Below the pieces are notes generated by a model. The model searched no databases. It was not told the DNA's origin and saw only the letters and a list, made by a program, of their open reading frames with translations. Positions 1 through 64,000 of a DNA stretch of 64,000 bases are shown piece after piece. The stretch comes from Marsupella aquatica (Eukaryota; Plantae; Marchantiophyta), in the NCBI GenBank assembly GCA_973895155.1, contig OZ316896.1, forward strand, positions 18,154,754 through 18,218,753. Reading direction: 5' to 3'. Positions within the stretch are counted from its first letter, which is position 1; each line of letters starts with the position of its first letter. A program made the translations under genes and the position numbers.

Positions 1-1365
1 AGCCACCAAAAAAAGAGATAGAGAGAAATTGTCTATGGCATTGATAAAGAGAAAATACAAACTTTTCTTGCAGGGCATGTGCAAAGCTTATTGCCCCTAG
101 TGTACTACCATTGGGTGGGTGAGCAGGAGGGGAATCGATTCCCTACATAAACGATGAAGGGCAGATGGGATTTGCTATGAAGTATAAAGGTCCCACCCCT
201 TATTGACTGAACTAAGTGCACTAAACAGTAGTGGTGAGATACCAAAACATGCTCCTATGTCCTAGGGGTAAGGTAATGAAGAATAACACAACCAAATTCC
301 CAAGTATATAACTAGGTATGAAAATTTTCAACCTGTTTTTCCGACTTCCCCTTATGGTACATCACTGTTTCAGTCTCCCAACTCCAATTTGCTTTGGTGA
401 TTATTTTAATTTGGGTCTCCCATGGCTGGCTTCCTTGTATTTTTTTCTATGTGTGAATTACTTGGACCCCCCATGTATATTCCATTTATTATTTCAATGT
501 AGAAATTGATCGAACCCCTTTAAGTTTATTTATTTTAGTGCCACCTTTTCTCTGCCATTAATTGGAGGGAAAAGAAAAACTATTACTGATTTAAACTCGT
601 GACCTGAACGTTCAAACTGGACTCCTCTACCACTGCACCACATAGATATATTGAACAAAGGTTGTACCTTAATTACATTTAACATATAAATCATTCTGAC
701 ATTTCCATGACCAACAACCTCTCCTCTGGGCCCACGCCTCCCTGTCCTGAGCACAGAGTTTGAGATTTTTCAATAGGCTTCAATTCACATGCTCTTCATA
801 ATTGAAAGTTTTATATTTGCATTATCTTATGCAAGATTTGTATTTTCATAAATGTAGAAATGATAGTATAACTTAAGTTTCATATATTTTTCAATAAGTT
901 AAAATAGTGAAGCACTAGAATGATGTAGCTATATGATGTAGCAAGATGTGCGGTGATGAGAAACTGTAATCCGCTAGCAAATTACCTTAATGCTCACCAC
1001 ATGATAAGATTAGTCAGACTGAACAAACAAACTCAACAATCGAACAAAAGTCGGACTAAACCTCACATTATCAGTGTCACTTGTATGAAATCCATTCCAT
1101 TAAACCCTAGCACTTGAAGTGATGGCAAGTACCTTGAGCACTATTTGTTTTTCTATGGCCTAGAATTATTTAGTCTGTGGTATTTTGTGTCACACTTGGC
1201 CTAAATTCATGCACTCACCAACCCTCCTCTACGGGCCACACCCACACACAGGGGCTTGAGACAGAAGCCTGTTGGCTCCAAGTCCTAATGTCCCAGCAAC
1301 CTGAGCTAGATCAGTAGGTAGATTTGGGTCCAGGTAACTGCACATCAAAATATGACATATACTAC

Positions 1366-1692
1366 GTCTTTCCATACCATGATAAAGTTCATTATTTTTT
1401 ATAAATCAATGTACAACATCCTTCCATACCATGATAAACCTCACTATTTTCTTTAAATCAATGAGTGCATCCTTCCATACCATGATAAACCTCACTATTT
1501 TCTTTAACTCAATGAGTGCATCCTTCCATACCATGATAATGACATATAAGACATCTTTCCATACCATGATAAACTTCATCATTTGCTATAAATCAATGCA
1601 CACCATCCTTCCATACCATGATAAACCTCATGAATATGTATAAATCAAAGCCCCACATCATTCCATACCATGATAAACCTCACTATTTTCTT
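1366..1692. repeat. Minisatellite, about 7 copies of a 51-52 bp unit (core TCCATACCATGATAAA)
   Basis: Core motif recurs at about 1371, 1423, 1474, 1525, 1558, 1610 and 1662. The intervening sequences are also related to each other. Confidence 0.85.
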
Positions 1693-2886
1693 TAAATCAA
1701 TATGCCATATATTACCACAGGTTGATGAGTGATTGATGGCAGGGGGTAGATTTTTGAGGTTAGTCTACACAACAGAGGAGACTCTGCCGAAGAAGGCTGT
1801 GCAAGAGCTCTGTGGATTGGAGATGTGTAAGTAGGGTTGAATGTAAGCCACACAGGTAGACCAATAGGCAGATTTGCGGTTAGTATACACAACAAAGGAG
1901 ACCCTGCTTAAAAGGCTTGGACAGTGCAAGAGCAGAGAAGATTGGAGTTCTGTCAGTAGGATTGAGCCTTTGTATTTTGAGCAATGGCGATGACATGTCG
2001 CCAATCTATTGAAGCAATTTAGCCAAAACAAAATCTTGCACAAAGGTCCACCTGGCAACTACCACAAAGAAAAATCTTTAAAAGTAGTTCAAAGGGTTTC
2101 ATGACAATTATTTTTCTTCAAATTAGCCACAAGGGAGAAGAAATCGAACTACGTCATGGAAATGCAACTGACTTCGCCAAAACACTCAGATTCGACCTCC
2201 TCCAGACGAGACTACAGAAGCTCATAAGAGCTGACAACTCTACTCAAACTGTTTACAGTGTACATGCTTGGACAAGCTCATCACAGCAAGATTGAAATTG
2301 ACGCTTCTTCCGATTGGCACTCAAATCACGCCCTCTTTAGTATCGCAACACAAAATCTCGTGCTCTCAGACGTCCGAGAATGCACTTCTTGTGATCTAGA
2401 TAAGACGAGAAAAAGAGAAAAAATAGTCTCTGCAGGTGCAAGTCTTTACTCAGAGTTTCCTACACCACCAGTATTTCTGTGACATTTGGAGCGGCGAGAG
2501 TAGACTTGCAACTATTTACTGAAAGGCTTGACATTCTTGCACCCCCAACATTTCTTCGTAATTTGGAGCAGTCCACAATATAAATGTTGGTTGATTTGAC
2601 TGGTCATGACTAGTGGACCCTCCACTCCGCTGAAGCTCTAGTGATGTAGTCTTCCATCAAATATAGCCTCTTTAAGAGTAGACACATCTACAGATAGTTC
2701 TATCGGTTCTCCATATCTGAAGGCTCTATTGTGTGCCAGTATGCATTACTGCATCAGATTAAAGTCAGCATATCTTGGTCCAATCTTGTGGGTGTGGCCA
2801 TGGTTCTAGAATGTCCTCCAAGAAGAAATCTACATTACTTTCCGTGGCAGGTACTATTTCTGGGCCAGAAATTACAATGATAACCT

Positions 2887-5564
2887 TTAGTGTATACCTG
2901 CTCCATCGGGAAGCGAGACTTTGAGCGCACCCTTGGAAGTAACTAGTGCCGTTTTGTCAAAAGTTGCGACGCCACCTGATTTACAAACCAAGGGTTAGGT
3001 GATTCTATGATTGCTGTAGGAGAAATCCGAAGTGCAGCCTGTGTGCTTAAAGCTTGTAAGATCATCTAAGATCGAAACTATATTTCAAATCTATGTAAGC
3101 TTGTAAGATCATCTAAGATCGAAACTATATTTCAAATCTATGTTCATGATAACCAACCAATTGTTGTACGAAGGAATACCAGGCACGAAGACATGAATCA
3201 AAATACAAGAATATTTCCAAATACAGCTGAGCTGCTTCCACATACCTCCCACTTTCAGAAGAGGAACAATCTTCTCCCAAACCTTTGAACTTAGTTGCTT
3301 TGCGGGACTGGCACTTGCAGTAGAGCCCTGCATACACAGGAGAGTTACCAAAAAGTATTTGCGTCAAAGGAGCTCAGATTTAAAGGAAATTTGAGACACC
3401 GTCATGATATGAATGTCACCATTGTCCTATGTCAAACTACCCCGTCGTATCGCTATTTGGTCTCCTGGAGGACAATAGCTACATTCACATCATGAAGACT
3501 CAAAGATTGTACCCAACCCAGTAAACTAAAATTACCCTTGTACAATTTTCGCGCTTTCTGCTTGAAGGCAAACAGACTAGAATGAGGACCACAACAGTTC
3601 TGACTGAGTTCTTTCCAGATGACGGCCACCAAACAATCACAGCAAGTAGTGCAATTGAGAATGCACCTCCAGGTATATTCGATCGCCGACTGAAGCATCT
3701 GAAGGAGGCACTAGGACCTGCCAAACCAAGTCGAGGCCCAGTAGAAGTCATCAGAAACATCACCACATTATGCGATTTGTTGGGCCAGAAAGTTCAGCAT
3801 ATAAATATATTCTTCTAACTCGTTGCCGGTTCGTTCATCAGTTTCCTCTCCTCCCCTTACTTTGGTGTCTGTCATGAAAGAGCCATTTATACACTTCTTG
3901 AATAGTATCATAAGAATTCCTCGCAAATTGACTTAGAACGCTTTTTGGGGACTTTCAGAGAAAAGTCAGACTAAACCAAAAAAAGGAACACACAAGCCAA
4001 AAAACTGAGGAATTACCTTAACCGTCTCTACATCACCAGCATGAACATCGCCAGCCAATATCATAGCTTCACTTAACTGTCCAGCCAACTTAGCTGGTTT
4101 CAAATTAAGAATAAGGGCGACCTTCTTTTGTTCAAGTTCTTGGGCAGGAATGAATTTTCGTAGGCCAGCCACAACCTACAATTCACAACGACAATCCAGC
4201 TCCATGACGGCCTGAACAGGTAAGGAGAACATACAGGCACATGGTTTTTCAAATGAAATCCTCATTCAATGAATTTCAGGAAGGTAAACACATACGCATT
4301 TCACAGATAAAATTAAGGCTGCGGGACATCCGTAGATTCCAGTTTCGGAGTTTACGCACCTGTCTGAACACTCCGGATGTGACCTCAACCTTGCAAATAA
4401 AGAGCTTTTCTGAGATGGGATGATCAGCCACGGAATGCACTAATCCAACCTGTTCACAATATCAGCTTACGCTTACTAAGGCAAGTACTTGTAGAAGTGG
4501 TTGTAGAGAACGTCATATGCTCCTAACTTGTTTCTTCTGTGGTTGTTGAAAGGGATTGTTACAAAGTTTAGATGAAGGAAACAACTCCCACTGTGCACCA
4601 TCCAAAGTCTCTCGCAGATAAAGGAGCAATGGTTGGCAAGTCAGAAAACCAACCTGAAAGTGTGCCTTCTCAAAGTTCTCCACGGGCTCCAACTCCTGAG
4701 CAGAGGACAGCTTTGCAGCAGTGGGAGTTTTGGATGGTTTCTCAGCCGGTACTCCAGGGAGTTTCACTGCCCCACCAGCAGCAACCCAAAACATGACAAG
4801 ACCATTATGGGACAACGACCTTTATAATTTGCTAGAACCTAAGCTAAAAAACACTGATGCTTGACACGATTGCCGTAGTGAACAGGTTGTCCCTCAGTCT
4901 CATAAATCCTGTCACGGTGTACTTACAAATGTTTTTTAAATACTGCTATTCGCTTTAATAGAGTTCAAACCACAGATCCTCTGATACCAAATATCATAAA
5001 ATCTGTTTTGAGCTGGAGAAAGCTCAACACGAATATGAGAAAATTACGAGAAGCTCCACATGTCGAGATATTCTCAATCAAAATTTGTTTAGTGTGAGAC
5101 ACTTACGAGGCTTCTTCCCTGGTCTATCCAAAATCGTCCCCTTCCCAGCCTCCTGCTGCTCGGCCGTGAGCTGAGCAGACTTAAGTATTACCTTAGGCGC
5201 TAATGGTTCATCCTACCAAATGGAACACGAGTCATCAGCACAAGGCTCACAGAAGACTCATAAGCGTCATTGACTGTCGAGAAAGAAAGGACCGTCTAAA
5301 AATGGATCAAACGTCCAAGACTCAAACCATCGCAAAGTCACAAGGCTTCATTAACGACAGCCAAACCAAAATTCGAAACCATCACACCTTCTTGAGAGAT
5401 TGAGTTGGCCATGGCGTGTCAGCCGGAGGTCTCTTAGGTGGGGCAACAGCCTCGGGAGCGGGTGCGGAAGACGCCTGCAAGCGCGAAATCAGGGAATCTA
5501 GAAGTCCAATGGCACCATCTATTGCCAATTTGGGAATGTCAGTGCTCCCTTGTCCTTCCACCAT
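2887..5564 (-). CDS. Multi-exon gene for a tRNA-binding OB-fold domain protein (EMAP II/Trbp111/MetRS C-terminal-like)
   Basis: Exons give MVEGQGSTDIPKLAID..., VGLVHSVADHPISEKLLICKVEVTSGVFRQ, VVAGLRKFIPAQELEQKKVALILNLKPAKLAGQLSEAMILA, DASVGDRIYLE, KQLSSKVWEKIVPLLKV, GVATFDKTALVTSKG...GIH*. GT-AG junctions at most boundaries; one or two small exon boundaries are uncertain. Confidence 0.8.
3050..3143. repeat. Perfect 47-bp tandem duplication in an intron
   Basis: AAGCTTGTAAGATCATCTAAGATCGAAACTATATTTCAAATCTATGT at 3050-3096 and 3097-3143. Confidence 0.9.
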
Positions 5565-5688
5565 TCTGGCCACACTGTTCCTGCTCCTCCGGTCCTTCTG
5601 ATCTCCTCTGATGCGAAGGTTTCGCTCAGCCTTCCCAGATCGACACTGCTGTGCTCAATGAAGGATCTCACTACGGAGCAAGAGCTGA

Positions 5689-5718
5689 GGAATGGAATGG
5701 AATGGAATGGAATGGAAT
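5689..5718. repeat. (GGAAT)n microsatellite upstream of the tRNA-binding gene
   Basis: About 6 GGAAT units read directly. Confidence 0.85.
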
Positions 5719-5735
5719 TCAACTTCAATTCTGTT

Positions 5736-5744
5736 AAACCCTAA
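5736..5744. promoter_or_regulatory. Possible telo-box (AAACCCTAA)
   Basis: Exact motif about 170 bp upstream of the ATG of a translation-related gene. Telo-boxes are typical of such plant genes, but a 9-mer can occur by chance. Confidence 0.3.
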
Positions 5745-8317
5745 AGCCCGTTGATCTCCAATCCTGTCCAAATCCTGCTCCAATTCCGCTGATTTGTTCC
5801 TCGAGTAATTTCCAGTCTTCAACGTTCCAGTTCCAGGATTTTCCGATCGAGCTCCAATTCCAATTCGTGCCTCTAATCGTGCGGAAGAAATGGCAGGCAG
5901 CAGGTTTCTCATTCTCTGATTCTCATTCTTTGCATGGCTCGAGTTTCGTGAGTCCAGCCTAAACCCTGAACCCCGGTGTACAGCAACTCCGACTCAATTA
6001 GTTCGAAAGAAGAATTTCATTTTACTAGAGTGAAATCCCCAAAGTACCCTCCTTCCAAAATAAATGAATATATTGGCATTCACCCGAAAATGGAGACCGA
6101 AGCTATGCCCCATCCCTATGGAAGTCATGGGCCCAGGTTTCACAGAAAAGGACAAGAAATAGGCTCTGTCTAGAATGGAATTTTGGGCGTGAATTCATGG
6201 AATTTGGGGAATTTAAAGCTTGAATTTTTTTTTTGAGAATGACGTTCACTTTTGTGAAAGACTTCCCATGTGGCTCAGTCTTGGATCAAATTTTAGGAAT
6301 GAAATTTATGAGATTTTGGGAATGACATTATTCTACACGGAAAGAAAAATAAACCAAATATTTTGGGAACTACTGTAGGTTTCAATTTTGTGAAATATAT
6401 CCTTGAATAACTTTGTGAAGGAAAATAATTTTGTGAAGGACACCTTGAGTAGCTCTGGTCTTGGTACGAGACCTCGGGGGCTCATTTAGGGCAGATTTCT
6501 AGGCTTCTGTTGGTATTACAAGTCCTTGGGGGCTCATTCAGGTAAGGTTTCTACCTATCCTACATGGCAAGGAGTGAATGAGTGGAGCTTCTGTTGGTAA
6601 TACAAGTCCTTGGGGGCTCACTCAGGTAGGGTTTCCATCTATCTTAACAGGGCAACCCAAGTATATGCTGACATGGAGTGCTAGTTTTGTCTACAATTTT
6701 AGACAACTTAAAAGGCAGTCCAAATATTTTGAACTCTGGCGTGTCAATTTGAGGGATTTGCATTTATTGAAGTTCGAGTATTTTCAGATTCTGGACTATT
6801 CATCCAAGAGCTTTGCATTTATTGAAGTTCAGTTCAAAGAATTCGTCTAGAAGTGGTCTACTACAAGAAGTGGTCCAATACTTTTCTATTTGTGAAGAAA
6901 AGATACATGTGCCCAGTGTCTTGCACAAGCCAATCATATCCATTATTTTCCACATAGTTCCAAACCACTCACATTTCAAGTTGTGAAGTCATTTCATGTG
7001 TTTGGAGTCTAAACTAACGAGATGACTTTTATTTGGGTTCCCACCAATAACTCGTCTCTGAGATATAAGCTTCGACCAGCTCTGACCCCGTGTTGGTGGC
7101 ATGAATCCGAAAGAACCATAATTTCTAGACACAATAATTTGGTGGCAAGTGTTAATCTCAAGTGCTTAGACACAAAGAATTTGCTGGTCGTTGGTCTCTA
7201 AACCCTAAAACCTAGACATACACATGGAGAGGGTCCTGTCTCCATTGAAGGGCAGCGGAAATGGGACAGACAGAAGCTTTTCTCCAATACACATACTATG
7301 AATGAGTTCTTCTCCTGAGTCCATGATTTACACTTGATCTCCCAAAGACATCCTATGGGTGAGTTCTTCACCTAGTCCCTCTCCCCAGGAAGTACATTTG
7401 AGAGTCGCAATTTACAAGAACTGCAAGAGATCTTTCTAAGCCTAGAGGAGTCAAAGGTAACTAAGAGCTAACCACGACTTCAAACTCTACTTGAAAACTG
7501 CATAGAAAAACTAATTCTGCGAGAAGCAGCTAAAGATAGACCCTGGCAGCAAATGAAGGAATGGCTTAACAGAATGGACAGAACTACCATTCGAGTGAGC
7601 AAGCCTACAAGTCCAAAACAGTGAAACTTTGAACAGAACAAAAACCTGTAATCAAATCAAACACCGTCATAAAATTCACACAAATAGATAACTGTTCATT
7701 CCTTTGCTTTTAGAGCAAAGCTTTCATTCATGATGGGTTAGAAACATGAATTGAGAAATTGCTCGTCGGATGTTTTCACCTGGCTTCAGTCAAAGTAGAT
7801 CCTTCTGTCAAGCCCATGTCGAGGACAGGTAACCACTGGAACGCTTATGCCAAGCCCCCGTCAACTAATCTAACGAGGAAATTTTGAAGTAATCGAAAGA
7901 ATTTTTGTAAATTTCAACCCAGAGCTTCATTTCGTACAGGTGTGATTTCGACTGTTACCAAGCAATCCTTACAAATTTGCAATTGAATTTTTGTCAATTC
8001 TCACGGTGACCAACAACTTCTTCCCAGTACCTGAACGATATAGGATGACTTTTACTGCCCGTTGCTCACAAAATTGTGAATGTATGAAACGGTCTTTCAC
8101 CCTAGAAAGGGCTTGTTAAGACGCCAAATTGCATGAGCTCAAAGTTCCTGTGACAGAACTGCCATCGTCGAGGGCTGCAATATAAACCTTCGAAAATAAT
8201 GCTTTTCGAATGCATGCCCTTAATCAAGCAGACAACGAAAACCTGATTATATCTGGGCTGCAAGTGAGTACTGTTTACAGTCTCTTTCCAGCCAGCGCAA
8301 CACAGCTTTCAATGTGG

Positions 8318-11300
8318 TCACCAGTAATCACCACACGAACACACGCCATCTTTAAAATGGTGAAAGCGACTTGCATCCCTCGTTATAATCTCGCGTCCTG
8401 TCACCTTCGAGATAAGCTTGGTTGCGGCATGGCAATCTGGACACACCCGAAGGTTCTTCCTTACGGGTATTGGTTGTCCCCGAGGTATGTGCATAAGTCC
8501 GTAAACAATAGCCAGCTTCTCACTATGAGAGCTGAGAGCTAGTTCTCTATCCTTCTCACTTATATCATGCAACACAAGCTGGGTATCCGGAATGTAGCCT
8601 TCAGCCTTCAGTTTTTCAGTCAATTTATTGAGCTTACTATATATCGCCTTCGCTTCTGGGTGAGATGTATCCCCTGCAACAAATTCATGTATCTTGTTGT
8701 CAACTTCAATCCAGCTACGCCCTGGCTCCTTCCGAACACCTCTCTTTTGCATCATAGTGCGCACCAATGAAACCTTCTCCCATTTGCCAGCTGCAGCGTA
8801 AATGTTGGAGAGAAGCACATATGTAGAGGACTTACTGGGTTCCAACTTGAAAAGCTCGTTTGCGACAAACTCGCTCAACTCCACATTACCGTAAGTTCTA
8901 CAAGCCCCAAGCAAGGCTGTCCAAGTTACTACATTCGGTTCAATTGGCATGTCAGTAATGAAGAGCTTTGCTTCCTCCAAGTGTCCAGCCCGCCCAAGAA
9001 GATCCACCATGCAGGTATAATGCACAATGGTAGGCTCGATGCCATAATCTTGCGTCATGACTGAAAAGAGTCTACGGCCATCATCAACAAGGCCTCCGTG
9101 ACAACAAGCTGACAAAACTGTCACCAATGTAGTTCCATTGGGCTTCACAAGTTCCGTATTCATTTTTCTGAAGAGTGCCAGTGCTTCATGCGCACATCCA
9201 TGTTGTGCAAGTCCACCAATCATTACATTCCATGTGATTACATCGCGTTTCTCCAATATGTCAAAAACTCGTCGGGCGTCATCTATATTGCCAGTCTTTG
9301 CATACATCTGAACCAGTGCACTGCCCACACGAAAATCCGACTCCAGTCCCGCTTTCCTAGCTTGGCCATGAACCTCCTTCACCCACTCCAAAGCCTCCGC
9401 ACTTGCTGATGCATTGAGAACGCTCATATAAGTGATTGCATCTGGTTCAAAGCCTTCCCGTCGCATTTGGAGAAACAGTCGATATGCTTCATGCCCACAT
9501 CCATGTTGTGCAAGTCCACCGATCATTACATTCCATGTGAATACATCGCGTTTCTCCATTCTTTGAAAAACTCGTCGGGCATCATCTAGACTGCCACTCT
9601 CAGCATACATGTGAACCAGTGCATTCCCCAGACGCAAATCTGAATCCAGTCCCACTTTGCTAGCATGATCATGAACCTCCTTCACCCACTCCAAAGCCCC
9701 CGCGCTGGAAGATGCATTCAGAATGCTCGTATAAGTGATTGCATCTGGGTCGAAGCCTTCCTGCTGCATTTGAAGAAAAAGTCGATATGCTTCGAGCCCA
9801 CGCCCATGTTTTGCAAGTCCACCGATCATTACATTCCATGTGACTATATCTCGCTTCTCCATCCTGTCAAAAAGTCGTCGGGCGTCATCTATACCGCCAC
9901 TCTCTGCATACATGTGAACCAGAGCATTGCCCAGACGCAAATCTGACTCCAGTCCCGCTTTGCTAGCATGGCCATGAACATCCTTCACCCACTCCAAAGC
10001 CCCCGCGCTTGCAGATGCATTCAGGATGCTCATATAAGTGATTGCATTTGGTTCAAAGCCTTCCCGTCTCATTTGGAGAAAGAGCCGATATGCTTCATGT
10101 CCACATCCATGCTGTGCAAGTCCACCGATCACTACATTCCATGTGACTAGATCGCGTTTCTCCATTGTCTCAAAAACTCTTCGGGCGTCATCTATACTGC
10201 CACTCTCTGCATACATGTAAACCAGTGCATTGCCCACACGCAAATCTGAATCCAGTCCCGCTTTGCTAGCATGGCCATGAATCTCCTTCACCCACTCCAA
10301 AGCCCCCGGGCTTGCAGATGCATGTCGGATGCTCATATAAGTGATTGCATCTGGTTCGAAGCCTTCACGCCGCATTTGAAGAAACAGTCGATATGCTTCG
10401 TGCCCACATCCATGTTTTGCAAGTCCACTGATCATTCCATTCCATGTGACGACATCGCGTTTCTCCAGTCTGTCAAAAACTCGTCGGGCATCATCTATAC
10501 TGCCACTCTCTGCATACATGTGAACCAGTGCATTACCCACTCGCAAATCCGAGTCCAGTCCCTCTTTGCTAGCATGGTCATGAACTTCCTTTACCCACTC
10601 CAAAGCCCCCACACTTGCAGATGCATTCAGAATGCTCAAATAAGTGATTGCATCTGGTTCGAAGCCTTCCCATCTCATTCGGAGAAACAGTTGATATGCT
10701 TCATGCCCACACCCATGTTGTGCAAGTCCACCGATCATTACATTCCATGTGATGACATCTCGATTGGTCAAATTTTCAAAAACTCGCCTTGCCTCCGTTA
10801 TGCCCCCACACTTTGCATACATCTTAAGGAGTGCAGTCCCTACACGAACATCCGATTCAAAGCCGGCACTTCGAATACACACATGAACTTCTTTTCCCCG
10901 TTTGAGAGCTAATGGGCCGGCACATGCCTTCAGGATGCTAAAATATGTGACCACGTTCGGCCGCCAACCTTCTTGGCGCATTTGATTGAAAATTTCAAAA
11001 GCGGATTCAGGGTGATTATACTTTGCATAACCTGCAATCATCACAGTCCATGCAACAATAGTCTTCTTCTCAAGTTTATCAAAAACTCTGCGTGCATCCA
11101 ACAATTCCCCGCATTGGATGTACGCATTCATGAGGGAGATCGCCACATATGGATTCTTATCCATTCCACTCTGAATGACGCACTCATGAACCTGCTTGGC
11201 CGTTAAAAGGTCTTTCTGCTTCGAACACCTTACCAGAACATCAACATACATGTACGAGTCGACGGTAATACCTCGTTGCAGACGACTCTTCAAAATAGCA

Positions 11301-12403
11301 ATTTGACTCGTGGTACCAGCGCTATGCATGTGCGTACTGCCATTTCCATGTGCAGTGTGTCGAGACCAATCTCTGCTGCTATAACTTGGAGCTCGCTGAT
11401 CAGATGTACACTTTTCCGCTACCCGGGACCTTCTATGCTCTGAGATAGTGCTGTCCGTGGGCACAGGATTAGAGCTTGCTTTCGAACCCGGCTGGACAAC
11501 TTCCAGCGTTGATGATGAAGTACTTGGGTCTAAATTCCCAGGAGCATTCAAGTCCCAGGCCTTGCTTTTGTCTACCCTCACGGAAGAAAATTGAGGCTCT
11601 AGTGCAGTGGCAAGCTGGATGACTAGAGAGGGATTATCGCCAGGAGGTCGATGACATTCGTCAAACGGTTTATTGAAAGACGGTACATCCACAGTTCTCT
11701 TCGGTTCGCTGGTGGGACACAAATTAAATGCGTCCTTAAGCGGTTCCTTCCGCCATGGCCACCGCTGTTTCAGGGCTCTGGCATCTCCATGAAAAGACGA
11801 TGGGGAAATCTTCACACAAAAACTTCCATTTTCTAATTGATCATCCAGGAGAAGCACCCGCTGCCGCTGAGGCCTGCAAAAATGAAAATTTGAAGTTTAC
11901 AAGTTACATGGCTGGATAACGGTGGGCTAAGCTCTACAAACTACAGAAACGACCACGCAATGTGTGCGTTGGAGACACTTTTTTGAGAAGTAATACAAGG
12001 GAAGGGAAGGGATCCTCCGTTGAATTGACAGGACCCAACCTAAGAAATTTATTCTTAGTAGCCTATTTCGAACCGATTTAGAAAACGTCCAAGTGAATAA
12101 CAACGAACAGAGGCCCATTCATAAAATTCAACATATGCGGAATGTTTCCAAGTACAGCCAACAGAAGACTGCAAAATGAAATCTGAGACAAATAGGAAAT
12201 GTAGGTAAGAACCTTGAGAACGTCCGGATGGTATGAGAGGAATGCTGGCAAGCCCGTCGACAGGGCTGGCAGTGAGAACAGAGGATGATGGAGCAAGATG
12301 TGAAGGCAGAGGAGAAGTGCGGGGTCTGCTGCTGTGGCAGAATCTGCACGGGCGTCCCCAACCCCGGCAGGGTTAGGCTACTCCCTTTCATTACTTCACT
12401 CAT
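8318..12403 (-). CDS. PLS-class pentatricopeptide repeat protein with E/E+/DYW deaminase domain (organellar C-to-U RNA editing factor), about 1248 aa
   Basis: The 1179-aa ORF has P-L-S triplets, a PG box (EPGRSWIEV), HSEKLA, CPDCH and terminal DYW. An upstream exon 12403-12213 (MSEVMKG..., Ser/Thr/Arg-rich, transit-peptide-like) splices in frame through GT(12212)...AG(11874). Confidence 0.93.
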
Positions 12404-12719
12404 AGCAACCCGTGTCCCGCACAGTCCCCTCAATGGACCTGCTCTCGCATTTTCCCGTTCTCATGCTCCCCTTACTCCCTCCTTGCTCCTCCACCTCTTC
12501 GTCCGCCACGCCCCTGCCCGAAGACAAACGCTGGTTCCCCACTTTCTCCTTTCACCCACTCCAACCCGCCCGAATGCATCCCAATCTATAACGTAATCCA
12601 ATTCAGCGTACTCGAATCCCATGCGATCTCCCGCTCGCTTTCTACTCCCGTTTCCACCACGCTGCTGCTGCTCTATGCGAATGTCCGTCCACCAACGCGA
12701 TTGAGGAGGCGATCGACTA

Positions 12720-13185
12720 TGGCGGTGAGAAGGAAGAACTCTGGGAAGGCAGAAATGTCAGGCCCTAATCTGTCACTGAATTTGATCGTATAAACCTTGA
12801 TCTGTCACTTGGAATTCTGTCACTTCGGATTGAGCTGGACTGAGCCGAGCTAAGAGAGCCGAGCTGAGCTGTTATTCCAATCCCAACAGCGAGTCGATCG
12901 GGGATTGATCGCCTCTGTTCTCCACCGACAGTGATGGTAAGAAGGAGGAACTCTGGGACGGCAGCAGTGTTAAACCCTGGCCTGTCGCTCGAATTTGCTT
13001 GCTTCTTCCTGGATCTGTCACTTGGGATTCTGTCACCTGGGGCTCACTTGGGATTCTGTCACCTGGGGCTCACTTGGGATTCTGTCACCTGGGGTCACTT
13101 GGAATTCTGTCACCTGGGGCACAGAGCTGAGCTGAGCAATTCTAAATCCCAACTGCGAATCGAGCTGGGATTGATCGAACTATGG
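12720..13185. repeat. Local duplication with tandem 20-22 bp units (CTGTCACCTGGGGCTCACTTGGGATT-like)
   Basis: 12720-12910 resembles 12935-13180, with CTGTCAC(C/T)TGG repeated many times. Confidence 0.7.
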
Positions 13186-15709
13186 TAGCCCCGTTAGGAG
13201 TCCCGGTAATTGCCTCTCAAAATGTGATAATATATGGTGTACTACGTCACTCTATCCCACCAAGATAGAGGCAAATATATACTTTGTACCAGGCCCGTGA
13301 CCGAAGGGGTCGGTCACAAAGGCTGAACTATTGTGTCGGTCACAAAGGCTGAACTATTACAGGGCTACTAGGTGTGTTAAACCACAACTCAGGGTGTAAG
13401 ATGGCCACCAACCCTGCCCTTGCTAGACTAATTTTCCTGGTCCCCGTGGTTTGCAGGGCTGTCTGAGGCCTTGCAAGGCCCATTGCCTTTGCCCTAGCTG
13501 CAGGTCACAGCCTCCCTCAATTCCCACACCCTCCCTCCCAATCAAAGTAGCTTGGCAGTTGCTGCTCGCCTCCTCAAACCTTGTGGGTATCTCTTGGTGG
13601 TTGTGTTATTTTGCGGATGAAACCATGTTTCAAACATGATTGATTACATATTCCAATTATTCTTGAAAAACCAAGAGTTATCTAGAATTGATTGAGTTCA
13701 AGAGAGTGTTGCATCATGGAAAAGAATCCCTTTGTCTTCAACAACTTGTTTGCGGTTCACTTGACTCTGGGGCCAAATTGATTGATTAGGGAGTGACGCC
13801 GAGTGAACTCACATCTGATAAAACTTGAAGCTTTCACCCCACTTTATTGTATTTTGTGACCTTAATATTTGTTTCACAACCATGCAAACAATTAGCAGAT
13901 AAGGATGTATGCATGGATTACATTCTTGAAGGTACTATGTACCCAAACTGCTGTAGCTTGTCTATGCAAAAATATATGGTCTTAAAAGTCATAAGATTTT
14001 GGCAACTCTACTATAAGAAAATGAAGATGAACACAATTAATGCCCCAAATATGTTATTAATATTATTTTATTTTATTGTACAATTAATATCCGGAAGCTA
14101 GAAGCTCCATTTTGAGCGACAGCCCTATCAGGTCCCACTTGGTAATTTTGACCAGCATAATATAACTCTGGGCACAAATCAAATGATGTAGACATGGACT
14201 TTTGGGTCTTCTCTCATGAACTTTTTGGATGGCTTTGCATCCCATTGTTGAGTTCATTTGTGCAAAAACAGATAAACGTCAAAAGAAGTAGAATTTGTTG
14301 TGGATGAGTCTTGCCAAGAAAAACAATACAAAGTACTTTGCAGAGACAATAACTTGCGGAGAAAAACTTTTGAAGACATTTTTAGGCGCCCATCACAAAA
14401 ACTGAACCCAATTACCTAATTAGGTCCTGATTAATATCACACCTAACCTAAGTAAAAGTACACCCAACCCATTCTCCTATAATAACTCAAACAAAAATCT
14501 AGATTTGTGCTTATAAATGCATGAGAAGTTTAGACAAAGAAAATAAGAATATATTTTTCTGTTTTTGATTTTCATTTCATATTTGTTACTTTATTAAGAA
14601 CTCCCTCAAATAGTGTTAAGCCCCTCTTGCAAGAAAAAGGATAAAAGCAAAGACAATTTTGAACAAAGATTGATAAAAATAAAAACTCTCCCTTTTTGTC
14701 TAACTTTTATATTCCTCCCCTTAAAATACACTTAAACCTCCATCCCACCCACCCTAAAAGATTGAAAATAACTGATTCAAAGAATATAATATCTCAACAA
14801 TTCAAAAAACATTTCCTTTACCCTTTTTTTATCCCTCCCCTTAAGGTAACCTTCTCCATCCCCACCAAAGAATAAAAATGTCTCTTTTTTGTCTTTTTAT
14901 TCCTCCCCTCCTTTAAGATATATACCCTTAATCCTCTATAGTCCACCCTCAAACAAAGAAAATAATCTAAAAGCAATCATTTATGAGTTCCATGTCCATC
15001 ATTTCTCTTAAAAAAGACCATCCATGTGTTCCATGTCCATCCTTTGTCCTAAACAGCCAGATGAAGAAGAAATAGAAACACAAAATGTCCCCTCCTTTTT
15101 CTTCCTCCCCTCTTACTTAGCCCCTTGGAACCAGCAGGTACTCTTCAGGTGAAGAATACATTTTTTTTATTTGTTAACAATTATTCCTCCCCTCCTTTTT
15201 TTGATCCCTCCTCTCTTATTAGCCCAAAGAGTCGCCCCTCTTATTCAGCCCCTTGGAAAGAGTGTCCCAGGTCACCCATTTCATTTAAAGGAAAAAGAAA
15301 TTAAAAAAGAAAAAACAAACAAATTAAAAATTACAGAGAATAAAGTAAATTATCCACTTCCCTTTTATATCTATCCCTTTCATTTACCTTAAGTGTTTCC
15401 AAAGATTAAAAGAAAATATAAATTCTCAGTATGATTCTTTCGAAAGAAAAACTCACCCTTGTTCAAAGATGCTGTACATAAGTAGGTAACGCTTTCCCAA
15501 TGAAGAAACAAAAAGGATTCAATAGCAATAAATATTCTCTAGAAAGAAACAAAACATTAAATGTTCTCTCTCGTCTCCTTTTGTCTCATGTTGTAATATA
15601 TGTACACATGTACAATATTATGGGGAAAATATTTTATTCTGTGCTCAATGATAAAGTCATCATGCCAAGAAATGAGACCTAGTTACAAAAGACAAAGTAT
15701 AGCAAACCA

Positions 15710-16160
15710 ATGTATTGGAACCAAAGTATTGGGAACAAAATATTGGAACCAAACCAAAATATTGGGAACAAAGTATTGGAACCAAACCAAAGTATTTTGG
15801 GGCCATTTTTGGGCCCCTATCACATCTACTGAACTAAAGTTCAGCCAATAAATCAGTGATTCTAAATGTGTCAAAATGTGATATGTCACTTCATCCCACC
15901 AAGATAGAGGCAAATATTTTGTCTAAATCAGTGAGTGTTATTCTAAACATAAGTCAAAAACTGATAATCTGTCGTATACTATGTCACTTTATCCCACCAA
16001 GATAGAGGCTAATATATTGTCTAAATCAGTGAGTGTTATTCTAAGTATGTGTCAAAAACTGATGATATATAGTATACTATGTCGCTCCATCCCACCAAGA
16101 TAGAGGCAAATATTTTGTATACATCAGTGACTGTTAATCTAAATATATGTCTAATTGTTG
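15710..16160. repeat. Short TATTGGAACCAAA repeats followed by about three ~98-bp tandem units (CATCCCACCAAGATAGAGGC), with another copy near 13245
   Basis: ATCCCACCAAGATAGAGGC seen near 13255, 15893, 15991 and 16089. Confidence 0.75.
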
Positions 16161-18165
16161 ATTTTTTATGTCCAATTACCTGGACACCCCCCTTAGATGG
16201 TCCTTTCCTCCACAAAAGTTATTGGATAATAATGTTGTGCATTAGGACTCAAACCAATTCATTATGGGGATTTTCATGTGACCAAAATGTGCCTGTAATA
16301 TGTGACTGTTAGCAACTAGGACAGTCGCTACTCCAGAGTTTGCACACAATAAAACTAGATGCAATATGTGTTGGTGCCTTTCAAGAATTGTTGGTGCTCA
16401 TTCCAACATAGTTGGCACCCAGTTGACCAGCGGGAGCGTTTTTAAACGGGTCTCAAATCAAACAACCCTCTGAATTAAGTTGGCACAAAGTTGGGTTTTG
16501 GTCAGCATCCTGGACATACACTTCTCACAGCAGCTGGCTGGGAAAAATGCAGAAACAGCAGGTTTGAGACCCCCTAATAGAGTTTTCTGTAAATTGGTAG
16601 GAGGCCCGTGGGTAGTCAGTCATTTGTACTCCAGTTTAGGGTGAGTTCAGGTTCCAACCCAAGATCACTGAGCTCACAATTTGCCTGAGATAACCGCTCC
16701 AACAGTACCTTCACCCTGGACCAGGCTCCCCCATCCTACTTGTTCAATGGAATGCAGGTGTTGATTATTGTCGTAGCAAAACCAATAATGTATTGGTTCC
16801 ACTCATTTCCCCCACTTTTTATGGTTGAAGTGGGTTAGGTTGGACAAATTACAAACCTCCATGTATCCACAAATTAATTGCATGTCAACTTTGGTTAAGC
16901 CCTAAGTAAATTAGTTTTAGGGACAGGTTTTTTTTTCTTTACCAGTTTGGGGAACACTAATGCCACAAACAGAAAGGGAACTGCTTTTAGTAAAACGTGA
17001 TGTAACAATAATGATGCCAAGATACCCAAACCTCATAATTACTCATCACACAACCGCCAACTGGAAGAGAGCATTGCTAGAAAGCAGCAACAAAATGCCA
17101 AAGCCAATACCCATTGAGAGTCAAGGACCATTGCAGGAACCCTATGAAGCAACAGGGTATTGCCATTGGGAATTCGAATCTAAGTGACTGAAAACCCAAA
17201 ACCTGGAAGCCAATAACCATTGATGCAGCTCTCAACCATGGACAGACTGACGACGTCAGGGTCCCTTAAGGGAGCTTTTTAGGAGGACAAAAGTTGACCT
17301 GCACTTCCAAGATTTTAATTACAACCAATTCATATCCAGTGTCTGGTCCATTTTGGCTTTACATGAAATTGGGAGATCACTTGCTACAAGAAATCTCTCC
17401 CATCCTTCATGGACAGGAGTGAGCCATTCAAAATTCTTGTCTGGACAGGTCATTTGACAAAAACATGTTCTTCTAAAAGGACTCACTCCTGTCCTTTCAA
17501 AAAATGTCTTTCACACTTGTGTTTTTATCATTGGTGACCTCTTAATTTTTGTCTGATGTTTATTGCAACCCGTATTGTAAAGGGCCCATAGTGTAATAGA
17601 TTGCACAGTCATGGGGTCCATCAATTAACACTTTTCATTTTGAAGGGTCCATCAAGCATACACCTAAGTTTTCTTTTGGTCCTCTTTGGGTTTTTGTATG
17701 GTATTTTGTTCACCCATTTCAATAAGTTTGTTCTCTTCTCCTTCTCGTGGTGAGAAACAGGAGGGACAAGAGAGTGGACCTTCCCTTTTTTTCTATCTTA
17801 ATACTTTACCAACTTGTGCCTTAAATTGAAATACAGCGAGGAAAATCTTTTCGACTGAAGCAATGTAAATAACAAAGTTTGGGCAACATAAAACTATGCA
17901 TCTCTGCAAGATGGTCTATTGGTCTGCTCAACTCTCGAGAGCAAAGACAGTTTTCGCATCTTGATTTTCTCTTTGTAATTTTGAGTGCATTCATGGAGGA
18001 GCATGCACAGTCGAAGGAGAGTAGTGGGAAGAGATTGTCGAGAGAACTCCACTGAGAAGAAGAGTAGAGCTGCCCTTCCTCCCTGCCCTGCCAGAGTTGG
18101 GCTTCCTTTGAAACGTCTCACGGAATTCCTTCCATTGTTCCTCGAAGCGTTGAAGGTCATCAGCA

Positions 18166-21100
18166 ATGGAGCTTGAGGAGCGAGAAATGCTGTGTTCCCC
18201 CGGAACGAAGGGGCCATCTTCCTCTTGGGAGTTTGAGTCGCTGCATCGGAGCTCTTTTCTCAACCGGCCTCTCCTGATTTTTTTGCGGCAGCACCAGCAG
18301 CGGCGTTGCGTCCTCCTGATTCTCTTGTTTTCCGTGATTGTCCCCTGCCGTTCAGGTAATTGTTTAAATTTCAGGCAGAGAAGATGAGGCGAAACTGGTC
18401 CTCGTCCATTTTAGAGGTGTAATGTTGGATTCGCTCTTCATGAGTCTTTCTGTGGCTGCCCTGTCCTGTCTTGCCTGTCGTGCGCCAACCCCTTTTAGCT
18501 CAATTGTGAATTTCAGGTTATGATGAAAAGACTGAGCTTTAATGGCACTGGCTTCCTTTCGCACTCTCTCTTTTCTAGAAATTATTCCGTGGATATAGAC
18601 GTAGTTTTGCTCTTCTTACCTTCTGACTTACTTTCACGTCAGCCACGTCATAAATTTATACAATTAGCAAGCTAGCTCATAAAATTCGCAAGGAAATTCA
18701 GGTGTATGACGTGAATCCTGAAGTATGGCGGATTCTCCATCACCCTAATGCCGAACCCCGTGGATTGTTTTATTAGCTCACTAGAATTGACCTTTACCAC
18801 CATTTTATCTTTTGCTCACACAATTTCTCTTGAATCTTCTGTAATTTCGTTTTTATTCTCTTAACTTTCTCACGTTTAGACCTCTTCTATCTATATAATA
18901 TGTTCTCCAAAGAAGCAGTAGCTTGAGTATTGAATTTCATGCTCCACAGACATGTAGTTCTGTTCTAAGAATCTTTCTGGTCAGTGTGATCCCAGAATGG
19001 TACAAATCGGTGACATGATCTTAAACTTCAACTTAATGATGGACGTTTTTCTTCTTCTTGCAGTGCTCGGCAGCTCTCTACATTCTGTGCCTGATATAGA
19101 AAATGCAATGTATCAAAATATTGATGGGGCGCCATGTGTACGGCTTCTCCACCTTACCGGGGAAATAGGTTGTGCAAGTAAGACGTCGCACACCCTCTGA
19201 ATCGTCGTCATTTTGTGTTCCTGGGCATTACAAGAATTTACTGATCAAGTATGATTGTGCAGATCCAACCAGAGGGAAAGTCCAAGCTCCAGTGCAAAGA
19301 TTCATAAATTCAACAATTAACCTGAGCAAGAAAACGACGGTTGTGCTGCCCCCGTCGGCACTCCATGAGTTTTTGGACAGGTACGAGGAACTTTTGAGGA
19401 TGAGTTTTGTTTGACAAAGATTTCTCCTTCAAAGCATGGATGAGGTCAACTTGTATAGCATGACATTTCTCAGGTTAGCGTGGCACTGCCTAAAACCCCC
19501 TCCTCCCTTCCGGTTTTTCAGGACTGTCAGTGATCCTTGGCTGGCAGAGCAAGCGACAGCAGTGCTCGTTGAGTTCACAAACGAAACTTCAGGGCTGAAC
19601 TCAGGTATGAATGGCAGGACTTATTGAGGCGGTTTCTTGCTGGTGGTTGCTTTCATGTGTTATATGTGCACTTCTGCCCCTGGTTTCCATAACCCAAGGA
19701 TTCACCTCATCAGACTCATTTGCTAGGGTTCAAGGCATGTGAACTCTAGCTAGGGAGAGGAACTGGACTCACTCATCGAGTCGTTTATTACAAGAGCTTC
19801 CTTCTGGATTGCAAAGTTGATTTGTGTCCTACATTTGAATGCTAGCCTGCGTTCCTGCTTTTGCTTGTCTTCGCAGGTCTGTCTCCAGATACAACTTTCC
19901 CACAACCAGAATTCGCACCATATGAGGCAAATTACTCGTGGAATCCAGTAGTGAGTCCCGCTTCTTGTCCTTGAAAATAAATGTTACAGATTACTCGTAT
20001 AATCTACGTAATAAAAATTGTAGACTCCTTTCTTTTGATTAATGTCGTGCTCGAACGATTGAGATGTGAAGCTTTAATCAATAGGATTGTGGAGCTTTAA
20101 CCAATAAGATTCCTTACACCTTGCCCAACATAAAGCAACCGAATGGGTCTCGTAGCAGGCATATCTGTGTATGAAAGGAACTTCAGTATTACTTCAAGTT
20201 GAAGTTATGGCACAAATGCAAAGATGTTTCTACGTGTAGTTATAGACGAGATTGTTTAGCACCTTTGACCCTCATTTGTGCCATTTTAAGTTGACTCGGT
20301 AGGGCAGCAGGTTACTGTTTGTTGGATACTTACCCTCATGTGATTTACTTGTGCACAGGGCTCTGGAATTTTGAACAGGAGATTCAACTTCCCAGTTTTC
20401 CTCCTTTCTGAGGAGAGCACAGCAAGGGTGTTAGAGGTAGGTTCATTGTAGATTCTGTACTCGATGTCTATTACTTAATGCAAAAAAGGTTCGTGGGCAT
20501 CGTTTGGTGCTTTGTTTGTTTTCTGGAAAACTGATATATTTGCCTTATCAATTTGCCAGTCTGCCAATCTGAACTTATTGAAAGCTTTGATATCCTGCTC
20601 ATAGTTATTGGGAGAAAAGATTGACCAGTGGGTTCCACAGGTTGCTGCCAAAAATGAGAACCACAATCTCAAACATCCGCTCTACGTTGCTGAATTTGAT
20701 TTTGTAATGCAGGCAAGTTGTGTCACTCACAGACGGCAGAAAAGCATTTTGCCTAAACAAATACCCCCAGTTCTCCCAGCACTGAAAGCATATATAAACT
20801 CACAACGTAGTATCGTTGTGCCCAATTTGTAGAGGTAGTTTCAAGCTTTATTCCGATCTCTTAATTCATCAGACCGGTGTCTTGACTTGTTCAATTGCTA
20901 GCAAGGACTAAGAAGTCATCTGGATGTTTGTCGAATGCAGACTACAAAATCGGGAACTGACGGGTCAGAATCGTGTCTGAAGGAATGGTCATGCCTGCCT
21001 TTGGGTGGCTACAGGTATGCAGACATCTGCACCATGCTGGCTGCGTTGATGAGATTGTTTCTCGCTCGTTGCGTTCAATGACCTCATGGTGACTGATAAG

Positions 21101-23789
21101 ATGCCTGATTGTACATTGTGAAGCTTGCGTTCTGAACGGCTTCTCAGAGACTAATATCTGTACTTCAAACTCTGCGTTTGGCATGCAGTGTGTGGTCTTC
21201 ACTTTCACCTATAAACATGTCTGTGCCCTCAGAACGCCCCATCCTCCTTGTTGTAGCGTCAATGGACTCTGCATCCTTTTTCCGTGATGTGTCTACGGGA
21301 GCAGACTCTTCACTTTCCGTGAGTTTGGACATAGATCTTAGTTTTGACTGAAAGGGACGGGTCGTAAATGCTTTATCGTTATAAGGGTAGGACATGCCAC
21401 CACTAGTTTGTTCTCTTGCCCATTGAAGCCCATGGTGAGATTTTCTACCCGTACCCAATATTATTCACATGCTGTTATCTCTACTGTAGGGGATGATTGC
21501 CCTTTTAGCTGCGGTGGATGCTCTTTCTAACGTGGCTGATATCGGTCAATTTCAAAAGGAGGTCAGTTTGTCTTTACCTTCGATCTTTTCAGCTTCCATG
21601 ACTAGATTTCTGCGATTTGTTTCTTGCCATTTTTGTATCTTTGAAAGTCAGTGCGTATTTATATACAATTTGGTCTTTGGCAGGTGGTTTTCCTTGTGGT
21701 TACTGGTGAAGCTTGGGGATATCTGGGAAGTCGAAGATTCCTTGCAGAGCTAGCAGCAGGAGGTGCATCAGTGGCTGGCCTTAGTGATGCCCGTATTCAT
21801 CAGGTACGGAGTTTTACTTCATCCTTAGGAAGTCAGAATGTATTTCATTGGCTGCATTGACATGCTCCTGGCAAGTGAGGCAAACATGGAAGGGATTGGC
21901 CAAACTGTATGCTTATTGTGTCGTCGAATTTTGCCTTCAAGTCAGATTGTGTTTGTGCAATAGTGCAATTGAACCCCTTCAAACTCATTTTCTTGTAAAA
22001 CATTAGTATCTCATGTAGTTTGAGAATTTGAACCTTCCCCTCCCCTTTAAGATGGGTATCTAATGTGAACTTACTTTCTTGGGTAAACAGATATTGGAAG
22101 TTGGGTCCGTTGGTCAGGCTATGAATTCGGATGATATGACTTTGTTTGCCCACAAGCAGGGTTCACAGGTAACCTCCGCGTTGATATGTCATGTTGGGCT
22201 ACTGGTTCATGTAGACGTACTAATGTCTAGCTATAATTACAGTTATTCAGTGACTAGGAATGTAATTCACCTTTGCATAGTTAGCAGGAACCTGATCTGG
22301 AGACCTTCTGAAATACGTATTCTTCTACTGTTTCACCGTAAGGGTTAAGGACGCTATCTATGAATTGGCAGGTGTCAGCTTCAACTCAAGAGATTTTAGA
22401 GGCCCTCAAAACTTCAGCATCTTCGTTGGCCGGAGGCAAGGATGTTCACAAAGTGGAAGTGAAGCTGGCCAATGAACAGAACCCGGGCATCCCTCCTTCA
22501 TCCCTCATGTCTTTTGTACATAAGGTGCGCATTTTTACTCAAAGGGTCTCCTCCTTTCTTCTTGAATTGCGCTATTTCGGTGTCCCCTGAAAATTCCAAG
22601 ATGTGACACAAACCCTTTGTCATGATCCAATCCTTGCGTTCTTATTCCAAGAGGATTCTGTGCAGGAGAAAGCAATTGCTGGTGTTGTTCTGGAGGATTT
22701 TGATGAAGTTATTAAGAATCGCTTTTATCACAGCCATTTGGATGGTGCTGGTATGATCTGCCTCTGCTGTGATTTCCTTGATTTCCAAGTTCAAATTGTC
22801 CAAATCTGATCATCGCGTTACAATTCGGCAGCATCGGTTCCAATACATGAAAATCATTAATTGTACTACACTGCTGTCTGTTTTGTGGCCAGATAATATA
22901 AATACCACTTCAGTGATGTCGACAGCTGCATTAATCGCACGTTCGATCTATCTTCTGGGAAACAGTGCTGCAAATCTTACTTCCTTGGAGTCAATTGTAG
23001 TCAATGCTTCCCTTGTTAACGACTTGGTGCAGTGTCTACTCTCACACAGTGGAGCAGGCATGGCCTGTGATCTGGTCACAGGCTTGATCACACCAACTCA
23101 GCAATATGCGAATCACTATGTTGGAGTCATGATAGGAGATCCATCTGAAACTCCTTATGTTGGAAATATAGATGATACAGCCCGATTTGCTTGGAATTTC
23201 TTAGCTTCACGGACAGGTGTACTCAGGCGTCAGGTAATCGACGAGAATGGTGAAGCAAAGGCATCAACCATTGAAGAGTGTACAGACACATGCAAGAGTG
23301 AGGATGAAGTTTGTGTTGCTTCAACCAGACAACAGAAAGGACATTGCGTGCTATCGACAACAAGGTGGGTTTCTCTTATAACTGGATTGTGTTTGATGAA
23401 ATACATGCGCTGGACATTCTATATTGCTTATATGCCCGAACCTTGAATTTGAGTTTTGGTATAGAAGACTCATCCTGGACATGAGAGGTGGGACTTCTGA
23501 AGAGTGGAACCTTGTTGATGGCAGATATGTTCCTGCATATTCAACCCGACTGCGCTATGAGACAGAAGGGTGGAGGCTCATCCCGGTGACTCCAGGAGAC
23601 ATCATGAGTGAGGTGGATCCTGTATGGACTGAGAGTTACTGGAAGTCTCTCACAGTGCGACTGTTTTTAGTAGAAAGCTCAAGACATGATGAGATTATGT
23701 TGACTTGGGGTCTAGTTATGACCGTTGCATCATTTCTTGCCATTGCGACCAGTAAGGGAGTGTTTTGTAAGCGTCTGAAGCGGGATTGA
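18166..23789 (+). CDS. NCT: Nicastrin (gamma-secretase subunit), multi-exon
   Basis: Exons encode SVPDIENAMY...PCVRLLHLTGEIGC, CLPLGGYSVWSSL, ILLVVASMDSASFFRD, FLVVTGEAWGYLGSRRFL, NPGIPPSSLMSF, FYHSHLD, YVPAYSTRL, DPVWTESYW and a C-terminal transmembrane helix, all recognisable plant nicastrin blocks. Confidence 0.92.
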
Positions 23790-25263
23790 GTGGCCTCTTA
23801 ATTCTGAAGCTGTGTTCACATCAAAGTATTGTGAAAAATGTCAATAGACTTGAGAAGTAATTAGGTAGATAACAGTAAAATCCAATGTTCTGGACGAACT
23901 TGCTTTCCTTTTTCTACTTCAATCCTTCACTGGTTGTTCAGGATAGCAAAAACGAAACGTCTAGACGCAGAACTTTAGACAACGGTTTACATTAATAGAG
24001 AAAGGCGGTCCTGTAGAGAAAGATAGCGAAAGACCAAAGCCTATACAGTTCAATTTTTTAGCTCAGTGTACAAGAGTTCATGGCACAGGTGTCAGTGGAC
24101 TCTGAAACTTCACTCGACCACATCTGAAGGTTTCTTCTCCACCTGGAGGTGTACGTGTACTACAGATCCTAAAGTTACAGAACGCATTGATGGTTTGTTT
24201 GGTCCATCAAAAGGTTGTCTCTTGTATGGTACTTGGAGGTTAAGGATTTGATTTCTCCAAAGTATGCTATTTTGGGGCACTGGGCCCTCGTTTTTCAAGC
24301 CAAGTCGATATTGAAGCTACCGGTAAAATGTGAAGTGTCTTGGGATACAATTAAGATGGCGACCCTGGAATTTTGAGGGTCTGCCCTTAGGGTGGCGTCC
24401 AACAGAAGGTTCCCTTCTTTCCTGAAAGAATCAGCAGTGCTTAGAAAGGATAGATTGTTGGGTAAAATTCAGAAGCACATTGTCTGCCTCAACTCTTTCA
24501 GACAACATTGCACAGAAGAGGTTATCCTCCTCCCTGAAATGCAGCGTTTTTTTTTATCATTATTGTCATTTGAGTATTCATTTCCCAAAGTTCTCTCGTA
24601 CTCGGAAACACCAAATGAACCGTCACCTTTACAAATGAGCGCAAATGTAGAGGGTGAAACTCAGAAATTTGAAATGAGTTAGGTCCAAACATCAGGAACC
24701 GTGCCCAAAACTCAGGAATTGTAAAAGTTAGTCCTGAGAGCTGTTGACTCACCAAAACTCAGCTTGGGGGCTCCTTCGAATATGCTTTTGGCTGGAAGCA
24801 TGTGGCAGTGAGGGCGTCTTTTTCATGCAGAGTGGCAGTGAGGCATCAGCATTGACTCCACCATAGCCAAGCTCCCCCTTTCCTTGTGAGAGATGTCCTG
24901 ATGTCCTGATCTCACTGCTCCTTGTGTGTGAAGGCTGGCCGTGTATGTAAATTTTCTCAAGAACTTATTTATGAAATACACATCAAAGCTGCGCCTGGGC
25001 CCATTGCTCACTGTGCATGAAGTCTCCATCGCTCACTCTGGACAATGTCTCCATTGCAGCTCTTGAAGTTCAATATAAGAACTGTGGGTGAAGATACTTT
25101 GGAAGAGCTTGTGCAAATTTTACCCCTATTCAAACAGGCAAATGTTGATTTTGAGTTGGAAGCTTAACTCATCCTGTACCCAACTCAAAATGACTGACCA
25201 CTCACCTGCCTTGTACCACTTTACTGAAATCGCAATTGTAGGCTTTATAAGGTATCCTGTCAA

Positions 25264-25410
25264 GAACCAGTCAATTTGATATTTTATAATAAAGTTATGG
25301 ATCGAATTGGCATAAAACAACTCATAAGCAGATTCATATCTCGTTTTGGAATTGCATATACAACACATGTTTTGGATCAATTAAAAACATTGGGTTTTCA
25401 ACATGCTACT
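25264..25410 (+). pseudogene. rpoC2: Nuclear plastid DNA insert (NUPT): 5' fragment of plastid rpoC2
   Basis: AT-rich ~147 bp translating to [49 protein letters not shown], matching the N-terminus of the plastid RNA polymerase beta'' subunit. Similarity stops abruptly. Confidence 0.85.
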
Positions 25411-25759
25411 TCAGGATACCCTTCCCCTCCCTCCCCTCTTCCTCCCAAACAAGGCACACATAGTAGGGGGTCTCAAATTTCAAAATAGTGGACCTTAACT
25501 ACTAAGTTAAGGTTATAGACAGAAAAAAGTTATGGACTACCCATTTCATGATCCATAACTTTAAACCATAAAGTTTTGTTTTCACTAGATTAGTCAAATA
25601 AAATTAAAAATTACATAACCCTGTGAAACTGGCCAAAAGTCGTCACCTCTAACTATGAAGCTTTGAGACTCCCTAATAGAAGTACTTGTTAAGGTGAATC
25701 TACTTGTTAAGGTGATGTCGTGGTGAATAACTGGTGCAACTTTCAAAAAGTTTTTAGAA

Positions 25760-25990
25760 GAGTTTTTGGGTCCCACTTTGCCTGCAAAAACTTTCGAATT
25801 TGAATTTTTGGGTGCTGTTGCCCGGGCTGAAAAGTTGCACCACTCATCCGTGGGTAGGGCTTTACAGATAGGGTTTTCTTTGGCTGCAAAAACTTTTGAA
25901 TTTGAATTTTTGGGTGCTGTTTTCTGATTGTCAGGGCTGAAAAGTTGCACCATTCATGTGTGGGTAGGAGACTTTATCGATAGGGTTTCT
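25760..25990. repeat. About 100-bp imperfect tandem duplication
   Basis: CTGCAAAAACTTT.GAATTTGAATTTTTGGGTGCTGTT...GGGCTGAAAAGTTGCACCA occurs twice. Confidence 0.75.
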
Positions 25991-27030
25991 TCAAGAGATT
26001 GATGACGCTTCATACCACTTGGAACATGATCCACTACAGTACCTCATAAGTGCAACAGTTACTCTATGTAAAACTGACATGTATATATCCATAACTGTAA
26101 GTCTAAGGATTGCGCACTTACCCTTAAGTGCTCATAAATCCTTATAGAGTACTGTACTTTAGTGCAGCTCCCGTTACTTTCCAATATTTGCAAAAAACTG
26201 TGCGGAATGGTCCTGAAAAGAGGAATAATGGGACTCCTTGCAATTATCCAGGTTTTGCACTTATAGTGTGCACTAGCGAGACCTGACTGTATCTTTTCCA
26301 TTCGTTTTTGGCCATATCGTTGCTGTACTCTCTCATATTGACGAAGGCTTTGGCAGGTTTTGCAGTTTTATCGTTTCTCGTTAAAATACAGAACGTACGT
26401 TCTAGATCTTCATCGGGAACCGTGCTCGAATCATTGGCTGACGGTGAGCCTCAACATGCCCCGACACCTGTTCGTTACACCAGTAGATAATCGCCACTAA
26501 ATTTGCCAGAGTAAACTATAGTAAATCAGAACCCTGGAACTCGGCCTCCAAAGCTGGACGCGTTTTCTTAGCCACCTGGCCCAACTTTCGGATATTTAAT
26601 TTAAAAGAGGAATAAAATGGAAGACATTGTAACAACACTTGTTAAAATTAGGAGTCTTAAACATGTTCTTACATACTCTAACTACTAGGTTAAGGTTACA
26701 GAGGCAGGAAGAGTTATAATCATTCACCAAACTCATAGTTCATAACTTTTTGTCGTAAGGGATGATCATGAGCCATGATTGATGATAAGTCACTCTGAGG
26801 CCATAACCAAAACCATCACCCATAACAATGAAGCTTTGAGTTGCCCTAACAGAAAGCAGTGTCAAAGAGAAACGGGAAGAGAAACAACACACTAACCTGG
26901 GAGACAGGATCCCGAAAGGCAAGAAACCCACTTAACTGGAGAAAACAAGTGTCTGAATAACCATGGGAAGACTAATGAGCCCAAAGCCCCTCTTTGAATA
27001 GAACGTCCCAGAATCTTCATGAGGCGAATA

Positions 27031-27905
27031 CAATGAACTCTGGATAACTGCACCCTCTGGGGAAGACAGATATGGCGTACACTAAATGAGGTGTTGCATG
27101 ACTTGATAAACGCACATCCCGCAAAAACTGCCGTAATAGATAAGTGTGCTTAATTTTGGGTCCTTTGTTAAATGTGTAATTATCCACGGTTTCCAGGTAT
27201 GTGAGACCAAGTTGTGTGGGCAATGGCAGATTGAGCACTACCAAGTGAATGAACGGTGATATGGACTCCAAAATTCACCATGCACATTGTAAATACTACA
27301 ATATACCCAGATCACACCAAGATTTCATGAAAACAAACTTTATTTCAAAATGACAACATTTTGTATCCAACGCGTACTAAAAACAAAAGTGGACTACAGT
27401 TCCTACATTGAGCCTACACAACTTCTTCAGTACCAATGGCAGTATGGACTGAGTAGTCCCCTTCAACTAAGGAGCTTCCTGCCTGGTCTATTTTGCCCTC
27501 CACTTCCTCAGCGTTGTATTTCCCTTCAATATAGGTCCATCTGCCATCTAGACTAAAAGTCCCTTTCAATTTCTTCCACCTATGAAGCTTGCCAAAGCAT
27601 TCGCCATCCAGATCAAGCCGAATAACTCCTTAAGTGCATTATGTACTCTACTAATGATGGGCATGCATTTATCGGTAAATGACATTTCTGGAGTTTATGC
27701 ATTTACATATATAGCACATTCAATCACTTATCCAGGGTAAGCGCTTATAAAGTTGTTGCTTAGCAAAATAATTTTAGCCCTACGTGTGCTTAGAAAAAAT
27801 GCTTAAAAACCGCTTATCCCGTGTAAAAAAAAGGGGAAGAACAAGATGGCATGCGCTAATCAAGGGTAAGCATTTATGGAGTGTGCGCTTATCCAGAGTT
27901 CACTG
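27031..27905. mobile_element. Non-autonomous Tc1/mariner (pogo/Tigger-like) element, 875 bp
   Basis: Left end CAATGAACTCTGGATAA.. and right end (reverse complement) CAGTGAACTCTGGATAA.., each flanked by TA (27029-30, 27906-07). Subterminal GCGCTTAT repeats. Confidence 0.75.
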
Positions 27906-29469
27906 TACTTAGTACCCAGACACATTTGACTTTCCCACTAGCACAATCCTTGGATTAGTCATCCCCTGAATGAATTGTTAAGGGTTACAAGCCCTCCAGC
28001 ACTTTAAGTAAAATTGCAGTAATGTAGACAAAAGTTTATATTTTAATTGTAAATGAAGGCCAAAAGAGGGAGTTTAGCACTGGTCTTTTGGCCGGCTTCT
28101 TGACGTCTGTCTCTTCACCCTAAACCTTTTCCGCAGCACCAAGACCATGGTAAAACCCAATAAGAGAGGAAAAGAAAGGAGGAAACCTGGGAGATAGAAG
28201 ACCCAAAAAGCCAAGAGTAGACCCAATTGAAAGCCAAAGAACAAGGTCAAGAACCCTACTGAGCAACAAAATGGAAACGCTGTTACTTAAATTTTTACTG
28301 TTGGTTGGCCTGGCTGGTAATCACACATCAAAATGTGACTGCATTCATTGATTGAAAAAAAAACTAGGATTATCACAGTATGCAAGGGTATCGTACATTG
28401 TATATGTCATATTTTGATGTGCACTTATGGAGACCCGTTGGTTGGTAGGGCCCTTTAATTATAGGCCCTAACTTAGAACTCCTAACAGGGCGTGTCAGAG
28501 CACTCCCATAAGCTGGGTCTTATGGTTGAAAACTTTGGATATAGCATCCTTATGGGGCACATGCTCGGGTAGCCCGTAACATTTATGTCCTCAGCTGAAA
28601 CTCAATTACGGCCCTCATTTGTCAAGCCCTATTGCCATTGAAAACAACATCTTCTTCCTCTCTATATATGAGCTGAGCAAGGCACTAGTCACCACGCTTT
28701 GTCATTTATGTATACACAGTTTGCAGTATGCCTTTGCAGTTTTATTTTATTAAAATTTGAGAAGTTGGGATGCCATGGTCTGAAGGTGTACTTTGCCTTG
28801 AGATTTGGGCTTTGGGCTTGTTATTGGTCATTGCAAAATGTGGCACAAAACGACAAAAGCAAAGAATTTATCATAACACATACGGGCCAGAAATTATAGA
28901 GCCCTACAATGCAAGACACCTCTTAAATAATTGAATAAAATGTTGGAGGTGGAGCGTGGAGCACAATCCTTGTCCTTTGGAGCCCACCCTAAACCTGTAC
29001 ACAACTACACATTCATCGAGGGTCGTAATTATTGTAACCTCATATTTATTGCATCATATTGCATCATATTGTGCGGTGACTTATTGGATAAGACCCAATA
29101 ACTATCGACTGTACAGCAAAGTACAGTACAGTACTGACGGACTGTAGTACAGTAGTACCGTGTCCTGGAGGGTGTCGGTGCCTAAGAGAGCGTTAAGGAA
29201 AGACCATAAGTTCCGGAGATTTCAGCTCACTCGCACTCATGAAAGCAGTGAGTAGTGTATATCATCCCTTGCTCATTAGGCCAGTGTTACATGTAATACT
29301 CTCTCTAGTCGGTGAATCCTCTCTCTAGTTAGCTTCGCCGTTGATTAAAGTAGTATTAACATTGATCTTGCCTAATGTTCACCGAGGATGTGGGGCCAAT
29401 GGAAAACCTTGCTACTCCTAAGGCTCCTTCACTCCACTTCCCTCACAGGAGGACCAATTTAATCCCAAC

Positions 29470-29610
29470 AGCATGAACCCTTAAAACCCATAAAAACAAA
29501 TAACCCCCTCAAACCCATAAAAGCAAATAACCCCTTAAACGCATAGAAACCAATGACCCCCCTTAAACGCATAAAAACCAATGACCCCCTTAAACCCATA
29601 AAACCAAAGC
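29470..29610. repeat. Minisatellite of ~30-bp units (CCCCTTAAACCCATAAAAAC...)
   Basis: About 5 degenerate copies read directly. Confidence 0.75.
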
Positions 29611-29930
29611 AGACAATTTGAGAAACCAAAGCAGTATGGACAGTTTTCTGGTTTTGGCGAACAGGTCTCACCTATTCTCTTTTTTGGTGCCAGTATTTTT
29701 TTTCTTTCTATCATGGTGTTGGGGTACCCTCTTTGTTTTGAGTTTGGTCCTTGTCTTTTTTGTTTGTTTTTTGGGTACTTTATTTAGCCATGATTAAAAG
29801 TAAATTGGTCTTGTTTCTCATAAATGCTCTGGTACCGTGGTTTCCAATGAAATTAGAACAGTAACGGACCAAAAGTTGGCAAGACAGTACCATAAAGCCA
29901 GGCCATAAGGAGAAATTAAAGTTACTTATG

Positions 29931-30089
29931 GGCTATTGCCTTTGAATAAAAATGAAAGCTGCTTATCTGTATCTCATCATGGTTTTTGAATGGCTAGACA
30001 ATTATCACAAGGCTATTGCCTTTGAATAAAAATGAAGCTGCTTATCTGTATCTCATCATGGTTTTTGGATGGCTAGACAACTATCACAA
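29931..30089. repeat. Near-perfect ~80-bp tandem duplication
   Basis: GGCTATTGCCTTTGAATAAAAATG...GGCTAGACAA.TATCACAA at 29931 and 30011. Confidence 0.9.
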
Positions 30090-30819
30090 CCTACGGACGA
30101 CTTTACAACATTACTTGCTAGTTGGATAACGTCTCTCGTATCGTTTTTGGTCTGTCCTTGCATCAGTTTCGACTCTTGCATGATGAATCAATGATTCAAT
30201 GAGGAATCGAAGTTGTAATAATGTGGAAGCTGGACACAGATTCAGAGGAGTCCTGGCCTATGCATTTATGTTGTACTTCTGGTCTCTGACTTGTGCAGCT
30301 GTTCTCTTGTCCATACAACGAGCCAAAAGCAATCACTCAGAATCAATCATAGGGGGAGTGTACGTGTTTTGTTTTTGTTTTTGTCAGTGGTCTCTATAAA
30401 GACGAGATATATGTTTGATGTACCCAGGTGAACCTTTCTTACGTGATGGGCCTTTAGGTAATATTTTTTACCAAGTAAAACCCCTCTTAATGACTAGTAC
30501 ACCTATTCTTGTGTGGTGTTTACACCTGTCCTTGTGTGATGCCTACTATGTATGGTGACTCCAAACAAACTGCACAGTTGAACCGTGCGGTCGACTTTAT
30601 ATGGTCGACCGAGAAACCACAGAGATTATTCGGGAGAAACTGCAAAAAGCGATTGTCGCTATCGAAACTGCAATTTGAAAACAATATGCATTATGTCTTC
30701 GGATTCAATGGGTTAATGCTTGAAGACTCAATGGATTATGTCTTCCCGTGTTTCAAGGTTTAGGGTGTACCCCGACACTTATGATCATGACATATTATCA
30801 TTCCCTAGAAAAAAATAAT

Positions 30820-31440
30820 ATAGATTATGAATTTGACTACAAAAAGGTATGGATTATGAATTGAGTGACCATACTTTTTTTTGGGTCCTTCACCTTCAGT
30901 TTTGAGGGTTGAGACCCCCTACTATCCACATTCCTCCAATACAATTCTTTCAAAGACAGCGCTAAAAATGTTGGAATGGTCGATCATTCTCTAGAAGGAA
31001 ACAAAAATGGATTATGCATTTGACTACAAAAAGCTATGGTTGTGAATTGGGTACACCATAATTTGTTTGTTCCTTCACGTCAATAAGTTTTGAGGTATTG
31101 AGACCCTACTATACACATTCCTCCAGTACAGTTCCTTGTTCAAAGTCAGCATTTAAAAAATGTTGGAAAGTCGCAAAGGATGGAGCCCACCTGCAGATGT
31201 CACTTATTACGAAGCAGAGCCTCAGACACAGGCCTGGTAAGCAATTGCATATTTGGAGCTAAGTGACAAGTGCCCACAAAGCAGAATGTACTAAGTGACA
31301 ACTGCCCACAAAGCAGAATGTGCTAAGTGGCAAGTGCCCACAGGCCTGGTAAAAATTGCACATCAAAAAGCCAATTGTAGCTAATATAGGTGCCCACAAA
31401 TCATGATGTGCTAAGTGGCAAGTGTCCACAGGCCCCCAGT
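30820..31440. repeat. Degenerate ~185-bp tandem duplication followed by ~31-bp units (GCTAAGTGGCAAGTGCCCACA)
   Basis: TTGAGACCCC(C)TACTAT.CACATTCCTCCA at about 30909 and 31099; CTAAGTG.CAA.TGCCCACA repeated in 31258-31435. Confidence 0.7.
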
Positions 31441-34400
31441 TTGAAGGGACTCTCCATACCACGATAAACATGCCTTGTTCTTTCTACTCAGAGTGTCGCT
31501 TTTTGATGTGGAGTTACCACGAGAGCTTCATCAGCAGGCCCTCCAGTACCTGCGTGAGCTTGGTCACCAGGAAGCATCCGAGGAGGAGAATCCCAGGAGG
31601 AGAGCCTTGCCCATCAAACCCTCAGGGTTCCAGAGTACAATTTGGAGCCGGGTGTGAAACGCTCTTCTTCTGCTGCTCTCATCACTCGTGATCTGCTTTT
31701 TGGCCCACTGCTCTGAGATCTGTTGGCTGTATGCTAGAGTAGCTGGTTCGCAGACAGGATTTAAGAAGCTGTTTACTATTTGTACTTACTGTAAAAGCTG
31801 CCCAAGCTGGCATGGTGGACTCGGGCTTCTGAAGACTGAGGCCATGGTGGACTCGGGATTCTGAAGACTCTGCTGCAACCAAGGAAAAAAAACTTGACAA
31901 GCCAGGAGTTTTGCCAAAAGGGGACCATCCATATTACTGTAGACGGTCTGGCGAGCGGATTGGATTGATTGATCAGGATGGCTTTGAGGAGGAGCTCTTC
32001 CCACTCGATTGGGGCATTGCCGGTTATAAGGATTGAAGGCTGGGACTTATGAAAGGGTGACGAAATCATCAATCCATCATTCCGGTTGAAGGTCCTTCTG
32101 ACGAGGAAAGAATCTTGAAGTCTGTCTTGAGTGGATTTGTCGCAATTTGAAGGATCGTGGGTCTCGAGTTAGCGAGCGGACCCATAGATTGCTTTGATGG
32201 ACTTAGGAAGACTGGAGCAAATTGCGGTGGAGGACTGACAACTGGCTTCCACTTGAAGCCTGGATTGTACGTCAGGATTGAAGTGGAGAAAGAAGCCTCT
32301 TCAAATTGGATACACTGACTCTGGGTAAGCAGGCGCTTAAGCAGAGTGAATTGAAAGAGTCATGAAGGATTGTTTGACGTGTGAGATGGGTCATTAGCTG
32401 AGGAGCTAGCTTGGATTCCAGCACAGAGGATTCGACGACAGATCAGTTTGGCTGCTATGCTGAAGGATATTTGACTGGCTTCGATTGGAGCGAACATTGA
32501 AGGGGCGTAGCTGGCCTTGTTTGGTTGCTGGAGATAAGCGATCGAGCTGCTCACCACCTTAGAGGTATTCCGTTCAATTTCGCCACTGTTCATCTTAAGA
32601 GCACTGATATAGAAATGGCACTCGTCGAGGACTCCGAGTCCACCTGGCAGGAAGTTGGGCATAGTTTTAGACCGACGGACTCGCCAGTAATTGATTTGCA
32701 ATGTGCTGATTGGCGATAAAACCAGTGCAGGAAAAGTAACCGCAGCCTTTAGATAATTGAGTAGCAGCGGTACAGCTTGCCTCCTAGCGAGCCTTTTCCG
32801 TGTACCTGAATATCTTCGGCAGCTGTTGTGAAGGACCTTACATACATTCCCCAAACCAAGAACACTTGGGACACCGGTTGGACCTTCGCATACCCGTCTT
32901 TGCATTTTCAATTGACCCTCCTGATTTGAATTCCGGGACGTTATCGTTCATCCCTAGACAATCCTTAATTTGGGGTCCTTGACATGGACTGCACAGCTGT
33001 CCTGTCTGTAGATCCCCGAGCGGAGCTTTGTTACGGGAGGCGGCTTACCTGTCAGCTCAATAACAAGACGAGCGCAGCGCAACGGCTGATTCCCGGTGTT
33101 CAAAGCGAGTGCACTCACTTTCTGAAGCGCAGGTTGCGCATACTGAGAACGAGCTTCGCCAGGAGAATACTTGCCCTCGAAATTAGTCCAGACCTTGAGA
33201 TCAGCAGCAAGAGGATTCGCTTAACCTATCATCGAGGAGTGCTAAGGTATGATGCCAATTTTATGGGGAGTTAACATTCTCTGTCGTCTAATATCAATGA
33301 GTCCTAGGAAGTAAGCTGCGATATCAGAAGCAGACACCGACAGAGAAATTCTGAGAACCCTGCAGGCTTGGCAGATTGCTGCCCCTCCATACCTACCATA
33401 CTGGCTGGCTTGTTTGGTAAGACCAGGGAATCCTTCGTTTTTCGGCTTGCAAATTTACTTTCCAGAAGTTCATCTTCGCTGTGGTAAGATGCTAATAATC
33501 GATCACCGGGCATCCTATATCTATCTTCTGGGTTCCTTTAGACATAGCTGAATAGCGTTTTACCTCACTAGCTTCTCATTTCCTGGTGTAAGTCATGGGA
33601 CTATACTTTTGGAGGTTTAGTGGGACCGTTAGAATCGATTACTCACTTTAGAATCCTGTCTGTTGAAAACCTGTGTACGTCCCCAGCCCACCTCATATCC
33701 AGTTCCAGCTAAAGTAAGGTGTGGCTGATCTAAACGCTACGACAGAGAACGTTTCCGGCAGTGAGAAGTTGGAAAGTTGGTGATAATTATTGAAAAGATA
33801 TTATAGTTCGGAAGTTCAAACGGTGGGGTACGGTTCAATCCGGAGGGTGTTAGGATTGTTATGCCGGAGAGGACGGGTGAGAGTTCCTTGATTTTCCTTC
33901 CAGGGTCTTGGAATGCCGCTGCTCCCGCCGCGCTGTGCACGAACATTTTAAGTGGCACATGCGCTTTGGCCCAAGACAGGTTTTAGCTGATTATTTTATC
34001 CCTCGTTGGCTGTCGAATTGCATCTCCCCGTTGGCGAAGGCTCTTTGCACTCCTTCGGAAGAATTTGGACTTCTCGTTCCACGATGTACGCAAGCTCGAG
34101 TCCTCGCCATAATGGAATTTTGTCTCCGTTGACGCTCTTTCAGAGATTTCGAGGCAAGTCCAGATTTAAACATTCGATTGTAGTTATTGGCAAAACTTCT
34201 AATTTCCCCCTTGAATCCATGTCAGTGGATTCTTTGCAATGTGAAGGATGTGAAGGAAGGGTTCCCACCAGTTCTTGTTAGATACTAGTGAGGCAACTAG
34301 GCCATTAATTTATTTGTTAATCCCTGATAGAAGTAAGTCTTTTGTGTCAGCTAGTCCACTTCCTCTGTCCTCCTGTTGCATCACCGTAGTCGTCGCTGCT

Positions 34401-35339
34401 TTCTGTCTTTGAGTACGAGTTCCAGTTTTTCCTCCCCTCACGCTTCTGCTTTCAAAGTCAATATCTCCCTGGTCATATGGGTGGATAAAAAATATATTTG
34501 TCCCCGCAACTGGGAGCCGTCACCAGTCTATTAGGGAGATATGTGATTCAGGTGAATTCTGTATAGCAATGGACTGTTGACAGTACCTCTTAGTACAAGG
34601 GTTGTGACTCCAGATTTTTCAATTGCCGGGATGTCCTACTCATCTTTCAATGCGAAGATGGTTGGAGTCATCCTTTTTGGGGAACACAATTCCTTCTCTA
34701 TTTGTACCCTCTCGCTCCAATCCTGCCTGCCTACCTTCAAGAAACGAATCTCTCCCATTCCGGAATGTTTGCTATGCATGGTCCTAAAGAAAATTGAGAA
34801 TTGAACTGGGCCTTTTCCGCACCCTGATATAAGTGCAATCTGCTCTTGACAGAGCTCAAATCTTCATTCCAATACTGCATGTCTGAATTAATCCACGTCC
34901 AGTCTGCCCACTGATTGCTTGAGCACTGTTGGGTCAATTGTCAATTTCCCCCAATCGCAAATCTGCTGTGTAGTAACAGGGCTCTGTTGTGGTTCTCAAT
35001 TCTGGTTCTGTGCACGACATGGTTTAGTGAATACGTTGGGACTTAAATTTGAAAGTCTATTCGTATACGTCATCATGAGATTTATGTGAACAAACATCTC
35101 GATAATCGAAGTGAGCTACTGTAGGCTTGGCCTATTAAGCGAGCGTTCTCACTTCTCGTCACTCACTTAATGTTGTTTATTCTCATTCCTCCCACACAAG
35201 GTTCGTCAATTTTCCGTACTGGAGGTTTCGTATGAACTCCAGTTAAGAAGAGTTGGCATGTAGGAAATTGTTCTTCAGTTGCGGTGGCTTATTCAGCTAA
35301 ATGCAGTGTTGTTTTTGTCTTGACTCAGGATCTCCCAAG

Positions 35340-38237
35340 ATGAGGCCGGCAATTCCTTTCCACCTTGATATGGCAGAATATTTTGGAGAATACGCAGTTA
35401 AAGCAGAAAATGAACTGTGGATTGGATCTGTATTAGTAGGGATGTTTGCTTGTAAACTTGTAAGTGCTTTCCCAAACAACTCCCATGTGTTTGGCAATTT
35501 TTCATGTGCTGCTCACGGAGTCCGTCTTTTCTTGTTCTTAACCCACATTGGTCCTGCTGCAGAGTGAAAAATGAATTGCTTTGATATTAAGTCTGTTCTC
35601 ATCGGGTTTCCATGAATTCTTCAGGTATATGATCAAATGAAGCAAAATGGTCCTATCTACTTCGGGGAGTACTACACCAAGCTCCCGAAAGTAAAGCAGG
35701 TGGAGTGGGATAACAGGTTAGTTGATCCCCTTCAAGATTATAACATTTGTAGAAAGCCTGATCTAAAACTTTATCAAAATGCCGAAAGGATGTCATCCGG
35801 ATTGCCGCTTGATTATAGAATTGCATCTCATGTCGTTGGCGAGTAATGGTCGACAGATTTCAGTCAACGACTGGGTCCTGGATGAAATGAAGGCTTGCTT
35901 ATTCAGCCAATTGCTAACACGATCGTGATCCGATGCAGGGGCTTCTCAACAGCACATGCTATATTTTGTGGTTTCGCCGCAGGGTATCTTCTATTAGTCA
36001 GCGACGCTTTCCATGATGATGCGCCATATGGACCTGTTGCATTCCGAAGCACGATTTTTTCGTTTTTCACCTTAGGAGTATGCGATTCTCACTCCTGTGT
36101 CTACCAATATTTTGCAAAGAAATGCTTGATTGAATAGGTGAAAGGTGTTCAGTAAAGTACGTTGCAGCCCTGAATGAAAGAGCATTTGGCATTAAATGGT
36201 GCATTTGTGAATGGAAACACATAAAGTTTGGATACGCTTGCGTTGCGAGACATGCACGAACTGTAGTAATCCTACAAAAGGCCTGGGTCCTTGTGGGTCT
36301 GCTGGATCTCTCTACACACAAAGGACACATCTAACTTGGAAGAAAATGTGAGGGTGACATGTTCAGATGGTTGTCTAAACGGAAACAGCCGTAGATTCAG
36401 GAAGCCGAGGATGGGTTATCATGCCTATCTCTGTTTGAACATGGGTACATCAGTCTCAGGGAGTCAAATGGTAACCGAATGCTGCTAAAAATGTCCTTAA
36501 ACATAGAGATGAATGGTGTTTCCCTAACCGGGACTGCAGTCAACGTGTCTGGTACGACGTTCTTTGCGAGTCTGGGCTGAAATTTCTTTGGTGGTTGTCT
36601 TTGGCAGTTCTCAACTGGGTACTTCTTAGCGGACTTGGTGATGATAATTTGGGCCTATCCCAGTTTGGGAGGTCTAGAAATTGTAAGATTCTCACAAGCT
36701 ATTGACTGGCCTATGGTGAGGCACACTGCATTTACCTTTTTTTCTCAGAGCATTGTAGCACTATGTAGAGTCGGAAAGTTGCGGTTCTGCGCATCAATTT
36801 TGTTACAAGAATGGCATGGTTGCCCACTACATTTTCGTGATGCATCGTTTTTTCAGGTCTTACATCACCTTCTGTCTCTTGGGTCCGTTTTACTGGGAAA
36901 TTACACTGCGCATGCCCATTACTACATACTCATGGTGCTCTTCTCAGAAATTAGTACGCCATTCATTAATCTAAGATGGTAAGCATAAGTATTATTTTAT
37001 ACTCGCTTTTCTTAGAACGAAATGATTTCTCTTACACTTTAAAATAACTGTCAACAGAACTGAATCGCAACCATCTGATGCAAATGTCAACAGTTTACCC
37101 ATTATTCACACTGTAGATAGAAGGGAAAGACTCGTTTTTATTCGTGGACACAAGAAGCAGCCATTACCATCTTCACCGTGTGGTCTGTAACTTTGTTTTC
37201 TAGCTTTATCATTAGCACTTGAAAGCTTTTGAGTGCCCTATGAGAAGGAATTAAATACTGATGGGTCTGATATTCTGACCTCAGTCTTCCGTGTGAAGAT
37301 AGTCGTTTAGCTTGAAAATCCTGAAGTTCATGTTATTGATTTATTCAAAGGTCCACATGCTAAATACTCTGGAAGTTCACGATTGCAGGTACTTACTTGA
37401 GTCCGGGTTGAAGAATTCAAAGTATTATCTGTACAATGGTGTCGCACTATTGCTTGTGTGGCTGGTGAGCAGCTATCTCTCTGTCTGTTCGATCATGGAT
37501 GAGACAAAATAACTTCGAGACTGATTGAAGCAAACGAAACGGAATGATACCTCCATTGTAGATCTCAGATTTAACCATGGAGCTGAGGCAGCTTAGAACA
37601 GTAGTCCAGCAAAGTGAGAATGAGGGGTGAGCTTGTACGATGATCAGCATGTCTAGGTCTTCAGCTGAATCTTCATTTGGGAGTCTAAGCTTTTTACAAG
37701 ACTGATTTCCATGCATGTTTGTGTATAGGGTGTTCGTGTGCTCATGTTCATTTACTTCTTCTATCATCTCTACTGTCACTATGATGAGGTACATCAATCA
37801 TCACACTCGTGTAGCAGGTTAAAAGTGATTTTATGACACATGGTCTCGACTTTGTTATTTGCTTCCAATAATCATTCAAAGTGCTGTGCATCTACTTGCT
37901 GATTATAGACACAAGATGATGGATAGATGGTCCGTAGTAATTTGACCATTTTTGTGTTTAGATCATTTTCAATGTGTGATGGTGTAGAGGTGCTCTCAAT
38001 TGGATTGTAGCTTTATGTCGTCTCCCATTTCCATCGCAGACACACTTTCTGTTTTCCTGAGTATATAATCACTAATCGGTTGCTGGATGTTGATGGAAAC
38101 AGATCCAGCAGTTGTACGTACCAGGCTTCTATTTCATGTTTACAGCCCCTCCAGGGCTTGCCTTGATGAACCTCTTCTGGTTCTATAAAATTGTTCTGGG
38201 CGCTGTGAAGATATTCTCCAGGAGAAAAAAGGAATGA
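35340..38237 (+). CDS. TLC (TRAM/LAG1/CLN8) domain membrane protein, TMEM56-like, 8 coding exons
   Basis: Exons give KQVEWDNRGFSTAHA, STGYFLADLVMIIWAYPSLGG, VLHHLLSL, LMVLFSEISTPFINLRWYL, YLYNGVALLLVWL, RVLMFIYFFYHLY, LALMNLFWFYKIV...KKE*, joined by GT-AG introns. Confidence 0.88.
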
Positions 38238-40538
38238 AAACCATATTCCGTGCTCTCTTTGAAATGCTGAGCTGCCTCGTATTCAAAACGGTTCGGATGT
38301 GATGATAGCCCGTATTATTCTTCCCACAGAGAGGCAGTTCACTTTCAAATCTTCGCATCTTATCTATGGAGTCCAGCTTGGTAAATTTTACTGAGAATTG
38401 CATCCTGCCTTTCCTGTTCTGATGGCGTCAATGCGAGGTGCCCAAACGTGGCGATTTTCGTCAACAGCAGCGAAGAAGCACATTTCATCAAAATGGATTC
38501 CGAGGCTCCAATGTCTCCGGGTTGCTTCGTCACACTTCACTTACGACATGCACATTGGATCTCGGGGATGTGACGTGGACTTAGAACCTGCTCCTGACTC
38601 GTCACGTGCTAATTTTCAGCATGGGTCGTCTCACAAATCTTTGTTTGTTGCTGTCTCGGTTTGATTGTCATCCTCCTGGAAGTGAAAGTGAATTCAGAAC
38701 TTGGGTGGCTTATTTCTTGAGGATTTGGAACCAATCCTATCCTCATACGTGAGACCCGCATCTTACCCAACAGCCATGTCCTTTCGTTCACCCTCTGAAC
38801 ATGTGTTCGCCCGTTGGTGAAAGGTTGGCATTGCCATGCACTCGGCCCTTGCTGAAGTGTTCCCGTGTGGGTGTCAGCATTTCAAGATTAACAATTGCAA
38901 GAGTACGGTTTACTGATAGGATTGTTATGGACCATACTGTGATCTCAGCATGCTAAAATGTTCGTTCTCTAATAGCCAATGTCAACAGCTGATAGTACAT
39001 GTGGAAAACTTTTCTTGTTTGTGGGACACAAGACGAGATCTTGAGGTACTAGGTTGCAGAATAGAAGGCTGTTTCCAGAAAATTCGAGAGAAGAAATTGG
39101 AGTTTGAAAGTGTCAAATTGACAGTTATTTTCATAATAAAGTAGTCCACCGATGGAAACTCAGTCATAAGAAATGCGCGCACAGGTCCAGGAAGTCCTAG
39201 CAATTGATGTTTTTAAGTGTGACGTTATAGGATTGCACGCCCAAGAAAATGAAGTTTTCAGTGTGCTATCTTCAAATCCAAGGGGGCACGAAGGTACAGA
39301 AGAAGCAGATTAAAGACTTCAGCTGAGAACAAGGCAATTTAATTGAAGCACAACAGAAACAAACTACGAGAGTAGTCCCCTTAGCTGAAGCCAACGGTCG
39401 ATGTATCTGTACATTGCACTGTTCAGCAGAGAAGAAAGTAGAGGGCAAATGGCATATTGCCACAGTCTAGAGTGTCCTGTTCCAAATGCACTGTAAATAC
39501 GAAGAGAAATTCATCGATATAATAATCCAAGTTAGTGAGACTTGGGCCTCCCTGTGACTTTAAGGGGGCCCAACTCCTTACCAGTTGATAAGTACAGGCC
39601 AATTGTGCAGCTTGCTCAAGAGGAAACAAAATTAAAAAAAAGAGACATACTGTCCAGGATAATTTGCATAATGCCCAACTGCAACGTGTCCTTGGTACTT
39701 TGTTTCATTTCAAAATACACAAACTACACTACCATATTCAATGTATTCCAGAATGCACTAAAATATACAAGAAAAATTATACTATCTTGACGTTAGCTAT
39801 CGAAGGGCCTCCTTGCCGCATTTGGTTTTTGTTGGAATAATAAATTTTTCCTTAATATCCTTGCAATGTGCACAAAACAATTCTACCATCTTATAATTCT
39901 AATGCCCTAGATGTAGTAAAGAGAAAATTCCATTCTTGTTAATATAGACCTAGTGTATATCTACCTCAACATGAGGAGAAATTTTGCCATTCCAGTGTGC
40001 ACTTAACACGGGTTTGCATATCATAAGTACAAAAACATGGAATGTGCATTTATCAATAAGAGACTGGTTTAGATCTCAGTGTTAAAATGTGAACATCTGG
40101 TGACTCCTACCTAAATTGTACATCCCTGGCCCAAATGTGATACACTATTCCATCCACATTGAAAGTTGGTCTGACGGCTGACAGAGTAAAAAAAAAGGGA
40201 TTCTTGAACAGAACCCTCCAATTTGCTGCACCTTGTATGGCAGACCTGTGCAACTGCTTTAAGTCCCTGGAATGGATGCAACATGTGGTGAGTCATTGGA
40301 AACCAATTAACTTGTATATCTTCACCTAGAATCCACTTGAAACAAATTTAACCCATCTCCGTGAACAGAGGCAATGGGTTTGAATGTACACAACTTTATT
40401 TTGGTATTGGACCGATGGTTCAGCAAGAGAGTGAGACTAAAGAAATCCTGATTTTTCAAAGGCTCTTATAAGGCTAGTGTATTGCAAGCCAAAAGATTAT
40501 TTCAAGGCTGCTGTCTTCCACCAAACAGAGCACCATGT

Positions 40539-40896
40539 TGTCATGCCGAGGGACAGTGTCTCTTATGCACATCGGCATGTCCCTCTCATGCCCGCTAGGT
40601 ATGTAGTTAGGGTTAGTGTACTACCTGAGTTAGCGACATCTTCTTGTAGCAAGTCTGGGTCGTTCTTGAAGCAAATGTGCTTGTTAGTGTGACGCCAGGA
40701 CTTTGTTTGCTTAGGGCATGTCTTTCTTTGTTGGTTTTTAGTTCTTCTTGAATCGCTGTTGACAGAGCTCAGACAGTGCTCGTCGGTTCCGTACACGGGA
40801 TTCACACAGTGATTCGTTAGATGCTCCCGGCCGATCTTGGCATCCCGCCGGTTTTCGATTCGATTTCAGTACGCTTGTTTCTCTTACGCCTTTTAT
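40539..40896 (+). repeat. Repeat A1 (358 bp), left terminus of the element
   Basis: Matches 56750-57107 with 10 substitutions by my count (~97%) and no indels. Confidence 0.95.
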
Positions 40897-40908
40897 TCAA
40901 GAAGAACT
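40895..40908 (+). promoter_or_regulatory. Putative self-priming primer-binding site
   Basis: ATTCAAGAAGAACT at the end of A1 is the exact reverse complement of AGTTCTTCTTGAAT at 40740-40753. No TGG-type tRNA PBS is present here. Confidence 0.7.
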
Positions 40909-42653
40909 GTGTCGCCGGGTTAGCGGTGAAGGGAAGAAGATCGGAGACGCTATGCTTCTCAATTGCTCGAGATAGTTGACGCTTTTCCGCTGATGCCGGT
41001 GCAATTTCTATGGAAAAACGTTGAGCGATGGGGTGGAAGTTATGGCTTTTGTGTATACACTTAAGTATATACACTTAAGTCAAACAGGACCCCCCCCCTC
41101 CCTCTTTTCCTTTGCGCTTTGCTTTCACGGTTTTTCATTTCCGGCCGCTGCCAACTGCTGCTTCAGCACCTGCCACGACCTTTTTCGGGCCATTTTTTTC
41201 GTTGTTTCTTTTGCCGGCCACGGCTGCCATCCTGCCTCGGTCGCAGCGTGACCACCTCCTCGCTGCCTCGACCACCTCGCGAATACCTCCCGAGTGCATA
41301 GGGCCGCGCGCCCGTTTCTTCCCCTCATTTTCTTTCCCTTCACCTTTCGCCTTACGTTTTAATGACTCTTTCGGGGCAGCGAGTACAAGCCGAGAGCCGA
41401 GAGGAGAAGGCACAGAGGCCTCTGAAGATTTAACGAGGGGAGGGGGAAGCGAAAGGGGGGGCGCGAAACCCTATGCTGCATTAAAGGGGGAGGGGGAGCC
41501 AAAGCATGAGTGCAGGGAGTACATTCCACTCCCTCTCTCGGGAGTCGTCCTGCAGGGCACAAAGCCCACTTTCAGCAGCATTAAAGGGGGAGCGAGAGTG
41601 CCAGGAGAGGGCACGAGGCCCTAAGCAACATTAATGCAGGGGGAGAGGCAACCAAGCATAAGCGACAGCAAGGGGGAGGGGGAGTTGAAGCGCAAGGAGG
41701 GCATGAGGCCCTATGGAGAATTAAAGGGGGGGAGTTACATTCGACTCCTTTCCCTGGAGTCCTGCATTTAAGGAGTGGATTCAGGGGGAGCTCGTAGCCT
41801 CCCTTTTCGGGAGCTCATAAGGACTAAGGAGGGCGTATGGCACGAACTACTATGCAGGGCTGGAGCAATTAAGGCCATTTTTCTTTTCTCTCGCCTCGCC
41901 TTGGGTCCCGTCTTTTTCCCCCGTTCCTCCGTGGTCGCTCGTCCGCTGCGCGAGGGTCTTTCGACTCCCATGAGGGCATGTACATAGGGCACCGCGGCCA
42001 GTCCCCACTACGACCATTTTGCTGCCGACACGCGCCCGGTCTCTTTTCCGTCTTGCTTGCTACTTCCCAGGTCCACATCGGGGCCCGATGTATACACTTA
42101 ACCGGGCCCCATGTTTATACATTTGAAAGGGCCGATGTATACACTTAAGGGGGGCCCCGGTTTACGTTTTTAAGGGCCCATTTTCCGGATTTCTTTGCTG
42201 CCGCCACGTGTCATTTGCATAAAGCTGAGGGCCCGGCATATTCATCAGACAGTCAATCCAGCAAGCACAACACCAGTACAATTGGAGTTTTTAAGGGTCT
42301 TTTCTTTGCCAACGGTTTTTCTGTGTGTTTACACATTCGACACATTTCTGCCTCGCACCGTTTATTTCCTAGCCTTGGGGCTGCCATTTCTTTTTCTTGT
42401 CAGTTTCTTTCCCATTGGCACCCAGGTGAGCATGCAGCATGTTAGCCGACGAGCCAGGAGGTAGCAGCACATCGCCACCAACACCCAGGTACCATTTACG
42501 GAGTGATCCACGACCATTGGTGCCAATTTCAACGACGTCCGCAGGCAGCAGCACCCACACCACGCAATCCTTCTGCTCAATTTGGCGGTCGCTTCACCAC
42601 TAACCCGAAGCCTGCTATCACTTCCTTGCCATTTACCCATTCTGCATTAGTGG

Positions 42654-45190
42654 TTGTTCCAGCTTCACCGACATACAGCATGGATGCTAGCCAGGTATGT
42701 GCACCACGAGGCTTTGGATGTGTATGAGCAGCACTCTCAACGGCTGCTTGCTGTCACACAATTGCCTAACCCTGCCTATGCCAGTGCAATTGCGGCTGCC
42801 TCACAATTGGCATTACAGAATGCCATTGCAGCCCATGCTGCTGCTCCTGCCACTTCCCCTCCTACTCCAGTTCCTACCAATGCGCCAGTTACTCCCACTA
42901 TCTTGGCACAGGCTACATCAGGCATTTCTCCCACCATTGATTCCCCTGCCTTTGCTGATCCAGTGGCTGAGTTTTTCCAGGTTCTTGAATTGGAATTCCC
43001 CATCAAGAGTGCTGACAAAATCATGCAGTTGGCCACCTTGTGAGGCAGCGCGATGAAACCTTGAAGATGATGTATCGCCAGCTTCTCAAGTTGAAGGAGG
43101 ACACCCAGAGCATCACTGACCTGGAAGCTGCTCATCGCTATCTTCACGCATTGGAGGGCACACCAGCTCTCCATTCGCAAGTGTTGTAGCAAGTATTCTC
43201 AGATTTTGGAGATAGCTACACCCTGCTCAATGTCTATGACACTGCTGAGAAACTTGAGTTGGCCCATGCACATTATGAGGCCAGTATTGCGCGTCCACCG
43301 CGATCCAGGTACCAGGCTGCTGCTCCTACAATGCCCACCCCTTCCCGTGTGCCACAGTATGCTTCCAAGACCAAACCAGCACATGCTGCCATCTTGCAAC
43401 TACTATGGAAATCCTAATCACAAGGCTAATGAATGTGATATTGTTGCTGAGGACCTGTCTTGTGATTTTTGCGGGAAAGTGGGCCACTTGGAGGCAGTTT
43501 GTTTTGCCAAATTCCCAGAGCGGAAGCAGCTACGACAGCAGGCCCCTCATCCTGCTCCTGCTTCCACTCCCCCACCAGCTAGGAGGGCTCCTACTGCATC
43601 CACTGCTCCTCCTTCCAGTGGCAAAGCACCCGGTGCTAACAAATTGCCCAAGCAGCCACAGAAGCAACCAGCTCAGAAGGAGGCTCACAACGCACAGGCA
43701 ACTCAACTCCAGTCTCTGACTCATGAGGTTGAGTCCTTACGTGCCCAACTTGCCAACATCAAAGGCAAGTCCACTGCCTTTGCTGGTCCTTCTCAACCGG
43801 CTGGTCACGTGCAACCCATCCCTGGCCCAGGCACCACTAACAATTCAGCACCTCTACCCCGCTCTTTCTATGGCTTGCCATTTGATGCTCATATGGGTGA
43901 GTGTGTGCTATCCTCTGCTCCACAGCCTGGCCTTATAGCAGAATTTTCAGATTCATTCTGCCCTTCCTATTTTGCTTACCAGCAGGCCAGTGCTGCCTCC
44001 CGTATTGCTCCCACACGCCGCATTGTACAGGCTGATGGTCTTGCTACTGGTCCTATGACTAGAGCCAAGGGAGCTCGGGCTGTCATGCCCCAATCTTTTC
44101 AGCCCCTCACACTTGCTGAAGAGCGCACCTTGTTGGCAAGGGGGGAGGGAGCTGCAGCCACATCCATTCCACCACGAGGTGCTGCTGACATTTCACAGGG
44201 AGTTGTTTCTCCTGAGCTGCTTGAGCATTTCACCTCTGGTATGGCACAAAGGATTCTTACAACTCCACTTTTCAGTTGCCATGATTTACAGTTGGATGCT
44301 AGAGCTGTCATCAGAGGGCTAGAGGGTTCACTGCATTCTTCATCAGCCCCGGTGACACCGGTTTTGGAGGTCCAATCTCATGTACATACTGGACCTTCTT
44401 CTTCTCCTTTACATGTTTCCACTAGTTTGGCTGCCCCAGTACCGATTGCTGCTGATTGTGTGACCAGAGCTACACTTGATTCTGGTCATGCTGCTCTATC
44501 TTTCCTGGCTATGTTGTTGAGTGGGAAGACCGTGGCCACTAACTCCCTTCACAAGGTACCTCATCATTTGCCAAAAGTGATGCCTAGTGACAGGACTTTA
44601 GTTTCCACCACCATTGCCATTGTTGACAACAGGAATTCAGCGGTCAAGTTGGAGGGTCACATTCCTCAGGTGGTCATGCTAGACACAGGCGCTCAACCAG
44701 TGATATTGGGCATTCAGTTTGCCAAGAAGATGGGACTGCTGACTGATCATTTACAGCAATCCAGGTGGCACATTCGGACTGCTAGTGGCACTGTAGAGGA
44801 TGTGCTGGGTGAGAGTTCTACTTTACTCACTCTCACTTTTAATGGAGGTACAGATCAGGAATTGCAATTCCCAGTCAGATGTTTGGTTACCAATGCCACT
44901 ACGTATGATGTGCTCATTGGCCAGGAGGCTTTGTTCCCACCAAGTTTTACCATTGACAACTGGCATGAGCACGCATACTACAGAGTTGATTGGCATACGG
45001 ATGGCTCACACTTGGGCTACATTCCACTTGATTTGCATGGTGCCCATACACCTATGGCTCACCACTGTGTGTTGAAAGCAGTGCACACAGCTACCTATGT
45101 CAATCACCCATTGCAGGATTGGATTGAGGAGGATGATGATGAGGTGGCTGCTGCACATGCTGTTGCACGTATAGCAGCACTTTTCCATCA
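42654..45190 (+). pseudogene. Gag (two CCHC zinc knuckles) and aspartic protease of the Gypsy-type element, disrupted
   Basis: Gag-like block LAT../RQRDETLKMMYRQL; knuckles CNYYGNPNHKANEC and CDFCGKVGHLEAVC; protease VVMLDTGAQPVILG...YDVLIG. Frameshifts near 43040, 43385 and 45190, and a TAG at 43187. Confidence 0.85.
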
Positions 45191-45339
45191 GCGTGGATCA
45201 TCAACCAGAGGTGGTACAACGGCTCCAAGCAGCCCATGGACCTTTGGTGGCTGCATTGCACAAATTTGAGGACCTTGGGCAGCACAATGGACAACCAATA
45301 GCCCCAATCTTGAGTGCACCAGTTACATGGACTCCTCCT

Positions 45340-46290
45340 CCGGATGGCCTTACATTGCTTGAGCTTTTTGGTGGCATTTCTACAGGCCTGGAAGCTCTCC
45401 TACAGTCTGGCATGGTGGTGAAGCAGTACATCTACGTGGACATTGATCCAGGTGCAAGGCAAGTGGCTGAATCCCGTCTGCTGGAATTTTCAGAGCGATT
45501 TCCCCAGCAGTTTCCACACAGTGCATGGAAGTCTGCATTTTCTTTCTTTCCTCCAGATATCTAGCTTGTCCAGCACCGGCACTTAACCCTTCTTGGCTCC
45601 CTTGATTTGATCATAGCTGGTTGGGAATGCCAAGGGTTTTCAGCTGCTGGTCACAGTGCTAGACTGCATGATTCTCGTTCTGGCCTTTTCACAACATTGG
45701 TTCAGATTCTCACCTGGGCTCAATCCCTTTATCCTGCTGTTGATTATATCATTGAGAATACTCCATCTCAGTTTGACCAACGTCCACAGGTCAAAGAGGA
45801 TTTTAGTGTGGTCCAGCACTACTTGGGACCACCCCTTCTCATTGATGCAGTGCACTATGGTTCTTATGCACATCGTCTTCGTAACTTTTGGACTAACCTT
45901 GCACCACCTTCCTTGTTGGAGTTAGCTCTTCACCACACATCCAGGGACACTAACCTCACAGTGGACCAGATTTTGGATCCTGACAGTTCTTGCCAACCGG
46001 TTACACGGCAAGAGCCAGCACCTTGGTATCCAACTAATACCATTGGACAGCCCCGTGCTGCTTGGCCTACATTTGTGTCCTTTCCAGGTGCACATGCTTT
46101 TCAGGGTGATGGTCCTGGCCTAGTTTATCGACATTCTACTGGTACATGGGATGAACCTAGTCCTGAGGAGAGAGAACGGGCTATGGGCTTCCAACCCGGT
46201 ACTACAGGTCACACCAAAATCACCAGGCTGGCCAGGAATGCTTCACTTGGCAGGGTAATGGATCTTAATGCTCTCACTTGGCTTCTGGTC
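45340..46290 (+). pseudogene. DNMT3-like C5-cytosine DNA methyltransferase domain within pol, with one in-frame stop
   Basis: Motif I LLELFGGISTG, II YVDID, IV LIIAGWECQGFS, SRSGLF, VI IIENT, VIII AHRLRNFWTN, IX ERERAMGF, X RLARNASLGR. The ORFs at 45193 and 45607 are in the same frame, separated only by TAG 45562-64. Confidence 0.9.
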
Positions 46291-46629
46291 ACTTGCATCC
46301 TTTTTCAGATGTACTTTCATCCAGCATCAGGAGTTCCAGCCCTACCACTCCATGGTGCTGCTACATGGCATCCAGACCAGGTGCACTTACCTCTGTCCAA
46401 CACTCACCACTTCAGTCCAAGTGTTGGGGGGGAGGAGGTCCCTTGTAATGTGGCTGACATTATTTCTGAGTTTCATGGTGTGGATCAGACCAAAGCAACA
46501 GATACAGTAGGCCTTGGAGAGGCCTCATCACCTTATCAGCAACATGCTAGCAGCTTGGACAGTGGAGAGGCTGGCACTTCTGGCTCTTCAAGCACGAGTA
46601 CATTAGGTCCTATTCCTAGTGTTGCCAAC

Positions 46630-47585
46630 TACACATTCATCATGGGCAACCACCTGAGTAAAAGACAGAAGGACCAGCTGCTGAATTTTCTCCTCAAGCA
46701 TGAGAATGTGTTTGCTTTCTCTATGAAGGACTTGGGTAAGTGCAAGACTATGCAGTTCTCCATTGAGTTGGCTGATGAAACACCTATCTTCAGGCGGAGA
46801 CACCGTTTGAGTAAGCATGAGTGGCAGCTGATGGATAAGAGATGCCAAGAGCTCTATGAAGCTGGTCTTATTCAGCCATCTACATCAGATTTTGCAGCAG
46901 CTACAGTGATGCCAGCAAAGAAGGATTCCAGTGGATTGTGGACAGAGAAGCGCATGTGTGGGGACTACAGGCCACTGAACCTGGTCACACCCCAAGACAG
47001 GTATCCCATGCCACGGCCAGAGGAGCTATTTGACAGCATTGGAGACTCAGACATCTTCACTCTTGTGGATCTAAGGCAAGGCTTTAACCAGATTTTGTTG
47101 CTTGCAAAGGACCGCAAGAAAACAGCTTTCCATGGTAGTAACCAACTATGGGAGTGGTTGGTGATGCCATTTGGCTTGAAGAATGCGCCCATATTCTTTC
47201 AAAGAGTCATGGACCAGGTTCTTCAAGGTGCTGAGTTTCTGAAATGCTACATTGATGATGTGTTGGTCCACAACAAAGGATTTGACCAGCATCTACTTGA
47301 CCTTGAGGAGCTATTCATGAGGCTTAAGAAGGTGAACCTAAAGATACACCCCAAGAAGTGTGAATTTGCTGTCAGATCAGTAGTATACCTTGGGCACCGC
47401 ATTCTTCCAAATGGAACCATGGCTCACTGGGCCAAGGTGGTATCCATCTTGGTAATGCCCACTCCTACCGATGTTCACACTTTGAGGAGTTTTATTGGGT
47501 TGTGCAATTACTACCGGATCTACATCAAAGATTTCAGTACCATTGCACACCTATTGTATGCTTTGTTGAAAAAGAATGTGACTTG
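46630..47585 (+). pseudogene. Gypsy-type reverse transcriptase, in frame with the methyltransferase, interrupted by the Copia insertion
   Basis: KRMCGDYRPLN, DRYPMP, VDLRQGFNQI, VMPFGLKNAP, CYIDDVLV, KKCEF, YLGH, LRSFIGLCNYYR. Confidence 0.95.
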
Positions 47586-47929
47586 TGTTAGATATTGCTC
47601 TAGTCTTGTGACTCATGAGCTAACTACAGTTAGGCTAACTCGGGTTAGGACTTAGCTAATGTTAGCGGTAGTGCTATTGTGCATATAGCCAGGGCTGATG
47701 CCAGACCCTGGTGGAACTTAGGCTCATTGTTACGGAGCTAGTTGAGAGATAGGAAGAGCTTGTGTTGTGGATGCTTGGTATGGCCGGTCGGCCTAGAGTG
47801 CAGTAAAGCTCTTGTGTGTTCCCGTGGACGTAGCCTCATGTGGAGGTGAACCACGTATCTCTCTGTGTCGACTCTTGTGCGTTGGATGGTTCATGGGCTT
47901 GCCGTTGCGAATGTCGTCTATGCTCAACA
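47586..47929 (+). repeat. Copia 5' LTR
   Basis: TGTTAGATATT...GCTCAACA, matching 54152-54495. Confidence 0.96.
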
Positions 47930-47931
47930 AG

Positions 47932-47943
47932 TGGTATCAGAGC
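47932..47943 (+). promoter_or_regulatory. Copia primer-binding site (initiator tRNA-Met)
   Basis: TGGTATCAGAGC two bases after the 5' LTR. Confidence 0.92.
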
Positions 47944-49669
47944 ATGCCTGGGAGGTGACGAGGTTTTTTCGTGACAGGTTTTTCCAGCGTTCATTGTCGG
48001 TGGCACATTCGGAGTTTCGTCGCATGAAATTCGAATGTGTGTGGCTGAGCGGATAGGTTAGTGAGAGGGCTTTCTAACGGTGGTTAGAACTCGCTGATCG
48101 GTGTCCGTGGTGCGGAGGAATTGAAGTTTGCGTCGTTCAGATTTTATTCGTGTTCGACGGGATTTTGGGGGAGAGACCAGAGTTTGCGTTGTTCAACAGT
48201 GTGAGTTGTGCGGTGTTCGGGGGATCGCACATTATAGCTTAAGTTGAAGGTTGAAGCGAGCTGGTCATTTCGGTAGCTGGATTGCTGTCGAGTTGTTATC
48301 GAGTGCGTCGTGACGAGTGAAGGAGGCGTTCAGGTTTTTTCACAAGCTATGGAGCTTGTTCTCATCTGAACCGGTTTTCTCTTCGTGCCGTCCGACTCGA
48401 TGGAAGAGACGCGAAGTGCCACGGCTCAACGGTTTGATCGCGGTGAGGCGGTCGTTTTGAGCCCGGGATTGGCACTTGACGCGGAGTGAAGACGTTGCGG
48501 CGGAAGTTTTTACTCTGTTGGAGCTGCAGACCATATCGGTGTAATTCAACAACATTTCTTGTCGGCGGAGTTCACTTTTCTCGTGAGGAACAGTGGCTGA
48601 TTAGGTGAGTAATCGGCATTTGTTAATTAAGGGTCATTTTTTGCCTTTAAGGGGGTTACTTGGGGCCCCTTTTGTGTATACACGAGGTGTATACACACAC
48701 CTCGTACCCGGCCCCCCCGTGACCCCGATCGTCGTCTCCCCCCTCCCCCGCACCCCGTATTTGCAGGCGCGCGGCAGCCCTGCGCAGCGCCGGCCGGCGC
48801 GAAAGTGGCCGCTCAGCTGCTGCTGCCTCTTTCTTTCTTTTTTCGCCCCGCCCTATCCCGCTGCCACGCCTTAGGCGCACACGCCCTCCCTGCCAGCTTG
48901 CGACCTGCCGGTCGCCAAGCCATCCCCCCTGACCGTCATCTTTCGCGACCGCGACCCCGAGTTGCTGCCGGCGCGCGGCTGTGTTAGCCTGCGACCCTGC
49001 GCCCTGCGCCTGAACGCGCCCCTTTTGCTGCCGGTCGCGTACACGGTAATACTAGTACTCGGCCCGGCCATACGCCCTCCCTATACCCTACCTGGCCCGC
49101 CTCGCGTATAGGCGACGCGGATGCGCCTTTGGTTATACCTGTATTTTTAGGATTTAGGGCACTTTGCACCCCTTTAGGGCCATTTTTTGTCTTTTTCTGG
49201 CTGGCTCTTCTATTGACTGTCCCGGGACCGGTGACCCTCCGTTTTAACCGCTCCAACAGGGGGAACGCCCCCTGTGAGACCTGTCGGACTGTGCGGGAAT
49301 ATTCCCGAAAAACAGAGAGCTGTTTTTTGGCCGTCCGACAAAGATTCCGTCCGCCGAACGGTAACTTTTTTGGTTCTTTTTCGGTGAGGACGTTGCCACT
49401 GGAGTTAGCAACGCGGCGCACCGATCACATCGCGATTCCGACGACGGGTTGTACTTGGTATTTCCGTTATTCTCCGAGGTGGTTAAAACGGGGGAGTTTC
49501 CCAAGGTTTTACCCACCCCGACCGAAATTTGAATAACTTTTCCATCGAATTTCGATTTTGATTTCGGCTTTCAGTATTGGACTCCTAGCTTTGTGGGCTA
49601 CGCGGCGGTGTTGAGTTTTGAGTTTTATGAGAAGTTTCGAAAAAAGACGTTTTTTCGTGATTGTTTCAT

Positions 49670-50725
49670 ATGAGTGACTTAGAGGATACTGGAAGAATTG
49701 GCGTCGGTGGAGCTTCAGGATCACGAAGGTCAGATGGGGAGTCTGAGGAGGAGCTGCTACCTTTTGAGGAGGAACAAGTAACACCGGTACGATCACCGGT
49801 GCGGCGTGCAGTGGAGGAAGCTGTACTACTACCAGAGCTGTTGGTAGTTGGGAAGAAGAGGGGGATGGCTAGATTCGGAGGAGTAAAGTTTGAGGTGGAG
49901 AAGTACGATGGTCGTACTGATTACTTGCTGTGGGAGAAGCAAGTGAAGGGTGTTCTTCGGGCCATGGGCTTAGCTCATCTGCTCTCTTCGCGAGAGCAAT
50001 ATGATGGAGAGGAGGAGATCTCAGAAAAGCAGTGGAGACAGGAGCAGGTGATTGCTGTTAATGCAGTGATGCTTTATTTGAAGCCGCACATCATCAAACA
50101 GCTGAATGATTATGCGGATTGCGCATCACTATTCAAGGCTCTAAGAGAGAAGTATTACCGGGAAGATGCGTCAGACCGGCTATACAAGAAGTCTCTCTTG
50201 ATGAACCTCAGGCTCAAGGAAGGGAGCAAGATGCAGGATCACCTGGATGAATTTGACAGTCTAGCGGTGGATCTGTCAAACCTGGGAAAAGGAGTTGAAG
50301 ATGAGGATAAGGCCTTGCTTCTACTAAGCTCCTTACCGCCGTCATATCAGGGCTTGAAATAGGTGCTCTTGTATAGAGATCTGAAGTCCATTTCGTATAA
50401 TGAGGTGGTGAGCTCATTACTGTCTGATGATGCTCAGAAGAAGCTGGGTCAATCACAGACAACATCTTCTTCTGGCACTGCGCTCAATGTGAACAGGGGA
50501 AGAGCAGCGCAGCGCACAAATGGACAGAACAGGTTTAGATCTACATCACGGGGGAGATCTAAATCCAGAGGGAAATCGCAAGAGAGGAAGCCTCTTGCAT
50601 GTTGGAATTGTGGCAAGCCTGGCCACATGAAAAGGGATTGTCGAGTAAAGGTCCCTACTGCCTCTGCTAACGCGGTATCAAGCTCGCATGAGGTAGATTT
50701 ACTCGATGATGATGACATATTGTGA
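49670..50725 (+). pseudogene. Copia gag with a premature TAG at 50360
   Basis: KFEVEKYDGRTDYLLW, LLLSSLPPSY, zinc knuckle CWNCGKPGHMKRDC. The frame continues through the stop. Confidence 0.9.
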
Positions 50726-53700
50726 TGTCAAGGTTATGCTCTCAACGTAGTGTCAAATCCAGGTAGTGATGACTGGATTCTAGATAGTGCATGTACTTTT
50801 CACATTTGCTCTAGGAGAGATTTTTTCAGTTCTTACACGGTTTCCAACGGGTCAGTGTTGATGGGAAATGGAATCCCATGTCAAGTTGTTGGACTTGGAT
50901 CTGTAAGATTTCAGATGTTTGATGGTGCTGTGAGAACGTTGAGGAATGTAAGACATATTCTCAACATGATGAAAAATCTCATTTCACTTGGAGTTTTAGA
51001 AGCAAATGGCCATCAGTGGAGTTCTGCTAATGGTGTCCTTCAGGTTTCAACTGGTACTAAAGTTGTATTGAAGGGAAAGAGACATTGCAATCTATACATT
51101 TTGGAGGGCAGTGTAGTCAGTGATGAAGCCAATGCAACCTTATCTCATGAGGAGACGGCCCGGCTGTGGCACTTCTGTTTGGGCCACATGAGTGAAAAAG
51201 GTTTGGTTATTCTTCAGAAGAAAGGATTACTTTCTAATTTGCAGTCTTGTAAGTTAGAATTTTGTGAGCACTGTGTCCTAGGGAAGCAGCACAGGAAACC
51301 CTTCGGAGTTGGAACTCACACCAGCAAGGAGGTACTTGAGTATGTACATAGTGATGTGTGGGGTCCAGCCCCTACTCCCTCACATTCTGGACGGTTATAC
51401 TATGTCACGTTTATAGACGATTACTCAAGGTATGTGTGGATATACTTTCTACACAATAAGTCTGATGTTTTTGCCATTTTTAAGGAGTGGAAAGCCCAGG
51501 TTGAGAATCAGACTGGTAATAAGGTGAGATATCTTCGATCGGATAACGGCGGTGAATACAGTTCCAGGGAATTTGGAACGTATTGTAAGGAGCAAGGGAT
51601 TACCCGCCATCTCACAACAAGTTATACTCCTCAGCAGAATGGTGTTTCTGAGAGACTCAACCGAACACTATTGGACCGCTCGAGGAGTATGTTGAGTCAA
51701 TCATGCTTACCACATGAGTTTTGGGCTGAAGCTGTTAACACTGCAGCTTATTTGGTAAATTTTTCTCCATCCAGTTCTATTGGATTCAAGACGCCATATG
51801 AAATGAGGTACGGGCGTCCAACAGATTATTCACATCTGAGGATTTTTGGATGTGATGCTTATGTGCTTACACCTTCCCAGCTTCGATCCAAGCTGGAGTC
51901 CAAGTCGAATAAGTGCATTTTCCTTGGCTATCAGAAAGGTGTGAAGGGTTATAGGTTATGGGATCCAGTAACCTGTAAGCTAATTGTCAGTAGAGATGTG
52001 TCCTTTAATGAATCCAGATCATCAAAGGAGGGGGAGAGTTCTCAGGACTCCCATACTGACAAGGGGAAATCTCCCATCCCGGACCGGGTTGAGGGGGAGA
52101 TTAGTCATGATGCAGTTCATGACAGGAAAGATGGAGAAGCTCCGAGCTTGGAGCTGGTTCCTGTGATGGAACAAGAGGAGCAAATTGTTGCTGGGGTACC
52201 TCAAATTCAACCAGTAGCAGCAATAGATCAGCCTGAGTCATCTACTAGAAGAACTTCCAGTCGTTCTACTAGAGCTCCTACCAGGTATGGTCAATGGGCA
52301 GACTCATCTAAGCTAGATGATATTGACATTGCACCTGATGAAGATGATATGGCTTTGATCTTGGAAGAAAGAGAGCCTTCTTCGTATAGTGAGGCTTGTG
52401 CTTCAGAGCAGAAGCATGAGTGGAATGCAGCAATGCAGAGGGAGTTGCAATCTTTGAGTGACAACAAGACATGGGAGCTAGTGGAGCTTCCAAGAGGTCA
52501 GCAAGTGGTGGATAGTAAGTGGATTTACAAGTTGAAGGACAGTCCTTCAGAGGGTGGAGATAAGATCTACAAGGCAAGGCTTGTTGCCAAGGGGTTTACT
52601 CAGGAGAAAGGAGTCGATTACAATGAGGTCTTTTCACCGGTGGCTAAGTATTCCACAATTCGGATCTTGTGTCAGCTTGTTGTGTTTTTCAATCTGGTGA
52701 TGGATCAGATGGATGTTGTTACTGCTTTTCTCTATGGCAACTTGGAAGAGTTGATCTTCATGAGACAGCCACTAGGCTTTATGAAGAAGGGCCAAGAGAA
52801 CTTAGTTTGCAGATTGCTCAAATCCTTGTATGGATTGAAGCAGTCTCCCAGACAGTGGAACAAGCGGTTTGATGATTTCATGCTTGCTCAAGGTTTTACA
52901 AGGATGGTGTATGATCCTTGTGTGTATACGAAATCAGTCAAGAATGATGTATTTGGTTTCATCATTCTGGTGATCTATGTGGATGACATGCTGATTGTGG
53001 CTAAAGATCAATCTGAGGTTGACAGTCTCAAGGCGAAATTGAGTGCTGAATTCAGGATGAAGGATCTTGGTAAGGCCAAGAGGATCTTAGGGATGGAGAT
53101 TTTTAGGAACTCTGATACTGGACAGTTGTGCTTGAGTCAAGGCCAGTATGCGAGGAAAGTACTTGCACGATTCAACATGGAGAACTGTAAGCCAGTGAGT
53201 ATTCCTTTAGCTTCACATTTTAAGTTATCATCGGCTTTCTCTCCTACGGATGCTGTGGAGAAAGGTTTGATGGCTAAGATTCCTTATGAGAAGGCAGTAG
53301 GCAGTCTGATGTATTTGATGACTTGTACTAGGCCTGACTTAGCCCTAGCGATGGGCAAGGTTAGTAGATTCATGTCAAATCCAGGGAAGGTACATTGGGA
53401 AGCTGTGAAATGGATTCTCAGGTATGTGAAGGGAACACAGGACTATGGATTACTATTTGATAACAGATCAAATAGAACATTAGTTGGCTATGTAGATTCT
53501 GACTATGGAGGCTGTCTGGATACAAGGAGATCTACAACTGGGTTTGTATACACTCTTGGAGGAGGATGTATCAGTTGGAAATCTACCTTGCAGAAGTGCA
53601 TATCTCAGTCTACTACAGAAGCAGAGTATGTTGCAGCAGCAGAAGCTGCAAAGGAAGCAATTTGGTTGGATAAGTTGATTGCGGAGATGGGTTTAGAGCA

Positions 53701-53944
53701 TGGAAAAATGACTCTAAACTGTGATAGTCATAGTGCTCTTCACTTGGCTGCTAACCAGGTGATGGATAGCAGGGTGAAGCACATTGATATCAGGTACCAT
53801 TTTATCAGGCAAGCAGTGTCTGATAAAACTTTTGAGCTAGTCAAGATTGATGGAAAGCTCAATCCCGCTGATGCTTTTACCAAAGTGATTCCTTTGGAGA
53901 GTTTCTCAAGACACCGTGCTACTTTGCAGGTTTTGCAGTTGTAG
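50726..53944 (+). CDS. Copia pol (protease, GAG-pre-integrase, integrase, RT, RNase H), open frame
   Basis: WILDSACTFH, VHSDVWGP, LRSDNGGEY, PQQNGVSER, YKARLVAKGF, QMDVVTAFL, YVDDML, YVDSDYG, TEAEY, KHIDIRYHF, NPADAFTK. Confidence 0.95.
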   Translation, partial: CQGYALNVVSNPGSDDWILDSACTFHICSRRDFFSSYTVSNGSVLMGNGIPCQVVGLGSVRFQMFDGAVRTLRNVRHILNMMKNLISLGVLEANGHQWSSANGVLQVSTGTKVVLKGKRHCNLYILEGSVVSDEANATLSHEETARLWHFCLGHMSEKGLVILQKKGLLSNLQSCKLEFCEHCVLGKQHRKPFGVGTHTSKEVLEYVHSDVWGPAPTPSHSGRLYYVTFIDDYSRYVWIYFLHNKSDVFAIFKEWKAQVENQTGNKVRYLRSDNGGEYSSREFGTYCKEQGITRHLTTSYTPQQNGVSERLNRTLLDRSRSMLSQSCLPHEFWAEAVNTAAYLVNFSPSSSIGFKTPYEMRYGRPTDYSHLRIFGCDAYVLTPSQLRSKLESKSNKCIFLGYQKGVKGYRLWDPVTCKLIVSRDVSFNESRSSKEGESSQDSHTDKGKSPIPDRVEGEISHDAVHDRKDGEAPSLELVPVMEQEEQIVAGVPQIQPVAAIDQPESSTRRTSSRSTRAPTRYGQWADSSKLDDIDIAPDEDDMALILEEREPSSYSEACASEQKHEWNAAMQRELQSLSDNKTWELVELPRGQQVVDSKWIYKLKDSPSEGGDKIYKARLVAKGFTQEKGVDYNEVFSPVAKYSTIRILCQLVVFFNLVMDQMDVVTAFLYGNLEELIFMRQPLGFMKKGQENLVCRLLKSLYGLKQSPRQWNKRFDDFMLAQGFTRMVYDPCVYTKSVKNDVFGFIILVIYVDDMLIVAKDQSEVDSLKAKLSAEFRMKDLGKAKRILGMEIFRNSDTGQLCLSQGQYARKVLARFNMENCKPVSIPLASHFKLSSAFSPTDAVEKGLMAKIPYEKAVGSLMYLMTCTRPDLALAMGKVSRFMSNPGKVHWEAVKWILRYVKGTQDYGLLFDNRSNRTLVGYVDSDYGGCLDTRRSTTGFVYTLGGGCISWKSTLQKCISQSTTEAEYVAAAEAAKEAIWLDKLIAEMGLEHGKMTLNCDSHSALHLAANQVMDSRVKHIDIRYHFIRQAVSDKTFELVKIDGKLNPADAFTKVIPLESFSRHRATLQVLQL

Positions 53945-54140
53945 TGCAAGTAGAGTTATTTAGCAATGTGTGACTATTTGTATATGGATTACTCATTCCT
54001 GTTAGGTTACGGCTTAGTTCTAGTTAACCCTTAGTTAACCCTTGTGGTTTTTAGGGGGAGACCTGGTTTGGTGATTGTCTAGAACTTCCCGCTGAGGATT
54101 CCATATGGTAGCATTTAGTCTAGTCCCCAAGACAAGAGTC

Positions 54141-54149
54141 AAGGGGGAG
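54141..54149 (+). promoter_or_regulatory. Copia polypurine tract
   Basis: AAGGGGGAG just before the 3' LTR. Confidence 0.88.
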
Positions 54150-54151
54150 TT

Positions 54152-54495
54152 TGTTAGATATTGCTCTAGTCTTGTGACTCATGAGCTAACTACAGTTAGG
54201 CTAACTCGGGTTAGGACTTAGCTAATGTTAGCGGTAGTGCTATTGTGCATATAGCCAGGGCTGATGCCAGACCCTGGTGGAACTTAGGCTCATTGTTACG
54301 GAGCTAGTTGAGAGATAGGAAGAGCTTGTGTTGTGGATGCTTGGTATGGCCAGTCGGCCTAGAGTGCAGTAAAGCTCTTGTGTGTTCCCGTGTACGTAGC
54401 CTCATGTGGAGGTGAACCACGTATCTCTCTGTGTCGACTCTTGTGCGTTGGATGGTTCATGGGCTTGCCGTTGCGAATGTCGTCTATGCTCAACA
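54152..54495 (+). repeat. Copia 3' LTR
   Basis: Matches 47586-47929 with 2 substitutions. Confidence 0.96.
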
Positions 54496-54500
54496 ACTTG

Positions 54501-56534
54501 GACATGGAGTACAGATGCTGAGGCAGCATTTGCCACTTTGAAGGAGAAGCTCTCAGAATACCCGGTGCTGAGAAGACCTGATTTCAGCAAGGTCTTTGTG
54601 CTACACACAGATTGGAGTGCCCTTGGGATTGGTGCCATTCTGGGCCAGCATGATGAGGAAGGTAAAGAGTACGTCATTACCTATGCATCCAGGAGCAACA
54701 ATCAGGTAGAGAGTCATTATTCTTCTTATGAGGGTGAATGCCTTGCTGTTGTGTGGGCTGTCATACATTATAGGCCCTACCTCTATGGGACCAGGTTTGT
54801 TCTCTACACCGACCACCAGCCCTTGAAGTGGTTGATGACCAACGACAAGCTTACTGGCAAGCTTGCTCGTTGGGCGCTCATACTCCAGGAGTATGATTTT
54901 GAGGTAATTCATAGGCCTGGTGTGACACATCAAAATGCTGACACTATGTCCCGCAGCCCTTTGATTACCTCTGATGATTCCTCAGATGCACGACAAGATT
55001 TTGACCAGGTTTCTATCCTGCCTACATTTAATGCATCGACCTATCTTGCTTTGCTGCCATGCTATGTTGTTGACCAACCTGTGGTGGACATATGGGAGGA
55101 CAGCGACACTCTGAGATTTCTGCAGCATGGGGAGTACCCCACACATGTTACTGCTGCCCAGAGAGACCAAATTCAGCAAAGGTCCAAGCGCTACTTGTGG
55201 AAGGGAGATCATCTCATGCGCTGCTTGCCAGACAGGGAAGTGGTGGTTCCACCTATTCATGAGAGGGTTGGCCTTATCCGTAAGGTACATTCTGAGCTTG
55301 GTCATTTTGGTGTTAAGAGGACTTATAGCCTCTTGGTCCCTCATTATCATTGGAGAGGCATGCATGGCCAGGTTTGAGATGTCATTGCCCGGTGTGAATA
55401 GTGTGATAGGGTGAGGACTTCCTTCACATCTCGACAACCCACACTTCATCCACTCCCTATTCAGGGCATGTTTTATCGCTGGTCATGTGATTTGGTTGGA
55501 GAATTACCCCTCACGTCTCGGGTAATCTCTACATCATGATCATGATAGAGCATTTCTCCAAGTGGATAGAACTTGTGGCATTGCCGGATAAGACCTCCCA
55601 TAGCACCAGCCAGGCATTCCTGCAACAAGTTCTCAGCCGCTTTGGAGCTTGTGCAGAATGTCTCACTGACCAGGGCTCAGAGTTTAGAGGAGAGTTCCAG
55701 GAGTTGCTTGATCAGGCCCTCATTGATCATCGCCAGACATCACGAGATCACCCACAGGCAGATGGCTTGGCAGAGCGCATGGTTCAGACATGCAAGAAGG
55801 GTCTCCGGAAGATTTGCCTCACCAAAAACAAGGAGGATTGGGACCTGGCCTTACCCTACATTGCCATGGGGTATAGGATGTCTAGACATGCATCATTGTC
55901 TAACTTTTCTCCCTACTTCTTGTTGTTTGGTCGTCACCCAGTTCCACCTTCTGCTATTGCTGCTCACATGCTTCAGGTGGTGGACTTGGATTCAACTGTG
56001 ACTTGGTCTGATGTGATCTTTGAGAGGGCTGCCCTATTCAGGAGGGTTATGCCCATGGCCATGGAGAATTTGGCCATTGCACAACACAGGGACACACTGC
56101 ATTATGCACACACACGAGGGGGCACTTTTCAGCCCAAGGTCAGGAAGTTTGATGTGGGAGATTTTGTGTACTTGCAGCGGCAAGCTAACGACACCCTGGA
56201 CACCTCTACCAGTCGTACTATTCTCAGGGTTAAAGCTATTCGACCGTCTGGAGTGCTAGAGTTACAAGGGGCAGATGGGCGCACAATTGCTGACAATGCC
56301 AAGAATTGCGCCCCTTGTCATCTGCCTAACCTAGATCCCACCATTGTGACTTCTACTTGGATTCCACCTATGGATTACCCTTGCAAGGTGTGTTTGCGAA
56401 TTGATGATGCTGACCAGATGCTGCTGTGTGACAATTGCAATGGAGGGTACCATCTTTTCTGCCTTCGGCCTGAATTTACCCAGGTGCCAGAAGGGTTATG
56501 GTTTTGCCCTTCCTGTGCTCCACGTGCTACCTGA
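54501..56534 (+). pseudogene. Gypsy RNase H, H2C2 zinc finger, DDE integrase and C-terminal PHD finger, disrupted
   Basis: LHTDWSALGIGAIL, YSSYEGECLAVVW, YTDHQPL; HSELGHFG...C..C; SCDL / TDQG / GLAERM; PHD CKVC...LLCDNC..GYHLFCL...WFCPSC (56382-56516). Stops at 55375 and 55399 and a frameshift near 55520. Confidence 0.93.
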
Positions 56535-56571
56535 ATTTTCTTCAGCCCTCCTTTTGGCTGTGGTCTGGGGG

Positions 56572-56747
56572 GATACAGAGGTTTACACCTCCACTACGTA
56601 CATAACACTTCATTTGCTTTTTCTTGGCACTTGTGAATGTGATTGAACTTTTTCTATGCATGTTGGTTGCTAGCAGCTTGTACATATGCCTTGCCGGTGA
56701 CAGTATGTTTTCGATACACTATGGCTTCGATACTATATGTCACGACA
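56572..56747 (+). repeat. Repeat B1 (176 bp), preceded by a G-tract
   Basis: Matches 57108-57283 with 6 substitutions (~97%). GGGGGG at 56567-56572. Confidence 0.95.
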
Positions 56748-56749
56748 GC

Positions 56750-57107
56750 TGTCATGCCGAGGGACAATGCCTCTTATGCACATCGGCATGTCCCTCTCAT
56801 GCCCGCTAGGTATGTAGTTAGGGTTAGTGTACTACCTGAGTTAGCGACATGTTCTTGTAGCAAGTCTGGGCCGTTCTTGAAGCAAATGTGCTTGTTAGTG
56901 TGACGCTAGGACTTTGCTTGCTTAGGGCATGTCTTTCTTTGTTGGTTTTTAGTTCTTCTGGAATCGCTGTTGACAGAGCTCAGACAGTGCTCGTCGGTTC
57001 CGTACACGGGATTCACACAGTGATTCGTTAGATGCTCCCGACCGATCTTGGCATCACGCCGGTTTTCGATTTGATTTCAGTACGCTTGTTTCTCTTACGC
57101 CTTTTAT
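56750..57107 (+). repeat. Repeat A2 (358 bp)
   Basis: Second copy of 40539-40896. Confidence 0.95.
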
Positions 57108-57283
57108 GATACAGAGGTTTACACGTCCACTACGTACATACCACTTCATTTGCTTTTTCTTGGCACTTGTGAATGTGATTGGACTTTTTCTATGCATGTT
57201 GGTTGCTAGCAGCTTGCACATATGCCTTGCCGATGACTGTATGTTTTCGATACACTATGGCTTCGATACTATATGTCACGACA
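57108..57283 (+). repeat. Repeat B2 (176 bp), right terminus of the element
   Basis: Second copy of 56572-56747, ending ...CACGACA and followed by ATGT. Confidence 0.95.
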
Positions 57284-58159
57284 ATGTTGTTGAGTTTGAA
57301 AATGATTTTTGGGGGTCCACAACAAAAAGGACATTTTAACTTGAGCGCAACGCCCAATTGTTGTGTTCAAGTTGGATTCTGTGACCCCAGTGCATTTTTT
57401 AAGGATTTCACTTTTTCGCCAAGGTGGCAAATGTAAAGTGTGTCAAGGAGGAGATGCTCAAAAGATTCTGTATTCAATTATTTTCCTGACCGTCAGATCT
57501 CCCTAGATTTAAGGCGGATCATTAGATTCTGGCTAATGGGGCCTGGGATTAGGTGGAACACTGGCTAATGAGACAGCAAAAAAGTAGCGAATTTAGCCAA
57601 AAGTGGCAAAGTATTTTTGGGGAGGTGGAATCTAGCAAATTTTTGCCACTAAAAAAAACACTGACTGTGACCCTGAAGTATTATACATTGAGCACAAAAG
57701 GAGAAAAAATTATGAATCACATAACAACACCAACATTCAAACACAATGCTCATTTTTGAACTCAACGCCTTGCAAATAATCAAAACTCAAATACAACTGT
57801 CTTTGAATGAACCCAGAGATTGCAGCAAAACTCAAATACAATACCCCAGGTGCACTACTCGAACACTGCGCCATGACATTATGTTGGGGGCAGCGGCCGA
57901 AAATTGAAACAGAGTGTCATGATTGGCCTTGTGTTGGGAGAAACCCTCACTATTCGAAAACTGTGCCATGATGTCATGTTTCGGAAGCATGGCGGTGGGA
58001 AAGACTCTAGTGAAACCAATGTTTGGGGAAGACACTAGTGTAATTAAAAGAAAACATACGAGCCTGAATGCAAACATTCTTTCAATGTTAAAAGAAATGA
58101 TGACTCACCCTTTCCATATGCAAATTTTGGTGGGGTCCCACATAACTCTCTAGAGGTTT

Positions 58160-58440
58160 CACTTTAGAAACCTAGGGCCCAACTCTAGTTTCTGTGTGCA
58201 ATTTAATAATAAAATTTTTTGAAAGCCAAATTTTGATGGCCCCAACTCTAGCTTCTGTTTACAACTTAATAATAAAAAATTTGAAAAGCCAAATTTTAGT
58301 GGGACCCTAGAGTCATGGTCCAGAAACTTCACTCTAAACCTAGACCCAAACGCTAGTTTTTGTTGGGTGGCAATTAGCCTTAGGCCCAAACGCTAGTTTT
58401 TGTTGGGTGGCAATTTAATAGTAATATTTGTCGAAAGCCA
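58160..58440. repeat. Degenerate short tandem repeats upstream of PSF3
   Basis: CCCAAACGCTAGTTTTTGTTGGGTGGCAATT twice; CCCAACTCTAG...AATAATAAAA twice. Confidence 0.7.
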
Positions 58441-58484
58441 GTGAAATTAAACTAAAAGAAATCAGGGATTTTCAAACCTCCCAT

Positions 58485-58492
58485 GGCGGGAA
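58485..58492. promoter_or_regulatory. Possible E2F-like site (GGCGGGAA)
   Basis: Near-consensus E2F motif about 400 bp upstream of a DNA replication gene, one mismatch to TTTCCCGCC. Confidence 0.3.
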
Positions 58493-58896
58493 CACTGTAT
58501 ATAATGGAAATCCTCGCTTCGTTGAGAGAGTACCATTCCAAAAGAATCAATTTATCGCTCCACTCAATTCAATTCAAATCCGGACACACTGAAGACAATT
58601 GTCATTTTCTCCGCCTCGAATGACGCAGCTCGGTCGGTCGATCGATCGATCGATTGTTTGGCACTGCTGTGTCAAAATCACACCGATGTGAAGTGCTGCA
58701 ATTGAACGAGTGAAGTGAATGTGGAGCTGCAGCTCGTCTGTGTCTAGAGGAAAGGACGAAGGAGCTTGTGGCCTGATACCACCTCGAGAATAATTGTGGC
58801 TGGACTAGAAGTCCGGCTTCTCATCGCCCTCCGTTCCTCATGTGCGGGAGAATTCTGAGGGAATTTCGAGCGAGTGGCCGGCTTTAAGAGGATGCG

Positions 58897-61524
58897 ATGT
58901 CAAGCTACTACGAACTTGATGATATCTTGATGGAAGAAGAGGTAAACTTGTCCTCTCACGGCCTCGTAATCTCATTCTCCGCTCTCCGCTCTCTGTTCTG
59001 CTTTCGCTTTGTTTTGCCCTGCCCTGCTCTGTTCTCTGTTTTGAATGTCTCCGGTGTTTTGCAGCTCCGGTTTTCCTGATGTCTCGCTGTTTAGGTTTTC
59101 TCTGCCCTGAATTGGACTGGTTGAGTTTCAGCTGCTTTGACTCTGACTTCATGTTTCCCGTTTGTTAATGTTTCTAGTCTTGCGTTGAGTTCGCTTTCTG
59201 TTCTCTTTGGTTTTGCAGTATGTCTCCGTCACATTCATTGTTAAAGCGAATGGAGTTGGCGTGATTGATCCCGGTTCTGAAGACGATAATGTAACCAACT
59301 TACCTTTCGTGCCTTTGTTTTCGATTCCTTTTCTGGCCAATCCCTGACAAAGCAATTTCTGATAGTCGCACAGACTTTCAGAGGACTGTACGACATTGGT
59401 GCTTGATTTTTGGCAGTCCTTCAGTTTGGATTAGGATGCTGGTGTGCGTCTAAGGATTTCGTTGGGAGTTGAGATCGTTGCAATTGAATGACTGCAGGTG
59501 GAGCAAGGTGCGAATGTCGATATTCCGTTGTGGTTAGCTCAGGATCTTTTCAGCAGGCAAGCCGCGCTAATCAAGCTTCCCTACTTCTTCAGTGATAGGT
59601 CAGTCATCTATCCATCATCTCCTTCAGTGTCCCCTGCCTGTCTCTTGCCACAAATGCACGGGAACAAAACAAAGACTATATTGTTCTGTTCTGGTTTTTC
59701 TGAGTTGGCGTTTGAATTCTATCAATTACGAACAATTGCTTTTCTACTACAATTCTACTACATTTGGTTAGTTTGCATACTTAAACAGAAACAGGTTTGA
59801 TTATTATCAAAGCACGGACGCTCCCACTACTTTACAACAGCTCATGAAGGTTGCCGATAATCATTCCCTTCGATGAAAATCTGAGTTCTGTCTCGTTTGC
59901 TGGCAGGATTCGGAAGGAAATTCAAGCTGATGCTGCGTGCGTGGACTTGAGACGATGCTGTCCTTATTTCTATGAGCTTGGCTGCAGACTGGTGACGTTG
60001 TAAGAAAATTACCTCTTGCTCTCGACAAACTATCGAAATGCAGTGTTGCTCTTAACCCTAAATCTCTCTACAGCCTTCTGTGTAGACGGGCAGTCTAGTC
60101 TGGTTATATGTTCCGTTAGCTATGAGTTGGGCTTTTATTACTAATTGTCTTTGAAATTTCCTGCCTTTTCAGGACACAAGATGTAACTTTGGGATCGTTC
60201 CTCTTGTATGCACTCCAAGGGAGATACAAGGACATGCTCTGCAGGGCGCATACTGTGTCATTGTCGACGCCGCCTAAGTTTCTGCCACTCCTCACCAGAG
60301 AAGAAGTTCATAGTAAGTATTACAAAACCTTATTCACGAAGATCCTTCAGCGACGACACGAAAAGTGTTTGAGTTTCCCAGTGATCACTGAGGTCCCTTG
60401 GTGCAAAGTAGGCACTGAAACGATTCGTGCTGGTAGAGTTCTGAATACTGTCAAGTAGATAGTAGATAGGCAGCTCTCGCATCTGAGGATAATTGTAGCT
60501 TCACATCCCCTCCGTTGGCTTCATTCTCCTAACTGATTGGTTGACTGTATTTTTCTGTAAAAGACAGACGAGAATTATTATTCGAATTAGATTCAGTGAA
60601 GCTACAATGATCCTCATGCTCCGTTTTGCTTTCACTCTCCTACGTTTCTTTACTTCCTCACTAGGGCATCTTACATAATTTCAGAACAACGTAACACCTC
60701 GCCACGATTTTACTATGTTTAACAAACCAGTGATGTCATGACAATATAACCTGATGTTTGTTTGACTTTTGAGCTTGAATTTATCGTTAATACCATGATA
60801 TGGGTCGTTGTATTGGCTCAACGAGGTAGCTTTGTCGGTCACTGCTTTGAGCCGAGGATGGCAAGTTTCTTGCGCAAGCTGTTTTGATTCTGCTGTTCGT
60901 TTTTGCCTCGAGAAAACTCAATGAATTTCATAAAAAAAACCAGGATTCTGCTGTTCTTACATGTGAGCTTATGAGCACAGCCCTTTCGAAAGCTAATAAC
61001 CAATTACGCTCGAACCAATTACCCTAATCATCGTCTTCACTATGGTTGTTTGTAGAAGATACTCCTACCTCTCTGTGTCTCGCCATTCGTCTTGTCCAGA
61101 TCCCTTTCAGAGTTAAATCTCTCCATGCTGGAGAAAGATTTCGTACACCACATTTTTGTTTGATACTCCCACCCAGGAAGTTGACGACGCACTCACTATT
61201 GTTGCATCTGGATCTCCGATTCTATGCCATTTAATTGCACCGTTGCACCGAAAGTAACAAATGCCATTATCCTCGAATCGTTCCATTTGCCTTCGGAGTT
61301 TTGCCAGCGTTGTAGTCTGAGATTGTAAATCAGGCAGGGACAATGAAAAGCTCGAGGAAACTAATTAATTATTGGTTTTACTTTTGGCAGTGTTTGAATC
61401 TGGGCGAAACTCTATGCGGGCTTTCAACAAGTGGCGGCTCCATGGTTCAAGACTGGAACGCGCTGCGGTGTTAGGAAGGAAACGGCTACATAATGCCCTG
61501 TCCTGTCCCTTCGACTTGGCTTAA
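58897..61524 (+). CDS. PSF3: DNA replication complex GINS subunit PSF3, 6 coding exons
   Basis: MSSYYELDDILMEEE, ANGVGVIDPGSEDDN, VEQGANVDIPLWLA, IRKEIQADAACVDLRRCCPYFYELG, LTREE, FESGRNSMRAFNKWR...LGRKR. GT-AG junctions. Confidence 0.92.
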
Positions 61525-63794
61525 TCAGTCCCTGGGTTGACTCGACTAAGCAGATTGATTGTAAATATTTCGCTTATTTCGATAAAACGTGCTGTCAGTA
61601 GTTCTGTCGAGATGGTTACCCGCTCAAGCACAGCCCGAACCAGTGGAATTTGGTGAGCAGAGATCAAAAGGTTGGATGATTACGAACGTTGCAATATGTG
61701 AGCATATCATCCACTTTATCAGAGAGACCCAGGGCAGATGGGGTTACAATCAACCCGTGCTTATTTCGTCACTTTGCTGGAGGAGTGGATCTTGCCTAGG
61801 CTTTGCCGAGTGGCTGACGATTGTTAGGGATAGCTTCAGCAATCAGAAGCGATCCAATGCGGAACGGTCTCCAGTGTTCAATTCATTTCATGCATCTTTT
61901 TGGATTGCTCACTGGGGTTCAATCTGCTTTTCCTTGGCTTCCAGCTGGGACCATCAAACCGCGTCCGACGGAAATACTGAACAGCGACAGTTGCCCACTG
62001 TTGTAGAAACAACTTATACATCATAGTGTTCAGTCCTCTCCAAAAAGTGACGCCTTCTATGAGCAAGGTTTGATGCAGCTTGCACTCAGATAACAAATTT
62101 GATCAGATCCATATTAGAAAGGATCTCATGTTTCAAGAGGGAGAACCATTTAAATCTTTCATCGTATTAAGATCATGTTCTAACATGTGAAAAGATCGTG
62201 AAAAGAGATTCACTGTTTGGACTTGACACGGAGTTTGAAGGACGAGTGTGGTGCAAGTTTATCAGTATTTGAGCATTATCAAGAAATGGTGCCGTATAGT
62301 CGATCAATTCATCGTCCTCATCCTCACAGTGTTGGCTTGGAACACCTTTCTAGTCAACTAATCATACCATGACCGTCAGGTTAGTTTGTTTTCGTGCTGT
62401 CAAGTAACTCAATTCAAATCTCATCTCTTGGGCAAAGTGGACCGCTTTCTGCATCGCAGTCCTACTTGTAATCATGTCTTTCCTGCAGAGTTACTCCTAC
62501 TTCATAGCCTCTTTCCTTTGGAAGCGAACAGCGGAGAGGGGACAGAAGATATCAACAGTCTTGTCGTCAGTAGCAGTCACAAATAGTCTCCTCTTGGTAA
62601 GATGCCCAACGTCACCTGCAAGTCACGATGCATTCCAACATCCCTTGACATCTATCTCTTTTAAAATGATGGGTTATTGATGCACATATGGCTTTGTAAC
62701 TCTCTCCTGCTTGCTTCCATTATCCTCGTATTGGCGGTGGTGAGGTCTAGCCGTAGCTGACTTTGGTGTCTCTCTGATAGAACAGGCACCATGGAGCACC
62801 ATGGAAAGAAACGACCACAGCTAAACCTGAGTTCAAGAGGGCCCATGTGTCAACACATCTTCTTCAGCTGATGAGTACACCAACTAGGGACTGAACAACT
62901 GCCTTAAAAAATCAGGGACACAGAAAAGTTACTTTCCCAAACGTCCTTTGACCACGTCACATACCCATAGACACGGAGCTCCCAAAAAGCTAATATGCTT
63001 GGAGAAGCTTCAGAGGTTGATCAGTGTTGTGAACACTGGTCCCACTTTTCCTGTAAAAGCCAGCCATCATTGGATCATGGTATTCGACAGGGTTGAAAGA
63101 CCCTTCCTGACTGTACAAGTAAGTAAGTAAGCTATTCGAGCCCAAAAAAGTATAGAATAGTGCAAAAGAACAAAACGGCCCTAAGTTTAATTGGTTGAAT
63201 GACCTTTTCTGACTTGCAAGTAAACGATGTGGGCCCAAAAGCGGCCGGAGTTCAACAGATCGACCAACTACTTCGTTTCTTGAGGCCTTTAGATCCAAAA
63301 CTCCACGGCACCATCTTCCTCTCTAGCTAATCTACAATGGCAATCTTCCTGAGCAATCTGAACATGGTGTGTGAATACTGCAGCTACGCACACTGTTGTG
63401 TATGGTTCTCGCATATGTTTCAGATTCCATCTAAATCCAAACAACCGGAAACACAGCCCATGAACCCTGGTACGGATCACATCGGAGCATGCAAGGCCTT
63501 AGCTACAGCTCGAATCTTCAGTTAGGATCAAAGTGGTCACTCTTTGGCAGGACGTGTCATTCCTGTCGCCGTTTTCCCAGATTTGAATCAATCCAGTTTC
63601 CCAGACTTGACTTCAATTCGAAGGAGTTCGAAATTCTTGAGCGGGTGACTTCCGATTGACCACCACAGACAATGAGAAGAAGCCCTGGTCGACGGATTCT
63701 TGATGTTGATGTTACAGTATGTTATAGTTCTAGGACTGTACTCACTGTCCTTTTTTCACAATCATGCATGGCTTAGCAGGACATATTGACACAA

Positions 63795-64000
63795 TTTCAT
63801 GATAGCTCAATACCATGGACTAGATCATGATACTCAATACCATGCAGATGCATAAAGGATGTGGCTATAGCTCAATATCATGTAGATGCATAAAAGATGT
63901 CATTTGCAGAAAGCATGACTGTTCCACGAAAGATATTCTTTGCGCAAAAGATGTCATTTGCACAAAATATGCTCTTCCACAAAAAACAAGCTTGTGTGAT
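63795..64000. repeat. Degenerate short repeats (CTCAATACCATG; GATGTCATTTGCA) at the window end
   Basis: Motifs recur 2-3 times each. Confidence 0.55.

Follow-up and report, generated by a model that had tools for sequence, protein, structure and literature searches.

How does a Ty3/gypsy-type retrotransposon with a DDE integrase come to carry split direct repeats, with one repeat unit displaced beyond its 3′ end? As shown in Table 1, the element at 40539–57283 had the layout A1(358 bp)-internal-B1(176 bp)-GC-A2-B2, with termini TG...CA and ATGT on both flanks, and sequence comparison agreed exactly with the initial annotation of the window (the whole 64,000-nucleotide stretch analysed). A1 and A2 differed at 10 positions over 358 bp, and B1 and B2 at 6 over 176 bp.

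Table 1. Coordinates of the element, its predicted signals and the nested insertion (positions in the window)
Feature	Position	Strand	Remarks
Left target-site duplication	40535–40538	+	ATGT
Repeat A1	40539–40896	+	358 bp, starts TG; predicted transcription start and R-U5 inside
Predicted self-primer	40740–40751	+	12 nt, exact complement of primer-binding site; predicted RNA 5′ end
Primer-binding site	40897–40908	+	adjoins A1; no TGG start; complementary to 40740–40751
Degraded gag-like region and aspartyl protease	42651–45269	+	Cys/His knuckle-like motifs, LDTG; stops and frameshifts; PF13975, E 4e-7; gag label upstream of the protease positional only
C5 cytosine methyltransferase domain	45175–46300	+	DNMT3-like, PF00145; end approximate
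Ty3/gypsy-type reverse transcriptase	46600–47585	+	RVT_1, E 1e-27; start approximate; C-terminal side truncated by Copia
Nested younger Ty1/copia element	47586–54495	+	outside the system; 5-bp duplication ACTTG
Copia LTRs	47586–47929 and 54152–54495		344 bp, 2 differences
RNase H and beginning of integrase zinc-binding domain	54501–55374	+	
DDE integrase core and C-terminal PHD finger	55375–56534	+	rve, E 1e-10; PHD, E 1e-11
Polypurine tract (PPT)	56567–56572	+	G-run, adjoins B1
Repeat B1	56572–56747	+	176 bp, ends CA; predicted U3 start
B/A joint	56741–56755	.	palindromic, CACGACA-GC-TGTCA(T/C); internal att site predicted for the integrase
Spacer between B1 and A2	56748–56749		GC
Repeat A2	56750–57107	+	358 bp
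A/B joint	57107–57108	+	one PPT G in the window copy; differs among copies
Repeat B2	57108–57283	+	176 bp, ends CA; by prediction the left cDNA end, relocated to the right
Right target-site duplication	57284–57287	+	ATGT

Coding content and state of the window copy

The element matched Pfam families for an aspartyl protease, RVT_1, RT_RNaseH, Integrase_H2C2 and rve, so that the Gypsy-type reverse transcriptase (RT), RNase H and DDE integrase annotated initially were confirmed. The order protease-RT-RNase H-DDE integrase, with a Ty3-type RT, was that of Ty3/gypsy elements; the pol of a sister copy (L081) had Ty3 Gag-Pol as its top PDB match (E 7e-100), and foamy-virus integrase was the best PDB integrase match after Ty3. 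At the integrase C-terminus no chromodomain, the trait of the chromoviruses Tcn1 and Tf1, was found, and a PHD finger lay there instead. None of 62 six-frame ORFs (33 from the window element outside Copia, 11 from the relative L048 and 18 from L081) matched a recombinase family in Pfam, in line with the initial statement that a tyrosine recombinase was lacking.

A C5 cytosine methyltransferase (PF00145) was encoded between protease and RT in the window element, and was also found in L048, in L081 and in 13 of the 14 fully resolved relatives described below. Its best PDB matches in L081 were DNMT3A/B/C (E 2e-8), with DRM2 far weaker; the enzyme of the family was thus Dnmt3-related, unrearranged and within the polyprotein. 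The initial annotation had overlooked the methyltransferase, the PHD finger and the nested Copia, and had not recognized the primer site as one of the self-priming type.

The window copy is dead. Its integrase core was disrupted by stops and a frameshift near the first Asp motif, and its methyltransferase carried an in-frame stop at 45562 and a motif IV reading GWECQG (catalytic Cys retained, Pro substituted). The 6.9-kb Copia, which had a tRNA-type primer-binding site (TGGTATCAGAGC), split the RT-RNase H region; the element measured ~9.8 kb without it. No tRNA genes were found within the window.

Distribution of the split layout among relatives

Relatives were collected as 80 loci, all from metagenomes of a small number of samples assembled from short reads; 14 of the 80 without a classifiable 3′ end were excluded, and the counts refer to 46 distinct relatives whose 3′ end could be read. 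The 3′ end read B-nn-A-B in 27 of the 46 and B alone in the other 19 (two of these, L041 and L059, doubtful). Fourteen relatives were fully resolved, 11 as A-internal-B-A-B and 3 as A-internal-B, the latter form having been predicted initially. Exact 4-bp duplications flanked 10 of the 14 (nine different sequences) and were missing in four. The family-wide layout with differing duplications, as proposed at the outset, was thereby found. Scanned viral contigs yielded no relatives.

The window copy might be read as an ordinary LTR element that had been rearranged once or misassembled, and recurrence of the layout refutes this reading. It was present at 27 distinct loci, each with its own flank and with repeats 75–97% identical, and also in a sister family (L082, 55% integrase identity), and has been reported independently in Klebsormidium (Fig. 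4c legend of PMC5890265). Complete terminal LTRs (AB-internal-AB), which the initial annotation had named as the ordinary alternative, occurred in 0/14 resolved relatives and not in the window. Nothing in support of a rearrangement or misassembly was found, although short-read assemblies of the relatives can mis-join repeats. A 9820-base contig of run X2, which is possibly the source sample and so not fully independent, crossed the junction of left flank and A1 with 0 differences (40480–40568, 30 bases of it within A1).

Loose contig ends before 40539 numbered 13 in run X1 and 16 in X2; being numerous and mutually unlike (agreement 0.44–0.49), they are consistent with many insertions beginning at TG. 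Contig depths from the runs, which are sums over overlapping contigs, were excluded from copy-number estimates.

The mirror layout A-B-A-internal-B, the second form predicted initially, was absent from all 12 two-repeat copies that were fully resolved (the window and 11 loci; p 0.0005 for the 11 loci given an unbiased cut). The circular assembly of L081 (127-base terminal overlap) was read as assembler collapse of A1/A2 rather than as a circle. Four B-A-B copies stopped at an upstream CA, 15 nt early, and in two the shorter unit was in B1 instead; both patterns were attributed to tandem-unit loss and set aside as support for alternative cuts.

Priming signals, joints and a proposed route of integration

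The initial annotation had placed a PPT before B and a primer site after A, and both were found. The window self-primer formed 12 Watson-Crick pairs with the primer site, a match reached by 1/1000 shuffles, with a mean pairing probability of 0.96. L081 had a 13-nt complement of unrelated sequence (0/1000 shuffles). Among 16 relatives, 10 matched at 11–12 of 12 positions at a fixed distance, and the stem differed between window and relatives by two changes, each on both sides; in the other six, which were old, mutated copies, the match was not above shuffles. The A2-then-B junction of L048, in effect a negative control, gave a run of 4. A TATA-like box lay 32 nt (L017, L021) or 29 nt (L081) upstream of the predicted primer, and none was clear in the A repeat of the window. 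A self-complementary primer site after A and a G-run before B were seen in three families with differing primer-site sequences, and Tf1-like self-priming by the site after A is predicted from the sequence. Since the PPT precedes B and the primer site follows A, the LTR produced by reverse transcription is probably B-gc-A, as proposed initially.

The core of the B/A joint was common to the window, L062 and L081 and contained the sole GACAGCTGTC in the element. Its spacer was 2 nt long in 27/27 relatives (GC 9, AC 9, GT 6, AT 3), and all variants were derivable from GC by C-to-T changes on either strand. Of 54 spacer positions, 21 were mutated; compared with the CWG background (0.26; p 0.03), this was too weak to be taken as selection on the spacer.

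The A/B joint was variable. Seven classes, scored by eye, were distinguished among the 27 relatives: blunt joints were commonest (10/27), eight shared an AT, and L044 had lost ~56 bases of B. AT was both the end of A and the start of B in the window family and in its relatives, and the distinction of “AT shared” from “blunt” may in part reflect ATAT slippage. In L081, the B start shared CACTTGA with the stretch made up of the A end and the primer site. A form of the window joint 1 nt shorter also occurred in contigs from all four runs. On the integrase tree, which was star-like (7 of 43 branches starred), the joint classes were unclustered (14 changes against a shuffled mean of 14.9, p 0.35), whereas two inherited A traits, both indels, clustered (3 against 9.1, 0/1000; 2 against 4.7, p 0.003). 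The A/B joint thus looks to be made anew in each cycle.

That result bears on replication of the PAT/Ngaro kind, in which the transcript would reach B2, both joints would be templated by the parent and the layout would be inherited. The layout is identical to that of PAT/Ngaro elements (as given in the parts cited of PMC7192593 and PMC5890265). We consider this very improbable here: A indels were inherited on the tree but the A/B joint was not, the 62 ORFs held no tyrosine recombinase, the varied 4-bp duplications and TG...CA ends indicate a DDE integrase, and a primer site at the A end starts minus-strand DNA there, so that B2 would be left uncopied.

We favour, with a probability of roughly 0.6, a route in which this Ty3/gypsy-type family makes ordinary cDNA with the LTR B-gc-A and its DDE integrase cuts CA-GC-TG inside the upstream LTR, the cDNA ends staying untrimmed. 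Transcription would begin within A1, and the first ~12 nt would anneal just after A1, self-priming as in Tf1. From the PPT and primer positions, the cDNA would be B-gc-A-internal-B-gc-A, whose ends lack the TG/CA att signal. A staggered cut after the CA of each CAGCTG strand would leave two ends already in processed form, with GC overhangs of 2 nt, and insertion gives the TG...CA ends and 4-bp duplication observed. The original cDNA ends would be joined imprecisely, either before insertion (as a 2-LTR circle) or after it (by repair), giving the variable A/B joint, with B2 a by-product dispensable for the next cycle. A-internal-B copies may arise from one-LTR circles or by annealing across a repeat. 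Because the mirror form was absent, the cut would have to be asymmetric, an extra asymmetry needed by this mechanism.

The version put forward initially, a covalently closed 2-LTR circle opened by integrase at either att site without bias, shares all the support for the LTR B-gc-A and for a de novo A/B joint, and that part stands. The ratio of 27 B-A-B to 19 B-only copies is compatible with 1:1 (p 0.15) if mirrors always resolve to A-internal-B by annealing of A, and the B-only copies showed no greater age than the B-A-B ones (mean end branch 0.073 against 0.078, p 0.61). The 5′ end was visible in 3/19 B-only and 11/27 B-A-B copies (Fisher p 0.11), and with so few the layout test on B-only copies is thin. 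The unbiased cut misfits the 0/12 mirrors, and cutting a closed circle at the second site would insert an intact mirror with nothing left to resolve; we regard it as improbable. The free circle itself was unsupported, in that cutting linear cDNA followed by repair of the joint after insertion would give the same product.

The missing mirror could also be accounted for if the reverse transcriptase made the A/B joint: the plus strand would jump from the right to the left template end through short shared sequence and recopy B, and integrase nicks with ordinary 3′ processing would finish the ends. This scheme keeps the use of the internal site, dispenses with a free circle and host repair, and takes its one-sidedness from the direction of synthesis. 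The shared AT and the CACTTGA of L081 fit such a jump, and imprecise joints with extra bases are also compatible with template switching; against it, blunt joints were the commonest class, and the loss in L044 fits repair at least equally. It is unlikely, though the most serious competitor to cleavage of untrimmed cDNA by the integrase.

Under integrase cleavage at the internal site, one possibility is that the element's own methyltransferase chooses the cut site through methylation of a neighbouring conserved CG. A wider reading, to which we give even odds, is that of an old streptophyte lineage, from charophyte algae to liverworts and mosses, in which the att site has shifted from the ends into the middle of the reverse-transcribed LTR, double-strand CA-GC-TG cleavage there by the DDE integrase is obligatory for integration, all copies are circularly permuted relative to the cDNA and an own DNMT3-like enzyme possibly picks the site.

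Implications and comparison with known systems

In all textbook LTR elements and retroviruses, to our knowledge, the signal for the integrase lies at the ends of the cDNA. Foamy virus and HIV integrases have been reported to cut circle junctions as a side route. If the favoured route is true, junction-type cleavage would be the sole route in this family, which would offer a natural system for testing circles as genuine integration precursors. Split direct repeats are not diagnostic of a tyrosine recombinase, and a route by which such layouts originate is suggested. A retrotransposon-borne DNMT3, whose role is called unclear in the cited part of PMC5890265, would gain a concrete, testable one. 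LTR finders would register only the 5′ A and the displaced 3′ A, and A-internal-B copies would escape them altogether; mis-annotation of the family in bryophyte genomes is therefore likely.

The initial annotation knew of no described Gypsy family that works in this way; the layout itself is already published. KnitGypsy-Dnmt3 of the alga Klebsormidium nitens has DIRS-like repeats A-coding-B-A-B (de Mendoza et al. 2018, PMC5890265, Fig. 4c legend), a Gypsy domain set and a Dnmt3-related domain in Pol; its host is an alga, whereas the host here is a land plant, probably a bryophyte. K. nitens integrase-PHD proteins, candidate members of KnitGypsy-Dnmt3, were 50–55% identical to that of the window. 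A quick tree of 26 integrase rows grouped the window with Calypogeia proteins (99) and gave it no definite placement relative to three K. nitens proteins. The passages on KnitGypsy-Dnmt3 in that paper give no primer site, PPT, att site, target duplication or layout mechanism, and the literature searched held no explanation of, or mechanistic evidence for, the split layout in a Gypsy element.

Tf1/sushi elements and plant Tcn1 (PMC7175516, PMC6317226 and PMC2864245, in the parts cited) share with this family the lack of a tRNA primer site and the pairing of the first 11–13 nt of the predicted RNA with the sequence after U5, a trait matched here by sequence complementarity. Their terminal LTRs are complete at both ends and they carry a chromodomain, in contrast to the PHD finger, methyltransferase and permuted repeats of this family.

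PAT-like and Ngaro elements share the split repeats A1-ORFs-B1-A2-B2, and DIRS and PAT elements also carry a methylase domain (cited part of PMC7192593). They are described there as encoding a tyrosine recombinase together with an RT of the DIRS type, whereas the window family has an rve integrase, a Ty3-type RT, a protease, TG...CA ends and 4-bp duplications.

A parallel to the predicted cut is prototype foamy virus, whose DDE integrase, by the account cited from PMC1180852, cleaves both strands of the palindromic CA...TG LTR-LTR junction, so that the ends have a 5′ overhang of 2 nt and match processed ones. There the palindrome comes from joining DNA ends, and the proviral LTRs are whole; in the window family it would be templated inside the reverse-transcribed repeat, with all inserted copies permuted.

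Organization of the element in the window

The repeats A and B described in the initial annotation, the GC spacer between B1 and A2, the TG...CA ends and the ATGT on both flanks were all re-found. A contig of sequencing run X2, which may be the source sample, matched the left flank and continued 30 bases into A1 with no difference.

Features of the window: split direct repeats, nested Copia and neighboring sequences
Feature	Position	Description
Repeat A1	40539-40896	358 bp, 10 differences from A2
Repeat A2	56750-57107	358 bp
Repeat B1	56572-56747	176 bp, 6 differences from B2
Repeat B2	57108-57283	176 bp
Nested Copia	47586-54495	young Ty1/copia, LTRs differing at 2/344 bases
Copia pol ORF	50726-53944	long, intact
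Methyltransferase motif IV	45565-45650	GWECQG
Right-flank repeat	57380-57700	high copy in all four runs compared
PPR gene	8318-11896 (-)	intronless, 1192 aa, PLS type, DYW end (RNA-editing factor type)

A Pfam search of the element detected a protease, RVT_1, RNase H, an integrase zinc finger and an rve core, together with two domains missing from the initial annotation, a C5 cytosine methyltransferase that lies between the protease and the reverse transcriptase (RT) and a PHD finger at the integrase end. The absence of a visible tyrosine recombinase, noted in the initial annotation, was borne out: none of 62 six-frame ORFs scanned (33 from the window, 11 from relative locus L048 and 18 from sister-family locus L081) matched one. 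A Copia of 6.9 kb, flanked by a 5-bp duplication of its own, interrupted the RT-RNase H region, and the Gypsy host was ~9.8 kb once this insertion was subtracted. The Gypsy copy contained stops and frameshifts and is therefore dead. Named homologues came from Calypogeia fissa (integrase 88% identical), Sphagnum magellanicum, Coleochaete scutata and Klebsormidium nitens; like the PPR gene, which indicates a land plant and probably a bryophyte, they suggest that the host is a bryophyte.

The nested Copia was very abundant in the runs compared, and the PPR gene was the origin of the 303-bp repeat array of the window. The conserved Pro of methyltransferase motif IV was replaced by Glu in nearly all close-clade copies (the window and 30+ relatives), and GWPCQG was retained in the sister clade. 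In the integrase catalytic triad 34 residues lay between the second Asp and Glu (alignment columns 104-139), one fewer than in Ty3. A GC-rich-looking relative (protein P0032) had the methyltransferase followed directly by integrase and PHD, with no RT between, either a different order or a deleted form.

Repeat layout in relatives and in a sister family

Metagenome assemblies were scanned with an integrase-PHD alignment, and the best 80 of 549 confirmed relatives were kept with flanks. The 3′ end could not be classified in 14 of these loci; the remaining 66 gave 46 distinct right flanks, 27 ending in B-nn-A-B and 19 in B alone (2 of the 19 doubtful). A 5′ A was visible in 18 loci (16 elements), and B was found upstream of it in none of the 18, with more than 1000 bases visible in 17. 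Among 14 elements with both ends, 11 were A-int-B-A-B (int, internal coding region) and three A-int-B. An exact 4-bp duplication flanked 10 of the 14, in nine different sequences; in the remaining four it matched at 3/4 bases in one, at 2/4 in one and not at all in two. The family copies shared the layout with different duplications, as had been anticipated. Two alternative forms had also been predicted, of which A-int-B was found and the mirror form A-B-A-int-B was not (0/14). Ordinary AB-int-AB elements, named beforehand as counter-evidence, were likewise absent from the 14.

In a sister family whose integrase is 55% identical, the 3′ end was PPT-B-CA GC TG-A-B-CA (L082; PPT, polypurine tract), with repeats otherwise unrelated in sequence to those of the window's family, and a methyltransferase was also carried (L081). 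A one-off rearrangement or misassembly was ruled out because the layout recurred in distinct relatives and in the sister family. A-int-B-gc-A-B is a real, family-wide feature.

The L081 (1-9285) and L082 (1-2905) contigs lie in a cyanobacterial genome record and hold a retrotransposon of plant type whose ORFs are long and open and whose GWPCQG methyltransferase motif is intact; they are most likely eukaryotic contamination of the assembly, and a good source for an intact copy. One locus (L033) carried a sister-clade element (5358-8843) and a close-clade integrase (10001-10999), indicating that a single host contains both clades, as does Calypogeia fissa.

Primer site and predicted cDNA

No TGG-type tRNA site was present directly after A1. 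The 12 nt after A1 were perfectly complementary to 40740-40751, within A, a pairing reached by 1/1000 shuffles (mean pairing probability 0.96). In relatives, two positions of this site differed from the window, with matching changes in A; the complement was 11-12/12 in 10 of 16 relatives, 119-146 nt from the A end, and in the other six the pairing was not above shuffles. L081 had a 13-nt site of unrelated sequence, also complementary to A (0/1000 shuffles). A TATA-like box preceded the predicted primer by 32 nt (L017, L021) or 29 nt (L081), and none was visible there in the window's family. Each of the three families had a G-run immediately ahead of B1.

By the standard rules of LTR reverse transcription, the cDNA limits are set by primer site and PPT. 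A primer site after A and a G-run before B predict B-gc-A-int-B-gc-A, a cDNA that would run from B start to A end at both ends, and B2 would stay uncopied from RNA. The predicted ends had no conserved TG/CA.

The two joints and a proposed cleavage route

The B/A joint had a 2-nt spacer in 27/27 copies (GC 9, AC 9, GT 6, AT 3), all of which could have arisen from GC if the CHG palindrome CAGCTG underwent deamination (CWG background rate 0.26). Its core, CACGACA-GC-TGTCA, was common to three families. The A/B joint, read by eye, fell into seven classes (n=27; blunt 10, shared AT 8, deletions 2, one added base 2, others 5), and a form 1 nt shorter than that of the window was present in contigs of all four runs compared. 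A/B class was unclustered on the integrase-DNA tree (14 changes, shuffled mean 14.9, p 0.35). This tree was poorly resolved (7/43 branches starred), but two inherited traits of A were clustered on it (3 vs 9.1 changes, 0/1000; 2 vs 4.7, p 0.003), indicating that it has power. Constancy of the one joint and lack of clustering of the other indicated that B/A is templated and that A/B is likely formed afresh with every insertion.

If the two strands of CA-GC-TG were each cut after CA, in a staggered fashion, the two resulting ends would be identical to 3′-processed retroviral ends. Cleavage of B-gc-A-int-B-gc-A at its upstream site, together with joining of the free ends, would give exactly A-int-B-gc-A-B. 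The ends may be joined before insertion, as a 2-LTR circle, or afterwards, by repair; the A/B joint may also come from an RT jump across a short sequence common to the A end and B start. Foamy-virus integrase, second only to Ty3 among integrase matches in PDB, is described in PMC1180852 as cutting its palindromic LTR-LTR junction and leaving a 2-nt 5′ overhang, the same type of cut as proposed here.

The unbiased opening of a 2-LTR circle, suggested in the initial annotation, predicts as many mirror copies and does not fit: 0/12 two-repeat copies were mirror forms (p 0.0005 for 11 loci), with the 5′ end visible in only 3/19 B-only copies. On the tree the B-only copies showed no clustering (13 vs 14.8 changes, p 0.20), nor were they older (p 0.61), so their formation at insertion, by one-LTR circles or annealing across the repeat, fits better than slow recombination; they may also be assembly collapse. 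Asymmetry of the cut site is the main fact without explanation in the proposed route. Each of the three families has a CG three bases ahead of the cut CA, which allows methylation by the element's own enzyme to be proposed; that it decides the asymmetry is a guess from sequence.

The initial annotation put the layout forward as part of a candidate new replication and integration system. According to PMC5890265 (de Mendoza et al. 2018; Fig. 4c legend), KnitGypsy-Dnmt3 has Gypsy domains and the DIRS repeat structure, A-coding-B-A-B, as in the window's family; neither a primer site nor an att site, a duplication or a mechanism for it was found in the results, discussion and supplements searched. 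No further paper using the name KnitGypsy was found in the literature searched, and streptophyte Gypsy-DNMT3 is touched on briefly in passages of PMC12344493 and bioRxiv 2026.05.21.726589. No title or abstract dealing with this mechanism appeared in searches of the openly accessible literature on split direct repeats combined with integrase and gypsy (including PMC7192593) or on bryophyte DNMT-Gypsy elements, and the REXdb paper had no match for PHD, methyltransferase or Klebsormidium. The element in the window is probably a land-plant representative of the Gypsy-Dnmt3 type. The layout of that type was already in print; what is new is comparative evidence that the layout is the cDNA of a self-primed LTR element, circularly permuted through opening at an internal att site.

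Follow-up and report, generated by a model that had tools for sequence, protein, structure and literature searches.

The analysed stretch of the Marsupella aquatica genome (64,000 nucleotides, hereafter the window) holds a Gypsy-order retrotransposon (positions 40539-57283; the element and all parts described below lie on the forward strand), in which a gag-like region, a protease, a cytosine methyltransferase, a reverse transcriptase (RT), an RNase H, a DDE integrase and a C-terminal PHD finger follow one another. Its ends are framed by a 4-bp target-site duplication (ATGT, 40535-40538 on the left and identically 57284-57287 on the right) and are built of split repeats: repeat A1 (40539-40896, 358 bp, opening the element with TGTCATG) stands on the left, and repeat B1 (56572-56747, 176 bp, ending in CACGACA), a 2-base spacer (56748-56749), repeat A2 (56750-57107; 97.2% identity to A1, 10 differences) and repeat B2 (57108-57283; 96.6% identity to B1, its CACGACA closing the element) stand on the right. 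The spacer lies in the internal CA-NN-TG junction and measures two bases in 12 of the 13 junctions matched. Between the repeats we located the broken gag-like region with its zinc knuckle (42696-43520; no Pfam gag match, but collinear with relatives such as protein P0004 and locus L002), the aspartic protease (44643-44933; PF13975, E 4.2e-7), the methyltransferase (45340-46290), the RT core (46942-47403, in the methyltransferase frame; PF00078, E 9.9e-28), the RNase H (54505-54894; PF17917, E 5.4e-38), the broken integrase zinc finger and DDE core (55252-55745; PF17921, E 4.8e-7, and PF00665, E 9.9e-11) and the PHD finger (56382-56516; PF00628, E 1.4e-11), a module that reportedly also occurs in the green-lineage Gypsy elements REM1 (Chlamydomonas) and Gypsy-7a_cRei. 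The protease-RT-RNase H-integrase order, the DDE integrase, the TG...CA ends and the target duplication are those of Ty3/Gypsy elements, but a pair of identical terminal LTRs is replaced by the split A...BAB repeats. A DIRS, PAT or Ngaro identity was rejected, since a DDE integrase and a protease are present and no tyrosine recombinase was matched in the 10 frames scanned. An exact 4-bp target duplication was recovered in 10 of the 12 loci with both ends (two of them possibly represent one insertion).

The pol region is interrupted between RT and RNase H by a younger, nested Ty1/Copia element (47586-54495; 5-bp duplication ACTTG; Copia gag, integrase and RVT_2), the LTRs of which differ at 2 of 345 positions (99.4% identity) and which contains in-frame stops; its primer site is presumably of the tRNA-Met type. 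Elsewhere in the window we observed an intronless PPR gene of the PLS type (8318-11896, reverse strand; 1192 aa, including E, E+ and DYW domains), whose six near-identical 303-bp repeats (about 87%) indicate recent internal amplification, and short tandem arrays at 1352-1706 (unit of ~52 bp), 15882-16175 (~98 bp), 29478-29635 (~27 bp) and 13014-13123 (~26 bp). The PPR-DYW gene indicates a streptophyte host and, with the neighbouring Copia, led us to reject a bacterial source for the window; as the nearest named relatives of the Gypsy element belong to a liverwort and to mosses, a land plant without seeds is the likely host.

Positions 45340-46290 encode a complete C5 cytosine methyltransferase domain, with motifs I (ELFGGI, 45361), II (YVDID, 45433), IV (AGWECQGFS, 45616, with the Cys codon at 45628), VI (IIENT, 45748), VIII (HRLRNFWTN, 45871), IX (EERERAMGF, 46165) and X (RLARNASLGRVMD, 46225) all located in the linear, not DRM-permuted, order that the original prediction had described. 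Motif I, the motif IV Cys, the EN of motif VI, the RxR of motif VIII and motifs IX and X are, together with a class I SAM-dependent fold, those of C5-methyltransferases, with the exception that motif IV carries Glu-Cys (GWECQ) instead of the Pro-Cys dipeptide. The PF00145 search suggested along with the prediction gave a match of 28.4 bits (E 1.4e-6), above the Pfam cut-off of 22. The annotation as a DNMT3-like C5 cytosine methyltransferase draws on the motifs, the Pfam match, the family profile, the predicted fold and the signature of selection.

A single 696-aa open frame (45565-47655) spans the last three quarters of the methyltransferase and the RT, and the first 74 methyltransferase codons lie in the same frame, upstream of an in-frame stop between motifs II and IV (45562-45564); the domain is thus in frame with RT, as had been claimed. 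Its placement between protease and RT was likewise correct, but in the window copy it is out of frame with the protease, owing to a frameshift near 45181-45192 (where contigs of all four sequencing runs differ in length). The stop is absent from the contigs covering that codon in three of the four runs, and from ~58% of the contig depth in the fourth. Among 58 distinct copies covering codon 45562-45564, 19 (window included) have a stop there, more than at any other position of the domain. RNase H shows a comparable hot spot (22 copies), and the shared methyltransferase stop may reflect a site prone to mutation or else a sub-lineage of defective copies. Because of the stop, the frameshift and the nested Copia, the window copy of the Gypsy element is dead. 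An unbroken methyltransferase was found in just one of 81 DNA copies (the same element being broken elsewhere), which speaks against a family that is still active; open polyproteins are present among the predicted relatives (e.g. P0004 and P0025). Contigs with near-identical DNA from the four sequencing runs cover the methyltransferase in all bins, as they do the protease and RT; no RNA dataset was listed among the runs examined.

The likeness to DNMT3 that had been noticed in the motifs was recovered by sequence, profile and predicted fold, with DNMT3A, 3B and 3C at the top. In a single-sequence search against solved structures DNMT3A/3C/3B were the best matches (E 5.5e-6), followed by HhaI (0.07) and DRM (0.14); with the family profile the respective values were 2.4e-25 for DNMT3, 2e-13 for DRM, 3e-8 for HhaI and 1e-3 for DNMT2, the DRM alignment being confined to the motif I-IV part. 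A structure model based on 79 aligned relatives (pLDDT 93.6, pTM 0.92; it replaced a single-sequence model of pLDDT 36) superimposed best on DNMT3A (Z 28.8, rmsd 2.6 A across 270 residues), ahead of a CpG-specific bacterial enzyme (Z 24.7), M.HhaI (24.2) and DNMT1 (22.8); DRM2 was not among the 50 fold-comparison matches listed, which says nothing against DRM2 likeness. By sequence and predicted fold, the window domain is nearer to DNMT3 than to DRM, DNMT1, DNMT2 or bacterial enzymes, and the label ‘DNMT3-like’ reflects these search and fold ranks, which are not a tree. A DRM identity was rejected, as the motif order is linear and not circularly permuted and the DRM profile match is partial and weaker.

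A search of all 50%-identity clusters returned 1176 matches at E<=0.001 and 171 at E<=1e-30, numbers that, together with the pLDDT of the model, establish that the methyltransferase match is not due to chance. Within the conservation alignment (141 domains of at least 230 residues, drawn from 166 proteins) the catalytic Cys is retained in 139 of 140 members, the motif VI Glu in all 141 and the two motif VIII Arg in 139/141 and 136/140; the SAM-binding motif I is retained as well, and most aligned members share 31-42% identity with the window protein. The residue preceding the catalytic Cys (n=140) is Glu in 84 members, Pro in 43 (including those of Klebsormidium nitens and Marchantia) and another residue in 13. 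Since Glu is the majority state, the GWECQ loop, which had been read correctly from the sequence but taken for an oddity, is normal for the family; we found no paper on the consequence of losing the motif IV Pro. The replacement of PC by EC would suit a non-catalytic DNA- or RNA-binding module kept for structure (in the manner of DNMT3L), or an enzyme acting on the element RNA, as would the behaviour of the one domain of the Klebsormidium element KnitGypsy-Dnmt3 that was tried in yeast and produced no methylation (PMC5890265), a result that its authors call inconclusive because human DNMT3B also failed there. We consider such a role very unlikely, given that the Cys, the Glu and both Arg persist in 97-100% of members despite their low identity to the window protein, that motif I is kept and that DNMT2 ranks far below DNMT3. 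As a separate observation, the methyltransferase query aligns to two stretches of protein P0156.

The methyltransferase domain is under purifying selection. Its dN/dS amounts to 0.088 (window-L002), 0.097 (window-L001) and 0.102 (L001-L002) in pairs near saturation (dS 1 to 2.4), and to 0.091 in the unsaturated pair L002-L004 (dS 0.155), values similar to that of the protease (0.097); pairs involving decayed copies yielded 0.30 to 0.34, for this and likewise for the other domains. The comparison across copies that the original prediction had called for therefore gives a ratio of about 0.1, which is not neutral, and a decayed or neutral insert was rejected in view of the low dN/dS and the retained catalytic residues. 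As the 80 related loci had been picked by their methyltransferase, and are therefore uninformative on the rate of its loss, an RT-only search was run for that purpose. It produced 111 matches, of which 83 were too short upstream and 28 (with 250 or more residues upstream of RT) were counted: 25 carry the domain before RT, in agreement with its expected presence in other copies, one carries it after RNase H and two are without it. A host gene caught by chance in a single copy was rejected on the grounds that relatives carry the domain at the same place.

The domain was found to follow the protease or to precede RT in relatives from Calypogeia fissa (68% identity), Sphagnum magellanicum, Marchantia polymorpha (copies annotated as Mp2g26090 and MARPO_0091s0058), several Closterium strains and Klebsormidium nitens; a Sphagnum compactum fragment also matches the methyltransferase domain. 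The K. nitens protein GAQ93235, in which a protease is followed by the methyltransferase (35% identity to the window over 330 residues), is, we infer, a copy of KnitGypsy-Dnmt3, and the idea of a separate land-plant capture gives way to kinship with this already described charophyte element. A second arrangement (RT-RNase H-methyltransferase-integrase-PHD) accounts for 84 of the 141 domains, and its named members are chlorophytes (Tetrabaena, Monoraphidium). This sister lineage, with the methyltransferase between RNase H and integrase, is large (e.g. proteins P0010, P0014-P0016, P0290 and P0336). We additionally noted a Closterium protein (P0278) in which RT and RNase H are fused with Pfam domains of the ATPase type and which is perhaps a gene-model chimera. 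In the RT tree (87 rows, FastTree, midpoint root, built without the K. nitens RT) the 31 elements with the domain first make up one side of a branch with support 94, i.e. a single change of arrangement as against 25.6 in shuffles. In the domain tree both the window and the K. nitens domain (P0161) fall outside a starred branch of 112 rows, to which all 84 after-RNase-H domains belong, and no starred branch unites the two. The simplest reading is that the domain was captured once, long ago, and changed its place once, the alternative being two captures from one source.

Taken together, these observations point to a Gypsy-borne, DNMT3-like enzyme maintained by selection, and we regard it as reasonably probable that it would be packaged with RT and would methylate the new cDNA before integration, probably at CG sites. 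In intact copies the domain would be translated within one polyprotein, as the open gag-protease-methyltransferase and protease-methyltransferase-RT-integrase relatives suggest, and it would then travel in the particle together with RT, packaging being the established fate of Gypsy pol products. Self-methylation of the cDNA is the likeliest role because a pol domain packaged with RT would meet the new cDNA first. Catalytic activity is suggested by the conserved catalytic residues, and a preference for CG by the DNMT3 class and by SymbioDIRS-Dnmt3. As its most likely benefit, the new copy would arrive marked like host repeat DNA, which would set its chromatin state and limit its own expression.

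The base composition of the element would fit this role: CpG observed/expected in coding DNA is 0.25 in the element versus 0.36 in the nested Copia (CG/GC counts of 104/457 versus 69/186, p 0.007), and CWG is not depleted in the element coding DNA. Against this, the ratio in the L002 family (0.36) equals that of the Copia, and methylation by the host, acting on an element of greater age, would account for the loss of CpG just as well. The A repeat (0.97) and the 5' leader (0.79) are not depleted, a circumstance that speaks against a different scenario, in which the enzyme would act at or after integration alongside the PHD-bearing integrase and methylate the insertion site or the element promoter, thereby restraining copy number. 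The PHD finger is conserved alongside the domain in both lineages, the domain directly precedes the integrase in the chlorophyte-type lineage and a host-friendly slowing of transposition is raised in the discussion of PMC5890265, all of which would be in line with such action; the lineage of the window, however, has the domain before RT and distant from the integrase, and we hold this scenario to be rather unlikely.

The split repeats open a further possibility. No tRNA-type primer site follows A1; instead, a predicted Tf1-like self-primer at the RNA 5' end (40740-40753) has 14 bases complementary to a predicted primer-binding site (40895-40908) that is without the tRNA-type TGG start. This pairing is preserved with different letters in the related locus L002 (5570-5712) and is exact at 13 to 15 of 17 positions in all six elements checked. 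The leader RNA fold of the window is not significant as a whole (z-score -0.65), though its 12-bp end stem does form, and that of L002 scores -4.86. Tf1-type self-priming in place of a tRNA primer is therefore predicted from sequence. A G run immediately 5' of B1 (56567-56572), found in all six elements displayed, is the predicted polypurine tract. The reverse-transcribed LTR would accordingly read B-NN-A, and joining of the cDNA ends, followed by opening of the circle at the first CA-NN-TG junction, would yield the A...BAB layout.

Among 60 distinct copies, all 21 visible 5' ends consist of A alone, and the 29 visible 3' ends comprise 10 BAB, 18 B and one BA. A...B and A...BAB ends are interspersed on the tree and do not differ clearly in age (p 0.06 and 0.16), and the single-B ends may have arisen either from B1-B2 recombination or from the cutting of both junctions. 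They include loci L023, L028, L031, L039, L048, L049, L064 and L068, and in six of the seven single-B loci that contain both ends the 4-bp duplication is exact. B or BA repeats of the same family lie in inverted orientation in or beside other copies (L067 14542-15008, L070 6060-6526, L021 8629-8789, L045 4763-4938), which suggests insertion into kin elements.

On such a circle, the methyltransferase could serve the replication cycle itself by marking which of the two CA-NN-TG junctions the integrase must not cut. The G run right before B1, the predicted self-priming right after A1 and the exact join of A end and B start suit the circle, a permuted ABA...B form was seen in none of the 21 elements with a visible 5' end, and CG dinucleotides are kept at the B end and lost in coding DNA. 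Moreover, split repeats and the domain also coincide in KnitGypsy-Dnmt3, and methyltransferases are carried by DIRS elements with circular intermediates. Nevertheless, the two junctions are identical in sequence, so that a second cue would be needed anyway and strand timing could suffice without methylation, and the B-only 3' ends fit later B1-B2 recombination as well as double-junction cutting; we thus consider junction marking quite unlikely. Were it true, methylation would be a step within the integration cycle and not host mimicry. The broader picture that it would complete is that of an ancient green-plant Gypsy-DNMT3 lineage, whose streptophyte members have the domain before RT and whose chlorophyte members have it after RNase H; such elements would prime their own reverse transcription, form cDNA circles, integrate from the internal CA-NN-TG junction and use an EC-loop DNMT3 to mark the junction to be cut. 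This picture appears improbable in the same measure.

Methylation of the new cDNA remains our preferred reading. Plants defend themselves against transposons mainly by cytosine methylation, so that a family of land-plant elements in which selection preserves an element-borne DNMT3 is relevant to the reasons for capturing a silencing enzyme, which the 2018 paper leaves open (PMC5890265). With the Marchantia polymorpha copies, the family is present in a plant that is amenable to genetics and has published methylomes, and many of the small genes annotated as ‘DNA methylase’ in bryophyte genomes may be fragments of Gypsy-DNMT3 elements. Our literature search, conducted outside subscription journals, theses, Repbase and some supplements, retrieved no description of the element in bryophytes or chlorophytes.

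Several known systems share single traits with the element. Host plant DNMT3 (PpDNMT3a/b and MpDNMT3b; PMC6453930, bioRxiv 10.1101/2021.02.12.428880) and animal DNMT3A/B have the same linear motifs, fold and motif VIII-X signatures, but possess DUF3444 (plants) or PWWP/ADD (animals) and a PC loop, whereas the window domain is without either accessory and sits in a polyprotein. The self-priming Gypsy elements Tf1/Sushi and Tcn1 (PMC6317226) likewise dispense with the tRNA primer, self-priming in the window element being predicted, and differ from it in that its repeats are split and permuted and that no chromodomain was found in it; the words ‘methyltransferase’ and ‘PHD’ are absent from the text of the same paper, which presents REXdb. 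DAM-LTRs/EpiLTRs (bioRxiv 10.64898/2026.05.21.726589) are also LTR elements bearing DNA methyltransferases, although the cytosine enzyme that they carry is a sister of DNMT4 and, unlike that of the window element, is accompanied by an adenine methyltransferase and a chromodomain. The preprint lists Gypsy-DNMT3 apart from these elements, for streptophytes, and a 2025 paper from the same group also places such elements in ‘streptophytes’.

The closest counterparts are those of the 2018 paper. SymbioDIRS-Dnmt3 of Symbiodinium, whose domains carry out de novo CG methylation in yeast (PMC5890265), resembles the window element in having a DNMT3 domain inside pol and split repeats, but is a DIRS element that integrates by a tyrosine recombinase, whereas a DDE integrase and a target duplication of 4 bp characterise the window element. 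In KnitGypsy-Dnmt3 of Klebsormidium nitens, the pol of a Gypsy element includes an unpermuted Dnmt3, the repeats are DIRS-like (A1/A2/B in the authors' account, alongside their Fig. 4c legend) and Ka/Ks is below 0.2 (de Mendoza et al. 2018, PMC5890265). Because an unpermuted Dnmt3 in a Gypsy pol, DIRS-type repeats and purifying selection all recur in the window element, we assign it to the KnitGypsy-Dnmt3 kind; both have an intronless domain located after the protease, and the window element is set apart by its land-plant host, high copy number and EC instead of PC loop. In that paper the capture is treated as specific to the K. nitens lineage, whereas the relatives reported here span bryophytes, Closterium and chlorophytes, which suggests a capture of greater age and wider range than its report from one alga implied.
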